This document shows, in pieces, positions 1 to 64,000 of a stretch of DNA of 64,000 nucleotides (the first letter of the stretch is position 1; every line of letters begins with the position of its first letter). The notes under the pieces are model-generated. The model did no database searches. It was not told where the DNA came from and saw only the letters and a program-made list of their open reading frames with translations. The position numbers and the translations under genes are program-made. Where the stretch lies: NCBI GenBank assembly GCA_963796275.1, contig CAWCKY010000002.1:608001-672000 (forward strand). The letters are read 5' to 3'. The stretch is from an uncultured Acidobacteriota bacterium (GTDB lineage: Bacteria; Acidobacteriota; Blastocatellia; RBC074).

Positions 1-1
1 A

Positions 2-823
2 ATCCTGGGACTGCTCGGCGCTAGCATCGCACTCCTGATCATCTCGGCGCGGCGCGCACGCCGTCTGGCCGAACAGCAAATGGATTTCGTAGCCGGCGTA
101 TCGCACGAGTTGCGCACTCCATTGGCGGTAATCGAATCGGCTGCCTATAACTTGGACAAAGGTGTCATCAGGGCTCCGCAACAGGTTCAGAACTACGGAG
201 CGTTGATTCGCAAAGAGACCGGGCGTCTTAAGGAGATGGTCGAACAGATACTGGAATTAGCGGGAGTGCAATCGGGGAGGCTGCAATATAATCTTCACGC
301 TGTCAGCATCAATCGAATTCTGGATGATGTGCTTTCATCATCGCAACCTCTATTGGCCGAAAGCTGCTTTCAGATCGAATGCGACATTGCATCTGAACTG
401 CCGCCAGTAATGGCCGATCGGACGGCTCTCGCACGGGCCATCCAGAACCTGATCAATAACGCGATGAAGTACAGCGGCGCAAGTAAGTGGATCGGATTGA
501 GTGCGAAGGCCGTTGAAACCGCAGACGGTCAATCGGTGCGGATAACAGTCGCCGATCACGGCATAGGTATTCCTGATGAGGAGCTTTCACAGATATTCGA
601 ACCTTTTTATCGCGGAAGCGCAGCCAGAGCCGCGCAAATCCACGGCAACGGTCTGGGGTTGAGCCTGATTAAAAATATCATCGCAGCGCATCGGGGCACT
701 ATTGACGTTAAGAGCTCGCCGGGCACGGGCAGCTCTTTCGTCATCAATCTGCCGGTGATGGCAGCGGCTCAGCTGAATAATAGTAGTGCACCAACCGTCT
801 CAAGCGAGTTATCGTATGAGTAA
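2..823 (+). CDS. Sensor histidine kinase, 5'-truncated by the window edge (HisKA + HATPase_c)
   Basis: Frame is open from position 2 (ILGLLGASIALLIISARR..., end of a TM helix). H-box SHELRTP, N-box NLINNAMKY, G1 DHGIGI, F-box IFEPFY, G2 GNGLGL. Confidence 0.95.
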   Translation: MLGLLGASIALLIISARRARRLAEQQMDFVAGVSHELRTPLAVIESAAYNLDKGVIRAPQQVQNYGALIRKETGRLKEMVEQILELAGVQSGRLQYNLHAVSINRILDDVLSSSQPLLAESCFQIECDIASELPPVMADRTALARAIQNLINNAMKYSGASKWIGLSAKAVETADGQSVRITVADHGIGIPDEELSQIFEPFYRGSAARAAQIHGNGLGLSLIKNIIAAHRGTIDVKSSPGTGSSFVINLPVMAAAQLNNSSAPTVSSELSYE

Positions 824-1502
824 GCGGATTTTGCTGGTCGAAGACGAGCAAGGGCTGGTGTTGACGTTGACCGACTTTCTGCGCAGCGAGGGTTATGCGG
901 TCGAGGCCGCAAACGATGGCGAAGCGGGATTTCGATGCGCAATGGAAGAAACGTTCGATTTACTCATCCTCGACGTTATGCTGCCGCGTAAAAACGGCTT
1001 CGACGTGCTGCGCGACCTGCGCCAGCGCGGGCTGCAGGTACCCGCCATAATGCTTACCGCGCGCGGCCAGATAGTGGACAGGATTCTCGGCCTGAAACTC
1101 GGCGCCGACGACTATCTGATCAAACCTTTCGACATGGGTGAATTACTCGCGCGGATCGAAGCTATCCTGCGGCGCTCGCCGGTAGTGAGTGCGAACGGGT
1201 CGGATGTTTATGTTTTCGGCGGTGTGCGCGTCGATTTTCGCCGCGCAGAGGTGACGCGGGCCAATCAGGTGGTCGAACTGGCAGCCCGGGAATACCACCT
1301 GCTTCGCTACTTCATTGAACACCGCGAGGCGACCATCACCCGCGATGAATTACTGAATGAAGTTTGGGGTTACGACTCAATGCCGGTGACGCGCACCGTT
1401 GACGTACATGTAGGTTTGTTACGTCAGAAACTCGAAACCAACCCACGCCATCCCCAGTATTTTCTTACCATCCATGGGCTCGGGTATAAATTCGTCGGTT
1501 GA
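816..1502 (+). CDS. OmpR/PhoB-family response regulator
   Basis: Receiver motifs LLVEDE, LDVMLP, GADDYLIKPF; C-terminal wHTH RTVDVHVGLLRQKLE..GLGYKF. ATG 816 overlaps the end of the kinase. Confidence 0.95.
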   Translation: MSKRILLVEDEQGLVLTLTDFLRSEGYAVEAANDGEAGFRCAMEETFDLLILDVMLPRKNGFDVLRDLRQRGLQVPAIMLTARGQIVDRILGLKLGADDYLIKPFDMGELLARIEAILRRSPVVSANGSDVYVFGGVRVDFRRAEVTRANQVVELAAREYHLLRYFIEHREATITRDELLNEVWGYDSMPVTRTVDVHVGLLRQKLETNPRHPQYFLTIHGLGYKFVG

Positions 1503-1532
1503 TGGGGGAATGAGATTCAACACACCAGTCGT

Positions 1533-2696
1533 TCACCGGTTAGACGCAGTAATTTCCGCTCCCCAATGTACCAGCCGCTTAACGCAGTGCGCCACCTGAT
1601 CAAGCGCCCCATCGCCTTCGAGCAGGACAGGGTGATGAAGAACCAGCATATTAGCATCAGCGCGAGTAGCTTCCGTTAGATCTCCTGCTTTGCGGAAACG
1701 GCGGGAAGATCGGCAGAGATGAAAGGCTCGGAAACCGCCGTTAAAATCTATCCCTTCAGCCCTGGCAGCCTGTACAAATCTTTCCCGAGAAAGCCCTCTG
1801 AATCCTTCCGGCTCGTATCGAAATCCGAGTTTATAATAACCGGGTGAAGTCGATGATATCCGGTTAGCCAATAAACGGAGCCCAGTTACGTCACTCAGTC
1901 GGTCTGCCAATTTTGTAACAGCAGTCTCTCGCTCTCGATTTCTCTCATCCAGTCTCTCCAATTGGGGAAGAAGGACCGTCGCCTGCAACTCCGAGAGCGG
2001 ATAGGCATGGTTACCGCGATTACAATAAACCTGAACACGCTGTTTGACTTCCGGAGACGAGGTCAGTAAAGCGCCCCCACGCCCGGCGGTGAGAAGTTTG
2101 CTTCCACCAAAACTGATAACACCGATATCACCCCAGGTACCGGCCCTGCGCCCTTCAATCAATGCTCCCGGCATCTGACAGGCATCTTCAATTACCGAAA
2201 GACCATGCGCACGAGCTATCGCGGTGACTCTCTCCATGGAAACCGCGCCACCGTGAAGATGAGAGACCAGGATGGCTCGAGTGCTCGGGCTGATGGCTTC
2301 GGCAAGGAGGTCCGGGTTGAGGTTCCAGTTCTGCGGATCGAGATCGATCAATACCGGCCGTGCGCCGACCGCGACTATATCATTGAAATTCCCGATAAAA
2401 TCATAGCCCGCCAGAATAACCTCATCGCCCGGCCCGATCTGCAGAGAGCGCAGCGCCAATTCGATAGCAAAGGTTCCGCTGCAGCAAAGTTCCACAAATT
2501 CGATCTCGTGATATGAAGCCAGTATATCCGCCAGCAGGCGACTATTAGGCCCGTGATAAAGTCCCCACGTACCGTCGATGATTGCACGTTCGATGGCGAG
2601 CGACACCTCTTTCGACGCGGGCGGCCACAATGGCGGGCCTTCTGGGCGAATAGATTCTCCACCAAGTATCGCGGGCAGTTCTGTTTTATCCGTCAT
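1533..2696 (-). CDS. DegT/DnrJ/EryC1/StrS-family PLP-dependent aminotransferase
   Basis: SGTFAIELAL, EDACQ, SFGGSK (PLP lysine), AGRGG; N-terminal LPAILGG resembles the AHBA-synthase/BtrR-like subgroup. Start taken at MTDK (ORF track starts at 2711). Confidence 0.9.
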   Translation of the reverse strand: MTDKTELPAILGGESIRPEGPPLWPPASKEVSLAIERAIIDGTWGLYHGPNSRLLADILASYHEIEFVELCCSGTFAIELALRSLQIGPGDEVILAGYDFIGNFNDIVAVGARPVLIDLDPQNWNLNPDLLAEAISPSTRAILVSHLHGGAVSMERVTAIARAHGLSVIEDACQMPGALIEGRRAGTWGDIGVISFGGSKLLTAGRGGALLTSSPEVKQRVQVYCNRGNHAYPLSELQATVLLPQLERLDERNRERETAVTKLADRLSDVTGLRLLANRISSTSPGYYKLGFRYEPEGFRGLSRERFVQAARAEGIDFNGGFRAFHLCRSSRRFRKAGDLTEATRADANMLVLHHPVLLEGDGALDQVAHCVKRLVHWGAEITASNR

Positions 2697-2838
2697 AATC
2701 CGTCGTCGCATTCGGGCCAGTCCACGGTGAATCGATGCTAACTCCCAAACTTAACCTAGAAAATCTTGTCAACCGGCCACTCTTGTTTCATCATTCCCAA
2801 AATTATTCACTTTATGATCAGATGGATTGGGACATTTT

Positions 2839-3933
2839 ATGAACAAAATTCGTTTTTTGATGATAGGTGGTTTTCTGGGAGCCGGCAAGACTACTACTCT
2901 CGGCCGTTTAGCCAGGGATTATATGAATAAAGGGCTGCAGGTCGGCATCGTGACGAACGATCAGGCTACGGACCTGGTGGATACTCAGAATCTCCGCCGT
3001 CAGGGATTCGATGTCGAGGAGGTGCCGGGAGCCTGCTTCTGCTGCCGCTTCGATGATCTCATCTCGACGATCGGCCGGTTGAGCCAGAATCAAACGCCCG
3101 ACGTGATCCTGGCGGAACCGGTGGGAAGCTGCACCGATCTGGTGGCCACGGTTGTACAGCCGCTCAAACAGTTATATCCCGACCGTTTTCGGATCGCGCC
3201 GTACTCGGTGATCTTGAAGCCCAGCCACGGCCGTCGAATCCTCCGCAATGAAGCGGAGGCGGGGTTCTCTCCGAAAGCGGCCTATATTTTTCGAAAACAG
3301 CTCGAAGAAGCCGATGCCATTCTTCTTAATCGCATCGACGAATTGACTTCCGCAGAAGCCGATGAATTGACGACTCTGGTAAAAGAGGTCAATGCCGATG
3401 TTCCGGTCCTGCGCATCTCCGCGAAGACCGGTCAGGGTCTCGACGCACTGGAAGAGTTATTAGCTCAGGATGGGAACTTCGGCCGCCGCATCCTCGATCT
3501 CGATTATGATATTTATGCCGCCGGTGAGGCCGAATTGGGATGGCTGAACAGCAGCTTGAAATTCTCGAGCCCCCGTGAATTCGAACTCGACGAATTGCTC
3601 CTCGAAATCGTCCGCTCTCTGCGCGACCGTCTCGGCTCGCAGGGGTATGAGACGGCTCATCTGAAGGTCATCGGATTGTGGGAGGGATTTTTCGGTGTCG
3701 CCAATCTGGTGAGTAGCGACAGCAATCCTGAGCTCTCGCTTCCATCGCACAGCCGCGTTCGTGAAGTTGATCTGATCGTCAATGCCAGAGTCGCGACCGA
3801 TCCGGGCATTCTGGAGCGCTTCGTAAGTGAAACGGCACTTAAGCTGGGAGAAGCAAGAGAAGCTCAGGTGCAATTTCACCAGACACAAAGCTTCCGCCCA
3901 GGCCGGCCTGTTCCGACTCATCGGTTTTCTTGA
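2839..3933 (+). CDS. CobW/HypB/UreG (G3E) P-loop GTPase, putative metallochaperone
   Basis: Walker A GFLGAGKT, metal motif GACFCC, Walker B-like LAEPVG, G4 variant NRID, G5 ISAKTG. Confidence 0.9.
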
Positions 3934-3944
3934 TCGTTGGTTCG

Positions 3945-4890
3945 TTATTTTGACGTCAATAGTGCGAGAGACCCCAGGCCGTAAAAGGTGTATTCAGGGA
4001 TCTGTTTCGCCGTCCCAGACAGCACCTCTAAACCCGCCATCATCGAGCTCAAGTTGGCTGACAAATCGCCGGCTTGCGTCCGCATCGATGCTGTGGGTCA
4101 AGTTCAGATGTTGAGCAGTCAGAATACCGGTGAAGGTTGACAGCAGATCGCAAACTGGAATTTGCGTGTTCGCGCGAAAACCACCTTCATCTCCTTTTAC
4201 CTTTGCCAGATAATCCTCAATCCCCTGCAGAATATCCGTCTCAATCGCCTGAAATCGTTTGAGCAGAACTGCGGCGGCGGCAGTGGGGTTCGTGCCGCTG
4301 CGCTTCATCGGGCCGATCTCCACGAATCCTCCGTCATCCCGCCGTCTGGATAAGAGGAACTGTACGATCAGATTCACAGCGGGCGGCGTTCTTCCAAGCA
4401 TTTCATAGCAAAGCACGGCCAGAAATGTGTGATAGGTGCTGCTAGAGCCTCCCTCGTGTGTCCTGGCATATCCGCCATCCGAACGACGGAACGTCTCCAA
4501 CGCCGTAGACAGCTCAGAGATCAATACATCGGCATCGTTCGCAAAGGAGGACGTATTCCCCGTCAGTTGGACGGTGATAAATGAATAGAACCAGCTCACG
4601 AGATCGATCAAGCTATATTGCTGTTTCGCGGCGACTGTCTTCAGGTAATGCTCGACCTGTTGGGAGCGCAAGCCATTCAGCGCATTCAGGAGTGCCAGCC
4701 CGCGCACGGCGAAACTGGTGTAGTAGAGATCGGATCCACCGCTACGACCCGCAAAGCCGCCATCAGGCCGCTGGAAGTTTAGGATAAGTTTGATGTGCCG
4801 CGCGGTACGCTCAGCATCAAGGTCCTTCAATCCTGCTGCCAGCAGTCTGGTCAAGTCGAGAAGGAAACTGTTTTGTGGTTCGCCGATCAT
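3945..4890 (-). CDS. Prenyltransferase/squalene-oxidase repeat (alpha-alpha barrel) protein, GGTase-beta-like; +1 frameshift near the 3' end
   Basis: Repeated DGG(F/Y) motifs (QRPDGGFAG, RSDGGY, DDGGFVE, DEGGFRA, DDGGFRG) each followed by DxxxT-type segments. Removing one G from GGG at 3997-3999 restores ...DPEYTFYGLGSLALLTSK* ending at 3945. Confidence 0.82.
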
Positions 4891-4997
4891 TTGGATTCGA
4901 AGGCATGGCCAGAGAGGCGCGGAGAGAGAAAGAATCGCTTCAAATAGCTATCTTCCTCTCCCCTTCCGTTTCTCTGTGCTTCTGTCGCAGTTTTCAC

Positions 4998-6833
4998 CTA
5001 ATTGAGCACATTGAGCGCAACGAGGTCTCGGGCTATCTCGGGCTCGGTAGATTCATCTGCGAGCGCGGTGTCGACCAGGAAATAAAGTAATTCGCGAAGC
5101 TCATCGGGTTCTACTTCATCGGCGATCGCCTCGGCTCTCTGGCGATATTTCTCAATCAGCGTTCTGGCTTTTTCGAAAACCCGGCATGATTCATAGATGC
5201 GGGCTACTCTGCCAGCGCTCCGCTCATCACGTGAACCGGTCGATATCAGGCCTATGAGCTCTTCTCTTTGCGCTGGCGATGCAGCTTCGAGCGCCAGGGC
5301 AAGCAGGAGCGTCGGACGCATTGCCATGACATCCTGTCCGACGATGCGCTTGTTTTGAAGATCGGTCGACCAGTCCTTGAGATCGTTGATGATCTGAAAC
5401 GCAACTCCGAGATTGCGTGAGAAGTTGGTCACCATCTCCTCGTATTTCTCTACCGGACCAGCCAGGCGCAGACCGGCATATAATGCCGCTTCGAAGGCGG
5501 GCGCTGTCTTGAGGGCATAAATTTTGAGAGCCTCGATGGGCTGAATACTTATCTCTTTCTCCTTATTATCACGCCAGAGGAGTTCGGCGCCTTGCCCTTC
5601 CGCAAGCTTCACGTGCGCCTCTGAGAGACGCTGCAGAATTGCAGCTACGGCTTCGCAGGGCAGATCGCCGCCGGCATTGGCTATTAACCGGTAACCCAAT
5701 CCGAGCAAGTAGTCGCCGGTATTGATGGCGGTGGAAACCCCATAGCGCCGGTGGAGCGTTTGATGGCCGTAGCGATACGCGTCATCATCCTCAATATCGT
5801 CATGCACGAGCGAAGCCTTATGAAATGCCTCCATCGCCATCGCTACGCGACGCACAGAATCGGGAACTTCCTCGACTTTCCGATCATCGCCTGACTCGTC
5901 CGGTCGCGCCGACGGCGCGCCCCGTAGAGCATCATAAGCAGCCAGAGTAATAAATGGACGGAATCGTTTTCCGCCTTTGACCAGCCAGTCGTAGGCGATT
6001 GCCTCGGTGCCAGCTACGGGATCGGCGGCATAGACAGATCCGCCGCCCTGCGATTTACTGCTGCGCAACCTCGGCAGTAGAGCCGGGAAATCTTCGCCGA
6101 ACATGTCGTTGGCGGCACGCAGCAGGGGGACGTAGGTCCTCGTTTTGACCGCAGGCTTCTCCTGATAGGTCTCCAAAACTTCCAGGACCCAATCATTATC
6201 AACTGTGGTGCTCTTGCAGTTGCTCGAATGTAAGGGGATCGCGTAAGCGGGGACACCGCTCTGAACAACCTTCTCGAAAGCTTTTTCGAGGACATTGAGA
6301 CAGGCCACTCCGAGAATGCCATCGATGTATCCGCTGACGATAACCTTGAGCACGATCGGCGTCCCTTCCGCGACCATGATCTTGTAGCCGAGCTTCTCGG
6401 CCTTGATTTTGAAATCGCCGATAGCGCAGGCGCCGCAATCCTCGCAGTGGAGGCCTAACTCGTCGTAGTGAGCGCTACAGGCCTCTACATGCTTGAGGCA
6501 ATGTGGTAAGAGAAAAATTCGTTTATTGAAGGGGATCGAGATGAACTGCTCCTTCCAGAAACCATTGCCGAGCATCACCATAGCGAAACCCAGATATCCT
6601 TGGTCTAGGCCCATTTTCTCAAGCAGGGCTTGCCCGTGAGCCTCCAGTTCTTTTTTGCTCAGCGGGCGGCTGCGATCGATGTCGCGCACGTAATGGAATG
6701 CCTCTGCTCTTATTCTCTCCCTGAGGTCAGGAGTCTCAGGATTCAGTTTGAGCAGTTTGCTCCCGAGCTTCGGCTTTGCCGGTGAATCCGGTTTGACAGC
6801 GACATCCAAGGTTCCTGAAATGAGATCAGACAT
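4998..6833 (-). CDS. DUF116 (Cys-rich) domain fused to trans-polyprenyl diphosphate synthase
   Basis: N-half LPHCL..C..CEDCGAC..GVAC..C (DUF116-like). C-half GGKRFRP, FARM HDDIED, GDYLL, EGQ, KTA, SARM variant FQIINDLKD. Confidence 0.88.
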   Translation of the reverse strand: MSDLISGTLDVAVKPDSPAKPKLGSKLLKLNPETPDLRERIRAEAFHYVRDIDRSRPLSKKELEAHGQALLEKMGLDQGYLGFAMVMLGNGFWKEQFISIPFNKRIFLLPHCLKHVEACSAHYDELGLHCEDCGACAIGDFKIKAEKLGYKIMVAEGTPIVLKVIVSGYIDGILGVACLNVLEKAFEKVVQSGVPAYAIPLHSSNCKSTTVDNDWVLEVLETYQEKPAVKTRTYVPLLRAANDMFGEDFPALLPRLRSSKSQGGGSVYAADPVAGTEAIAYDWLVKGGKRFRPFITLAAYDALRGAPSARPDESGDDRKVEEVPDSVRRVAMAMEAFHKASLVHDDIEDDDAYRYGHQTLHRRYGVSTAINTGDYLLGLGYRLIANAGGDLPCEAVAAILQRLSEAHVKLAEGQGAELLWRDNKEKEISIQPIEALKIYALKTAPAFEAALYAGLRLAGPVEKYEEMVTNFSRNLGVAFQIINDLKDWSTDLQNKRIVGQDVMAMRPTLLLALALEAASPAQREELIGLISTGSRDERSAGRVARIYESCRVFEKARTLIEKYRQRAEAIADEVEPDELRELLYFLVDTALADESTEPEIARDLVALNVLN

Positions 6834-6959
6834 AGAGTTCTCCTACAGATCAGATAGTACACCGCCGGATTTACTTTTAGGTATCGAACCCGAGCCTCGC
6901 GGCCGACTGGCGAAGACCCGAGATGAGCCCACAAGTAATTACGGCGAACGGTAATTAGT

Positions 6960-8840
6960 TTAAGTACGAGCCCGCGCATCACTTGAAACAAATGCGAATG
7001 CGCGTCCCAATGCGCCGACCGTGAAGATCAAAGGGTAGAGCCGTTCAAAGTACCAGAGGTTGGCGAAATAGAATCCAATCGGAGAGGCATTCAGGAAACC
7101 TCCATCCTCCACGCGCTCGACCAGCCAGCGAATACCGCGGGCGAGGGCTTCATTCGCACCGGCAACCTCTCCGCAATCTATCAGCGCATCGATCGCTAGT
7201 GCCGTCTCCTCGACGCTCGAAGGAACGCCCGGGTTACCGCCCCAGCCGCCATCCTCGCATTGGCAGGCAATCAACCATCGGTAGCCTCGCCGGGCCGGCT
7301 CGCCGTCATTCAACCCCAAATCGCGATATGCGGCCAGCACGCGGGCGGTTCCATAAACCGGGTTTTCATCATCCGGAGCGTGTTGATTGCCGAACCAGAG
7401 CGGAAGCCAGGACCCATCCTGCCGTTGAATTCCCTCGAGAAACCGAAACCCGAGCCGACTGGCGCGTTGGAGCTTCCGGGGAAGCTCCCGCAAATTTTCC
7501 CCCACTTCTCTGCCCTTTGCTCCCGCAGCTGAGCTGTGCGCCACATCCTTCCAGGCATTGAGCGCGCGCAATGCATGCGCTGTGATGTCTGCACTGCTGC
7601 GGTCAAAGGGGAGATGCCCCCAGCCGCGGCAAAACGTGGGCCAACCACCGTCGCGGTTTTGCAGGTTCAGCAGCCACTCGAGGCCGGCTATCGCAGCATC
7701 TGTCGACTCCGCCGTCGCGCCCAGATTTCGCAATGCGATCAACGCCCCAGCCGTATCATCCGCGTCGGGTACGGCGCCAGGAAGCGGCGTCCAACCCCAT
7801 CCTCCCGGCGCAGCAGCTGTGAATGGGTGGATCGAACGGTATTGCTGATCGAGCATCCACTGGCGCAGTGGACCCGCGAATTGATCGAAGCGCTCGCCGG
7901 CTTCGCAAAGTGCGTTGATCGACAGGGTAGTCACCCACGTCGAGAGATTCGTATCGATGGGCCAGCTTCCATCGGGCCGGACCGCCTGCACCAGAAAATC
8001 GATCCCCTTCTGAGCCACCGGATGTGTGGCCAGCCCGGCGCCCGCCAGACTCATCGTGACAAAGCTCACCAGCGGGGTAGCTTCAAGAAATCCGCCGTTG
8101 GCGGGTTGAATTGCCTCGAGCTTCCGCAGCGCACCCGGAATCGCAGTCTGCCGAATTGCGCGAAGAACCGGGTTGCGCGACCCGCGCCGTGAGAATTGAA
8201 CGATTCCCAGTGCGATGAGGGCGGGCAATGCATAGCTCACCACCGGCAGGTTGATCCATTTGTAGGCAGAAGCAGGAAGACAGGCCAGTTCGAAAGGAAG
8301 CGGAGGCGCTTCACTCCATTCGATCAACCCTGCCAATGCGCAACAAGACAATATAGGGACAGAAAATGTGCGATCCTGGCCGTACCGCGCGCGAACTGCC
8401 CGTGCCAGCGTTTGCGGGTCGCGCCCGCCCGCGATGCCTTCCAGATAACGTTCCGCCCGCCGCAAACTTTCATCAATTTGCTCTGATGAATCAAAATTCT
8501 CTTTCCCCAGCGTCATTGCTGCGCGGCAGAGCATGGTAGTTGAAATATTCGAGAAACTTCTGATCGTGTCGCCCCAACCGCCGTCGCCATTCTGATGATC
8601 CAGCAGCCAACGAACGCCTCCGGTAATGAGCGCCGAAAAGCGATTTCGATCGATGAGAGCCAGAGCGCAGACCGCCGTCGCGGTAGAAAGTGAAGAACTC
8701 GATAGTTCACCGGTCCAGAACCCTTCGGGACTGCGCTCAGCAAGCAAACAGGATCGGGCCTTGAAATAGGCCGCTGTGAACCGCTCCGGTTCGATTAGCG
8801 ATTCGCTCACGGAGATTGATCTTTTCGCGCTTGGAGTCAT
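6960..8840 (-). CDS. Squalene-hopene-cyclase-like class II terpene cyclase
   Basis: Catalytic DxDD in PDADDTA; QW repeats QNGDGGWG, PDGSW, QNRDGGW, QRQDGSW, QCEDGGWG; about 630 aa. Alternative start 8852. Confidence 0.9.
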   Translation of the reverse strand: MTPSAKRSISVSESLIEPERFTAAYFKARSCLLAERSPEGFWTGELSSSSLSTATAVCALALIDRNRFSALITGGVRWLLDHQNGDGGWGDTIRSFSNISTTMLCRAAMTLGKENFDSSEQIDESLRRAERYLEGIAGGRDPQTLARAVRARYGQDRTFSVPILSCCALAGLIEWSEAPPLPFELACLPASAYKWINLPVVSYALPALIALGIVQFSRRGSRNPVLRAIRQTAIPGALRKLEAIQPANGGFLEATPLVSFVTMSLAGAGLATHPVAQKGIDFLVQAVRPDGSWPIDTNLSTWVTTLSINALCEAGERFDQFAGPLRQWMLDQQYRSIHPFTAAAPGGWGWTPLPGAVPDADDTAGALIALRNLGATAESTDAAIAGLEWLLNLQNRDGGWPTFCRGWGHLPFDRSSADITAHALRALNAWKDVAHSSAAGAKGREVGENLRELPRKLQRASRLGFRFLEGIQRQDGSWLPLWFGNQHAPDDENPVYGTARVLAAYRDLGLNDGEPARRGYRWLIACQCEDGGWGGNPGVPSSVEETALAIDALIDCGEVAGANEALARGIRWLVERVEDGGFLNASPIGFYFANLWYFERLYPLIFTVGALGRAFAFVSSDARART

Positions 8841-8858
8841 CTTGATAACCAAAAATGT

Positions 8859-10367
8859 TCAGGCAAATAGCCTTCCCGATTTTCGGACGAACTGCATCCT
8901 CCACTGCAGTACCTGAAATTGGCCGGTGAACTGGATGAACAGTCGTCTCCAGATACTTGCTCCCGCACCCGTCTGGTTATCCCAATACATTTTGGGAATC
9001 CATTTGAAATTCAGGTTGTAGGCGAGTCGGAAAAGCCGCCAGTGCATCGGAGTCATCTCTTCGATCTTGAAATGATCCCCCAGTCCGGGGATCACTGGTG
9101 AGTAGAAAATCGGGAAGATCACCAATCGTTCATTGTAGAGGTCTTCAATCCAGCGTACCGTCTTTTCGACGTGCTCAGGGGTTTCCCCCGGCAGCCCCAA
9201 AATCAGGCTTATCAATGGGAAGTAACCCGCCTTGATCAGCCGGCGCACCTGCTGGTCGCAAAGCTCGCCCCACTCCGCCGGTTTGTATGGGCGGATTTTG
9301 CCCCCCTTCTGGTTCATATCCAGCAGTTCTCCGCTGGCGGTCTCGACGCCCAGATTAACCCAGAGAAAGTCGTGGCGCTGGCCGTCGACGAGCAGGTCGT
9401 GAACCTCGCGCAGATCGTCATCGGAGTATTGAGCGACGGAGATAATATTGGCGTGATCGATCTGGATGAGTTTCAGCGGCTTGATCTCTCGCAGACGGCG
9501 AATGAGTGCCTTCAAGACGGGTGGATTCACGGGGGCGCGATGCGTATTGCCGTAGCGAAAGAAATCTTCGCTCAACGCGCAGATCGAGGTGACTCCGCGT
9601 TCGACATTCCGTTCGACGTCGGAGGCAACGACATCGAGAGGTATGTGGATCATCCTCTCCGCGGCAATCGTGCAGAACTGGCATCCCTTGCCGCAGCCGC
9701 GGCTGATCTCCACAACCCCCATTGAGGTCGGCCCGCAGATCGCCGGAATCTCATTCTCGCGCGCGCTCCTGGCGGAAACCACGGGCGGCACTTCTCTCCC
9801 GTCTATCAAATCATGAAACCAACCTGCCGCCTGCGTCTCGGCATAACCCTCGACCACCAGATCAATTCCCAGGCTCTCTCTCGCATGCTCATTCTGGGCT
9901 AATTGCCATGCGCCCGCGCCTCCCGCCACCACTTTGAATGATCCTGTCCGCTTCTTCTCTTTCAGTTGATGCAGCAGCCGCTTGTACCAGGTGTGGGTAT
10001 AGAGAGTCCCTCCGGCCATATCTGACATCGTGCTGTTGGACATGCCGCGTCCGAGCGGATCGGAAGATGAGACGGCGACGATCTTCGTCCTCGATCCGAC
10101 ACAGGCTTCCAGGTCTTCCGGAGCGCAGAGGATAACGTCATCGCGGTTGAACCCATCGTTCAGGAGAGCAGCCTCGATGCGCCGCAAGCCCATAGGCGCC
10201 TTGCGTGCCGCAATACCATCGGTCGGCATTCGGGGCGCGATCATCGTGCGCATGATAAGCTCGGGCACCGATGTGGTCTGTATCGTCCCCATCATTCCAT
10301 CGAAAAGCACAGGGTAATCAGCCATCAATGTCCGATCTGCCGTTAAAACTACGGGATATCCGCTCAT
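8859..10367 (-). CDS. Radical SAM protein with N-terminal B12-binding-like region, resembling the archaeal Grs/Gms family
   Basis: CxxxCxxC in EISRGCGKGCQFC; GGAGAWQ, GVETAS, LILGLPGET; N-terminal VVLTADRTLM and APMGLRRIEAALL match my recollection of GDGT ring synthase homologues. Radical SAM call is firm, Grs affinity less so. Confidence 0.8.
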   Translation of the reverse strand: MSGYPVVLTADRTLMADYPVLFDGMMGTIQTTSVPELIMRTMIAPRMPTDGIAARKAPMGLRRIEAALLNDGFNRDDVILCAPEDLEACVGSRTKIVAVSSSDPLGRGMSNSTMSDMAGGTLYTHTWYKRLLHQLKEKKRTGSFKVVAGGAGAWQLAQNEHARESLGIDLVVEGYAETQAAGWFHDLIDGREVPPVVSARSARENEIPAICGPTSMGVVEISRGCGKGCQFCTIAAERMIHIPLDVVASDVERNVERGVTSICALSEDFFRYGNTHRAPVNPPVLKALIRRLREIKPLKLIQIDHANIISVAQYSDDDLREVHDLLVDGQRHDFLWVNLGVETASGELLDMNQKGGKIRPYKPAEWGELCDQQVRRLIKAGYFPLISLILGLPGETPEHVEKTVRWIEDLYNERLVIFPIFYSPVIPGLGDHFKIEEMTPMHWRLFRLAYNLNFKWIPKMYWDNQTGAGASIWRRLFIQFTGQFQVLQWRMQFVRKSGRLFA

Positions 10368-10370
10368 ATA

Positions 10371-10528
10371 CAGTTTTCAGTTTTCAGTTTTCAGTTTCCA
10401 GTTTCCAGTTTTCAGTTTAGTTTCCAGTTTTCAGTTTTCGGGTTTGTAAACAGTTTCAGTAGAGACCGAAATCTGAATCCTGTCGGACAATAGGCACAAC
10501 AAGGGCAAACTAAAAACTGAAAACTGAA
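10371..10528. repeat. Heptamer (CAGTTTT/C) tandem array with a shorter inverted array (AAAACTG)
   Basis: About 10 units at 10371-10438; AACTAAAAACTGAAAACTGAA at 10508-10528. Confidence 0.9.
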
Positions 10529-10543
10529 TCCTGTCAACCGAGA

Positions 10544-11581
10544 TCAAATTTCAAGGCTATCCAACTCATCCATGAGTTTGTCGAGGTCATCTTTTTCGGA
10601 AGCGGCCCTTCCAACCTGGCGCTTGGGAATACCGATCGTGAGCCCCACCGCAGTGCGTCCATCTTTAATCAACTCCACGTCACGCTCCTGGGCAGCCAGC
10701 TCGATTGCGCTTGGCGCGCCGAAAAGCCGGGAGAGATCGATCTTCAGACCTCCTGGCCCTTCACCCGGCGCTCCGGCGATAGCCGGCATCTTGTGCTCCG
10801 GAAAGATGATGGCATTCTCCGGACAGACCCGGCTGCATGCAGGGCAACCGCGCTTACAGTTATCCTGATTCTCGACGAGAATCCGCTCCTTCCGATCAAT
10901 CCCGTAAACGCCGAAGAGACAAAAATCGATGCACTCCAGGCAGTTGGTGCATCGGCTGTAATCAATCACCGGATACCAGCGAGTCTCTTTCGACTCTCCC
11001 AGCACAACCGGTCTGGTCTTATCATCAGACGCCAAAAATCGCTGCATCTGATCCGGTTTCGGATCGCCACTCAGCCATCCAGTCAATGGAACGAACTCGA
11101 TCGAAGCCTCTTTCGCGATACGCTTGACTTCATCGACATAGACATTCGGTTCTTCATAAGCCCTGAGGTCGAGGCAGAAAAGATGGCGGTCAGGCGTCTC
11201 GGCGGGGCCGATAGCATTATTTCCCTCGTCATTTCCCGAGTCACCCTCTCCTATCGCCTCGTCTTCGCCTTCTTCGCCAGATTCTTCTCCCAGGCTTTTT
11301 AAAAGAGTGACTCCTTTTTTCCCGCTGATACCATTGCGGTCGAGGAGCCAATGTGCCGCTCTCGGGTAGAGCCACGAGAGGAGAATCAAATGGCCTTTTA
11401 CGGAATTCAGGTATAGCAGGCCGGTGTCACCCGGTGAGAGGTCATAGACGTGTGGCACCACCGCGAAATCGATCCCGGGTTCGAGCAGCAGGGCCGTAGC
11501 GATCTCTTCTTCGAGATGGCGTTTGGCGGGGTTTTTACCGCGCGTCTGCGAAAGGACGACTGTTATGCGATTTGCAGCCAT
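10544..11581 (-). CDS. 2x[4Fe-4S] ferredoxin-domain protein with uncharacterised N-terminal domain
   Basis: CTNCLECIDFC and CKRGCPACSRVCP motifs; acidic linker EESGEEGEDE. Confidence 0.85.
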   Translation of the reverse strand: MAANRITVVLSQTRGKNPAKRHLEEEIATALLLEPGIDFAVVPHVYDLSPGDTGLLYLNSVKGHLILLSWLYPRAAHWLLDRNGISGKKGVTLLKSLGEESGEEGEDEAIGEGDSGNDEGNNAIGPAETPDRHLFCLDLRAYEEPNVYVDEVKRIAKEASIEFVPLTGWLSGDPKPDQMQRFLASDDKTRPVVLGESKETRWYPVIDYSRCTNCLECIDFCLFGVYGIDRKERILVENQDNCKRGCPACSRVCPENAIIFPEHKMPAIAGAPGEGPGGLKIDLSRLFGAPSAIELAAQERDVELIKDGRTAVGLTIGIPKRQVGRAASEKDDLDKLMDELDSLEI

Positions 11582-11601
11582 AATGAAATTGTTCGGAAGT
11601 C

Positions 11602-12057
11602 TTACTCGTGCATCTGCCCCTTGATCTGGCGTTGCGTATCTTCCCAGGTGCCTTTCAAATGCTCCATGTAATCCACAGCGCTCAGCAGAGTGGCGTTTTT
11701 CGGTGCGAAGTCGAAGAGCCAGCCTTTTCCATAATTGTCGACATTGATCGATGTCGGGTCCCTCATAAGTTCACGGTTGAAGCGCAATATCAGTCCGTCT
11801 GCAGGCGCGTGAAGCGTAGAGACAGCCTTCGAGCTCTCAATCTCTCCCATCTCCTGCTTGGCTTGAACTGCAGTATCAGCTTCTATGCTCCAGTCTAAAA
11901 AGTAAACATCTTGAAGTAACCGGACGGCGAAGGCGGTGAACCCGACCCGGTATGCGTCCGTCACGGCTTGAAACCACATATGGCTTCGCACATAAAGGCG
12001 ATCGGTCGGAAACCGGGCCTCGTATTTTCCCATCATGAATATGAGGTATTCAGACAT
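11602..12057 (-). CDS. Glycine cleavage system H-protein-like (lipoyl-domain) protein
   Basis: FPTDRLYVRSHMW, RVGFTAFA, GEIESSKAVS (lipoyl Lys position), INVDNYGKGWLF. Confidence 0.88.
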   Translation of the reverse strand: MSEYLIFMMGKYEARFPTDRLYVRSHMWFQAVTDAYRVGFTAFAVRLLQDVYFLDWSIEADTAVQAKQEMGEIESSKAVSTLHAPADGLILRFNRELMRDPTSINVDNYGKGWLFDFAPKNATLLSAVDYMEHLKGTWEDTQRQIKGQMHE

Positions 12058-12183
12058 CAGCGGTCATTGCCAAATGTTCGCGGTCAGTCTACCACGCAAT
12101 CTGGCTTATGGCACAGTGACGTGCAAGCGATTTGGCCTGGCAGATTCAATGAGGTTATTATCACAATATTGATGGAGGTGTTT

Positions 12184-13275
12184 ATGGATACTTTAGACTC
12201 ATCAAATCGGAGAAGGATTGCTGGAATGATCTTACGATCGGCAGTCTGTGCGATCGCAATCTATAGTCTTGGGAGCGGAGTTTTAAGCACATATGGCGCG
12301 CAATCTGACGGCGCAAAGCAGAAAAAACCTGACGATCAGCAAAAAAGTGAAAGCAAGGGTAAGGCGGATGGGGCCCAACACGGTTCGGCATTACTGTGGC
12401 AAGAGCCGGCCGACATCGAGCGGCGCGACCTTTTCTACGGGATCGGCGGGCAAGCTGGCGCACCCGACCCGGCTGACAAATTGACATTCGCGGGCGATAA
12501 AGGCTCACCCAAAGACTCGAATCCCAAGATTGACGTCAAGGATAGCCGCGGGCGCGAATGGACGGTGAAGTTCGGGCCCGAGGTCAAATCGGAGACGGCT
12601 GTCTCGCGCATCGTCTGGGCGGCCGGATATTACGTGGATCAAGTCTATTTCGTCGAGAAGGCGACAATCGAAGGATTCAACCGGATCGAAACACGAAATA
12701 TGCGGTTTGAACGCGAAGACGACGGGTTAAAGACCGTTGGCCGCTGGGACTGGAATACCAATCCGTTTATTGGCACGCGCGAACTCGATGGTCTCAAGAC
12801 CCTGATGGCGCTCGTCCAAAACGTAGATCTATCGATACTGAACAACCGGATCGCGCGCCCCAAAAAGAGCGACGATAAGACTCAGACGGATATCTACTAT
12901 GTGAATGACCTGGGAGCGGCGCTCGGTTCGACAGGGGCCTGGTACACCCGGTTTCCCTGGGTTGATAATGCTCGATCCGAGAGCAAGGGTGTCCCCAAGG
13001 ATTACGTAAAGAACGGATTCATCTCAGGAATTAAGAATGGCGAGGTCGACTTCCACGTCACGAGGAGGCGAACTAATCGGATACTCGACGGCGTAAAAGT
13101 CGAAAATGCCAGATGGATGGGAAACCTTCTCGGTCGCTTGTCAAAAAAACAACTCGCGGACGCGTTCCGGGCCGGCGGTTTCAGCGACGCTGAAGTGGAT
13201 ACTTATGTGGATGAGATACGTAAACGGATATCGCAGCTTCAAAACCTGGAGCGGGATGATCTGATGACTCGATAA
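12184..13275 (+). CDS. Exported hypothetical protein with atypical protein-kinase-like motifs
   Basis: GGAGG RBS before ATG 12184; signal-like N-terminus; WTVKF (Lys), SE (Glu), NVDLSILN (DxxxxN), NDLG (DFG-like). Confidence 0.7.
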   Translation: MDTLDSSNRRRIAGMILRSAVCAIAIYSLGSGVLSTYGAQSDGAKQKKPDDQQKSESKGKADGAQHGSALLWQEPADIERRDLFYGIGGQAGAPDPADKLTFAGDKGSPKDSNPKIDVKDSRGREWTVKFGPEVKSETAVSRIVWAAGYYVDQVYFVEKATIEGFNRIETRNMRFEREDDGLKTVGRWDWNTNPFIGTRELDGLKTLMALVQNVDLSILNNRIARPKKSDDKTQTDIYYVNDLGAALGSTGAWYTRFPWVDNARSESKGVPKDYVKNGFISGIKNGEVDFHVTRRRTNRILDGVKVENARWMGNLLGRLSKKQLADAFRAGGFSDAEVDTYVDEIRKRISQLQNLERDDLMTR

Positions 13276-13429
13276 TCGCTGAAGCCGATTAATGCGAGCG
13301 AATTTGCTGCGAAAATCTGTGTAATACTCGTAAGTAGGGGCAAGTTGGGGGAAGCGACCTGAGAATCGTAAAGTGATCATCCGCCAGGACGCTTGTCGCT
13401 CATGCGTTCAACAGCGGTTGCTTTTTATC

Positions 13430-14305
13430 TTACCTTTGAATGACGCCTCGATCTATCACACTTCCGGTTTCGCTGATCGCCTGAAAACTGATGCAGCTGT
13501 GATCTGCATCTATCAGCATAAAATGGTTGTCCTCATCGTAACTCTGCGCGCGAATCGGGCTATTGATGTCTACACCGCCGCGGCGCGACTTACCTCCGGC
13601 GCCGGTGACAAAATATTGTATCCCCTGCTGAAGCTTGGTGCGCTCGTAAAAGTGGTCGTGCCCTGAAAAGACGACATTGACCCCATAACGGACGAGCAGC
13701 GGCTCCAATTTCCTTCTCAATTCCGCGTCCGACCCATGCCGTTTGCCGGAGGAATATATAGGATGATGAAATACAGCAATCTTCCAGTGCGCGGTGGAAG
13801 CCTGTAGCTTCTGCTCAAACCACCCTAACTGTGTTAAATCCAGATCGGTAGAATCGAGCATGAACAACTCTACCAACCCGCCGCCCTGCTTCAACGTAAA
13901 ATAGTTGTGCCCGCCCATGTTGAATAGGGGATATTGGCGCTGATCCTGCCGACCCTCTCGCACGTCGTGATTCCCCAGAACAACGTGGAAGTTTATGCGC
14001 TCCGCCAGCAACTTGGCGAACGGGCGCTCGAAATGCTTGATGAAGTTGCGTCCGCTGCCATTGGGATAGATGTTATCACCGGCTGAGATAACAAAATCGA
14101 ATGGATTGCGCTGATGCGCCGCGAACATCTGTTGAGCTATACCAGTCTGGTCTCCGTCACCGGTTCCCCAATCGCCGATGACCGGAAATCGTACCCGGTC
14201 CTTCACCGGATCGGCCCCAAAAATCGATAGCGGTTTGATGACGGCCCCTGCCGTAATGCCCGCTAACGAGATCAAGGCCTGCCGACGTGTGATCTTATTA
14301 TTCAT
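13430..14305 (-). CDS. Tat-exported calcineurin-like metallophosphoesterase (purple-acid-phosphatase-like)
   Basis: TRRQAL twin-arginine signal; GDWG, GDNIY, GNHD, HHP, GHDH motifs; GAGGGG RBS before ATG 14305. Confidence 0.92.
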   Translation of the reverse strand: MNNKITRRQALISLAGITAGAVIKPLSIFGADPVKDRVRFPVIGDWGTGDGDQTGIAQQMFAAHQRNPFDFVISAGDNIYPNGSGRNFIKHFERPFAKLLAERINFHVVLGNHDVREGRQDQRQYPLFNMGGHNYFTLKQGGGLVELFMLDSTDLDLTQLGWFEQKLQASTAHWKIAVFHHPIYSSGKRHGSDAELRRKLEPLLVRYGVNVVFSGHDHFYERTKLQQGIQYFVTGAGGKSRRGGVDINSPIRAQSYDEDNHFMLIDADHSCISFQAISETGSVIDRGVIQR

Positions 14306-14656
14306 ATCCAACCCCTCATCCGGTTCTGGAAAAGCAATGCACCCACCCGTCAGATGGATTGATTTTCTTATTTGATTACCCGAAAGGAAAAATGTCTTAG
14401 GGGAAGTGCTCAGTAGCACTCGAATGACGTATATATCATACCCGATGATTGCTCTCGTGAAAAGTAGATTAGAAAACAAAACAGACGTAAAGCCTGAACA
14501 ATCAAAGAGTTCCCTGCGTGAAATTCAACGTAAAGGCGCGAAGACGCTGTAAGTTTCGTTATTGCAACGGCTCAGTCCGCATTAGCGCTTAATATAAACT
14601 TTTTTCGACTTCGCGCCCCTCGACGTCAATCCCTATGACCTAAAACACGATATGAC

Positions 14657-17600
14657 CTAGTAAGACAGCCTCAGGCCAAATTGAATATTCCGCCCGCCGC
14701 CGCTCGACAGAATCTTCCCGAAATTTAGGTCGTTCACATTACCCACGGGTCCCCCAAATTGAGTCGTGTTGAATGCATTGTAGAATTCCGCCCGGAATTG
14801 CAGGTTCACTCGCTCTTTGATGCGCTGGCTGCGCGAGAGCGCGAGGTCGAAAGATTTGATCCCCGGCTCGCGGAGGTTGGGTTGTGTCCGCGAATCGCTT
14901 CCCAGCGAGAATGCCGGCGCAGCTTTGAAAGCCGTGGTATCGAACCAACGGTCGATCGTCTGTTCTCCTTTCGGCAATACAGGTGACTTCATTTTGATGG
15001 CTGTCGCTCCCACACCGGGCAGAAACGTGCTGGCGGGACCGGTAATCACAACCGGCACTCCACTTGAGAAATTGGTGATTCCCGATATCTGCCAATTGCC
15101 CACCACGCGGCTGGCCCATCCGCTTCCCAGGAATTTCTTGCCCTGCCCAAGCGGTAATTCGTAGATATAGTTCAAAACAAGCATCTGTGGCCGATCGTAG
15201 TCGCCGATCGATCGCGAAAGCGATAGGTTATTTGGATCGATGAATCCGGTGCGCCCGCCGAACCGCTCCTGCACGTTGTCGATCTGCTTGCTGACCGTAT
15301 ATGCGGCCTGAAAAAGCAGGCCGCGGCCAAACCTTTTATCAACTCGCACCGTCATGCCGTGATAGACCGAGTCTCCCACCGCATCGCGGAAACGCCCGAC
15401 GTCGGTGTAGTGGGGGTATGGCTTCAGTAGTTGCGAACGGCGTACCTTTTCGGCGCTCAATTCTCCGGTTGTGATCAGGCCGTAGTATGGGTTATCCACC
15501 AGGTCATTCAACCTCTCACCCAGCGAAAGATACTGTGCGCTCACAGCATTGCGGGAGCGATTGACCCAGATGCGCTGCCCCCGGCTGCCGATATAGGCAA
15601 TCTCTAAGAGCATATCCCGCGCCAGCGTCCGTTGGATATTGAGGTTCCATTGATGGTTGTAAGGTGTCACCCAATCGCGGAATGCCGTGCCGATACCACC
15701 CCCTACTCCGGTCGTTGGGGATGGAAAATACCCTGAGACGAACGGGTTCGACAGCGATGCGCCAACAGGAGGCGTATTGGGCGCCTCAGGTTGCTGGCCC
15801 AGAAAAACCGGAGTGGATGCGAGGAATCCGCTTCCCAGATCGCTGGCCCCCGCGCCGATTCCGCCGCTGCCGGGGAAATAGAAGAGACCGTAGCCTATCC
15901 GCAGCACGGTATCTTTCTTAAACTCCCAGGCGATTCCCACGCGCGGCGCGAAGTTGTTCCGGTCGGGATCAGATTGATAACGCGGGTTGCCGTCGCGCCC
16001 GACGAAACGCAGGACGCCTTTCTCCTGCGTGATCGGCTCGATTGCGTCGGGATCGAAGTAGGCCAACTGGTCGAAACGATCAGACCACGGCGTCTGATAC
16101 TCCCAGCGCAGACCCAGGTTGAACGTCAGATTACGACGCGCTTTCCACTCATCCTGCACGTACCAGGAGTAGTATCTCTGCGACGCAGCCAGCGATGGAT
16201 CGTCAGTGATCGAACCTCCAGTCGGCATGCCGAGCAGGAAGGTGGCCACGCCGTGTCCTGACGCCATGTTGGGAGTATCGAGCGGGTCGGGCCCATGCGT
16301 GAAGGAGCGACCGAAATCGTAAACGCCCGATGGCCGTTCAGACCGGAAAACGTTGAAGGCCATGAACGTGAAGTCATAACCCGATTTCACCGAATGAGCG
16401 CCGCGCAGCCACGTGAAATGACCCTGTAATTCCCCGGCATTCTCGGCATCGGTGAAGTACGAAGCCCTGTCCGGCCCTAAACTGGCCACATCGGCAATAT
16501 TGAAGCGCGGGAAGAGCAGTGTCTTAGCCTGGTTTTTGAGCGACGCAGGGAACCCGAGTTGCGTGAAATCGAAACCGGCGCTCCGTGGAGTCACGATGAA
16601 CAGACCGCGCGTGAAACTGCCGCGAAACTCGGCGACGAGGTCCGGGCGAAGCGTGACCGTATCGCTGAGCACGACCGTCCGCGGGTGGCTCTCGAACTGG
16701 CCCTTCTCGCCGTTCGTCCCCTCAGAGGGAAATGCCTCATTGAGGCCGGGAGTCACGCCGGCACCCTCCTGCCTTCCGTATGTCAAAAACAGTTTGTGAC
16801 TCTTACCCAGACTGTGATCGACGCGGAAAAACATCTTCCACGAGTCATCCTTGCGCGTAGCGCCTTGGAAGAAATTCAGCGTCCTGGTCGATCTGTTCGG
16901 AAGCGGAAAGTATTCCATGACGCGGCGGGCAATCGGATCAATGCGGTCGGGGCAGATAACATTGAACCTGTCCCCGCACATGATTTGCTGGCGCGTGTAT
17001 CTCCCCGGCCTGTTTTTATCGGCTACCGTCAGAGTCGGATCATAAATTTTCACCAGATTACCCATATTGTCGAACGTCTGGGAAAAGTCGCCGATTCTTT
17101 CCAGCGCAGTTGGGACAGTGGTTTCAATGTTATCCGGTGTACGTTGTTTGATCTGCTCCCAATTGAAGAAGAAAAACGTCCGGTTGTGCCCGTCATAAAG
17201 ACGTGGTATGTAGACAGGCCCGTTCACCGAGAATCCGTATTCGTTCCGGCGAAATGCGCCTTTCGGTGAGCCGCGCATGTTATCGAAGAACGATTTGGCG
17301 TTCAGTATGTCGTTGCGCAGGAACTCGTAGAAACTTCCGTGTAGGTCATTGGTGCCCGGACGGGTGCCGGCCGTCAGCACGCCGCCGCCAGAACGCCCGA
17401 ATTCGGCCGACATATTGTTGGTGATTACCTTGAATTCCTGTACGGCCTCCAGAGGCGGTGTGAAAGTGATGTCGTTAGTGGTGCTGTTGCGGGTCTCGGC
17501 GCCGTCGAGGAGGATCTCGCTGGTGTTCGATCGGCCGCCGTTGATTATGGGTCCGACACCCGCACCTCCCTTGGGCGCCACGCCGGGCGCCAGTGTAAGC

Positions 17601-18085
17601 AGGCTGTAAGGGTTTCGACCGAGCAATGGCAGCTCGATCATCTGCTTGCTCCCGACCACATTGCCAAGCGACGCGCTCTGCCGCTCGAGTTGAACGGGAG
17701 CGGCTGTGACCGTGACCGCGTCGAGCTGTAGCGTTCCAGCCTCCAGCGAAACATTGATCGTAGCCGTCAGTCCGACTGTGATCTGAATCCCCGAGACACG
17801 CCCCTTGGTGAACCCCTGACTCTCCACGGTCAGGTCATACTGACCGGGCAGCAGGTACGGCACACGGTAATGCCCTTCCTCGTTGGTCTCAGTCTCACGC
17901 TTGACCCGGGTCTGCGTATGAGTAACAACGACCAGAGCCTTGGGAATAATCGCTCCCAACTGATCCGTCACTGTTCCGGTAATGGTTCCCTGGTCTATCT
18001 GAGCAAGTGTCAAAGATGTGAACCAATAAATTAAGACTACGGATAGTACTGGGGTTAATAGCAACCGACAAACAAGCTGCCTCAT
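14657..18085 (-). CDS. TonB-dependent receptor, Oar-like with carboxypeptidase-regulatory-like N-domain
   Basis: Signal peptide, GTITGTVTD, SAEFGRSGGG, NNFAPRVG, C-terminal QFGLRLSY; GGAGG RBS before ATG 18085. Confidence 0.92.
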   Translation of the reverse strand: MRQLVCRLLLTPVLSVVLIYWFTSLTLAQIDQGTITGTVTDQLGAIIPKALVVVTHTQTRVKRETETNEEGHYRVPYLLPGQYDLTVESQGFTKGRVSGIQITVGLTATINVSLEAGTLQLDAVTVTAAPVQLERQSASLGNVVGSKQMIELPLLGRNPYSLLTLAPGVAPKGGAGVGPIINGGRSNTSEILLDGAETRNSTTNDITFTPPLEAVQEFKVITNNMSAEFGRSGGGVLTAGTRPGTNDLHGSFYEFLRNDILNAKSFFDNMRGSPKGAFRRNEYGFSVNGPVYIPRLYDGHNRTFFFFNWEQIKQRTPDNIETTVPTALERIGDFSQTFDNMGNLVKIYDPTLTVADKNRPGRYTRQQIMCGDRFNVICPDRIDPIARRVMEYFPLPNRSTRTLNFFQGATRKDDSWKMFFRVDHSLGKSHKLFLTYGRQEGAGVTPGLNEAFPSEGTNGEKGQFESHPRTVVLSDTVTLRPDLVAEFRGSFTRGLFIVTPRSAGFDFTQLGFPASLKNQAKTLLFPRFNIADVASLGPDRASYFTDAENAGELQGHFTWLRGAHSVKSGYDFTFMAFNVFRSERPSGVYDFGRSFTHGPDPLDTPNMASGHGVATFLLGMPTGGSITDDPSLAASQRYYSWYVQDEWKARRNLTFNLGLRWEYQTPWSDRFDQLAYFDPDAIEPITQEKGVLRFVGRDGNPRYQSDPDRNNFAPRVGIAWEFKKDTVLRIGYGLFYFPGSGGIGAGASDLGSGFLASTPVFLGQQPEAPNTPPVGASLSNPFVSGYFPSPTTGVGGGIGTAFRDWVTPYNHQWNLNIQRTLARDMLLEIAYIGSRGQRIWVNRSRNAVSAQYLSLGERLNDLVDNPYYGLITTGELSAEKVRRSQLLKPYPHYTDVGRFRDAVGDSVYHGMTVRVDKRFGRGLLFQAAYTVSKQIDNVQERFGGRTGFIDPNNLSLSRSIGDYDRPQMLVLNYIYELPLGQGKKFLGSGWASRVVGNWQISGITNFSSGVPVVITGPASTFLPGVGATAIKMKSPVLPKGEQTIDRWFDTTAFKAAPAFSLGSDSRTQPNLREPGIKSFDLALSRSQRIKERVNLQFRAEFYNAFNTTQFGGPVGNVNDLNFGKILSSGGGRNIQFGLRLSY

Positions 18086-18276
18086 GATTTTGTTCCTCCG
18101 CGCTGTTTTGGTTTCGATGAATGAAATTTGCCGGCAAGCCGCGAGCTGCCGGAACTCGCGCCCTAGCCGCATGCACAGCCTTAATCACCGGCATGATGAG
18201 GTATTGCGATGCTTACCGCGCGCACACGCATCCTCGCGTTGAGCATGGATGCAATGTCCGCAATGTCTGGAGTGTC

Positions 18277-21200
18277 TTAAAAGGAAATTCTCAATCCGAA
18301 CTGAATACTTCGACTGCCTGCTCTCAATCCGATAATCTTCCCGAAGTCCCTATCGGTCACGCCGCCAACCGGATCCCCATATTGCGTCGTGTTGAAGGCG
18401 TTGTAGAATTCCGCCCTGAATTGCACGTTCACTCGCTCCTTGATCAGCTGGCTGCGGGAGAGCATGAGATCGAAAGTTTTGATACCCGGCCCTCGAAGAT
18501 TCGGCTGTGTACGCGAATCACTCCCCAATGTGAACGGCCGGGCAACCTCGAATGCCGTCTTATCGAACCAACTGTTGATCGTCTGTTCCCCGTTCGGCAA
18601 TATGGGTGACCTCAATTTGACTGCTGTCGCTCCGACACCGGGCAATGACGTGGCGCCAGGCGCGGTAATGACCACCGGTATCCCACTGGCGAAATTGGTG
18701 ATTCCCGAGATCTGCCAATTGCCCAGCAGATGGCCCGCCCAACCTCTCGCCAGCCATCTCTTCCCCGGTCCAAGCGGAAATTGGTAGACATAGCTCAACG
18801 CCAATATCTGAGGTCGATCATATTCGGCAACCGATCGAGAGAGCGCGAGGTTGTTCGGGTCGATATAGTTTGCACGTGAGTAAAAATTCTCCGACACATT
18901 GTTGATCTGCTTGCTCACCGTATAAGCAGCCTGGAATAGCAACCCATGGCCAAACCTCTTATCCACTCGCACCGTCATGCCGTGGTAGATCGAGTCTCCC
19001 GCGGCATCGACGTTTCGGTAGACATCCGTGTAATGTGGGTATGGCCTCAGAAGTTGCGACCGGCGTATTCTCTCAGCGCTTAATGGGCCGGTGGTGATTT
19101 GACCGAAGTACGGGTTATTCACCAGCTCATTCAACCCGTTTTCCAAAGAAAGGTGATCTGTGCTGACGGCATTCTGGTTACGCGCGATCCAGATGCGCTG
19201 CCCCCGGTTGCCGATATAAGCAAGCTCAATCAGCATATCCCGCGTCAGCGTTCGCTGGATGTTGAGGTTCCATTGATGGTTGAACGGTGTCACCCAATCG
19301 CGGAGCATCGTGTTGATGCCGGCCCCTACGCCAGTCGTTGGAGGAGGTATAAATCCACTGATGAACGGATTCGCCAAAGAAGCCCCTTCAGGCGGTGTAT
19401 TGGGCGCTTCGGGCGCCTGGCCCAGGAAGACCGGAGTACGCGTGAGGAATCCGTCTCCCAAAGCGATTACACCGGATCCTATCCCACCGCTGCCCGGGAA
19501 ATAAAAGAGACCATAGCCGATACGCAGAACCGTATCTTTCTTAAACTCCCAGGCCAGTCCAAATCGCGGTGCGAAGTTGTTCCGGTCCGGATCGAATTGA
19601 TGACGCGTGTTGCCGTCGCGCCCTGCGTAACGCAGGACGCCTTTCTCCCCCGTGATCGGTTCGATGGCGTCGGGGTCGAAGTAAGCCAACTGATCGAATC
19701 GATCGGTCCAAGGTGACTGATATTCCCAACGCATCCCTAAATTGAGCGTGAGGCGGCGGCCCACTTTCCAGTCATCTTGCGCGTACCAGGCATAGTATTT
19801 TTGCGATGCGGCCAGGGTCGGGTCATCTGAGATAAGTCCTCCGGTCGGTGCGCCGAGCAGAAGCGTGGCCACACCGTGACCTGATGAGGCATTTGCAACG
19901 AGAGGGTTCGGCCCCTGCGTGAACTCGCGCCCGAACGAATAGGAGCCCGACGGCTGTTCCGGGCGGAAGATGTTGAATGCGGTGAACATGAGGTCAAAAC
20001 CCGTTTTCACCGAATGGTCTCCGCGTTGCCAGGTGAAATGCCCCTGGGCTTCTCCGGTATTCTCGGCATCGGTGAAATAGAATGCCCTGTCCGGCCCCAG
20101 AGGGATCTACATCGGAGATATTGAATCGCGGGAAGAGGAGGGTCTTGGAATAATTTTTTAGTGATTCGGAAAATCCGAGTTGCGTGAAATCGAATCCGAC
20201 GCTCTCAGGAGTCAGGACAAACAGGGCGCGCGCGAAACTGGCGCGGAACTCTGCGACCAGGTTCGGATTGAGTGTGATCGTATCCCCCAGAATAAAGGCT
20301 CGCGGATGGAACTCGAATACTCCTCCATTAGCGGGGAACGCTTCGTTGAGGCTGGGCGTCACCGGTTCGCCATCCTGCCTACCATAACTCATAAACAGTT
20401 TATGGCTCTTCCCGAGGTTGTGGTCGACGCGGAAAAACATCTTCCACTGATCATTTATGCTTGAACCACCGGTCTGGACGAAGTTCTGCGTCAGCGTCGA
20501 TCTGTTCGGAAGCGGGTAGTACTCCAGCACCCGACGAGCGATCGGATCGATCCGGTCGGGACAAATCACATTGAGCCTGTCACCACAACTGATCTGTTGG
20601 CGAAGGTATATGGATTGGCCGGGCCTATCCGGATCGGGTACCGTTACTGTTGTGCGCGGATTTGGATCAAAGATTTTGATAAGGTTGCCGTTGTTATCGA
20701 ACGTCTGTGAAAAATCGCCGGCGCGCTCCAGGGCAGTCGGTACAGTAGCAACGAGTTGGTATGGTGAACGCGATTTAGTCTGTTCCCAGTTGACGAAGAA
20801 GAAAGTCCGGTCGTGCCCGTTGTAAAGCCGCGGCAGGTAGACCGGTCCGCTCACCGAAAATCCATATTCGTTCCGTCGAAACGGAGTGCGGTCCACGCCG
20901 CGCAGATTGTTGAAGAATGAGTTGGCGTTCAGCTTGTCGTTTTGCAGGTACTCGTAGAAGCTGCCGTGCAGAGCGTTGGTCCCCGAACGAGTGCTGGCTG
21001 TCAGCACACCGCCGCCCGATCGCCCGAATTCAGCCGACATGCTGTTGGTGATGACTTTGAATTCCCCCACTGCCTCCAGAGGCGGTGTGTAGGCGATCCC
21101 GCCTGAAGTGGTGTTGCGCGTCTCGGCGCCGTCGAGCAATATTTCTGTGGTGCTTATTCGGCCGCCATTGATCAGGGATCCGGCCCCCCCACCGACGATG

Positions 21201-21712
21201 GGGGCCACACCTGGCGCCAGCGTCAACAGATCGTAAGGGTTGCGACCGGCCGTGGGCAATTGGATGATCTGACTGCTCACGAACACATTGCCGAGTGTCG
21301 CGGTTTGACGTTCGAGTTGCACGGAAGTGGCTGTCACCGTCACCGCATCGAGCTGCAATGTTCCAGGCGCAAGTGAGACATTGATCGTGGCCGTCAGCCC
21401 CACGGTGATCACGATTCCTACAACGCGCCCTTTGCTGAATCCCTGACTCTCCACAGTCAACTCATACTGTCCAATCGGCAGGTATGGCACACGGTAATGC
21501 CCCTCCTCATTGGTCCGGGTCTCCCGCTTAACCCCCGTCTGGGTGTGAGTAACGACGATCAGCGCGCTGGGAACGATTGCTCCCGACTGATCCGTCACTG
21601 TCCCGGTAATGGTACCCTGGTCTATCTGAGCGAATGCCGTCGATGTAAACCCATAGAAAAAAAATACAAGTATTGCCGTGGCTGATGGCAAACGCCAACC
21701 GTGACGCCTCAT
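18277..21712 (-). CDS. TonB-dependent receptor paralogue, split by one +1 frameshift (probably a sequence error)
   Basis: ORFs 19994-21712 and 18277-20010 are colinear with the neighbouring paralogue. Deleting one G at 20102-20104 gives DVDPLGPDRAFYFTDAEN, matching the paralogue's DVASLGPDRASYFTDAEN. Ends QFGLRISF. Confidence 0.88.
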
Positions 21713-21993
21713 TTGTGCCTCCCGCGTTGTTCGGATTATTTGGAGATTTTGATGAATGAAAAATTCGATGCAAAGCCGCGAAGACGCATGTTAGTCAGAG
21801 GTTAGAAGTCATTTAGAGCCCCCTACCTATTGACCTTATCTCTCAGCAGCCTTGCATCAATAAAATCCCAATGCCTAGTTGTATTCGGTTGTAGATCGAT
21901 CATCGATCAACCCTCGAAAATCGCTGGAGTTGTTGATCAATGATAATCGGATGGATTATAGTGTCGATTAGAAAAACCCGGGAGTGACATAGA

Positions 21994-22107
21994 GTAAACA
22001 CAGGTAAATGGACGGGTAACACGGGCTACTTCTAAAAGATAGTAAACACATCTCTTGGTCGGTTTACGGCAAACTCAGTAAGTAAAAAAAGTAATGTTAC
22101 GGTAAAC
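21994..22107. promoter_or_regulatory. Cluster of GTAA(A)C boxes in the divergent promoter between TonB receptor and membrane regulator
   Basis: GTAAAC 21994, GTAAAT 22004, GTAAC 22016, GTAAAC 22042, GTTTAC 22062, GTAAA 22082, GTAAT 22091, GTAAAC 22102. Confidence 0.5.
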
Positions 22108-22163
22108 CGGGGTCTGAATATTTCTAGACCTCCGGCCCCATCCATCTGCACTGGTTACATCTG

Positions 22164-23603
22164 ATGAAGAAATCAGCTATTCGCACTATGAAGGGTGATC
22201 TCTTAGTCGATGAGAGACTACTCGCGCTCCAGCAAATCCTGCAGAGCAAAACCTTCTCGGGCTGCGATACGATCCAGCAAATTTTGAGGTTCATCGTCGA
22301 GAAGTCGATTGCCGAACGTGTAGGCGAGATCAAAGAATACACGATTGCGACCGAAGTCCTCGGGCGGCCCAAAGAATTCAATTCTAAAGATGACAACATC
22401 GTCCGCGTTCAGGTGCATCGGCTGCGCAAAAAACTGGATGAGTATTACAAGGGCGAAGGTGCCAGAGACCAGGTGCAGATATTCATCCCCAGGGGCCATT
22501 ATTATCCCCAATATCTGAGGCCTCAGTTGGAGCCATTGCCACTGCCGCCACAACCAGCTCAGTTGCCCCAGTTGCCCCAGTTGTCCCAGTCAATCGGACA
22601 GGGGGATATCGAATCCACCGCGGCCGCCACTGCTCTCACAAATAAAGGTGCGAAGCCGCCGCACTACTCGATGGTGTTAAGTTGGAAGGGGCTGGTTATT
22701 GCACTGATCGTTTTAAACCTGGTGTTCATCGCATATTACTTCGTCAGTTCCAGGGTGGAGAGCCAGCCGCACATGTCGGCACTGCTCAGGCGATCGCTGT
22801 CTTCGGTCTGGCGACCGTTTATAACTACCGATAATCCTCCGCTGATCGTCTACAGCAATGCATTGTTCCTCATGAGCGAACAAGGCGACCTCTATCGGTA
22901 TTACGCCGAGACGAGTCACTCGCTCTCGATGGGAGCAGAGGTCCCGAGCCTGGTGGGATTGGAGCGTCGAGGTCCAGTTCCCAACCGGGTCGGGCCGTTA
23001 TACTATTCCGACTCGTATACCGGCATTGGAGAAGTGGTAGGGGCCGGTAAGATCGCTTTCCTGCTGGCGCGCAGCGGGCAGGATTTTTTGATCAAGCGCA
23101 GCCGGATCACCTCCTACGAAGACATCAGGAATCACAACGTGATATTTCTCGGCGCCAGCCTCGAGGATTCGATCCTGGGGAAATTGCCGGTCGAGAGCGA
23201 CCTGGTCTTTGAAGAGCCGATGGGCAAAGAATTCGTCGGCAAGCTGGCGATCAAGGACCGCCATCCGACGCCAGGTAAGCCGGCAATCTATGAATTTCAA
23301 CGTGACGAAAAGACTAAGGCCCTTCAATCCGAATATGCGTTGATCAGCCTGCTTCCGGGAGTGTTGCCCGATCAACATATCCTGATCCTTGCCGGCCTCT
23401 CGACGCTCGGCACTCAGGCCGCAGCGGAGTTCGCCACCTCCGAAGCGAGCATGCTCACGCTTGAGAAAGTCTGGGCTGCAGGAGGAGATGTACCTCTGCC
23501 GCCATACTTCCAGGCGCTGCTCGAGGTCCAGATAAGGGACGGGATTGCCGTAAAAACCAATTGCCTGCTCGTGCGTGACCTGAATCGCAATAAGCAATCG
23601 TGA
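22164..23603 (+). CDS. Membrane-anchored one-component regulator (N-terminal wHTH-like domain, single TM, extracytoplasmic domain)
   Basis: IKEYTIATEVLGR..DDNIVRVQVHRLRKKLDEYY; Pro/Gln linker; TM LVIALIVLNLVFIAYYFV. Confidence 0.75.
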   Translation: MKKSAIRTMKGDLLVDERLLALQQILQSKTFSGCDTIQQILRFIVEKSIAERVGEIKEYTIATEVLGRPKEFNSKDDNIVRVQVHRLRKKLDEYYKGEGARDQVQIFIPRGHYYPQYLRPQLEPLPLPPQPAQLPQLPQLSQSIGQGDIESTAAATALTNKGAKPPHYSMVLSWKGLVIALIVLNLVFIAYYFVSSRVESQPHMSALLRRSLSSVWRPFITTDNPPLIVYSNALFLMSEQGDLYRYYAETSHSLSMGAEVPSLVGLERRGPVPNRVGPLYYSDSYTGIGEVVGAGKIAFLLARSGQDFLIKRSRITSYEDIRNHNVIFLGASLEDSILGKLPVESDLVFEEPMGKEFVGKLAIKDRHPTPGKPAIYEFQRDEKTKALQSEYALISLLPGVLPDQHILILAGLSTLGTQAAAEFATSEASMLTLEKVWAAGGDVPLPPYFQALLEVQIRDGIAVKTNCLLVRDLNRNKQS

Positions 23604-25105
23604 TAATGACATTAGATCAGACCCCCGATGGCCAAGCCGCACGCAATCGCCCAATCCCATTCTGGACGGCGTTGATTCTCGTTTCTGGCGTTTCCAGAAT
23701 TCTGGGCGCCTTCCTCCTGCCGAATGCGTTCGGAGACGCCTACGCGTATTTCGAAGTTATCGAGGTCATGCGCTCGAAAATTGCCGACGGCACGTTTGCC
23801 ATAAAAGACCTGTATGGATTCTGGTTCCCGATGTATCAAATCACGTGTGCCGGGATCAGCTACATCTTCGGTCACGCGTTTTACGTGTCGAAGCTGGTAT
23901 CTGCGATCTGTGGAATCGGTGTCTGCCTGCTCGTTTATCTGATCACGATACGTCTGACAGATCATCGCCCGCTCGCTTTACTGGCATTTGCGCTGACATC
24001 TTTCAGTCCCCTTCATATTCTGTATTCTGCGTCATCGATGACTGACATTCCGCACTCTTTCCTGGTGATGGCCTGCCTCTACGCCGCTCTGGAGAACCGA
24101 TGGAAGACTGCGGCGGGGTTTGCAGCAGCCGCGGGCTTCATGCGTATCGAGAGTTGGATATTGATCGCCCTGCTGCCGGCGCTGGAATTCTTTTTCCAGC
24201 GCAGCGTTTCTCTGACAGCCTGCGGAATTATGGCTATTTCACCTCTCTTCTGGTTCTACATCTCCTGGAAAGCGACCGGTACCACAATGGCATACTTCGA
24301 AGTACGCAACCGCTACATCGCCGAATATGCCGCGGCCAATCCGGTCGTCACGACTTTTTCGCCTCAGCGTCTCATCCTGGACGCGAAGAGGTTGCTCATC
24401 TCAACCAATCTCGGTGTGCTGTGCGGCTGTTTGTTCGCCGCACTGTCGATCCTCCGGCGATTGGTTCGGTCAAAATTCAAGAGGCCCACGCACAATTTCG
24501 CCGCCTTGATAGCGACGACTACGTTCTTTTTTTACAATCTGGGCTTTTTGCTATTCGCCTATTTCACGGGCCGCCAGCCCGATATCTGGAGCAGATACGG
24601 ACTTCTCTTCTTTACCCTGGGTTTGCCGGTGACTGCCTGGACTTACCTCACTGTCACCAGAGAGAGGCCGAGATTGAAGTTCATCGTGGCGGCGGCGCTA
24701 TCGATCATCTTCGTACTCCAAATGAAAGGCCAGTTCGGCGAAATGGCCTCAGTCGTGGGCGAGGAGACCGCGCGAATAGATATTGCCGCTTATCTCAAAA
24801 GGGTTCACCGGGATGATCCAGGGTCGCGCATCTACTGTGAAGATGGGAACGTGCGATTCCACACTGGTATTCCGGGGGACAGGTTCCTCACCGCTTACCA
24901 ACTGCCCGCCGATAGCTCCTCCCTCTTGAAGCGCTTCGACGAAGCCGGCGTGAAATACGTCGTAAGTAACACCTGGGAGGTTTCCCAACTGATCAAATTG
25001 TTCCCGGACGTGGGAGAGGGAAAAGGTAACGAAATATTCCATCCGGTTATGCGGGCGGGCGCAAGTTACTCTAAGTTGGAATTTTGGGTGTACCGCTATC
25101 GATGA
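23600..25105 (+). CDS. Polytopic GT-C-fold glycosyltransferase-like protein (ArnT/PMT family-like)
   Basis: About 11-12 hydrophobic helices; GDAYAY in first loop, WFPMY, SPLHILYS..MTD, RIESW, SRY. GTG overlaps the upstream TGA. Confidence 0.65.
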   Translation: MIMTLDQTPDGQAARNRPIPFWTALILVSGVSRILGAFLLPNAFGDAYAYFEVIEVMRSKIADGTFAIKDLYGFWFPMYQITCAGISYIFGHAFYVSKLVSAICGIGVCLLVYLITIRLTDHRPLALLAFALTSFSPLHILYSASSMTDIPHSFLVMACLYAALENRWKTAAGFAAAAGFMRIESWILIALLPALEFFFQRSVSLTACGIMAISPLFWFYISWKATGTTMAYFEVRNRYIAEYAAANPVVTTFSPQRLILDAKRLLISTNLGVLCGCLFAALSILRRLVRSKFKRPTHNFAALIATTTFFFYNLGFLLFAYFTGRQPDIWSRYGLLFFTLGLPVTAWTYLTVTRERPRLKFIVAAALSIIFVLQMKGQFGEMASVVGEETARIDIAAYLKRVHRDDPGSRIYCEDGNVRFHTGIPGDRFLTAYQLPADSSSLLKRFDEAGVKYVVSNTWEVSQLIKLFPDVGEGKGNEIFHPVMRAGASYSKLEFWVYRYR

Positions 25106-25250
25106 ATTTATCTGTTTCTTTTCCCCCGCTGGTTCCCTCGATTCTCCCCCTTGCGCAAATACCCCTTCTGAAATAGAGTCTCCGCCACCTCGATACTACG
25201 AGGCTTGGGGCACGTAGAAGGGCAAAGAAATGCATGTAGGAGATCAATTG

Positions 25251-26195
25251 ATGGCAAGCTGGCAAGCTCGCGCAGTTTCATCGATTATCCGGCTGACGAT
25301 AAAACGCCGCGCCGTGGGAAGCGAGAAAGAGATCGTCCAATTTCTTCGCAGCAAACTCGTCTCGCCTTTATTACCGCGACCTCAGATACCCAAGAGCGCA
25401 ACGGTCAGTCCGGTGAACGAAAATGGTGTGAGAGGAGAATGGGTCGAGTGGGCGAGCGATCCGCAGTCCATCATCTATTATCTTCACGGCGGCGGGTACA
25501 TAACGTGTTCGCCCACGACCCATCGTCCATTCACCGTCGCGTTGTCGCGTGCGGCAAAATCCCGGGTCTTCGCACTCGACTATCGCCTCGCTCCAGAGCA
25601 TCGCTTCCCGGCCGCGGTAGAGGATGCTGTCAACGGATATATCTGGTTGGTAAAAAATGGTTTAGCTCCTGATCGCATCGTCATCGGTGGCGATTCTGCA
25701 GGCGGCGGTTTGACGGTGGCTACACTGGTTGCCCTGCGTGATGCCGGCGAAAAATTGCCGCGCGCCGCCTTCTGCCTATCGCCATGGACGGATATGGAGG
25801 GGACCGGGCAATCGTTGAAAACCAACGACCATTGCGACTCGATGTTTTATGGCGATAGCATTCGAAAGGTTGCACCGATCTATTTGGGAGACCGTTCAGC
25901 GACCGATCCGCTCGCGTCTCCGATCTATGCCGATCTGTCGAACCTGCCTCCTATGCTGATCTATGCGAGCAGCAGCGAAGTGCTACTCGATGATTCAGTC
26001 AGACTGGCCGAGCGCGCGAGAAAATACGGGGTCGGCGTTGACCTGCGCATCTGGAACGACCTGCCGCACGCATGGCCATTCCTGGTGGCTTTCAAAGTAC
26101 CCGAAGCGCGCAAGGCGATTGACGAAATAGCATTTTTTATAAATGGCAATAAGGCAGCCCCGGACGATCAACTCAACCCGATCCATCAGGGCTAA
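25251..26195 (+). CDS. Alpha/beta hydrolase, HSL-family esterase
   Basis: HGGGY, DYRLAPEH, GDSAGG, EVLLDD, PHAW; AGGAG RBS before ATG 25251. Confidence 0.93.
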   Translation: MASWQARAVSSIIRLTIKRRAVGSEKEIVQFLRSKLVSPLLPRPQIPKSATVSPVNENGVRGEWVEWASDPQSIIYYLHGGGYITCSPTTHRPFTVALSRAAKSRVFALDYRLAPEHRFPAAVEDAVNGYIWLVKNGLAPDRIVIGGDSAGGGLTVATLVALRDAGEKLPRAAFCLSPWTDMEGTGQSLKTNDHCDSMFYGDSIRKVAPIYLGDRSATDPLASPIYADLSNLPPMLIYASSSEVLLDDSVRLAERARKYGVGVDLRIWNDLPHAWPFLVAFKVPEARKAIDEIAFFINGNKAAPDDQLNPIHQG

Positions 26196-26302
26196 AAAGT
26201 CGATCTGACGTTGACAATGATCTATTCGCTCATTTGCGATCTAATGATATTCTATATGCATTGAAATCAGCCCCAAACTTGAACCTGTATTACGAAAAGA
26301 CA

Positions 26303-27673
26303 ATGACTGAGAAAACACAAGCAAGCGGACATCTCGTCCTTCTAGTCGGCGCAGGGCCGGCGGGCATATACAGCGCCCGCAAACTTACGGATGCCGGTCA
26401 CGAGGTAGTCATCATCAACCGCGACATCAAACCCGGCGGGCTGGTCGAATATGGCATCTATTTCAATAAGCACAAACTCAAAGAGGGCGTGAGGCAACAG
26501 TTTCGCAAGATCCTGACGGATCCGCGCGTACATTACCTCGGCCACATCAAGATAGGCGAAGGGACCAGTCTGAATCTGACCGAACTACGAGAAATACTAA
26601 ATCCATCAGCAATCGTAATAGCCTGCGGTGCGCAGGGAACGAAAGCACTCGGCATCCCCGGGGACGACGCATCCGGAATCTATCACGCGAAAGATGTTGT
26701 CTATCATTACAACGGGTTGCCGCCATTCAGCGAGCGCGAATTCAAGATCGGCGAGCGCGTCGCCATCATCGGCATCGGCAACGTAATGGTCGACATCGCT
26801 CACTGGCTGGTTCACGTCAAAAAAATAAAAGAGGTAATCGCGGTCGCCCGCCGCGGTCCGGCTCAGCGCGCCTATACCGATGTCGAGATACAGGCCGTCT
26901 CCGCCAATATCGACACGACGGCATTACGGCAGGAGCTCGAACGCATCCGCCCGCGACTTGAAGCCGTCGGAGAGGATATCGACGCGATTTACACTGACCT
27001 GACCAAGCACGTAAATTTGAAGGCCAAGGAGGGCGAAAGCCCGACGCGCATGCTGTTTCGTTTTCTGAGCGCGCCGTCTGAGATTCAACTCGGCAATGGC
27101 GGTGCTCCGCGCGCCTTACGGGTCGAGAACACTGAGCTGATCAGACGTGGCGAAGACCTGAGCGCAAAAGGCCTGGGCAGTTTCGGCGATATTGAAGCCG
27201 ACAATATCATCTTCGCCATCGGAGACAGGGTCGATGAGAACCTAGGATTACCCTGCGGCGGGGTGGAGTACGTGAAAAATCCTCACGCCGATCCGGATCA
27301 TCCCGGCGATGAGGCTTATCAGGTCTTCGATCCTCAAAAAGCAGCAGTCTGTGAAGGAGTATTCGTCATCGGCTGGTCGCGCAAGGCATCCGACGGACTG
27401 GTCGGGAAAGCCAAACAGGACGGTGAACGAGGAATCGCCGTCGTCAATCGCTATCTCGAGAAGGTCGCGCCGGGCTCGGCCAAGACGATCGAAGAGAAAC
27501 TGAAAAATCTCTGCCTGACTTTACAATCGCGCGGCGTGCGCTACGTCGATTATTCCGATGTCCAGAAACTCGAGAGCGTCGAGAAAGATGAGTCGCAGAG
27601 TCGCAGCATTGAGTTCTTCAAATACGCTACCGATGAGGAGATGTTGGCGGCGATCGAGAGAGCTTCTAAATAG
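26303..27673 (+). CDS. FAD-dependent ferredoxin-NADP(+) reductase-like oxidoreductase (adrenodoxin reductase/FprA type)
   Basis: GAGPAG, GGLVEYG, GIGNVMVDIA, ARRGP, GWSR. Confidence 0.85.
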   Translation: MTEKTQASGHLVLLVGAGPAGIYSARKLTDAGHEVVIINRDIKPGGLVEYGIYFNKHKLKEGVRQQFRKILTDPRVHYLGHIKIGEGTSLNLTELREILNPSAIVIACGAQGTKALGIPGDDASGIYHAKDVVYHYNGLPPFSEREFKIGERVAIIGIGNVMVDIAHWLVHVKKIKEVIAVARRGPAQRAYTDVEIQAVSANIDTTALRQELERIRPRLEAVGEDIDAIYTDLTKHVNLKAKEGESPTRMLFRFLSAPSEIQLGNGGAPRALRVENTELIRRGEDLSAKGLGSFGDIEADNIIFAIGDRVDENLGLPCGGVEYVKNPHADPDHPGDEAYQVFDPQKAAVCEGVFVIGWSRKASDGLVGKAKQDGERGIAVVNRYLEKVAPGSAKTIEEKLKNLCLTLQSRGVRYVDYSDVQKLESVEKDESQSRSIEFFKYATDEEMLAAIERASK

Positions 27674-27882
27674 AGCTTCTAAATAATGATCGAGGTTAAC
27701 CACAAAAATCGCAAAAGGAACAATAATCTATGCTCCGTCGCCATTTTTGCGTTTTTTGTGGGAACCCCATGTATAACCTAATCTGAGCCCTCGCACATAT
27801 TTTGTCATAGTCATAAATTCTATTGACCTTTAAACCCGAAACCACATAGACTCTATTTATATAGGCTAGCTCGTAAATTGTC

Positions 27883-27928
27883 GTTGAAAGCTGCGTTGAA
27901 AGCTGCGTTGAAAGCTGGTTGAAAGCTG
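27883..27928. repeat. Tandem repeat GTTGAAAGCTG(C) x4
   Basis: Units start at 27883, 27895, 27907, 27918 with no spacers. Confidence 0.9.
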
Positions 27929-27940
27929 ATTGATATAGTA

Positions 27941-27970
27941 AAAATCTATCGATCGATATCGATAGATTTT
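27941..27970. promoter_or_regulatory. 13-bp perfect inverted repeat upstream of TonB receptor (candidate operator)
   Basis: AAAATCTATCGAT-cgat-ATCGATAGATTTT, downstream of a possible sigma70 promoter (TTGACC 27823, 18 nt, TAGACT 27847). Confidence 0.55.
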
Positions 27971-28152
27971 ACATACAACGCCTGCATTCAGACGGGCAAC
28001 CATCAAACAACACATATCAGAGGTTTGAATAACATTCTCCAGGCTCTAGGCTGGAGAATGGCGCAGACCACATCCTGAAAAATACTCAAACAATACTGAG
28101 TGGGATATGAGAGTAATCTGTATATCCTGCGACAGGTGTATGGAGGAGGTTT

Positions 28153-31587
<3,435 letters not shown>

Positions 31588-31618
31588 AGGTAAATCTCAG
31601 TCATCGGCACTGGGAAAA

Positions 31619-31673
31619 TAGAAGGAGACAAGGGGAATTGGAACTGCGGTTTCACTTCCCCTGTCTCCTTCTA
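31619..31673 (+). terminator. Long hairpin after TonB receptor (probable terminator)
   Basis: TAGAAGGAGACAAGGGGAA pairs with TTCCCCTGTCTCCTTCTA (one bulge). Confidence 0.65.
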
Positions 31674-31844
31674 CTTTATGCGTATTCGCAGTTTTCGCGT
31701 GAGCAGCATCTCATAAACCCCATCAATCCGGATGTAACTATTTACATCAACAGATCGCCGTTATACTATTTCCTCTTGTCTTGAAGTTCTTACCCCCGCT
31801 TCAACATTGTTACATCTGCCATTGAAAATTAAGGAGAATCGCGC

Positions 31845-32672
31845 ATGAAGTATCTCACAAAATCTTTTGGTCTCTACTTTTTGATGAGCGCGGCTGTTCT
31901 GCTTGGACAGTTCGGCTGTTCTTCATCGACGGAGACTGCGAGCACACAACCGACGCCTTCGCCGACGATCGACCCTGCCACCACTATGCAATCGGCATCC
32001 CCAACCCCGGCGGATGCGATCGGGGCTGGCGTCGCCCCTGCTGAAAGTTCTTCCGCTTCCTCTAGTTCAGGGTCTCCAGGGCGAGGATCGTCAGCTGGCT
32101 CGTCCGGCTCGTCTGCTCCGGCGTATGATAGACCGAGACCTGCCGCTCCACCGCGGACCTATACGATGAAATCAGGTTCAGTTATCTCAATCTTCACCGC
32201 ATCGGATATATCAACGAAATCCAGCAAAAACGGCGAACGTTTCACCGCCAGTCTCGGACGCGCCATTACTGACGGGGATTGGGTGATCGCCAAGAAAGGC
32301 GCGCCTGTTGAAGGCGTCGTAGTCAGCTCAGACCCCGGCGGGCGAGTCAAGGGAGTCGCTTCGATAGCCGTTCGTCTGGAAAGCATTACACTGGCAGACG
32401 GCAGACGGGTTGAAATTTCGACCAACTCATACACAAAGGAAGCGAAAAGTTCTAAGAAGAAAGATGCCGCCAAAATCGGGATTGGCGCTGGCATCGGCGC
32501 AGCGATTGGAGCGATCGCAGGCGGCGGTAAGGGAGCTGCTATCGGAGCGGGCGTCGGCGGCGCCGGTGGAACCGGCCTGGTGCTCGGGACGAGAGGCGAC
32601 GCGGCAGTCATACCGAGCGAATCGCAGCTGACCTTCAGACTCACGGCTCCGATAAATGTGACCAAGCGATGA
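31845..32672 (+). CDS. Lipoprotein with Ser/Pro-rich linker and glycine-zipper (TrbI/VirB10-like beta domain)
   Basis: AAGGAG RBS; lipobox-like QFGC; GAPVEGVV, GRVKG, GAGIGAAIGAIAGGGKGAAIG. Confidence 0.75.
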   Translation: MKYLTKSFGLYFLMSAAVLLGQFGCSSSTETASTQPTPSPTIDPATTMQSASPTPADAIGAGVAPAESSSASSSSGSPGRGSSAGSSGSSAPAYDRPRPAAPPRTYTMKSGSVISIFTASDISTKSSKNGERFTASLGRAITDGDWVIAKKGAPVEGVVVSSDPGGRVKGVASIAVRLESITLADGRRVEISTNSYTKEAKSSKKKDAAKIGIGAGIGAAIGAIAGGGKGAAIGAGVGGAGGTGLVLGTRGDAAVIPSESQLTFRLTAPINVTKR

Positions 32673-32885
32673 GCTTTGTCCCCTTACTCACAATGGCATG
32701 GATTACGGACGATAACCCCGATTAGGTCGAACAGCGTGCCATGGGTATGGGTTTAGCCCAGATAGCTCATATCATATCAACAACGGCTGCCATAGAAAAA
32801 AGAAACAATTCACCACATAATCCACAAGCCGAAATCGTTCATTTTTGTGGGTTTTGTGGTGAATTTTTCTATGTGTTTAGTTGAT

Positions 32886-33263
32886 TCAATGATTGAAAAA
32901 ATCGGCGAGTTCCTGGATCCTAGTATGCGGTTTCGAATGGATCAGATTGGTCATGGGAACGAGCTGTTTTTTATATACTTCAGCCACGCGGTCAATCAGC
33001 CTCGCGAGTTCCGTTGATTTGGGTCGATATTGAAAGGACGGCGTCTCATTACAATTCAGAATTATCAATCCCTGGTCGCAAAGCCTCGTCAACACATGCA
33101 TCGACTCTTGTTCAGTGATGTAGAGCCTTTGTGCGACCGTGTGGATTCCCCATTTTTCATGCGCACCTGTACGCAAAAGCAGAAGCGCCTCCAGATGCGC
33201 CACTGAATCAATTCCCGCTATGATAAATTGTCGGATGTCCTCTGGAATCAGGTCGTCTATCAT
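32886..33263 (-). CDS. Conserved hypothetical protein (125 aa), possible winged-helix fold
   Basis: GGGAGGA RBS; IDSVAHLEALLLL..W..VAQRLY..L..L..QGL pattern. Confidence 0.75.
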   Translation of the reverse strand: MIDDLIPEDIRQFIIAGIDSVAHLEALLLLRTGAHEKWGIHTVAQRLYITEQESMHVLTRLCDQGLIILNCNETPSFQYRPKSTELARLIDRVAEVYKKQLVPMTNLIHSKPHTRIQELADFFNH

Positions 33264-33589
33264 TTACATCCTCCCCCAAATCAGACTGTCAGAGGTGCTT
33301 CTAACGTAACTTGGAGCCAGCAACCCTCTGATTGATGGAACAAATGCCTAGTTTTTTATCAGTCTCTCGGTTCGAGCGCATGGCACACGACCTGTTAATT
33401 CACTCGACCGTTTGGGAAGATTAAGTTGAAAATAGCAACGAAAAGCCCCTCTAATTTCTCCGGCGCCCTACCGTATCCTGATCGTTCATTACTTTTTAGA
33501 TTAAATGAAAGGGAGATTAATAAAGTAATAAAACGGTAAACTCTAACCCATCACTCCCAATACGAATTGAGGCACTAAATGTCTGCTAA

Positions 33590-33605
33590 AGCAAATATCA
33601 GGCCA
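33590..33605 (-). promoter_or_regulatory. Sigma54 -24/-12 promoter candidate pointing to the 125-aa gene
   Basis: Minus strand TGGCCTGATATTTGCT = GG-N10-GC with TTGC. Confidence 0.55.
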
Positions 33606-34028
33606 TCGTAGTTCAATCACTCAAATATCGATAAAGCTGGATGGCACAGCTCTTATATCAAATATAACTCTCTACAGACTTTTATAGCATTGTATATTCA
33701 TCATACATACCGCATCTTTGCCGTACAGTTCTTTATTGTCTTATGTAATGCTTTACAACGCTTATTAGGGTTTTCTACCACATGCATGATAAAAAACCAT
33801 TAGCAAATTGAAGTCTTTTTGAGCAATACAGTTCATTTTTAAAATTAACACTTGCTTAGGCATCAAGGATTGCATAAAATACATACGTTTGTCCGGATCT
33901 CAGTCCATCGGTGAGAAGGATGAAGAAGGTGTAGAGTGGGATTCACAATCAGAGGCCCGATAAAAGATTAAGAGGTGAAGAGATTTACTGCAGCCATCGT
34001 GAGAAACTTCAGCGCATTTAACTATCCA

Positions 34029-34044
34029 TGGCATATATCTTGCT
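34029..34044 (+). promoter_or_regulatory. Sigma54 -24/-12 promoter candidate upstream of the pseudo-kinase
   Basis: TGGCATATATCTTGCT = GG-N10-GC, ending about 75 nt before ATG 34120. Confidence 0.65.
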
Positions 34045-34119
34045 TAACCTCCAGTTGTAAAAAATAAAAGCGGTGTGAGTTAAGCGGTGTGAGTTAAGAA
34101 GCGGGACATCGAAAAATAT

Positions 34120-35565
34120 ATGTTGGTTCAAACTAGTCCTCGCCCAGTTTCCTTGTTCAGCCTACTTTCGTTGATAGCGGGCGGCGTAGTCATCGTCATT
34201 GCCTGTTACGCGTTGCTAGCCTGGATTATTGATATCGACTTCCTCAGGAACGCCATACCGGGGTGGCCGAAGATGATGCCTGTGACTGCCCTGTGCTTCA
34301 TCCTATGCGGCTCCTCGCTATGTTTTCAGAGCACGGCATCTGTCGACTCGCAGACGCACGAGATGGATTGGGAGCGGATATTTCTGTCGCTGGTCTCTCC
34401 CCGTCTTCTGGCTCGGGGGAGCGCATTTATCGTCATCCTGATCGCACTTTTAGGCCTGGCATACCATAATAACTATATCTGGGGCTTATCCACGGGCAGC
34501 CAGCGGCCCTTCCTTCCGGATACGCTGACATCAAAGATCAACGGCATCGCAAGCCAGATGCCGCCCAACCCCTCGCTCATCTTTTTACTTGTTGGTTGTG
34601 CGCTTCTACTGCTGCATATCGGGACACATCGCGGGGTGAGAACGATGCAATCGCTCTCCATGGCTGCCCTGCTCGCGGTATTGGTAGCCGCGCTCAACTA
34701 CGCTTTCGGCACGCAAATATTCAGCGGGGTGGAGATCTGGCCGAAGATGGATCCTCACGTGGCATTCTCCTTCGTCTTTCTCTCAGTCGGCATCGTCTTC
34801 GCGCGACCGGAATATGGTCTGATGGGGATACTGACCAATGAAAGCCTCGGCGCTTACACGAGCCGCCGCATGCTGATTGCAGTAGTCGCCATCCCCGCGG
34901 TCATAGGCTGTTTATACCTGCTCGGATGGCGGGTGGGATTTTACGATGCTCGCAAATGGGTTCCACTGATTATCGTTCTGAATGTCCTCGTTTTATTCAT
35001 CGTTATCTGGGTCAATGCCGTATCGCTCCACAAGCGCGAGAGCAGGCGTCTGAAAGACGTCGCGGTCCTGCGCGAAGTTAATTCCCGTCTGGAAAGACAA
35101 GTTCAAGAACAGACCGCTGAAGTGATGCGGGCAAACCACGACATCTGGTTGGAGATTCAGGAGCGAGTTCGGTTGGAAGAAGAATTGCGCGCTCTCAGCG
35201 AGGAGTTGGAGAATGAGCGCGAACAGCTCCTATTGAAAGAGCAAGAGGTCGAGCAAAGCGTCGAAGATGCTACCCGGCTTAGAGATGAATTCCTCGCGTC
35301 TGTCTCAGAAGAGATGAGAGCGCCGCTCAACGCTATACTGAGCTGGGTGAAGCTGCTTCGCGATCATCCGCTCACTCCGGAGGAATCGGCGCGCGTGCTC
35401 GATGCCATGGAGATCAGCACGACGGAATTGCTGGCAGTCGCGTCCAGCCTCGGCGGCGACCCACATAACGGGGAAAATGATCTAATTCAGCCCTCTCTGC
35501 CCAGACTAACCGCAGGTGAGTTGTCCGGTCAAAATAATCAACCGCAGATCGTTATGAAGATTTGA
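34120..35565 (+). CDS. Membrane sensor with degenerate HisKA domain and no HATPase domain (pseudo-histidine kinase)
   Basis: About 8 TM helices, coiled coil LERQVQEQTAE, H-box DEFLASVSEEMRAPLNAI (His replaced by Glu), no N/G1/F/G2 boxes before the stop. Confidence 0.75.
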   Translation: MLVQTSPRPVSLFSLLSLIAGGVVIVIACYALLAWIIDIDFLRNAIPGWPKMMPVTALCFILCGSSLCFQSTASVDSQTHEMDWERIFLSLVSPRLLARGSAFIVILIALLGLAYHNNYIWGLSTGSQRPFLPDTLTSKINGIASQMPPNPSLIFLLVGCALLLLHIGTHRGVRTMQSLSMAALLAVLVAALNYAFGTQIFSGVEIWPKMDPHVAFSFVFLSVGIVFARPEYGLMGILTNESLGAYTSRRMLIAVVAIPAVIGCLYLLGWRVGFYDARKWVPLIIVLNVLVLFIVIWVNAVSLHKRESRRLKDVAVLREVNSRLERQVQEQTAEVMRANHDIWLEIQERVRLEEELRALSEELENEREQLLLKEQEVEQSVEDATRLRDEFLASVSEEMRAPLNAILSWVKLLRDHPLTPEESARVLDAMEISTTELLAVASSLGGDPHNGENDLIQPSLPRLTAGELSGQNNQPQIVMKI

Positions 35566-35620
35566 CGCGAAAGTGTAGAGACTTCCCCATAATTGCCTTT
35601 GTGCATTGTTCCCCTAACTG

Positions 35621-37357
35621 TTATTTTTTTATAGGGATCAGCCGCGGATCGAGCTGCTCCGCTTTGCGCAACATCTCCTGCGCCTTCGCACCATTGCCCT
35701 TCTTCCTCAATGCAATGCTCAATCGATAATAAGCATCCGCGTGTTGTGGGTTGAGTTTAATAGCCGCTTCGAAGCGTTCAATAGCCTGGTCGATCTTCCC
35801 CTCTTTCAATCGTTGAATGCCGGTGTTGGTCGCGGCGATGGCTGCCTCCCGCTCCTGTTTGAGCTTTATCAGACGCGCGGCCTCTTGTAGTTCGAGGCGG
35901 GCTGCTTCGGAGTCACCTTTCTGCCGCAACGTGGTTCCCAGCGAGTTATGCATTTCCGGGTTGCCGGGCGCGAGTGTAATCGCTTTGCGGAACTCGAGAA
36001 TTGCTTTATCCGTCTGGCCGATTCTCTGAAGAGCATTGCCGTAAGTGTAGTGGTATTCGGCGTCGTCAGGTTTGAGCCTAATCGCCTGTTCCAACTCGGT
36101 TCGCGCTTCCTCGACCTTTCCCTGTTGTAAATATATCTGTCCGAGCGTGAAATAGGCGTCCGCGAAATCGGACTGCAGAGCTAGGCATTTGCGCAGGTTA
36201 TCTACAGCATTCGAGAGGTCGTCTTTTCGTTTATAGGCGAGCGCGAGATTATACCTGGCTGAGACCAGTTGCTGAGGCTCCGGGTTTGAGTCGATCATCT
36301 TTTGATAAGTCGTAATCGCGCTCGAGATATCGCCTTTCTGCATCTGTGCCAGCCCGAGGTTGAGATAAGCGGTCGCATTCTGATCGTCCAACCTGATCGC
36401 TTCCAGAAACTCGGCGATTGCGCCGTCGTAATTCCTGTTGTTAAGCAGGGACAGTCCCAGGCTGTTTCTGGCTTCGACCAGACCGGGCTTGAGCTTGATC
36501 GCTTTTTTCAGGGCGTCTATCGATTCGTCGGTTTCACGGTTTTCACGAAGGGCGATCCCTAGGCTCGTCATCGCCTCGGCCGATTGCGGTTTGAGTTTCA
36601 CCGCCCGGCGCGTAACCACAACTGCCTCCGACACCTCGCTGTTTCCGCCCTTTCGTATCAGAGCAGAGCCCAAGGCCTGAAGTGCATCGAAATTCTCGGG
36701 CTGCAGTTTAACCACCTCGCGCAGCGATCGGAGGGCCCCGTCGATATCATTCGTAAGCAGCCTTCCTATGCCCAGGTAATAATGGGCTACGGCCAGATCG
36801 GGTTTGATACTTGTGGCGAGTTCAAATTCTTTAAGTGAACCCGGGAGGTCTCCCATCTGTCCGAGAATGAACCCCAGGTTGCTATGGATCTCGGCCGAGG
36901 TCGGCTCGATCTTCAGCGCATGGCGAAATGTGAGGACGGCCTCATCCAGACGTTGTTGTCGGTGCAATAGCGAGGCTATGGAAACGTACAATTCGGCATC
37001 TTTCGGATCGAGCTCGGCCGCTTTGCGGAACGCCTCGAGCGCTTCGTCGAAATTCCCCCTCTGTTCGAGCGCAATTCCCAGATTTGTCCAGGCTTGTAAG
37101 TAATCAGGCTTGCTCGAGATCGCCTCGCGGAATTCCGCGATCGCGGCGTTCAACTGCCCGCTTTTGCCGAGCGCCATGCCCAGGGCATTTCGGGCTTCGG
37201 AATTTTTCGGATCGGCCTTCACAGCTGCACGCAATTTTTGGATCGATGGCGCCGAGGTTCGCGGAGTCACTTTACGCGTCTTGGTTCCTTGGGCCTCCGC
37301 GAATATAGAAAAACCCGCCAGGAACAGCGCGAGGATAGTGATCTGTCTCATACGCAT
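35621..37357 (-). CDS. Exported tetratricopeptide-repeat protein
   Basis: Signal peptide AEA-Q followed by many 34-aa TPR units (NLG..L..G..EA..F..A..P). Confidence 0.92.
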   Translation of the reverse strand: MRMRQITILALFLAGFSIFAEAQGTKTRKVTPRTSAPSIQKLRAAVKADPKNSEARNALGMALGKSGQLNAAIAEFREAISSKPDYLQAWTNLGIALEQRGNFDEALEAFRKAAELDPKDAELYVSIASLLHRQQRLDEAVLTFRHALKIEPTSAEIHSNLGFILGQMGDLPGSLKEFELATSIKPDLAVAHYYLGIGRLLTNDIDGALRSLREVVKLQPENFDALQALGSALIRKGGNSEVSEAVVVTRRAVKLKPQSAEAMTSLGIALRENRETDESIDALKKAIKLKPGLVEARNSLGLSLLNNRNYDGAIAEFLEAIRLDDQNATAYLNLGLAQMQKGDISSAITTYQKMIDSNPEPQQLVSARYNLALAYKRKDDLSNAVDNLRKCLALQSDFADAYFTLGQIYLQQGKVEEARTELEQAIRLKPDDAEYHYTYGNALQRIGQTDKAILEFRKAITLAPGNPEMHNSLGTTLRQKGDSEAARLELQEAARLIKLKQEREAAIAATNTGIQRLKEGKIDQAIERFEAAIKLNPQHADAYYRLSIALRKKGNGAKAQEMLRKAEQLDPRLIPIKK

Positions 37358-37452
37358 AGGTCGTTCGCATTGTATTGAAGGCGATCGATATGGGTCAAGC
37401 GAACGGGGTGTTACAGGACGGGCACGGGGATGGGGGCAGAGCCTCTGGCCAC

Positions 37453-38790
37453 TTATAACAATCCCCGCTCCTTAACTTCCAGATACTTATTTACCAGCTG
37501 AATCGACAACTGGCCCGCCGGCACATCGAGCGCCAGGCCCCCGAGCTCCGTAATCCTGCCCAATGCCTCCTCGCGTTGCTGTAACAATTCCTCGGCGACA
37601 CTCTGGCGATAAACATCGGCCACCTCTTTCGGTTCTCGTGCGACCAGCGCTCGTAGGTCGTTATCGCCGATTGTGACGATCAATGGGAGATGGCGAGGTA
37701 GCAGCGCCGCCGTATAGACCAGCAGCTCTCCCGATGCATCGCGATCGACGAGGTCGGTCAGAATCACGACCAGCGAACGCTTCTTGCAGTTCAACGAGAG
37801 GTATTGGAACGCGCGCGCATAGGAAGGCTCCATCATTTGCGCTTTGACATTGTAGAGGGATTCGATCATCGCCAGCAATTGTCCGTGACCTCGCTGGGGC
37901 GGCAGATATTTTACGACCTGGCGATTGAAGACGAGCAATCCGACATTATCGCCGCCGCTCGTAGCCACATATCCGATCGCCAGCGCGGCATTGATCGCGT
38001 GATCGAGTTTCGATAGTTGCTCTATCCGCGACGTCATCAACCGGCCCGCATCGATCATGATTACTATGCTCTGGTTCCGCTCGACCTGATATTGTTTCGT
38101 GATCAGATGCCCGCGGCGCGCCGTCGCGGTCCACGATATATTGCGGATCTCGTCTCCGCGAACGTAATCTCGCAAACTCTCGAATTCCCTGCCCTGTCCG
38201 CGCAGACGCGTCTTCCGGTGCCCGCTGAGAAGCTGGCGGCTGCGCTGCGCCGATAGTTTATGACGCCGCGCCTCATTGATATTCGGATATACCTTGATCC
38301 TCTCGGAGGCGGGAATGCGAGACTGCTTGATGACCAGACCCAAATGGGAATGCCACCGGATCAAAATGTCGCCAAAACCATAATCTCCGCGCCCGAACGC
38401 GTAGAGCTTATAGACTGCCGCAGCTTCAGCTGCGCGCCCTCCACCATACCCCGGGGTTACGATCAATAGCCGGTCGCCGCGCAGTTCGAATTCCGGCGGA
38501 TATTCATCTTTGATCATCAACGTCAATCTCCTCGATGCGCGGTGAGATACGAGGAGCTGGACCTCGTTCTCCTCGCCTATCATGAAGCGGTGCGGCAGAT
38601 GGCGACTGATCTCGATGAGCGAGATATCTTCCATTCGACGATAATCGATGAAGGCTGTAACCAGGAGAGCGATGTCATAGAAGAGTATCCCCCATTTGAC
38701 GATGGAAATCGTGCCGAATGACGACCAGAGCACGATAAGTGGGACGGCGCCGGACGCGAAGAGAATCAGAAATCGACGAGAGAAAATCAT
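37453..38790 (-). CDS. DUF58 family protein (vWA-like)
   Basis: [35 protein letters not shown]; two N-terminal TM helices. Confidence 0.92.
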
Positions 38791-39740
38791 CTTGGAACTT
38801 CGACGGAAGAGACGATCTCATCGAGGATCGTTTCCGGAGTGATGCCCTCGATCTCCGCCTCCGAGCGAAGCAAAATCCTGTGACGAAGGGCTGGATGGAC
38901 GATATCCCGCACATCATCCGGAGTGACGTAATCGTAACCGCGCATCGCGGCCAGAGCCTTGCTCGCCAGCAGCATCGCCACCGACGCGCGCGGGCTCGCG
39001 CCCCAGAGGAGGCTCGGATGTTCGCGTGTTCGGCGAACCAGATTGACGAGATATTGCTGAACGCTCTGTTCGACTTTCACATCGCGGACGAACGCGCGCG
39101 ACTGCGGAATTGCAGCCGGATCTTGGACTTCTGCGAAATCGACGGCCTCGAGCTTGCGCGAATTGAACCCCGCCTGCCAGTTCCCCACAACCTGCAGCTC
39201 CTCGTCCGGACTCGGGTAAGTGATGAGTATTTTAAAGAGGAATCTGTCGAGTTGCGCTTCCGGCAGCGGATACGTGCCCTCGTATTCGATCGGGTTCTCC
39301 GTAGCGAGCACGAGAAAGAGCGGAGAAAGATGATGGCTCTCGCCATCGATCGTCACCTGCCGCTCTTCCATCGCTTCGAGCAGCGCGGCCTGCGTCTTCG
39401 GTGGTGTGCGGTTGATCTCGTCAGCGAGCAGGATGTCGGTGAAGACCGGGCCGTGCCGCAGGGTGAATTGCGAGGTGGCCATATTGAAAATATTTGTTCC
39501 CGTGATGTCTGATGGCATCAGATCGGGTGTAAACTGTATACGGTTGAATCCTGCGCCGATGATGCGGGCGATGGTTTTTACCGTGAGCGTCTTCGCCGTC
39601 CCGGGGACACCCTCGAGCAGCGCGTGGCCCTCGGCGAAAAGGCAGATCAGGATTTGATCGATAACCGCATCCTGTCCAACGATGACTTTTTGCGTTTCGC
39701 GCCGTATATGCGCGGCGACCTGGCTGACGTAATCGGTCAT
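38787..39740 (-). CDS. moxR: MoxR-family AAA+ ATPase
   Basis: [56 protein letters not shown]. Confidence 0.93.
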
Positions 39741-39927
39741 GTGAGATTGCTGGCTGATTGTCCTTTCTTCGATCTTTACCTTCGGTTTATATACTCTAAC
39801 GCCGCAACTATACTGAAAGCTACGGTTAAATCAAGTTTTGGGTGAGAAATCGATACGAGGATTTACAAGATCGGCTAGATTAGATGAAAATACTCGACTG
39901 CCCAATTTCCAAAATCGAGATTGAAAT

Positions 39928-41802
39928 ATGACAAAGTTGATTATCGGTTCGCGCGGGAGCAAGCTCGCGTTGTGGCAAGCCAATTGGATCAAAATTAAAC
40001 TTGAGAAAGCACACCCCGGCCTGAACGTTGAGATCGATATCATCAAGACTACCGGGGACAAATTAACTGAGGCATCGTTGGTACAGATAGGGGGCAAAGG
40101 CGTCTTCACCAAAGAGATCGAAGACGCGTTGATCGAGCGCCGCGTCGATCTGGCGGTCCACAGCCTGAAAGACTTGCCGACTGCATTGCCCGAAGGATTG
40201 CATATTGCCGCGATTACCGAACGCGAAGACGTGCGAGACGGCTTGATCGTCGGCGAGCCGCTGCGCAGCAAAGTGAAAAAGATAGCGGACCTGCCACAGG
40301 GTGCGCGCGTTGGCACGAGCAGTCTTCGTCGCCGCGCCCAGCTGCTCTCGGCCAGGCCGGACCTGCAAGTCCTCGAACTCCGCGGCAATGTCGACACGCG
40401 GCTTCGCAAACTGGACGAAGGCCAGTATGACGCGATTATTCTGGCATCTGCCGGTCTGATCCGTCTCGGTTTCGGCGACCGCATAACCGCGCGCATCGAG
40501 CCAGAGGAGATGTTGACCGCAGTCGGCCAGGGCGCCCTGGGAATCGAGGCGCGCATCGACGATGAAAATACCAATGCTATTCTAATTCCACTCAACCACT
40601 GGCCGACCCGCTACGCCACGGAGGCCGAACGCGCTGTGCTGCGCCAGCTGGGCGGCGGTTGTGCGGTCCCGATTGCGGCGCTTGGCCGCGTCAGTAAAAA
40701 TAAGAGCAGTAACAAAAAACCGGGCAAACTGATCCTCGAAGCGCTCGTGGCGGATGCAGAGGGAGGGAAGCAGATTCGCCATCGGTTGAGCGGCCCGCTC
40801 GCTCAGGCAGAAAAGCTGGGCGCCGAGCTCGCCCAGCTTATGATTAAAGCGGGCGCACGTGAATTGCTTCCGAAAATCGGTGATGAATTTCAGAATAAAG
40901 ACGTCCCAAGTCCAAAGCCCGAAGTCCCAATAGAGGCATCAGAGGTTGGGGAGAGCGATTCTGGCGTTAAAAGATTGCAGGAGAAAGAAGCAAATAAGAC
41001 GGTTGCGCGGCCCCCGCTCGCCGGTCGACGCGTCATCGTCACACGCTCGGCCAAACAGGGGCGAGAGTTAACGGAGGGGTTGCAAGGACTCGGTGCAGAA
41101 GTTATCGCGTGTCCGACCATTGAAATTAAAGATCCGGCGAACTGGGAGCAGCTCGATCGCGCCCTCAAGCATTTGAGCTGGTACGACTGGCTCGCATTCA
41201 CGAGCACCAATGGCGTCGAATTTTTTTTACGCAGACTGGATGGACTGGGCCACGGGCGCGCTGAACTGATGGGCCACAAAGTCTGCGCGGTCGGCCGTAA
41301 AACGGCTCAGAAACTGGCTGAAGAACAGATCACGGTCGATCTCACGCCCGAACGCTTCACCGCAGATGCGTTGGTGGAAGAATTTATCAAACGATTCGGT
41401 GTACGCCAGCGACTCCGCGGCGCGCGCATGCTGCTGCCGGCATCGCAGTCCACACGCGATGTTATCCGCCCTGCTCTGGAGAAGGTCGGCGTCTATGTCG
41501 AGGTTGTCGAGGCTTACCAGACGGTCATCCCGGCGACTTCGGGCGCCGAGGTAACCCAGTTGATACACGACGCCAAAGCTGATTATATTATTTTCACTAG
41601 CCCATCTACAGTAACCAATTTAGCGGTTCTGTTGGAGACCGATCATCTCGCTCAACAGTTGGCGAAAACGCGGGTAGCCTGCATCGGCCCCGTCACAGCA
41701 GAAGCTGCCCAGTTATATGGGCTCGAAGTAAACATCCAGCCTGAAGAGCATACATCGGAGGCAATTGTGAAAGCATTGGTGGCTGATTCGGCTACTTTAT
41801 AA
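39928..41802 (+). CDS. hemC: Hydroxymethylbilane synthase fused to uroporphyrinogen-III synthase (HemC-HemD)
   Basis: [44 protein letters not shown]; then VIVTRS, FTSTNGV, FTSPS, CIGPVTA (HemD). Confidence 0.93.
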
Positions 41803-42142
41803 AACGTAGCGTGAGCGGGTAACGGTATGGCACACCGTTGTTCGCTTTGATCGACGCAACGATGACCATCACTATTGCGAAAACGTAAATAATGATGAAC
41901 AGAAATATGCCTATCAGCAAGACAACCAAAGGAATGCTGATCAGGATGTAAATCACTATACTGATTTGAAAATTGAGCGACTCTTTGGCTTGATCATCGA
42001 TAAACCACGATTGGTCCTTTTTGATCAGCCAAACGATGAGCGGGGCTACGACATTGCCGAATGGCACGACCGAGTAGCCAATCAACGCGCAGAGGTGCGC
42101 GAGCATACCCCAGGTTCTTTGGTCTCTTGAAACATCCCGCAT
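41792..42142 (-). CDS. DUF4870 family membrane protein
   Basis: [39 protein letters not shown]; GGAG RBS before ATG 42142. Confidence 0.88.
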
Positions 42143-42220
42143 ATTCGTCTCCACGCCTACCGGTATATCCAACACGGTAAGTATGATGAGGTCGAGGGCG
42201 GAAGTAAATCCTTCAAATCT

Positions 42221-43591
42221 ATGCAAAAAGCCAGAGTCTTAATTGTCGATGACGAACAGGCGGCGCGCGTCGGATTGAGCGAGATATTAACGGCGTGGGG
42301 TTACCAGACTCAGACCGCCGGCGACGGTTTCGAAGCATTGGATAAATCCGACGATTTCAACCCCGCGGTGGTGATAACCGATGTGCTGATGCCTCGGCTG
42401 GATGGGTTCGGACTGCTCTCTCGCTTGCGCGATAAATCACCTGACACGGCGGTAATCCTGCTGACCGGACAGGGGAGCATCGAGGATGCCGTGCGCGCCG
42501 TGAAAGAGGAGGGGGCGTTCTATTATTTCGAAAAGCCGATCAACATCCGGCAGTTGAACGTGGTACTGGAACGCGCCATCGAACAGGCGGCGACGCGCCA
42601 CGAGAACACGCGGTTGCGCCGCCAGCTTTCCGAGTATGGCGTATTCGGGAGGCTCATCGGCGGTTCAGATGCGATGAGGCAGATATATCTGGTGATCGAG
42701 CAGGTGGCCAGTTCGGCGGTCTCCGTATTGATCACGGGAGAATCCGGTACCGGAAAAGAGATCGTCGCGCAGACTATTCACCAACTCAGCCCGCGCATGT
42801 CTCGGCCTTTCGTTCCCATCAACTGCTCGGCGATTCCCGAATCCCTGATGGAATCGGAGTTATTCGGGCATGAGCGCGGCGCCTTCACCGGCGCAATCGC
42901 GCGGCGTGATGGGTGTTTCGAGCTGGCGAATTCAGGGACGCTTTTCCTCGATGAAATAGCCGAGATGCCCGTCATGCTCCAGGCAAAACTACTTCGAGTA
43001 CTCGAAGATCGCAAGGTTCGACGTCTGGGCAGCCCCAAAGAAGTGCCGGTAGACGTCCGCGTGCTGGCCGCGACAAACAAAGACCCGCACGAAGCCGTTC
43101 GGCGAGGCGAGCTGCGCGAAGACCTGCTCTATCGTCTGAATGTCATTCATATCAAACTGCCGCCTCTGCGCGACCGGCGGGAAGACCTCCCATTGTTGAC
43201 GGAATTTATGGTAAAGGAGTTGGGCGAACGGCATCAACGACCGGGAAGTCTCGTCTCCTCAGAGGTCCTGGAAATATTCGCGCGTCACTCATGGCCGGGC
43301 AATGTTCGCGAACTGCGCAACGTCATAGAACATGCCGTCGTCGTGTGCGAAAGTCAGCGCATCGAAAAACAGCATCTTCCGCCTCAGATGTTCGATGGCC
43401 GCGATCTCAGAAACGAGGAACAGATCACGCTGCCGATTCCCATATCGCTCGACGAAGCCGAGAGGCAGTTGATCCTAAAAACCTTGATAAAAACTAACAA
43501 CAATAAAACCCGCGCAGCTGACCTGCTGGCAATCAGCCTCAAGACTCTACACAATAAATTGAAGGCATACCGTGAAGAAGATGAGGGTTGA
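42221..43591 (+). CDS. Sigma54-dependent NtrC-family response regulator
   Basis: Receiver [18 protein letters not shown], intact [19 protein letters not shown], Fis-type HTH. Confidence 0.95.
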
Positions 43592-43657
43592 TGAGACGAT
43601 GGGAAAATATCGTTTTTATGGTGTGACTAGTTGGCCTTTCCGCTCGCTTTTCCTCTT

Positions 43658-44314
43658 CTAGCCCCCGGCCTCTTCAACCGGTTCTCCCGCAAACTCCTTC
43701 AGATAAGAATTTCCCTTATATTCAAGCTCCTGCCGCAATCCGATCTTTGAAGTGTAGTAGGCATAAGCCACGCGCGATTTGAGTTCGACGAAGAATTTAT
43801 CTTCCGGCGTCTGAGGGCTGGTTTCATTCTGCGCGATATGTTCGAGCACTGCCAGGCGCTGATCCGGTTTAACGCTCATAAAAGCTTGGCCGTGCATTTC
43901 GCGAGCGAGCGTATCTATCGATTTGAGACCTGCCCGCCATTGCTGCCTGGTCTCGACTTCAAGCGTCTCAGCCAGAGACTTATCGATAAATGCGGCGACC
44001 TGGGCGGCGCGGGCTCCCGGAGAATGATCATCCGTCGGAATGATCATCTCGCTCAGTTCATCGACCATCGCAAACTCCGCGCGCGTGAAGAATCGGTGAA
44101 CCCTGCGCTGTCGCTTCCGCACATTCCGCAACGACTGCTTATTTTCCCCTCCGGGAACAGCGAGGACTGCGACCGACATCAACTTCATTATTTCGCGCCG
44201 GCTCAAATTGGAAGCTAGTTTGTCCTTTTGTTCATTCCCGCCATCATCTTCGACCTCATCTTCAATCTCATTCATTCCAATCGGCATTTCAGTATCAGCA
44301 TTCCGCGATATCAT
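43658..44314 (-). CDS. Gluconate-2-dehydrogenase subunit-3-like (gamma/hitchhiker) protein
   Basis: SRREIMK Tat-like motif, IIPTDDHSPGARAA, YYTSKIG. Start codon uncertain. Confidence 0.82.
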   Translation of the reverse strand: MISRNADTEMPIGMNEIEDEVEDDGGNEQKDKLASNLSRREIMKLMSVAVLAVPGGENKQSLRNVRKRQRRVHRFFTRAEFAMVDELSEMIIPTDDHSPGARAAQVAAFIDKSLAETLEVETRQQWRAGLKSIDTLAREMHGQAFMSVKPDQRLAVLEHIAQNETSPQTPEDKFFVELKSRVAYAYYTSKIGLRQELEYKGNSYLKEFAGEPVEEAGG

Positions 44315-46107
44315 ATATTTCCTTTCTTTAGCTCATCAGCCAGATAATCGCAGGAGCGCCAGCACAGAGCCATAATCGTCCAGGTCGGATTTTGACAGGC
44401 CGCGCTGGCGTGACTGCTGCCGTCGACGACGAAAAGGTTTTTCACATCGTGCGATTGTTGAAACTGATTGAGCACGGACATCTTCGGGTCATTTCCCATC
44501 CGGGCCGTCCCCAGCTCGTGAATCGACCATCCCTCGGTCAACATTCTTCGATTGACTTGAACTATCTCGAAACCAGCCGACTCGAACATTTCCTGTGCGG
44601 TCTCCGCCATGTCCTCGCACATACTCTTTTCATTGTCGCCGAAATTGTAATTGAAACGCAGGACCGGGATGCCCCACCGGTCTTTAACGTTCGGATCGAT
44701 CTCGACGAAGCTGTCGTAGCGCGCCAGCACCTCACCAAACCCTCCCATCGAGACAAAAGCACCTGCGTGATCGCGCACCTTCTTCTTATAACCCGCTCCG
44801 AAGCCGGGCAACCCGATCGCATCTTCGGGAAACATTGTCGTTCCGGAGCCACCCTCGAAGCCATATCCGCGAATGAACTTTGGGGCTCTCTCCGAAAGAT
44901 TGCGAAAGCGCGCGATATAAAATCCCCCGGGCCGACCGTCATCCAGCGTGCGCGGAGCACCGATCTTCTTTTTGTAAATCCCCAGCACACTTGGCCCCAT
45001 AACGTGCTCGCAGAAGTTGTGACCGACATGCCCGCTTGAATTGCCGAGCCCATTGGGATGAACCCGCGACCGCGAAAGAAGCATCAGACGCGCCGATTCA
45101 AGCGTCGACGCCGCGAGTACCACTACCTTCGCCTTCGCTTCGTAAGTCTTGCCAGTTGCCGTATCGATGAACGATACGCCGCGCGCTTTCCCCGTATTAT
45201 TGTCGACGAGGACTTCAGAAACGGTCGCGTTTGTGCGAATCGTCAGATTTCCGCCATCGAAGGCGGGATAGATCAAACCCGTGGGGGAATCGAATGCTGC
45301 ATGGATGTCGCATCCGCCGGCTCGGCGGGCGCAAGCGCCGCGCCCGAAACAGCGCATGCGGTATTTCGTATTGTGCTTCAACCCATCGGTCGTCACTCCG
45401 GCACGATATGGCGTGAGCGTTCTACCCATCCCGGACAGAGATTGCCGGAGATGGACCTCCGCCTCATTCAATCTGACCGGCCGTTGAAAAATACTGTCGG
45501 GAAGATATTCAAGATGCTCTTTCACGCCGGATATGCCCAGCAACCGATCGACCTTATCGTAATAACTCTCGATGTCTTTGTATCCAATCGGCCAATCGAC
45601 TCCATAACCGTCTCTCGTCGCCGCTTTGAAATCATAATCCGAAAGCCGCAGGGCCAGTCTTCCCCAGATGTTTGTCTTTCCGCCCAGACAGCGCGCGCGC
45701 ACCCAGGCGTAATTCGACCCGGTATAAGGATTATCCTTCTCATCGACCACGATTTTTTTGCTGTAATCGCTCCCGCCCCAGCTCTGGACGTAAGAATAGA
45801 CGTGATTCGCTTTCACGCCCTGAGCGTAAGGCGGTTGGCGAATCGTGTACTCATTGAGGGTGAGCGCAACCGAGTCAGGCGGCATCGTTCCCCGGCGCTG
45901 ATGTTCGTACGGCCATTCGGTGGATTTCAGCTCCTTCGTCGTATCGATCTGTTTGCCCGCTTCAAGCAGCAGTACCTTCAGGCCATGCGACGACAATACG
46001 TATGCCGCCATCCCACCGGCAGCCCCTGAACCGACGACGACGGCGTCATAGACTTTCTTCAAATTGACAGGTTTGAGCTCCTGCAGATTGACTGTCATCA
46101 GACTCAT
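44311..46107 (-). CDS. GMC-family flavoprotein oxidoreductase
   Basis: GSGAAGG, GGKTNIWG, Cys cluster CFGRGAC..GC, HELGTARMG, NPTWTIMAL. Confidence 0.92.
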   Translation of the reverse strand: MSLMTVNLQELKPVNLKKVYDAVVVGSGAAGGMAAYVLSSHGLKVLLLEAGKQIDTTKELKSTEWPYEHQRRGTMPPDSVALTLNEYTIRQPPYAQGVKANHVYSYVQSWGGSDYSKKIVVDEKDNPYTGSNYAWVRARCLGGKTNIWGRLALRLSDYDFKAATRDGYGVDWPIGYKDIESYYDKVDRLLGISGVKEHLEYLPDSIFQRPVRLNEAEVHLRQSLSGMGRTLTPYRAGVTTDGLKHNTKYRMRCFGRGACARRAGGCDIHAAFDSPTGLIYPAFDGGNLTIRTNATVSEVLVDNNTGKARGVSFIDTATGKTYEAKAKVVVLAASTLESARLMLLSRSRVHPNGLGNSSGHVGHNFCEHVMGPSVLGIYKKKIGAPRTLDDGRPGGFYIARFRNLSERAPKFIRGYGFEGGSGTTMFPEDAIGLPGFGAGYKKKVRDHAGAFVSMGGFGEVLARYDSFVEIDPNVKDRWGIPVLRFNYNFGDNEKSMCEDMAETAQEMFESAGFEIVQVNRRMLTEGWSIHELGTARMGNDPKMSVLNQFQQSHDVKNLFVVDGSSHASAACQNPTWTIMALCWRSCDYLADELKKGNI

Positions 46108-46328
46108 TTTCGCCAAATCCTTTCAGTCCGGATACCGTCGTTGATCTTTTAGTAAATCGTAATTTGGGCCGCAGCCTATCATCTACATCAATCGATTTCA
46201 ATCGGAATGGGTTGGAGGGTGGAAATTGAAGGTTAATGATCGTGGAGGTTTAGGTTCAGATGTAAATTCCTGGGATTAATAATTAGTATGGTGGGAGCTA
46301 ATGCATCGGACCAACCGATTTAGCCTTC

Positions 46329-47099
46329 TTATTCATTTTTAATAAGAAGCGAAATTGCCATTGCGAGACCGATCACGACCACGGTTCGCCGGACAAATTT
46401 TTGTCCGAGCCTACGGGCCAATCCGGCAGCCCCATATCCGCCGATAATTGCTCCGGCAGACATAAGCAAAGCAGCGGGCCAACTTACCAGGCCAAAGATG
46501 ATGAAATAGATGGAAGCCACCGCATTTACGGATGAGCCGAATATGTTCTTCAACCCATTCATCTGATGGATATTGCTCAGTCCCATGAATCCCAGCGCCG
46601 CTAACACCAGGATGCCCATACCGGCGCCGAAGTATCCGCCATAGACCGCGATAAAAAATTGATAGAACGCGGTGCCGATCAACCACATTTTGGTGGCTGG
46701 AGCCTGCGTAGCATCTTTGATTCGCAATAATCGCTGTATGGGTTCTTGAACCAGGAACAGAATGGTGGCGAAGAGGATCAAAAACGGCGCCAAATCGGCA
46801 AATACGGATGGAGGCGTGCGTTTGAGCAGAGCTGCTCCGAGAACGCCCCCGAGGAGGCCCGGAATAAGCAAAACAAAAAAGCGTCGCGGCGTGGTTCCGA
46901 GCTCGCTTCGATAGCCCCACATGCTGCTCCATGTTCCCGGTACTAGTGCGACTGTGCTCGTCGCATTAGCGATGATAGGCGAGTGCCCTGCCCAGATGAG
47001 CGATGGAAAGGTGAGCAAGGTCCCACCGCCTGCTACAGAATTGATCATTCCAGCCGCCATTGCCGAGCCAAAGAGCAATGAGTATTGAATAAATGTCAT
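46329..47099 (-). CDS. TSUP (TauE/SafE) family transporter
   Basis: [29 protein letters not shown]; about 8 TM helices. Confidence 0.9.
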
Positions 47100-47247
47100 G
47101 GAACAAATTGTGTGCAGGGGCTGGATATTATGAACCGGTGCGCCGAGCTGTTATTCGTTGAGAAGGGTAGGACGTTTGGAAACCATTCCTACCCTCAATA
47201 ATTCGCCCTCAACTTATTGCCTTAGTGCCTCGTCTTTTTAAGCGCGG

Positions 47248-47568
47248 TTACTTGGCAGGCCACCCGGTGCGCGTCGAGTAGTCGCTCATGGTAAAGGCCA
47301 GCATAATGATCAGCCAAAAGACCCCTGAAACGACTATGACCTGAGTGAGTCGCGAACTCCAGCGCACGTGCATAAAAATAAGGACTACCGCCGTCGCCTT
47401 GATAACGGCGATCGTCAGCGCCACGATGGCATTGAGCGGCCCCCACGTCTTCTCGAGGTTAAATGTGGCGACATAGACCGTAAGGCCCGTCAGCACCATC
47501 AGCAAGATAAAAACCGCAAAATAATACTTAATCGGTACAATATGATGTTCGGAAGAATGATCTGCCAT
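47248..47568 (-). CDS. ctaF: caa3-type cytochrome c oxidase subunit IV
   Basis: [25 protein letters not shown]; three TM helices; last gene of the operon. Confidence 0.85.
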
Positions 47569-47588
47569 AACTTTCAAGCCTCGTCTTG

Positions 47589-48299
47589 TCAGTGCCCGCT
47601 CGTGATATGGAATCCGGTCAGATAGAGCAGCGGGAAGAGGAATATCCAAACGATGTCGACGAAGTGCCAATAGAGCCCGCTGATCTCAATCGGCGAATTA
47701 TAATCTTTAGTGAACTTTCCTCTCATCGTCATCAGAATCAATGTGATCAGAATACCGATTCCGACGATCATGTGGACCGCGTGCAATCCCGTCATCATGA
47801 AATAGATCCACAAGAAGACCTGCACTGGCTGTTTTAATTCCAGTGGCACGCTATGACCGGTCGACCCGATTGTAGGGTTGTATAACGCCGCTGCCGGAAA
47901 GAGGTGATCTTCGATCTTCGATTTGTATTCGAAATATTTGATGACCAAAAAGACGATCCCCAGCAGCAGGGTTACCGTCAGGAATAGCAGCACCCTCTTC
48001 TTGTTCCCCAGCTGCGAGTAGTAGACTCCCATCGCCATCGTCAGACTGCTGAGAATCAGCACAACCGTGTTCGTGCCTCCCAGAGGCACATTTAGTAAAT
48101 GGCTGCCGTATGAGAAACCAGCCGGATAGGTTGTCCGATAGATCGTATAAGCCAGGAACAGCCCGCCGAAGAACATGATTTCAGTGAGGAGGAAGAGCCA
48201 CATCCCGATCGTTCCGGCTTCTTTCTGCTGCTCCATCGAAACGAAGTGATGAGCCAATCCTGGCACGTGCGCTGTGTGTGCTGTCTGAGTTTCCGCCAA
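47589..48299 (-). CDS. ctaE: Cytochrome c oxidase subunit III
   Basis: [41 protein letters not shown]; TTG start after AGGAG. Confidence 0.93.
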
Positions 48300-48318
48300 A
48301 ATAAGTTCTCCTAAATGG

Positions 48319-48384
48319 TTTTCAGTTTTAGTTTTCAGCAGGCGCCCCTGACCAACAACTGAAAACTGGAAACTGGAAACTGAA
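48319..48384. repeat. CAGTTTT/AAAACTG heptamer inverted arrays between oxidase subunits I and III
   Basis: GTTTTCAGTTTTAGTTTTCAG ... CTGAAAACTGGAAACTGGAAACTGAA. Confidence 0.85.
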
Positions 48385-48385
48385 T

Positions 48386-50045
<1,660 letters not shown>

Positions 50046-50179
50046 AATAGTTACCTTATTAAATTAGATGCCCGCGCTGGTGACGGGACACATTCTTTGA
50101 GCCATATCCCATCCCAAAAGCGAAAGCGAGGTTGATGACAATGAAATTTTGCCTCAGTTGCCTCCTCGCCATTTTTGTT

Positions 50180-52213
50180 TCACTCTGCATATCTCTCTAT
50201 TTTGCTGGTCCGGCTGCCGGGGCAGGGGTCGCCGGCTGCCCCGCTGCCGCTCCGCCCGCGGCGCTCGCCCTGCTTCGGGCCGATCGATTTGATATAGGCG
50301 ATTAGCTGCAAAACCTGCTCTTCGCTAACCTGCCCTTGAAACGTCGGCATAATTGCCTGATATCCATCGACTATCTTCGCGGTCGGATTGAGAATCGACT
50401 CTCTGATATAGTCATCGTTTACGGTTACGGTCGTTCCATTATTGAGCTTCACCTGTGTGCCGTAGACTTCGACCAGTTTGGGACCGCGCCCGCCGCTCTC
50501 TTCTCGGTGGCAGGTATTGCACGAGAGACTCGCAAATAAATTCTGGCCCGCTGCGACCGGTGATGTCTCTTTTGTTCCCCCGCCCAGCCAAGCCTGATAA
50601 TCAGCAGGTTCCATTACTGTTATCTTCCCGATCATTCCGGAATGCTGCGTTCCGCAATATTCAGCGCAGAACAGATGATAGGTCCCGACCTTCGTCGGCT
50701 GGAACCAGCTCATCTGGATGCGTCCGGGTATCACGTCGGCCTTCGTGCGGAATGCCGGGATGTAATAGGAATGGATCACATCCTCGCTCGTCATCGTGAG
50801 CTTGATACGCCGCCCCACCGGTATGTGAAGTTCGTTGATTTCGCGCATCCCATCGGGATGTTGAGCGCGCCACATCCATTGTTTTCCGGTGATGAATATC
50901 TCCAGCGCCTCTGCCGGCGGGGTATACATCTGGTAAAAGAGTTTTGCCCCCCAGACAAAGATAAACATCGAAATGATGAATGGGATGACCGTCCACGCGA
51001 TCTCGAGCTTGAGGGCCCCCTCGATCGCTTCCGGTATTTCCGACTCGCTGCGACGGCGATATTTGATGGCGAAGTAAACAATTGCAAATGCGATTGCGAT
51101 TGAAAAGGCAGCCGTCAATGCGATCAGGAAGAAATAGAGCAGATCGATCTCCAGCGCGAAGTTCGAAGCCTGCTCCGGCATGAATGGCAGGTTAAACAAT
51201 AAGCACGGTAAGAGGCTCATGTGAGTATATCCAATTTTTGAATCGGGTTTGCCAACCTCAGGCATCTGTCTCGCCCACTCGGCCTCCTTCTGTTTCGTCT
51301 TGTGCCTTAGGAAAAGGAAGAGCGCAATAAGCGTGACTATAGTTAGGAGACCGAATATCCGCAGCAGCCGCATCAAGACCAGACTATAAGTGCCTCGCAT
51401 AGGATCGTATTGGTAACAATAGAGGATGATCTGTTCGGCGAGCGACCCGATCTTGCCATCCGAAGCGTCCATCACTCCGAATCGCAGATCGCGCGGCGCA
51501 TACTCTATCCCATAGAAATAACGGGAAACTTTACCACCGGGCGTCAGCACCATTATGCCGCTGGCGTGAGCATATTGCTTCGTGACAGGGTCCCACAGAT
51601 AGCGGAACCCGACGGCCTTGGTCAACGCTTGAATCGCGGGTTCCTCGCCCGTCAGGAAATGCCAGCCCGCTTCGACCCCCGGTCGCTGAAGACGTTCGAG
51701 ATACTCTCTCTTCTTCGCCGCAGCCAGCTCGGGCTTTTCGCGCGGATCGAAACTCACGGTCACCGCAGTGAACTCTTTCCCCGGCGTCATAGGCAAGGTT
51801 TTCAAGGTCCCGAGCAGCCCCGACAATACCTGGGTGCAGAGCTGTGGGCAATCGTAATAGACGAGCGACAGGACGACCGGCCTGTCCTTGAAGTATTCGG
51901 CGAGTTTTACGGTACGACCCGTCTCATCCTTGAACTCAAGATCGAGCGGAACCTGGTTATTTAAAAGCTGGTCGATTCCCACATCCTTCAGGACGGGCGG
52001 TTTCATACTAACCGGCTGTGCGCTGGCGGAAGAGAGAAGACACGCAATCAGGAGACAAATAGACAAGGAGACGAGAAGACAGAATTTCACTCTCGCGATA
52101 AAATTAAACTTCCGATATCCGATTTTGAATTTATCATCTACCAAATTCAGCGTCCTTGCGTCTTCGTCCCCTCGCCCCCTCTTCTCCATCTTGTCTTCTT
52201 CCTTTAAAGTCAT
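50180..52213 (-). CDS. ctaC: SCO1/SenC domain fused in frame to cytochrome c oxidase subunit II with C-terminal cytochrome c
   Basis: SCO CPQLC and YAHASG; then CoxII LEIAW, KQWMW, DVIHS, CuA motif [12 protein letters not shown], heme CNTCH and MPTF. ATG overlaps the actG TGA. True stop may be 50197 if there is an indel near 50270. Confidence 0.85.
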
Positions 52214-52725
52214 TGTCCTCCGATTATCCTTCCTGCGCTTGGCCCAGCCTCAAGGATCCGCTTTCTCGCTGTTTCAGCCTTCTGAACCTCTTCGATCAAG
52301 TTGTCCGATGCCATCGGCAGGCCGCGCTCTACCATCAAGGTCTTCGCGCGATCTAACGGGATGTGCACAATGCCGGTATCCTTGCTGATCCAGCCGTAGC
52401 TCTGCGCTTGCTGATCGATCTTCGCGCGATACTCTTTCATATCCTCCAAAGGCAGAAGCGATGGTTTATTATTCGGGCCATCGGGAGCACCCTGCAACCG
52501 CGGTTCCGGTGGCAGCTTCCGCTCTCTACCCTCGGGCAATGCCGTGACCGGTTGCGGCTCGGTATATTGCTCCATCCTTTTAAAGCCGTAGAGCATCCCC
52601 TGGATAATGAGGAAAACAAGAATTGTAGAGACAGTCAGAATGACCAGAAACCAGATGACCGGCTTCGGCTTGATTCCACTGCTTTCGGGTTGCAGGTTGT
52701 TTTGATCGTTATGCTCAGTATTCAT
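52210..52725 (-). CDS. actG: Alternative complex III subunit ActG-like protein
   Basis: Single [23 protein letters not shown]; position after actF. Confidence 0.7.
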
Positions 52726-52746
52726 CTCTCAAATCTCAAATCATTC

Positions 52747-53940
52747 TCAATGATGCCCGCGTGCAGCGAGCGCCTCATCAAGTTGCGGATCGTTGACCGG
52801 CAATAATGCACGTTGCCGTAATTGCCAGAAGAACCATCCCACCCAGATACCGCCCATTCCAACGGTCGCGGCCAGATAGATCGAGTAGCCCATAATCGAA
52901 ACGCTATGCCCGTGCTCGAATTCCGGCACGATCATCCACAATAGATCGGCGAAACGCATCACTATGATAAGCCAGGCGACCATCACCAGCCTGCGCGAAT
53001 TACGCTTCAGATCGCGCGAGAGAAGGAGGAAGAACGGCAAAAAGAAATAGAGCAGTATCAGCCCGATACCGATATATCGCCAATTGCCCTGGAAGCGCTC
53101 CAGATACCAGGGAATCTCTTCCGGCAGGTTGCCCGACCATATAATCAACAACTGCGAGAATGAGAAATATGCCCAGACCATAACCAGCGTCAGCAGCAAT
53201 TTCCCCAGATCATGAAAATGCTTCGGCTGTAAAACGTGCGACATCGGTTCCCACCGGGCCAGAACCACACAAACCGAGATGATAAACGCCATTGCCGAGA
53301 CGCCCTGCCCCGCAATCATGATCAACCCGAACATAGTCGAGAACCATTCGGGATCGAGCGACATAATCCAATCGACGCCGGCAAAAGTGCAGGCCAGCCC
53401 ATAGAATACAAACCCCGGTCCACTGAGGTTTTGCGCATATTGAACGAAGGCCGGATCCCCGGTCTCATCCTGCCGGCGCGACCACCTCTTCAGGTAGTAG
53501 AACATCGTGAGCCAGACGATGAAATATATGACAGTGCGTACAACGAAGAATCCCGCATTCAGATAGGAGCTCTTATGCGTGAGCACCTCGCTCCCCTTCA
53601 CGGCTTCCGCATCCGCCCACTCATATATTTCATGCAATCCCACAGCTATCGGCACAAAAAGTACCAGCATCAGGAAAAGAGTGTGCGAGCCCGATTCGAG
53701 CTGACGCCGAATGACGATTCCCCATGTCGCCCCACCGAGGTATTGGATCAACAGCCACCCCAGGCATCCCAGCGCGATCCCGCTCCAGAAGATATAGGCG
53801 ACCAGGTATGTGCGAAAGAACAACTCTCCCCGGTTGCCGGAGACGCTTATGCATGCGATCCATATGAGCAGCGCGATCAGACCGACGCCGATCGCGATAC
53901 CCTGATAACGTTTGAGATCAGCTGGAGGATTGTAATTCAT
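52747..53940 (-). CDS. actF: Alternative complex III subunit ActF
   Basis: About 10 TM helices; [35 protein letters not shown]. Confidence 0.88.
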
Positions 53941-54650
53941 TGGTTACCGTGCCCTTCTGGCGATTTTCCCACTGGATTTTGCCCGGCCTCTGCTAACTTC
54001 TTCTTTTCATCCTCATTCAAACCACTGTAATTTTCGTTTTGGCTCAATTGCAGGACGCGGATCCAGGCAATCACCTTCCAACGATCCTCCGGAGTCAATT
54101 GATCCGCATAATTGGACATAGCGCCGAACCCGTTGGTTATCACATCGTAATAATAGCTCGATGGAGCCTTTCGCAATCGCTCCTCATGATACGAGGGTGG
54201 ATGCCTGAAGCCTCGCAGCACTATCATCCCATTGCCGTCGCCGAGCTTTCCGTGGCAGGGCGAACAGGAGATATTGAAACGGTTCTCGCCACGATCGAGT
54301 ATCTCTTTCGTGACCTTGAAGGGGAACCCATCTTCGCCCGCTGGAATCGACTGCGCGACCGTTGAGGCCGTCCCCGGCGGCTGCGTTCCCGTTGCCGTGC
54401 CCGGAGCCGCCGCCGTTTGTGACTGGGTGACTGTCACCTTCGGCGCCGAAGGGTTAAGGTTGAGGGAGCCGCGTGCAACCGTGCCTTCCGGCAATGCGCG
54501 TATCGAGCCTTCCCGGTAGGGCTTGAACTTCGGGTTATCGTGCATGTCCTGACGGCAACCAGAAAGCAGGAAGGCGCAAAGTAAAAGACAGATCACGAGT
54601 GATTGCCCCTCCTTTATATGTTTCCTGCCCATAAGCATAAGACTTTTCAT
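53937..54650 (-). CDS. actE: Alternative complex III subunit ActE (monoheme cytochrome c lipoprotein)
   Basis: Lipobox [27 protein letters not shown]. Confidence 0.9.
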
Positions 54651-54664
54651 ATTTTGCCTTTTTA

Positions 54665-55210
54665 TTATTCATCTACATCACTCACCGATTTCGCGCCCAG
54701 GCCCTTGAGAAACGCGCGAGTGTCTGCAGCCCTGAACTTCGGATCGTCCGCCTTGACGCAGAGAAAGAAGCGGTCCTGCGATGCGCGGCTGAAAGCCGGC
54801 ACATTGAAGACCGGATGATAAGGCTGCGGTAACCGATTCATAATTACCATTCCGATGAAAGCGGCGATGGCTGCGAGGAGCACCGTACATTCGAAAGTGA
54901 TGGGAATGAATGACGGCATGCTTACCAGCGGGCGCCCGCCGATATTGAGCGGATACGCTATCGCCGAGGTCCAGACCTGCAATGCAAACCCGCCCAGTCC
55001 CCCCACTACCCCGAAGACCAGAACTGCCAGCGGAACATAGTTGCGGCGATATCCGATCGCCTCCGACAACTCGTCAATCGGATAGGGTGAGTACGCATTG
55101 ATACGACGATAACCCGCATCATAGGTTTTCCGCGCCGCGGCAACGACCGCATTCGGATCGTCGAATTCCGCTATTACTCCGTAAATGCCTGGCTCTTGAT
55201 GTGTCGTCAT
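54665..55210 (-). CDS. actD: Alternative complex III subunit ActD (DUF3341)
   Basis: [34 protein letters not shown]. Confidence 0.9.
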
Positions 55211-55296
55211 AATCGCTAAGTGATATTTGCTAATCGATAATTGATGGGGAAAGTATGGCTTTCTCCAATGATCAATTTTCAATTACCAATTGTTCT

Positions 55297-56742
55297 TCAG
55301 TCTCCATACTGCGGAACCGGGGTCGCTCCGATCGGGGCCTTTCCATTCGCATGTTCTTCGACTCGCTGCTCGTCCACTTTCGATTCGGGCAAGAGCGCCT
55401 TCATCTCGAAGATCGGGATCATTGGCACAAACCTGATGAAAAGGAACATACAGGTCAGGAAGAATCCGATCGTGCCGAAGAACATAGTGAAGTCGAAGAT
55501 CGTCGGGCGATACATATACCAGGCTGACGGCGTGAAGTCCCGATTGAGGCTCATCACGATAATCACGAAACGTTCGAGCCACATGCCGGCGTTGATGACC
55601 ATCGAGATGAGGAATATGACCGTCAGATTATCGCGCATCTTCTTCCACCACAATAACTGTGGTATTACGATATTGAAGAGGATGAGCAGCCAGTACATAT
55701 AACCGTACGGACCGAACATGCGGTTCTTCATCATGAACATTTCGAAAGTATTCGCGCTATACCACGACATGAAGAGCTCCATCAGGTAGCCATAACCCAC
55801 GATCAATCCGGTCGCCAGCATCACTTTGCAGCAATTGCGGATGTGACGGAGCGTGATGAAGTCTTCGAGGCCGTAATACTTGCGCACCGGAATCGCGAGC
55901 GTCAGCACCATCGCGAACCCTGCGTAGATAGCGCCGGCGACGAAGTATGGCGGAAATATCGTCGCATGCCAGCCCGGAACGATGCCCGTTGCGAAGTCGA
56001 ATGACACCACCGAGTGCACCGAGAGCACGAGCGGCGTCGAAAGACCGGCGAGCAACAGATAGGCCGTTTCGTACCGGTGCCAGTGACGCGCATCGCCGCG
56101 CCACCCCATCCCCAGCATACCGAAGACTATCTTCTGCCACTTATGCTTCGCCGTATCGCGCAGGGTGGCGAAGTCGGGGATCAACCCCATAAACCAGAAC
56201 AGGATCGAGACGGTGAAGTAGGTCGAGACCGCAAAGACGTCCCACATCAGCGGGCTGCGGAAATTCGGCCAAACTCCCATCGTGTTCGGAATAGGGAAGA
56301 GCCAGTAATCGACCCACGGGCGGCCGGTGTGCAAGGCCGGAAAGAGGCCGGCGCAAGCGACCGCGAAGAGCGTCATCGCTTCCGCGAAACGGTTGATCGA
56401 GTTGCGCCACGACTGCCTCAACAACAGAAGGATCGCCGAGATCAGCGTGCCCGCGTGGCCGATTCCGATCCACCAGACGAAATTGATGATGTCGAACGCC
56501 CAGCCGACTGGAATGTTGTTGCCCCAGATCCCCACCCCTTTCAACACCAGATATCCGATAGTGTTGAAGAGCATGAGCGATCCCAGGAAGACGATGGCGA
56601 ATCCGAAAATCCACCCCTTCTTGAATCCGCGCATCAGAACGATGTCGGCGATTTTTTGTGTGATCGAACTGAAATCATGCCCGGGCCCTACAACCGGTGG
56701 GCGCGGATCGACGTAACCGCTTTTCTTTACTGCATCAGCCAT
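55297..56742 (-). CDS. actC: Alternative complex III subunit ActC (NrfD/PsrC family)
   Basis: FVWWIGIGHAGTLISAIL, HTGRPW, SPLMWDVFAVSTY, VHSVVSFDFA, WLERF; AGGAGAGG RBS. Confidence 0.93.
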   Translation of the reverse strand: MADAVKKSGYVDPRPPVVGPGHDFSSITQKIADIVLMRGFKKGWIFGFAIVFLGSLMLFNTIGYLVLKGVGIWGNNIPVGWAFDIINFVWWIGIGHAGTLISAILLLLRQSWRNSINRFAEAMTLFAVACAGLFPALHTGRPWVDYWLFPIPNTMGVWPNFRSPLMWDVFAVSTYFTVSILFWFMGLIPDFATLRDTAKHKWQKIVFGMLGMGWRGDARHWHRYETAYLLLAGLSTPLVLSVHSVVSFDFATGIVPGWHATIFPPYFVAGAIYAGFAMVLTLAIPVRKYYGLEDFITLRHIRNCCKVMLATGLIVGYGYLMELFMSWYSANTFEMFMMKNRMFGPYGYMYWLLILFNIVIPQLLWWKKMRDNLTVIFLISMVINAGMWLERFVIIVMSLNRDFTPSAWYMYRPTIFDFTMFFGTIGFFLTCMFLFIRFVPMIPIFEMKALLPESKVDEQRVEEHANGKAPIGATPVPQYGD

Positions 56743-59700
56743 GCTTAACCTCTCCTGACTCCTGGCCATCGCCTCTCATTCCGTGACTGCGGCCTCCGCC
56801 GCCCAGCTCACCATTGGGGTTCGTGATCGACGCCAGGTAGCTCGACCGCGGACGTGTGTTGAGGTCCGCGAGCAGATCGTAATTTCTCGGCTCTTTCTTC
56901 AGCTTCGCAACGCGGCTCTGTTCATCATTTATATCTCCGAAGATGATCGCTTCGGTCGGACACGCCGACTGGCAAGCCGTAAGTATCTCGCCATCCCTTA
57001 CTTTCCGGTCCTGCTTCTCGGCTTCTATCTTCGCGTTCATGATTCGCTGCACGCAGAAGGTGCACTTCTCCATCACTCCGCGGCTGCGGACGGTGACTTC
57101 GGGATTACGCACGTTCTTGAGTGATGGCGTATCCCAGTCGCCGTAGAGAAGATAATTGAACCGCCGGACTTTGTACGGACAGTTGTTCGAACAGTACCGC
57201 GTCCCCACGCAGCGGTTGTAAACCTGTACGTTTAAACCTTCTGCATCGTGAACCGTCGCATTGACCGGACAGACGACCTCACACGGGGCATTCTCACAGT
57301 GCTGGCACATCATCGGTTGAAAATAGACTTCAGGGTTGACCGTGTCGCCCTTGAAGTAAGTGTCGATGCGCAGCCAGTGCATTATTCGCCCTTTACCGAC
57401 CATCTCCTTCCCGACGACCGCGATATTGTTCTCTGACTGGCAGGAGACGACGCACGCATTGCAGCCGATGCACGCGTTCATGTCTATCGTCATGCCCCAC
57501 GCGTAGCCCTTATATTCCCAGGGAGGATACATCGTCGTCTCGTCGTGGGGCACATGCGCACCGTGATGGACTGCGCGCGGGTCTTTCTTGTATTCCTCCA
57601 GAGTCGACGTGCGAACGATATGCCGATCAGCCAGATCGGTTTTACCCTCCATGAACGCGTCACTCCCTACCCCGGTTATATTGCTCGTCTCGATATTGAA
57701 ATGTTCTTGCGTCGATGCGAGTTGATAGCTTCCCCCGCCGACTTCGAAGGCGACTCCCTGGGTCGAAATCCAGGGTGCGCTTGCCGCGCGGATATCGTAA
57801 GTAGCGAATCCAATATCGTTTCCGACATTGCCCGCGCGTTTGCGCCCGTAACCCAGATAGACCGTCACCGTGCCGTCCGGATGACCGGGTTGTACCAGTG
57901 CCGGAATCGTGAGCTCTTTGCCGTTGTTTTTTAACTTGATCAACTTGGCGTTCGCCTGATACGGCTCTTCGTTAGGCGCGAGACCCAAACCATAGGCCGT
58001 CCTCGAGCTGATGATCGCGAAGTTATCCCAGGTTATCTTGTTGAGAGGTTTGGGCAATTCCTGCAGCCAGGGATTGTTGGCGAACCGCCCATCGTGGAGA
58101 TTCGGGTCGAGCCGAAAGACGATTTCGTATTCACCCGTCGGTACGGGTTTGAGGGACGAGGCCCAGTCCGGTTTGAGCGCCAGGGTACTGGGCGGCAACG
58201 CGCTATTGGCTACGATGCCATCATTGAGCGACTGTCTCCAGGCCTGCTCGAAATTGGCCCCAAGCTGCGTCTTCCAGTAATCCTGCACGATGTCATAACT
58301 GGTTTTACCCGCCTGGTCTGACATTGCGGCGAGCAACTCGTGCGGCGATTTGCCCGAATAGAGAGGGATGATCAAGGGTTGAACGATCGAAACCGTCCCA
58401 TCATAAGCGCGCGCATCGCTCCACGATTCGAGGTAATGCAATCCGGCTACGTGCCATTGGCAGTTCGCGCCGGTCTCATCATTGTAGAGCCCCAAATGAA
58501 TGCGCAGCCCGACCTTCTGCATAGCCTCGAGGAAGGTCACATCCTGGCCCGTCTTCTCGTCCTTGAACAGCGGCGCGTTGTAAACCGGGTTGGCCCCGAT
58601 GATCACTAGCATATCGACTCTCGCCGATGTCTTCTCATTCGGCAGCGTCGTGTTCATATCCGCGACCAGATCGGCGATCGATGCGACCTGATCGACAGGA
58701 TTGGCCTCGATCGGATCGGTAATAACCACCGTCTCCCCGATATTGCCGAGAGCATTATTGATCGCGTGGGCGATCGCGTGGACGGAAGCCGGCTGGTGTT
58801 CGCCGGCGATCACGATGCTCTTGCCGCGATGAACCCTTAAGTCTTTGGCAACTGCGTCGACGAACTTCTCTGCTTTCAGGTTTCCGGAAGCAGGAACCTG
58901 AACTCCGATGGCATTGGCGAGCGCGCGCACAAACGAATCGACATCGCTCGCCTTAACGGGCAGCCGGTGATCCGCTTTTGCGCCAGTCGTCGTCAGCGTG
59001 CTTTCGACGACGTAGAGCCGGTTCATCTCGTTCGAGCCATCAACGAGCCTCCGCTTGCCGATGAAGTCGCGGGCGTAACGGACGCTGCCCGGCCCATTGG
59101 TGAGAAAATCGGCGTCGAGTGAAAGGACGACGTCGGCCTTGTCGAACCGGTAAACGGTGTTGACAAATTGGCCATATGCCATCTGGGCGCCCATCCGCGC
59201 CCCGTCGCGGTTCGCGGGTTCGTAGACGTGCCACTTAGCTTGCGGGAATTCGGCCAGCAGCTTCTTCATCTGGTCGGCGAAGGTCGGCGATGTAATCGTC
59301 TCGGTCAATATGCGCAACCCAGCTCCCTGCTTGCTGCGCTGGCCGTCCATCGCCCCTCGCAAGACGCTGAGTAATTCGCCCCATGTGCGCGGATCGCCGA
59401 TATACAGCGTCGACTGCGAACGGTCCGGATCGTAAAGTTCGAGCACGGATGCCTGCTCATAGACGGTCGTCCCGCCCTTGCTGCCGGGGTGATCGACGTT
59501 CCCTTCGATCTTCGTCGGCCTCCCCTCGTGACTCTCGACGAGCAGTCCGTTGGCCACACCGCCCATCGTCATAGCCGTGGCATAGTATTGAGCCTTGCCC
59601 GGAATCAACCCTTCAGGTGTCCTGACATAGGGAACTATGTGTTCTTTCGGCTGGCGTGTGCAGGCGGTGAGACCGGCGAAGGCGAGGGAGGCGCTCATAA

Positions 59701-59914
59701 GCTTAAGAAAATTGCGTCGTCCGACCGGATCGAGCATTGCCGGATCGGCTTCGGGAGCATTGAGCGCCGGAAACTCGCGATGCAGAAATTCGCGAAATCT
59801 CGCAGTACCGGCCAACTCCTCCAGACTCCGCCAATACTCCTGCCCTTTTCTTATCTTTAACTTTCCCTCGATTTGTATGGGTGCGATATCGTTATTTTGG
59901 TCTTGTTGAGACAT
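56735..59914 (-). CDS. actB: Alternative complex III subunit ActB (molybdopterin-oxidoreductase-like + Fe-S domains, Tat)
   Basis: YWRSLEEL, GRRNFLK, LTAC, GRPTKIEGN, CIGCNAC, CQHCENAPC, CVGTRYC, KCTFC..CQSACP. Confidence 0.93.
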   Translation of the reverse strand: MSQQDQNNDIAPIQIEGKLKIRKGQEYWRSLEELAGTARFREFLHREFPALNAPEADPAMLDPVGRRNFLKLMSASLAFAGLTACTRQPKEHIVPYVRTPEGLIPGKAQYYATAMTMGGVANGLLVESHEGRPTKIEGNVDHPGSKGGTTVYEQASVLELYDPDRSQSTLYIGDPRTWGELLSVLRGAMDGQRSKQGAGLRILTETITSPTFADQMKKLLAEFPQAKWHVYEPANRDGARMGAQMAYGQFVNTVYRFDKADVVLSLDADFLTNGPGSVRYARDFIGKRRLVDGSNEMNRLYVVESTLTTTGAKADHRLPVKASDVDSFVRALANAIGVQVPASGNLKAEKFVDAVAKDLRVHRGKSIVIAGEHQPASVHAIAHAINNALGNIGETVVITDPIEANPVDQVASIADLVADMNTTLPNEKTSARVDMLVIIGANPVYNAPLFKDEKTGQDVTFLEAMQKVGLRIHLGLYNDETGANCQWHVAGLHYLESWSDARAYDGTVSIVQPLIIPLYSGKSPHELLAAMSDQAGKTSYDIVQDYWKTQLGANFEQAWRQSLNDGIVANSALPPSTLALKPDWASSLKPVPTGEYEIVFRLDPNLHDGRFANNPWLQELPKPLNKITWDNFAIISSRTAYGLGLAPNEEPYQANAKLIKLKNNGKELTIPALVQPGHPDGTVTVYLGYGRKRAGNVGNDIGFATYDIRAASAPWISTQGVAFEVGGGSYQLASTQEHFNIETSNITGVGSDAFMEGKTDLADRHIVRTSTLEEYKKDPRAVHHGAHVPHDETTMYPPWEYKGYAWGMTIDMNACIGCNACVVSCQSENNIAVVGKEMVGKGRIMHWLRIDTYFKGDTVNPEVYFQPMMCQHCENAPCEVVCPVNATVHDAEGLNVQVYNRCVGTRYCSNNCPYKVRRFNYLLYGDWDTPSLKNVRNPEVTVRSRGVMEKCTFCVQRIMNAKIEAEKQDRKVRDGEILTACQSACPTEAIIFGDINDEQSRVAKLKKEPRNYDLLADLNTRPRSSYLASITNPNGELGGGGRSHGMRGDGQESGEVKHG

Positions 59915-59922
59915 CTCAATTT

Positions 59923-60030
59923 ACAGTTTTTCAGTTTTCAGTCTTAAGTTTTTAAACGGTTGGATAGGCGCAGTATATTAGAGCAACATGCGCCCAGAAA
60001 ACCGGAAACTTAAAACCGAAAATGAAAACT
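59923..60030. repeat. Degenerate CAGTTTT/AAAACTG-type inverted arrays between actA and actB
   Basis: CAGTTTTTCAGTTTTCAGTCTTAAGTTTT ... GAAAACCGGAAACTTAAAACCGAAAATGAAAACT. Confidence 0.75.
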
Positions 60031-60032
60031 TC

Positions 60033-60722
<690 letters not shown>

Positions 60723-60985
60723 AACTGTATCTCCACTTACCTGACCCGATCCTTGGTTTGATTTTAATACCCTGGGGAGTATGAGAATAATATGTAGTAA
60801 AGCAGGGTAAGACTTAAAAATCGAGAGTTATATCCCTCATCCTTCCCCATGCTCCCCCTGGTTGATTTTTCAACTCAAGACTCGGAGATTCCTAGACTTG
60901 CTTGATCGATCCGAAGCTTGTGAAATTTCGGATTTGTTGAAATGTGGATCATCTATGGAAGAGGGGAAAAAGTCAAGACCTCAAA

Positions 60986-62749
60986 TTAGCTATCTGGACC
61001 TATAGGATTGAAGTTCTGGACACCGCTTCCGATCACCTTTCCCGCTTCGTTCCTGATCTCATAACTATACTGCCCTGTAGCATCTTTTGCGGGGACGAGA
61101 AACGGCACGCTTCCATTCGCGCTCGGGAGCACGGCGATCTTCTCGTCTTGAAAAGTTCCGGCACGGATCGAGACTTTAACATAGCCAATCGCTTGCGAAC
61201 CAGCGATCCCCAGCTCCATCGCAACGCTTTCATTAGTAGACGAAATTTGTCGCGGACTAATTAATAGCTGTCCCGGAGGAATCTCCGAATTGGCATTCTG
61301 AGGTGCGCCGTTGCCATTGCTGTCGCTCGGCACACCGGGAGCTGCCTCCGGCGCCGGCGGCTTTGTGGCGTCGAACGTGCCAGTTACATTGGGCAAGCCC
61401 TGAGGCGAACCACCCGAGACCTCGACGGATGGGCTATTATTACCTCCTGTATCCGTGAGTTTCCAGGTGTTATCGACTGGAGGCGCTCCCCCTTCAAATG
61501 TTTCTGCCTGTTGCTCCGCATCTGCACGATTCGCCGCGATTATGGGTCGCTGCTCTTTGGGTCTCTGGCCGAACGGGACATTACGAATCAACTGGACAGT
61601 CTGCCTCTGGTCATAAACCATCAGCATCAAATCGCCATATGCCCTCTTCACATCATTTATCGGTACAACCTTCTCCTCTTCAGGGTTTAACTCTATCGGC
61701 ACAGGTGCTATGTCATCAGTGTTGTTATCATCGCTGAGCGTGAGACGCGCTACACCGCTGAAGCTCTTCTGCTGATCGAGATTCCGCAGCTTTAACACCA
61801 TCTGCCCATTGTTCATCTCGAGAACGCCGCGCAGCCGCGGTCCTGAGCTCTGTCCTGCATCACTTATCGCCGCCCGGGGGGCCGGTCTGCCCCCTGCTAA
61901 CGGTCTTGTTTCAGCCCTCGAGAGAAAGGACGACATAGAAGGAGTCGATGGCACAGTCGCCAATTGTCTGCTCGTGCGAATCTCCGGCTCGCTATCCTGC
62001 TCTTTATCCTGCTCTTTACGAGTATCGCCGCCGCGCTCGCTTATTAAATTATTGACAGCCTTATTTATGCCGGTATCAACCGCGGTCAGATTGATCGCCA
62101 TATTCACTTTCGGCCTGATGGAACTCATCGCCGCCTGGGTCGACGCTATGACATCGTCCATCGCATTTTTCAACGCGAGGTCGCGACCTGATACCCCTGA
62201 CCGATCAGAATTAGAAGCCGCGCTAATGACTGCCCCTGACGACCCGTTGGTAGGGCTGAGCCCTACTATGGCGGCTTCCGGTTTTATCGAATTTTTCTCC
62301 GTAAGGTTGATCGGGCAATAGGCTCCTATCGGAGTGCTGCGCAGCTCGATCGGCAGGAGCGTTGTCTGCTTCTTTTTGGAGGCTTCCATCATTAATGAGT
62401 ATAACGGCGCCTCATAGGCCGTAATCGAGCAGGTATCGAGCAACCCGGAATCGAGCAGGTTATCGGCAAAGCCGCGAGCCATGTCCAGATTTGCGAATTT
62501 GCCCACCCGTACTCGATAATAATCTCCCAGCTTCGACTGGGTGGTCTTCAACCAGTAGGCGTCTAAACCACGCGCAGCCAATCCATTAACAAGCTCGACG
62601 GCGCAATCTCGCGATGATAAAGCCGCAACCTCTACCGCAAACTCTTTTCCCTGCGAAAACGCATCACACGGCGCGAGGAACATGCTCACAAAGAAAATCG
62701 CCGAGCAAATATAGATATTCCATCCCTTTAGGTTCTTCACTTTATGCAC
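60986..62749 (-). CDS. Exported SPOR-domain protein with uncharacterised C-terminal domains
   Basis: Signal peptide AFS-Q; FAVEVAAL..A..L..L..G.DAY..YYRVRVGKF (SPOR); low-complexity linkers. Confidence 0.7.
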   Translation of the reverse strand: MHKVKNLKGWNIYICSAIFFVSMFLAPCDAFSQGKEFAVEVAALSSRDCAVELVNGLAARGLDAYWLKTTQSKLGDYYRVRVGKFANLDMARGFADNLLDSGLLDTCSITAYEAPLYSLMMEASKKKQTTLLPIELRSTPIGAYCPINLTEKNSIKPEAAIVGLSPTNGSSGAVISAASNSDRSGVSGRDLALKNAMDDVIASTQAAMSSIRPKVNMAINLTAVDTGINKAVNNLISERGGDTRKEQDKEQDSEPEIRTSRQLATVPSTPSMSSFLSRAETRPLAGGRPAPRAAISDAGQSSGPRLRGVLEMNNGQMVLKLRNLDQQKSFSGVARLTLSDDNNTDDIAPVPIELNPEEEKVVPINDVKRAYGDLMLMVYDQRQTVQLIRNVPFGQRPKEQRPIIAANRADAEQQAETFEGGAPPVDNTWKLTDTGGNNSPSVEVSGGSPQGLPNVTGTFDATKPPAPEAAPGVPSDSNGNGAPQNANSEIPPGQLLISPRQISSTNESVAMELGIAGSQAIGYVKVSIRAGTFQDEKIAVLPSANGSVPFLVPAKDATGQYSYEIRNEAGKVIGSGVQNFNPIGPDS

Positions 62750-62884
62750 CTTTGGCGTCTCGAATGTTTCAAGATCGTGAGGGACTATTTGCGGATGGCA
62801 ACGCAGCTTCGGGACAATCGGGGTAACGGAGTAATTTTATCAGCAATTACTATCAGCAATTAACAGCCGATCTGGTCGTTGCTG

Positions 62885-63070
62885 ATGTCTTCTATGTCTT
62901 CTATGTCTTCTATGTCTTCTATGCTCTATCTATCTTCTTACTACTTATATCTTCTTAGTACTTATATCTTTATATTTTCTTTTTCCTGATATTTTCTTTT
63001 TCCTGTCCGATCGATCTATCTTATCTCTTCTTTAGCTGTTCTCTATCTCTTCTCTGTCTTGTCTCTATTT
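62885..63070. repeat. Pyrimidine-rich low-complexity tract with short tandem duplications
   Basis: ATGTCTTCT x4 at 62885-62920; TTCTTA(C/G)TACTTATATC x2; TTTTCTTTTTCCTG x2. Confidence 0.85.
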
Positions 63071-63294
63071 TATGTGATTTTTACTCCAGGGGTCAGTGAG
63101 AAAATCTGTATTCAGATAATAGCAGAACCTTATATTAGTTCTCAATAGCTTTCCTTATTATGAAGATACAAATTCTTGCAGACTTGATCAGGGTTTCCTA
63201 ATGAAATAGAATATTAATTCTCCCTTCCCCAACTCAGCGTTCAAAACAGGCAACGAAATGAAACTTGGAAACAATCAGGAAGGAGATATTAATC

Positions 63295-63570
63295 ATGAGA
63301 GATAGTTTTCTATTTAAAGTGATTCGAACCGGATTACTGCTATTGTCGCTGGCGATACCGCTGGGGATGATAACAGCCGCTCAAACTCCGACCGCGACGC
63401 CTTACACATATTCTCGTACCGAGAGCATCGAGAGAGGCAGTGGGGACAATTGGGGATGGATCGGTTTACTCGGTTTAGCCGGGTTACTCGGATTAATGCG
63501 AAGGCGAGAGAGCCATACCCGCGAGCAGGTTCGAACAGCGGATACAACGGCTGGGAGAAGCAGTTATTAA
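63295..63570 (+). CDS. Small WGxxGxxG-family membrane-anchored protein
   Basis: AAGGAG RBS; signal peptide; WGWIGLLGLAGLLGL followed by RRR. Confidence 0.85.
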   Translation: MRDSFLFKVIRTGLLLLSLAIPLGMITAAQTPTATPYTYSRTESIERGSGDNWGWIGLLGLAGLLGLMRRRESHTREQVRTADTTAGRSSY

Positions 63571-63583
63571 TCCCATTGCGTGA

Positions 63584-63625
63584 ATGCCCGATTATGGCCA
63601 TTGTCCATAATCGGGCATCGCTTTT
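63584..63625. terminator. Hairpin between convergent genes (probable terminator)
   Basis: 14-bp stem ATGCCCGATTATGG / CCATAATCGGGCAT followed by CGCTTTT. Confidence 0.75.
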
Positions 63626-63629
63626 CAGA

Positions 63630-63998
63630 TCAAACTTTCACAATTACCCGGTGCAAACCGGTGGCTCCGGAGGGGAAGCTGCCGGTATAGCTCTCATCCT
63701 GGGCCTTTCCCGAACCGTCTTTCACACGGGCTGTAAGGATCAATTCACCTTTTTTCTGAGGCTGCCACGCATACTCCCAGGTCGACCAGGCATTTGGGAA
63801 GCGCTCGCTCGTTATTTTTGCCTCTTTCCAGGATTTCCCCTCGTCATCGCTTAGTTCAACCATTCCGACAGGTTGGCCACCGCAATAAGCGATCCCTGTA
63901 ACCATCCATTTCCCATCGGTTTGCGAGACTGCCGAATCGACCCGCGCCATCATCCTCACATTGCATTCGCCACACCAACCGCGTTTTTCCCAGTAGCC
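63630..63998 (-). CDS. Sulfite-oxidase-family molybdoenzyme, C-terminal part (5'-truncated by window edge)
   Basis: GYWEKRGW at the edge, then Mo-co dimerisation domain GIAYCGG..VELS.D.GKSW..A..W..W..TARVKDGSG. Confidence 0.85.
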   Translation of the reverse strand, partial: GYWEKRGWCGECNVRMMARVDSAVSQTDGKWMVTGIAYCGGQPVGMVELSDDEGKSWKEAKITSERFPNAWSTWEYAWQPQKKGELILTARVKDGSGKAQDESYTGSFPSGATGLHRVIVKV

Positions 63999-64000
63999 GG

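Follow-up and report, generated by a model that had tools for sequence, protein, structure and literature searches.

A conserved gene set around a divergent terpene cyclase

Eight genes in the window, a 64,000 nt stretch of DNA from an uncultured Acidobacteriota bacterium, are a version of a widely conserved bacterial gene set around a terpene cyclase. The pathway is real, conserved and still uncharacterised, and it has already been partly noticed in print. We consider it fairly probable that the locus represents an old and widespread gene set for the synthesis of a cyclic isoprenoid, which is independent of squalene and hopanoid synthesis and works without oxygenases. The product is probably a ring-containing isoprenoid lipid; the proposals for substrate, product, chain length and accessory genes come from family membership and gene neighbourhood.

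All eight open reading frames were found at exactly the limits given by an earlier sequence-only reading of the window, and their domains were confirmed by Pfam and NCBIfam. Six genes run in the same direction on the minus strand in the order GcvH-like carrier, ferredoxin-domain protein, radical SAM enzyme, cyclase, DUF116-synthase fusion and toroid, with gaps of 20, 176, 6, 126 and 107 nt. The toroid end of this row is convergent with the cobW gene (60 nt apart), which in turn is divergent from the DegT gene (115 nt between). The sequence-only reading had interpreted these genes as one non-hopanoid pathway that makes a long prenyl chain and possibly an aminated head group. The conserved unit and its separation from hopanoids stand; the long chain is not supported, and the aminated head group is unlikely as a general feature.

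A relative was encoded in 580 of 601 matched stretches, and 80 loci were kept. The related loci, at least 580, belong to Planctomycetota, Verrucomicrobiota, Acidobacteriota and others. Neighbours within 10 kb of the cyclase were counted in 35 loci, those flanked by at least 8 kb on either side. The DUF116 synthase was present in 23 of these loci, the ferredoxin-like protein in 18, the GcvH-like protein in 15, the toroid in 13 and a radical SAM enzyme of about 420 aa in 10. The GTPase, a small conserved protein and NifS were found in 8 loci each, the DegT enzyme in one and the 502 aa radical SAM enzyme in none. Nine-gene operons on a single strand occur in two Acidobacteriota genomes, and also at loci of Verrucomicrobiota and Phycisphaerae.

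Profiles of the cyclase, the DUF116 fusion (threshold E ≤ 1e-72) and the toroid matched the same 6 of 151 genomes from the phylum, and the remaining 145 gave no match; the six positives fall into five families, so that kin among them are not independent, and one (G049) is unpublished, without which the count is 5 of 150. Where the synthase gene was not beside the cyclase, it was found elsewhere in the genome in four of five cases. The radical SAM enzyme of about 420 aa, the GTPase and the toroid were all present in each of the five carriers with scattered genes (Gimesia, Chthoniobacter flavus Ellin428, Gemmata IIL30, one MAG and an Akkermansia MAG). Since the same families recur beside the cyclase in other phyla and co-occur genome-wide, the arrangement is beyond chance. 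In several phyla the co-occurring genes are for the most part clustered. This agrees with the proposal of one conserved unit, which is now seen across Planctomycetota, Verrucomicrobiota and Acidobacteriota. Three observations had been named that would speak against the proposal, namely lack of co-occurrence, a match to a known cluster, or a cyclase that makes hopene beside dispensable neighbours, and none of them was made. No characterised product of the gene set was found in print, as the sequence-only reading had supposed; the cyclase clade, its odd context and the DUF116 fusion are, on the other hand, already mentioned in the accessible text of earlier publications.

The cyclase is distinct from the hopanoid pathway

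The cyclase gene (6960..8852, minus strand) encodes a divergent class II DxDD cyclase with matches to PF13249 (SQHop_cyclase_N, 69.1 bits) and PF13243 (SQHop_cyclase_C, 136.8 bits). The start codon may be an ATG 4 codons downstream, and a 626 aa form is in the database. The DADD sequence at residues 363–366 aligned with the DxDD motif of the solved Alicyclobacillus SHC, and D363, D365 and D366 were invariant in 13 sequences. The cyclase scored 106.7 bits against TIGR01507 (cut-off 431.1) and is 26% identical to the SHC of the same genome. On another contig this genome encodes HpnC (324.7 bits), HpnD (287.7 bits), HpnE (412.5 bits), SHC (777.3 bits) and HpnJ (665 bits), all above the curated cut-offs. 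No hpn family was recognisable at the locus by NCBIfam. Thus, as had been proposed, this is not a canonical hopanoid locus: the cluster is distinct from the ordinary hopanoid pathway of the cell, which has its own complete locus elsewhere in the genome.

In five other carriers tested no match exceeded the SHC cut-off, and in four of the five the SHC-like enzyme was the sole SHC-family match. An SQS_PSY-family enzyme was present in four of five carriers, and in these squalene or a similar head-to-head product may be the substrate of the cyclase. No match to oxygenase or epoxidase families in Pfam or NCBIfam was found for any of the eight proteins of the cluster. The SHC-like cyclase would protonate a terminal double bond via its DxDD motif and close several rings; since this motif is retained and the cluster has no oxygenase or epoxidase, direct protonation of an alkene is expected.

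The cyclase fits the "SHC-like / unknown function" clade, whose members are likewise two-domain SHC-type proteins that keep DxDD. According to the accessible text of Santana-Molina et al. 2020 (PMC7306690) and of a 2025 preprint (PMC12324236), they keep catalytic residues, their context points away from squalene and suggests a non-squalene precursor, and their function is undemonstrated. The clade occurs in PVC bacteria, including Gemmata, and in Acidobacteriota. The gene set is described neither in the main text of PMC7306690 nor in the accessible text of PMC12324236 ([quoted passage not shown]). The window adds an Acidobacteriota member of the clade, Blastocatellia-like by database names, which is accompanied by a DegT enzyme and a variant radical SAM enzyme.

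Hopanoid biosynthesis (HpnCDE, SHC, HpnH, HpnJ and others) also combines a class II DxDD cyclase with radical SAM enzymes and leads to a polycyclic isoprenoid independently of oxygen, but the cluster has a dedicated head-to-tail prenyl synthase instead of squalene synthesis. The epoxy-polyprenyl cyclases Lon15 and AtoE form a sister clade in the accessible text of the preprint (PMC12324236). They likewise cyclise prenyl chains (C25, C40) that are joined head-to-tail throughout and are made by a pathway-specific prenyl synthase, but their substrates are epoxidised and they come from Actinomycetes. In the Bacillus sporulenol pathway (HepS/HepT, YtpB, SqhC), as given in the main text of PMC7306690, an SHC relative also cyclises a non-squalene substrate derived from a regular polyprenyl diphosphate. 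In contrast to that pathway, our cluster has no YtpB-type class I enzyme, its cyclase belongs to a different clade, and there are additional genes for Fe-S, radical SAM and carrier proteins.

The DUF116-prenyl synthase fusion and its putative electron carrier

The fusion gene (4998..6833, minus strand) encodes a Cys-rich DUF116 domain at residues ~70–219 (PF01976, 124.3 bits) and a trans-polyprenyl diphosphate synthase at ~283–590 (PF00348 polyprenyl_synt, 162.3 bits). The fusion is present in each of the 42 cluster synthases obtained from the 80 loci, and in the 35 that were aligned seven Cys of DUF116, including a CxxCxxC motif, are invariant. The first Asp-rich motif of the synthase (FARM) is an invariant DDI(E/Q)D. 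The second (SARM) had been read as DDxxD but is NDLKD in the window and in Planctomycetia-type clusters; the other cluster type has DDxxD. Because of the NDLKD sequence, ordinary chain elongation is uncertain here. Among solved structures an archaeal GGPP synthase (1wy0) is nearest, and the closest relatives are short/medium-chain enzymes of the GGPP/FPP type, which argues against the "long" chain of the earlier interpretation. Judged by similarity, the synthase half would build a regular all-trans prenyl diphosphate of roughly C20–C35.

The model of DUF116 shows a Rossmann/flavodoxin-like fold without a specific relative. Stand-alone DUF116 genes adjoin operons for 2-oxoacid:ferredoxin oxidoreductase (POR) in two genera and a UbiA prenyltransferase gene in one genus, and DUF116 may be a general redox module. 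In the accessible text of Makarova et al. 2015 (PMC5898192), DUF116 (arCOG02078, COG1852) is a predicted flavodoxin-like electron-transfer domain, and Pirellula staleyi is given as a case of its fusion to a polyprenyl synthetase. Richness in Cys, CxxCxxC and the predicted fold are common to the domain described there and to that of the cluster. The archaeal proteins are given as stand-alone, with two N-terminal membrane helices, and encoded near genes for sulfite/nitrite reductase or ATPase, whereas the cluster DUF116 is the N-terminal half of a synthase.

The putative electron carrier is a 345 aa protein (10544..11581, minus strand) with Fer4-family matches at residues 202–259. Its central domain has eight Cys in two ferredoxin-type motifs for 2x[4Fe-4S], the C-terminal tail is conserved, and the N-terminal ~190 residues gave no match in Pfam or NCBIfam. 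The core is 57% identical to a protein of a Spartobacteria cluster, and the gene adjoins the GcvH-like gene in 15 of the 35 long loci. Together with the Cys-rich DUF116 domain this protein would pass electrons.

One could also assume that the Fe-S domain DUF116, with the ferredoxin-like protein as its supplier and the GTPase and the PLP enzyme as its maturation factors, makes the synthase couple prenyl units reductively or irregularly (non head-to-tail). The cyclase would then receive an unusual, possibly partly reduced chain, and the accessory genes would serve the synthase and not tailoring. NDxxD is the SARM of window-type clusters. The invariable fusion with its seven Cys, the ferredoxin and GcvH-like genes that accompany either the synthase or the cyclase, the stand-alone DUF116 genes beside UbiA and POR, and the electron-transfer role predicted for DUF116 are in agreement with this assumption. 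However, clusters of the other type have the canonical DDxxD together with the same DUF116 fusion and accessory genes, so that the Fe-S module does not go hand in hand with the Asn of the SARM. Furthermore, the GGKRFRP, KT and FARM regions are canonical in the translation, and only the GQ and Lys regions deviate slightly. The link between NDxxD and irregular coupling is a presumed one, by analogy with plant chrysanthemyl diphosphate synthase. We regard irregular coupling as unlikely and favour a regular prenyl diphosphate as the product of the synthase.

The toroid and the GcvH-like carrier

The gene at 3994..4890 (minus strand) encodes a 298 aa single-barrel alpha-alpha toroid ("PTtor"; PF00432 Prenyltrans, 62.2 bits). 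Its AF2 model (pLDDT 92.6) gave RabGGTase, GGTase3 and FTase beta as top matches in Foldseek (E 7e-8). Alignment by VIA-align to the beta subunits of protein prenyltransferases (RabGGTase, GGTase-I, GGTase-III, FTase) revealed a similar toroid fold (Z 23, rmsd 2.6 Å, ~253 residues), but identity is 12–17%. A zinc-thiolate site defines protein prenyltransferases. There are no Cys or His among the invariant columns of the toroid (25 sequences), and this site is therefore not kept. As a guess, the barrel would be a subunit that binds the lipid diphosphate to handle or transfer it, and not a zinc thiol-prenyltransferase.

The GcvH-like lipoyl-carrier paralogue (11602..12057, minus strand; PF01597 GCV_H, 78.3 bits) reached 76.4 bits with TIGR00527 (cut-off 115.85), while a canonical gcvH elsewhere in the genome reached 158.9 bits. 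The lipoyl-type Lys77 was invariant in 23 sequences.

These properties could also mean that the barrel transfers the prenyl chain to a carrier thiol or amine, which would belong to the lipoyl-type arm of the GcvH-like carrier or to a small Cys protein. The conjugate would then undergo cyclisation and radical chemistry, with a prenylated cofactor or protein as the outcome instead of a free membrane lipid. The match to the beta subunits extends across the whole barrel, the lysine of the carrier does not vary, the genome has the GcvH-like gene as a divergent second paralogue beside a canonical gcvH, and the other cluster type includes the small conserved protein and a cysteine desulfurase. Against this stand the loss of the zinc-thiolate site, the lack of a PPTA alpha subunit match in the genome and of a lipoate ligase/transferase in the cluster (Pfam, NCBIfam), and the translation of the window's GcvH-like protein, which contains no Cys. 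The small protein belongs to the other cluster type and was not found in the window type. We consider transfer to a carrier quite improbable and prefer a free isoprenoid lipid as product.

Two interchangeable radical SAM families and the remaining accessory genes

The 502 aa radical SAM enzyme (8859..10367, minus strand; PF04055, 43.2 bits; CGKGCQFC motif) has an N-terminal Rossmann (B12-binding-like) domain with a weak match to PF02310 (E 0.003). It scored 66.5 bits against TIGR04013 (cut-off 251). C225, C229 and C232 are the only invariant Cys in 24 sequences, and auxiliary-cluster cysteines are lacking. In a PDB profile search the RimO and MiaB cores were the nearest solved structures (3e-10; TsrM 0.28), and the label "Grs-like" given to the enzyme before is an architectural resemblance only. 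In the radical SAM family of ~420 aa four additional Cys are invariant. No orthologue of this family was found in any of the four genomes with the 502 aa enzyme in the cluster, that of the window included, and all nine other carriers tested have one. At one locus (L067) the 502 aa gene occupies the slot otherwise held by the ~420 aa family. The window carries a rarer variant of the gene set, with a radical SAM enzyme of the B12 type in place of the more common one with auxiliary clusters.

A similar division exists among archaeal radical SAM enzymes that act on unactivated carbons of isoprenoid lipids: the accessible text of PMC13459092 assigns auxiliary Fe-S clusters to Tes and Gms, and a B12-type domain without auxiliary cluster to GrsA/GrsB. 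The two families of the cluster mirror this split by architecture; the best curated matches are TIGR04013 and models of the MiaB/RimO and NirJ/AhbC types, all far below the cut-offs. One radical SAM enzyme, of the cobalamin type here and of the auxiliary-cluster type in most relatives, would act on an unactivated isoprenoid carbon (C-C bond, methyl or similar).

The cobW gene (2827..3933, plus strand; PF02492 cobW, 79.7 bits) encodes a G3E-family GTPase and putative metallochaperone with a CxCC motif in the translation. Its C-terminal half is conserved but did not match CobW_C. Orthologues with 41–66% identity occur in carriers, linked or unlinked to the cluster. The GTPase is not strictly tied to the cyclase, since the subfamily occurs in an unrelated context in a genome without matches to the cyclase, DUF116 and toroid profiles (G105) and was not found in one carrier (G106, fragmented and 90% complete). 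It would load a metal centre.

The DegT/DnrJ/EryC1-family PLP enzyme (1533..2711, minus strand; PF01041 DegT_DnrJ_EryC1, 217.6 bits) stayed below all NCBIfam equivalog cut-offs. The divergent DegT-cobW pair recurs at four loci (L017, L018, L022, L078) with 51–55% identity. In the other cluster type a NifS/IscS cysteine desulfurase is located at the equivalent place of DegT, which makes an amino-sugar head group unlikely as a general feature. Either the PLP enzyme catalyses a non-core step, or the two cluster types differ in their chemistry. The lipoyl-type carrier and the PLP enzyme would serve redox, sulfur or amino chemistry.

The view that two unrelated modules lie side by side, a terpenoid trio of synthase, toroid and cyclase and a set of GcvH-like protein, GTPase, ferredoxin, radical SAM and PLP enzyme that serves another process, could account for the frequent separation of both sets within genomes, the GTPase subfamily found once without the trio and the stand-alone DUF116 genes linked to energy metabolism, but is highly doubtful, considering that tight nine-gene operons mix both sets in three phyla, that the gene order is interleaved with the radical SAM gene between ferredoxin and synthase/cyclase, that in Planctomycetia the GcvH-ferredoxin pair is found immediately upstream of the cyclase gene, that all five scattered-gene carriers retain both sets, and that the ~420 aa radical SAM gene adjoins the synthase gene in all four Acidobacteriota carriers tested. 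We therefore maintain that the genes form a single set.

The catalytic motifs are conserved, namely DxDD (cyclase), the first Asp-rich motif (synthase), CX3CX2C (radical SAM enzyme), the lysine of the carrier, CxCC (GTPase) and the seven Cys (DUF116).

Gene Organization of the Cluster

The cluster consists of eight genes (window positions 1533..12057) around an SHC-type cyclase. A row on the minus strand encodes, in the order of transcription, a GcvH-like protein (12057-11602; PF01597, 78.3 bits), a ferredoxin-like protein of 345 aa (11581-10544), a radical SAM enzyme of 502 aa (10367-8859), the SHC-type cyclase (8852-6960), a fusion of DUF116 to a polyprenyl synthase (6833-4998; 124.3 bits for DUF116, PF01976, at a cut-off of 25, and 162.3 bits for the synthase), and a prenyltransferase-type alpha-alpha toroid of 298 aa (4890-3994; 62.2 bits). 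The intergenic gaps in this row are 20, 176, 6, 126 and 107 nt. The row converges, with 60 nt in between, on the gene for a cobW-family GTPase (2827-3933, plus strand), and 115 nt separate the latter from the divergent minus-strand gene for a PLP enzyme of the DegT/DnrJ/EryC1 family (2711-1533). ORF listing together with Pfam and NCBIfam scans matched the gene-by-gene description given in the sequence-only reading.

The cluster is flanked by two-component genes (2-1502), by a 435-aa ORF (11968-13275, plus strand), and by metallophosphoesterase and TonB-type receptor genes. None of these is kept beside the cyclase in related loci, and they were therefore not counted as parts of the cluster. The 435-aa ORF has no match in Pfam or NCBIfam; as its upstream end runs 90 nt into the GcvH-like gene, its true start probably lies further in. 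A simple scan for promoters and terminators gave counts that were not above those of shuffled sequences. A look for expression turned up no RNA dataset with the cluster; soil and plant metagenomes gave only small-share DNA matches (0.16, 0.11 and 0.09 of words).

The Cyclase Is Separate from the Hopanoid Locus and Probably Belongs to an Orphan Clade

The cyclase has the two-domain SHC-type fold (PF13249 + PF13243). Its residues D363-A-D365-D366 align to the DxDD motif of the solved SHC from Alicyclobacillus, and D363, D365 and D366 are invariant in 13 cyclase homologues from three phyla. Against curated models it scored 106.7 bits for the hopene-cyclase model TIGR01507 (cut-off 431.1), 134.6 bits for the general squalene-cyclase model TIGR01787 (cut-off 322.7) and 86.9 bits for TIGR03463 (cut-off 851).

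A true SHC, scoring 777 bits and thus over the cut-off, is encoded on contig C4 of the same genome (9.46 Mb, 7 contigs, 94.7% complete). It is flanked by HpnC (324.7 bits), HpnD (287.7), HpnE (412.5) and HpnJ (665), all over their cut-offs. This SHC forms a very long branch in a FastTree phylogeny of 80 cyclases and shares 26% identity with the cluster cyclase. No hpn family was matched by the 13 proteins scanned at the cluster with NCBIfam. The cluster is independent of the hopanoid locus, and the earlier view that it is not a canonical hopanoid locus holds, since its cyclase stays below the SHC cut-off and the hpn genes lie on contig C4 instead. In five other carriers, i.e., genomes with the cluster cyclase, no SHC-family match reaches the SHC cut-off, and in four of these five the cluster cyclase is the sole SHC-family match. 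An SQS_PSY enzyme was found in four of five carriers examined. Squalene is the less likely substrate of the cluster.

Santana-Molina et al. (2020) name such proteins "SHC-like" and state that among them only the planctomycete ones retain the catalytic residues; the genomic context is taken there to hint at a non-squalene precursor, and the product is given as unknown (PMC7306690). A 2025 preprint lists function and structure of the clade as undetermined, Gemmata included, and describes excess substitutions on the clade stem at the SHC-type dimer surface (PMC12324236). Members of the clade come from PVC, FCB, Spirochaetota and Acidobacteriota. Relatives of the window cyclase at 47-59% identity occur in Gemmata, Gimesia, Schlesneria, Chthoniobacter, Pedosphaera, Akkermansiaceae, Holophagae and Bryobacterales. 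Like the "SHC-like / unknown function" clade, the window cyclase keeps DxDD, has a PVC and Acidobacteriota range that includes Gemmata, and is distinct from true SHC and OSC by model scores. Its domains, motif, divergence and taxonomic range are thus consistent with membership in this clade.

The Prenyl Synthase and Its DUF116 Domain

The first Asp-rich motif of the synthase, ASL(V/I)HDDI(E/Q)D, with the small residues at -4/-5 that precede it, is conserved in 43 of 43 aligned sequences. The second is NDLKD instead of DDxxD in the window and in orthologues of the Planctomycetia type, whereas the type found in Verrucomicrobiota and other Acidobacteriota has DDxxD. Of the other signatures, GGKRFRP and KT are kept, and GQ deviates slightly. 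The sequence-only reading had proposed a long prenyl chain. This could not be upheld: among curated models those for encapsulin-cargo, IdsA, GGPP and FPP synthases outrank the octaprenyl and solanesyl synthases, all scoring below their cut-offs, and among solved structures an archaeal GGPP synthase is the closest relative. Neither the ranking nor this relative supports a particular chain length.

The DUF116 domain has seven invariant Cys (C112, C119, C130, C133, C136, C178 and C206), among them a CxxCxxC motif. Its structural model (pLDDT 84) is a Rossmann/flavodoxin-like sandwich, for which Foldseek returned no match at E <= 0.001. In a wide VIA-align comparison the best match (Z 7.1) was tied among generic Rossmann, receiver and periplasmic-binding folds, and this shows only a flavodoxin/Rossmann-like arrangement. 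The model agrees with Makarova et al. (2015), who predicted DUF116 to be a flavodoxin-like, metal-binding electron-transfer domain and listed a fusion of DUF116 to polyprenyl synthetase in Pirellula staleyi (PMC5898192). In a figure legend of a 2025 preprint, a Bipolaricaulota isolate is listed with a DUF116 gene in the vicinity of IspH, an SHC, an HpnH-like enzyme and a polyprenyl synthetase. In a rival reading, the Fe-S set of the cluster would enable the synthase to couple prenyl units reductively or irregularly. We consider this unlikely.

Stand-alone DUF116 genes were also found in other surroundings. In two genomes they lie directly upstream of 2-oxoacid:ferredoxin oxidoreductase operons (L095 5947-6546 in G030; L096 5926-6513 in G046), each with four genes, for POR gamma, a Fer4_20/Pyr_redox_2 protein, POR alpha and POR beta. 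In genome G036 (L094 5071-6755, minus strand) the DUF116 gene abuts a UbiA-family prenyltransferase gene, and the pair adjoins the lipid-transport genes MlaD and MlaE. DUF116 is thereby tied to prenyl-diphosphate enzymes a second time, independently of the cluster fusion. An apparent DUF116-UbiA fusion in G036 was rejected by hhalign and proved to be two abutting genes.

The Toroid and the Accessory Proteins

The best matches of the toroid model (pLDDT 92.6) were beta subunits of protein prenyltransferases over the whole barrel, with a Foldseek E value of 7e-8 and, in VIA-align, Z 23 and an rmsd of 2.6 A over about 253 residues. The zinc site of these beta subunits is formed by Asp, Cys and His ligands. 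In 25 toroid sequences no Cys or His was among the invariant or nearly invariant columns, and no alpha subunit (PPTA repeats, PF01239) was found in the cluster or elsewhere in its genome at 94.7% completeness. The toroid thus shares the alpha-alpha fold with the beta subunit but lacks the conserved Cys/His and the alpha partner, which argues that it is not a classical zinc thiol-prenyltransferase. The invariant Asp248 may correspond to the Asp ligand of the zinc site, and the conserved Arg, Tyr and Asp residues would suit binding of diphosphate and lipid.

The GcvH-like protein carries a lipoyl-type lysine in the motif ESSKA (E-x-x-K-A), and Lys77 is invariant in 23 sequences. It stays below the equivalog cut-off (76.4 versus 115.85 bits), while a canonical gcvH elsewhere in the genome reaches 158.9 bits. 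Judged by these scores, it is a second, divergent paralogue. A carrier protein with an invariant lysine invites the thought that the chemistry happens on a carrier-bound prenyl group; this is very improbable in our estimate.

The ferredoxin-like protein has eight Cys in two ferredoxin-type motifs (residues ~204-259), and its core is 57% identical between the window and a Spartobacteria locus. Its N-terminal region has no family match in Pfam or NCBIfam, and a comparison of this region with the small Cys protein of other loci gave no similarity. The P-loop domain of the GTPase (PF02492, 79.7 bits) contains the CxCC motif as CFCC, in columns conserved in 12 sequences; no Pfam match at E <= 0.001, to CobW_C or any other domain, was seen beyond residue ~213.

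Two Mutually Exclusive Radical SAM Enzymes

The radical SAM gene of the window lies between the ferredoxin gene and the cyclase gene. Its product of 502 aa has the motif CGKGCQFC and an N-terminal Rossmann-type domain with only a weak match to a B12-binding domain (PF02310, E 0.003). Among solved structures the cores of RimO and MiaB matched at 3e-10, and the B12 enzyme TsrM at 0.28. In 24 sequences of this family the Cys of the CX3CX2C motif are the only invariant ones. The usual enzyme of relatives is a radical SAM protein of ~420 aa, in which CX3CX2C and four more Cys are invariant in 16 sequences. These four further Cys are compatible with an auxiliary Fe-S cluster.

The ~420-aa family was present in all nine other carriers examined. 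It was not found in the window genome, where the best match had 26% identity and an E value of 3.6e-7. The 502-aa family occurs in the cluster of three other genomes (loci L067, L068 and L073), and these are likewise without an orthologue of the ~420-aa enzyme (best matches of 47-56 bits, versus 497-673 bits for orthologues). At L067 the 502-aa gene occupies the slot between ferredoxin and synthase, where the ~420-aa gene is found elsewhere. Conversely, an orthologue of the 502-aa enzyme is absent from four Acidobacteriota carriers. In the carriers examined the two families are mutually exclusive, a pattern that we take to mean that one radical SAM enzyme was displaced by another, unrelated to it, that would do the same job.

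According to a 2026 review, C-C bond formation on the isoprenoid chains of archaea is catalysed by enzymes such as Tes and Gms, with auxiliary clusters, and GrsA and GrsB, with a B12-type domain and no auxiliary cluster (PMC13459092). The two radical SAM builds of the cluster resemble this split, by analogy and not by shown homology. No Grs model was among the NCBIfam matches of the cluster proteins. The label "Grs-like" in the sequence-only reading is therefore acceptable at most as a tentative description of architecture, and does not extend to homology.

Conservation and Co-occurrence of the Gene Set

A pattern scan over one genome per species returned 601 stretches, 580 of which encode a relative, and the best 80 were kept. 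The kept loci come from Planctomycetota (Gemmata, Gimesia, Schlesneria, Fuerstiella, Phycisphaerae), Verrucomicrobiota (Chthoniobacter flavus Ellin428, Pedosphaera, Akkermansiaceae) and Acidobacteriota (Holophagae, Bryobacterales), and Sumerlaeota are also represented. Co-occurrence in Planctomycetota and Verrucomicrobiota, as proposed in the sequence-only reading, was borne out, with related loci from both phyla among the best 80 of 580.

Neighbours within 10 kb were counted by tblastn, with window proteins and proteins of the Spartobacteria locus as queries, at 35 loci with at least 8 kb on either side of the cyclase. The DUF116 synthase was found at 23 of the 35, the ferredoxin-like protein at 18, the GcvH-like protein at 15, the toroid at 13 and the ~420-aa radical SAM enzyme at 10. 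The GTPase, a small conserved protein and a NifS-type desulfurase each occurred at 8/35 loci, DegT at 1/35 and the 502-aa radical SAM enzyme at 0/35; with their shorter flanks, three more DegT loci and the three that carry the 502-aa enzyme fall outside the 35. Two layouts recur. In Verrucomicrobiota, Phycisphaerae and other Acidobacteriota the order is NifS, GcvH-like, GTPase, small protein, ferredoxin, ~420-aa radical SAM, DUF116 synthase, toroid and cyclase, often as nine genes on a single strand. In Planctomycetia, radical SAM and GTPase are on one strand, with DegT, GcvH-like, ferredoxin, cyclase, DUF116 synthase and toroid on the opposite one. The window has this second layout. In Chthoniobacter flavus Ellin428 a Fic/DOC-family gene sits between the DUF116 synthase and the toroid (L043 8224-8625, plus strand).

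We also surveyed 151 genomes sampled evenly from the phylum of the window. Profiles for the cyclase (E <= 1e-84), for DUF116 as a fusion (E <= 1e-72) and for the toroid (E <= 1e-33) matched the identical six genomes, from five families, and none of the 145 others. One positive, G049, is an unpublished genome, and its exclusion leaves 5/150. Five further genomes of the survey have short stand-alone DUF116 genes only. The GTPase subfamily was present in five of the six positive genomes and was not found in the carrier G106, a fragmented assembly; it also occurs in G105, which gave no match to the three terpenoid profiles.

Where the synthase does not adjoin the cyclase, it is encoded elsewhere in the genome in four of five cases. 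All five carriers with scattered genes (a Gimesia MAG, Chthoniobacter flavus Ellin428, Gemmata sp. IIL30, a Planctomycetota MAG and an Akkermansia MAG) have the ~420-aa radical SAM enzyme (61-70% identity), the GTPase (43-65%) and the toroid on other contigs. The strongest reason to think that these genes work together is that genomes keep the whole set even where it is unlinked. That the cluster consists of two modules that are unrelated neighbours is very unlikely. Presence of the genes, conservation of their motifs, clustering and genome-level co-occurrence are direct observations.

The GTPase relative in G105 (L100 8107-10128, plus strand) is 46% identical to the cluster GTPase, has a ~300-residue N-terminal extension in open frame, and lies in an unrelated context, with neighbouring ORFs that lack a Pfam match. 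No match to the cyclase, DUF116 or toroid profiles was obtained in this genome. Long open frames in G044 and G090 that had been considered as natural fusions proved to be separate genes in different frames.

Origin of the Window's Cluster

In the tree of 80 cyclases the window sequence pairs with a groundwater Planctomycetota sequence (support 97) and stands outside the clade (support 96) of the other Acidobacteriota (loci L050, L058, L061 and L070). The NDxxD motif is common to the window synthase and Planctomycetia, and the gene set was found in none of 11 sampled genomes of the window's own class or family. Taken together, these data suggest lateral acquisition, and transfer from Planctomycetota is a plausible source.

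A Proposed Pathway and Its Implications

In the pathway that we propose, the fusion enzyme would make a dedicated prenyl diphosphate, the toroid would handle it, and the cyclase would close rings via protonation by DxDD. One radical SAM step at an unactivated carbon would then follow, and the remaining genes would supply electrons, metal, and possibly sulfur or amino groups. None of the eight gene products matched an oxygenase family in Pfam or NCBIfam, and among the carriers are MAGs placed in Akkermansia and Anaerohalosphaeraceae. For both reasons the route should be independent of oxygen; given the lifestyle of these two groups, the product could be made in anoxic settings.

A more far-reaching reading, which is improbable, takes the gene set as an oxygen-independent route to polycyclic, regular head-to-tail polyprenoids. 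Within it, the toroid and the SHC-like cyclase are predicted to form a hetero-complex, and the interchangeable radical SAM enzymes, of auxiliary-cluster or cobalamin type, are predicted to build or methylate a C-C bond where the chain is saturated, a step that would parallel archaeal Tes and Grs. Electrons would pass through DUF116, the ferredoxin chain and the lipoyl-type carrier. One possibility for the product is tricyclopolyprenol-type lipids. Ourisson and co-workers reportedly postulated long ago that such lipids are the missing bacterial precursors of tricyclic terpanes, which are abundant in rocks and oils.

The orphan cyclase now has a defined, testable parts list. Besides the cyclase itself, it names a dedicated prenyl synthase with an Fe-S link, a barrel resembling prenyltransferases and one of two interchangeable radical SAM enzymes, along with a ferredoxin, a G3E GTPase, a lipoyl-type carrier and a PLP enzyme. 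These genes occur in cultured strains, e.g., Chthoniobacter flavus Ellin428 and Gemmata. The set is a well-founded experimental target rather than a solved function, and should the product be a minor known lipid, the finding would only tidy annotation. Two recent phylogenetic studies describe the clade as the largest block of SHC relatives lacking a known substrate or product, and hold that solving it would constrain the evolution of hopanoid and sterol cyclases and might link orphan rock biomarkers to organisms (PMC7306690; PMC12324236). The cyclase clade as an orphan and the DUF116 fusion are already in print. New are the Blastocatellia-type member of the gene set, the figures for co-occurrence across whole genomes, the pair of interchangeable radical SAM enzymes, the prenyltransferase-like barrel of non-zinc type, and a carrier genome shown to hold a full hopanoid locus as well. 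In the openly searchable literature, with subscription journals outside the scope, we found neither a characterized product, as the sequence-only reading had supposed, nor an account of the gene set beyond the papers cited.

Other Features of the Window

A TonB-type outer-membrane receptor (OMP_b-brl_4 + CarboxypepD_reg; 18277-21712, minus strand) is split into two ORFs, of which 19994-21712 covers profile positions 1-271 and 18277-20010 covers 301-838. Either the gene is frameshifted or pseudogenised, or the assembly has an indel here. On the same strand, a row of alternative complex III genes (ActD, an NrfD-like subunit, a 1059-aa Fe-S subunit and a multihaem cytochrome) adjoins genes of a caa3-type oxidase (47589-60722), namely COX1-3 and a COX2 that carries fused SCO1 and cytochrome c domains. 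The gene for cytochrome oxidase subunit I seems to be a fragment (48830-50045, minus strand): ORF 48830-49642 spans only positions 103-336 of the COX1 profile, with an overlapping ORF (49335-50045) upstream, possibly from a frameshift or sequencing error. On the plus strand, a single ORF of 624 aa (39928-41802) combines the domains of porphobilinogen deaminase (HemC) and uroporphyrinogen-III synthase (HemD).
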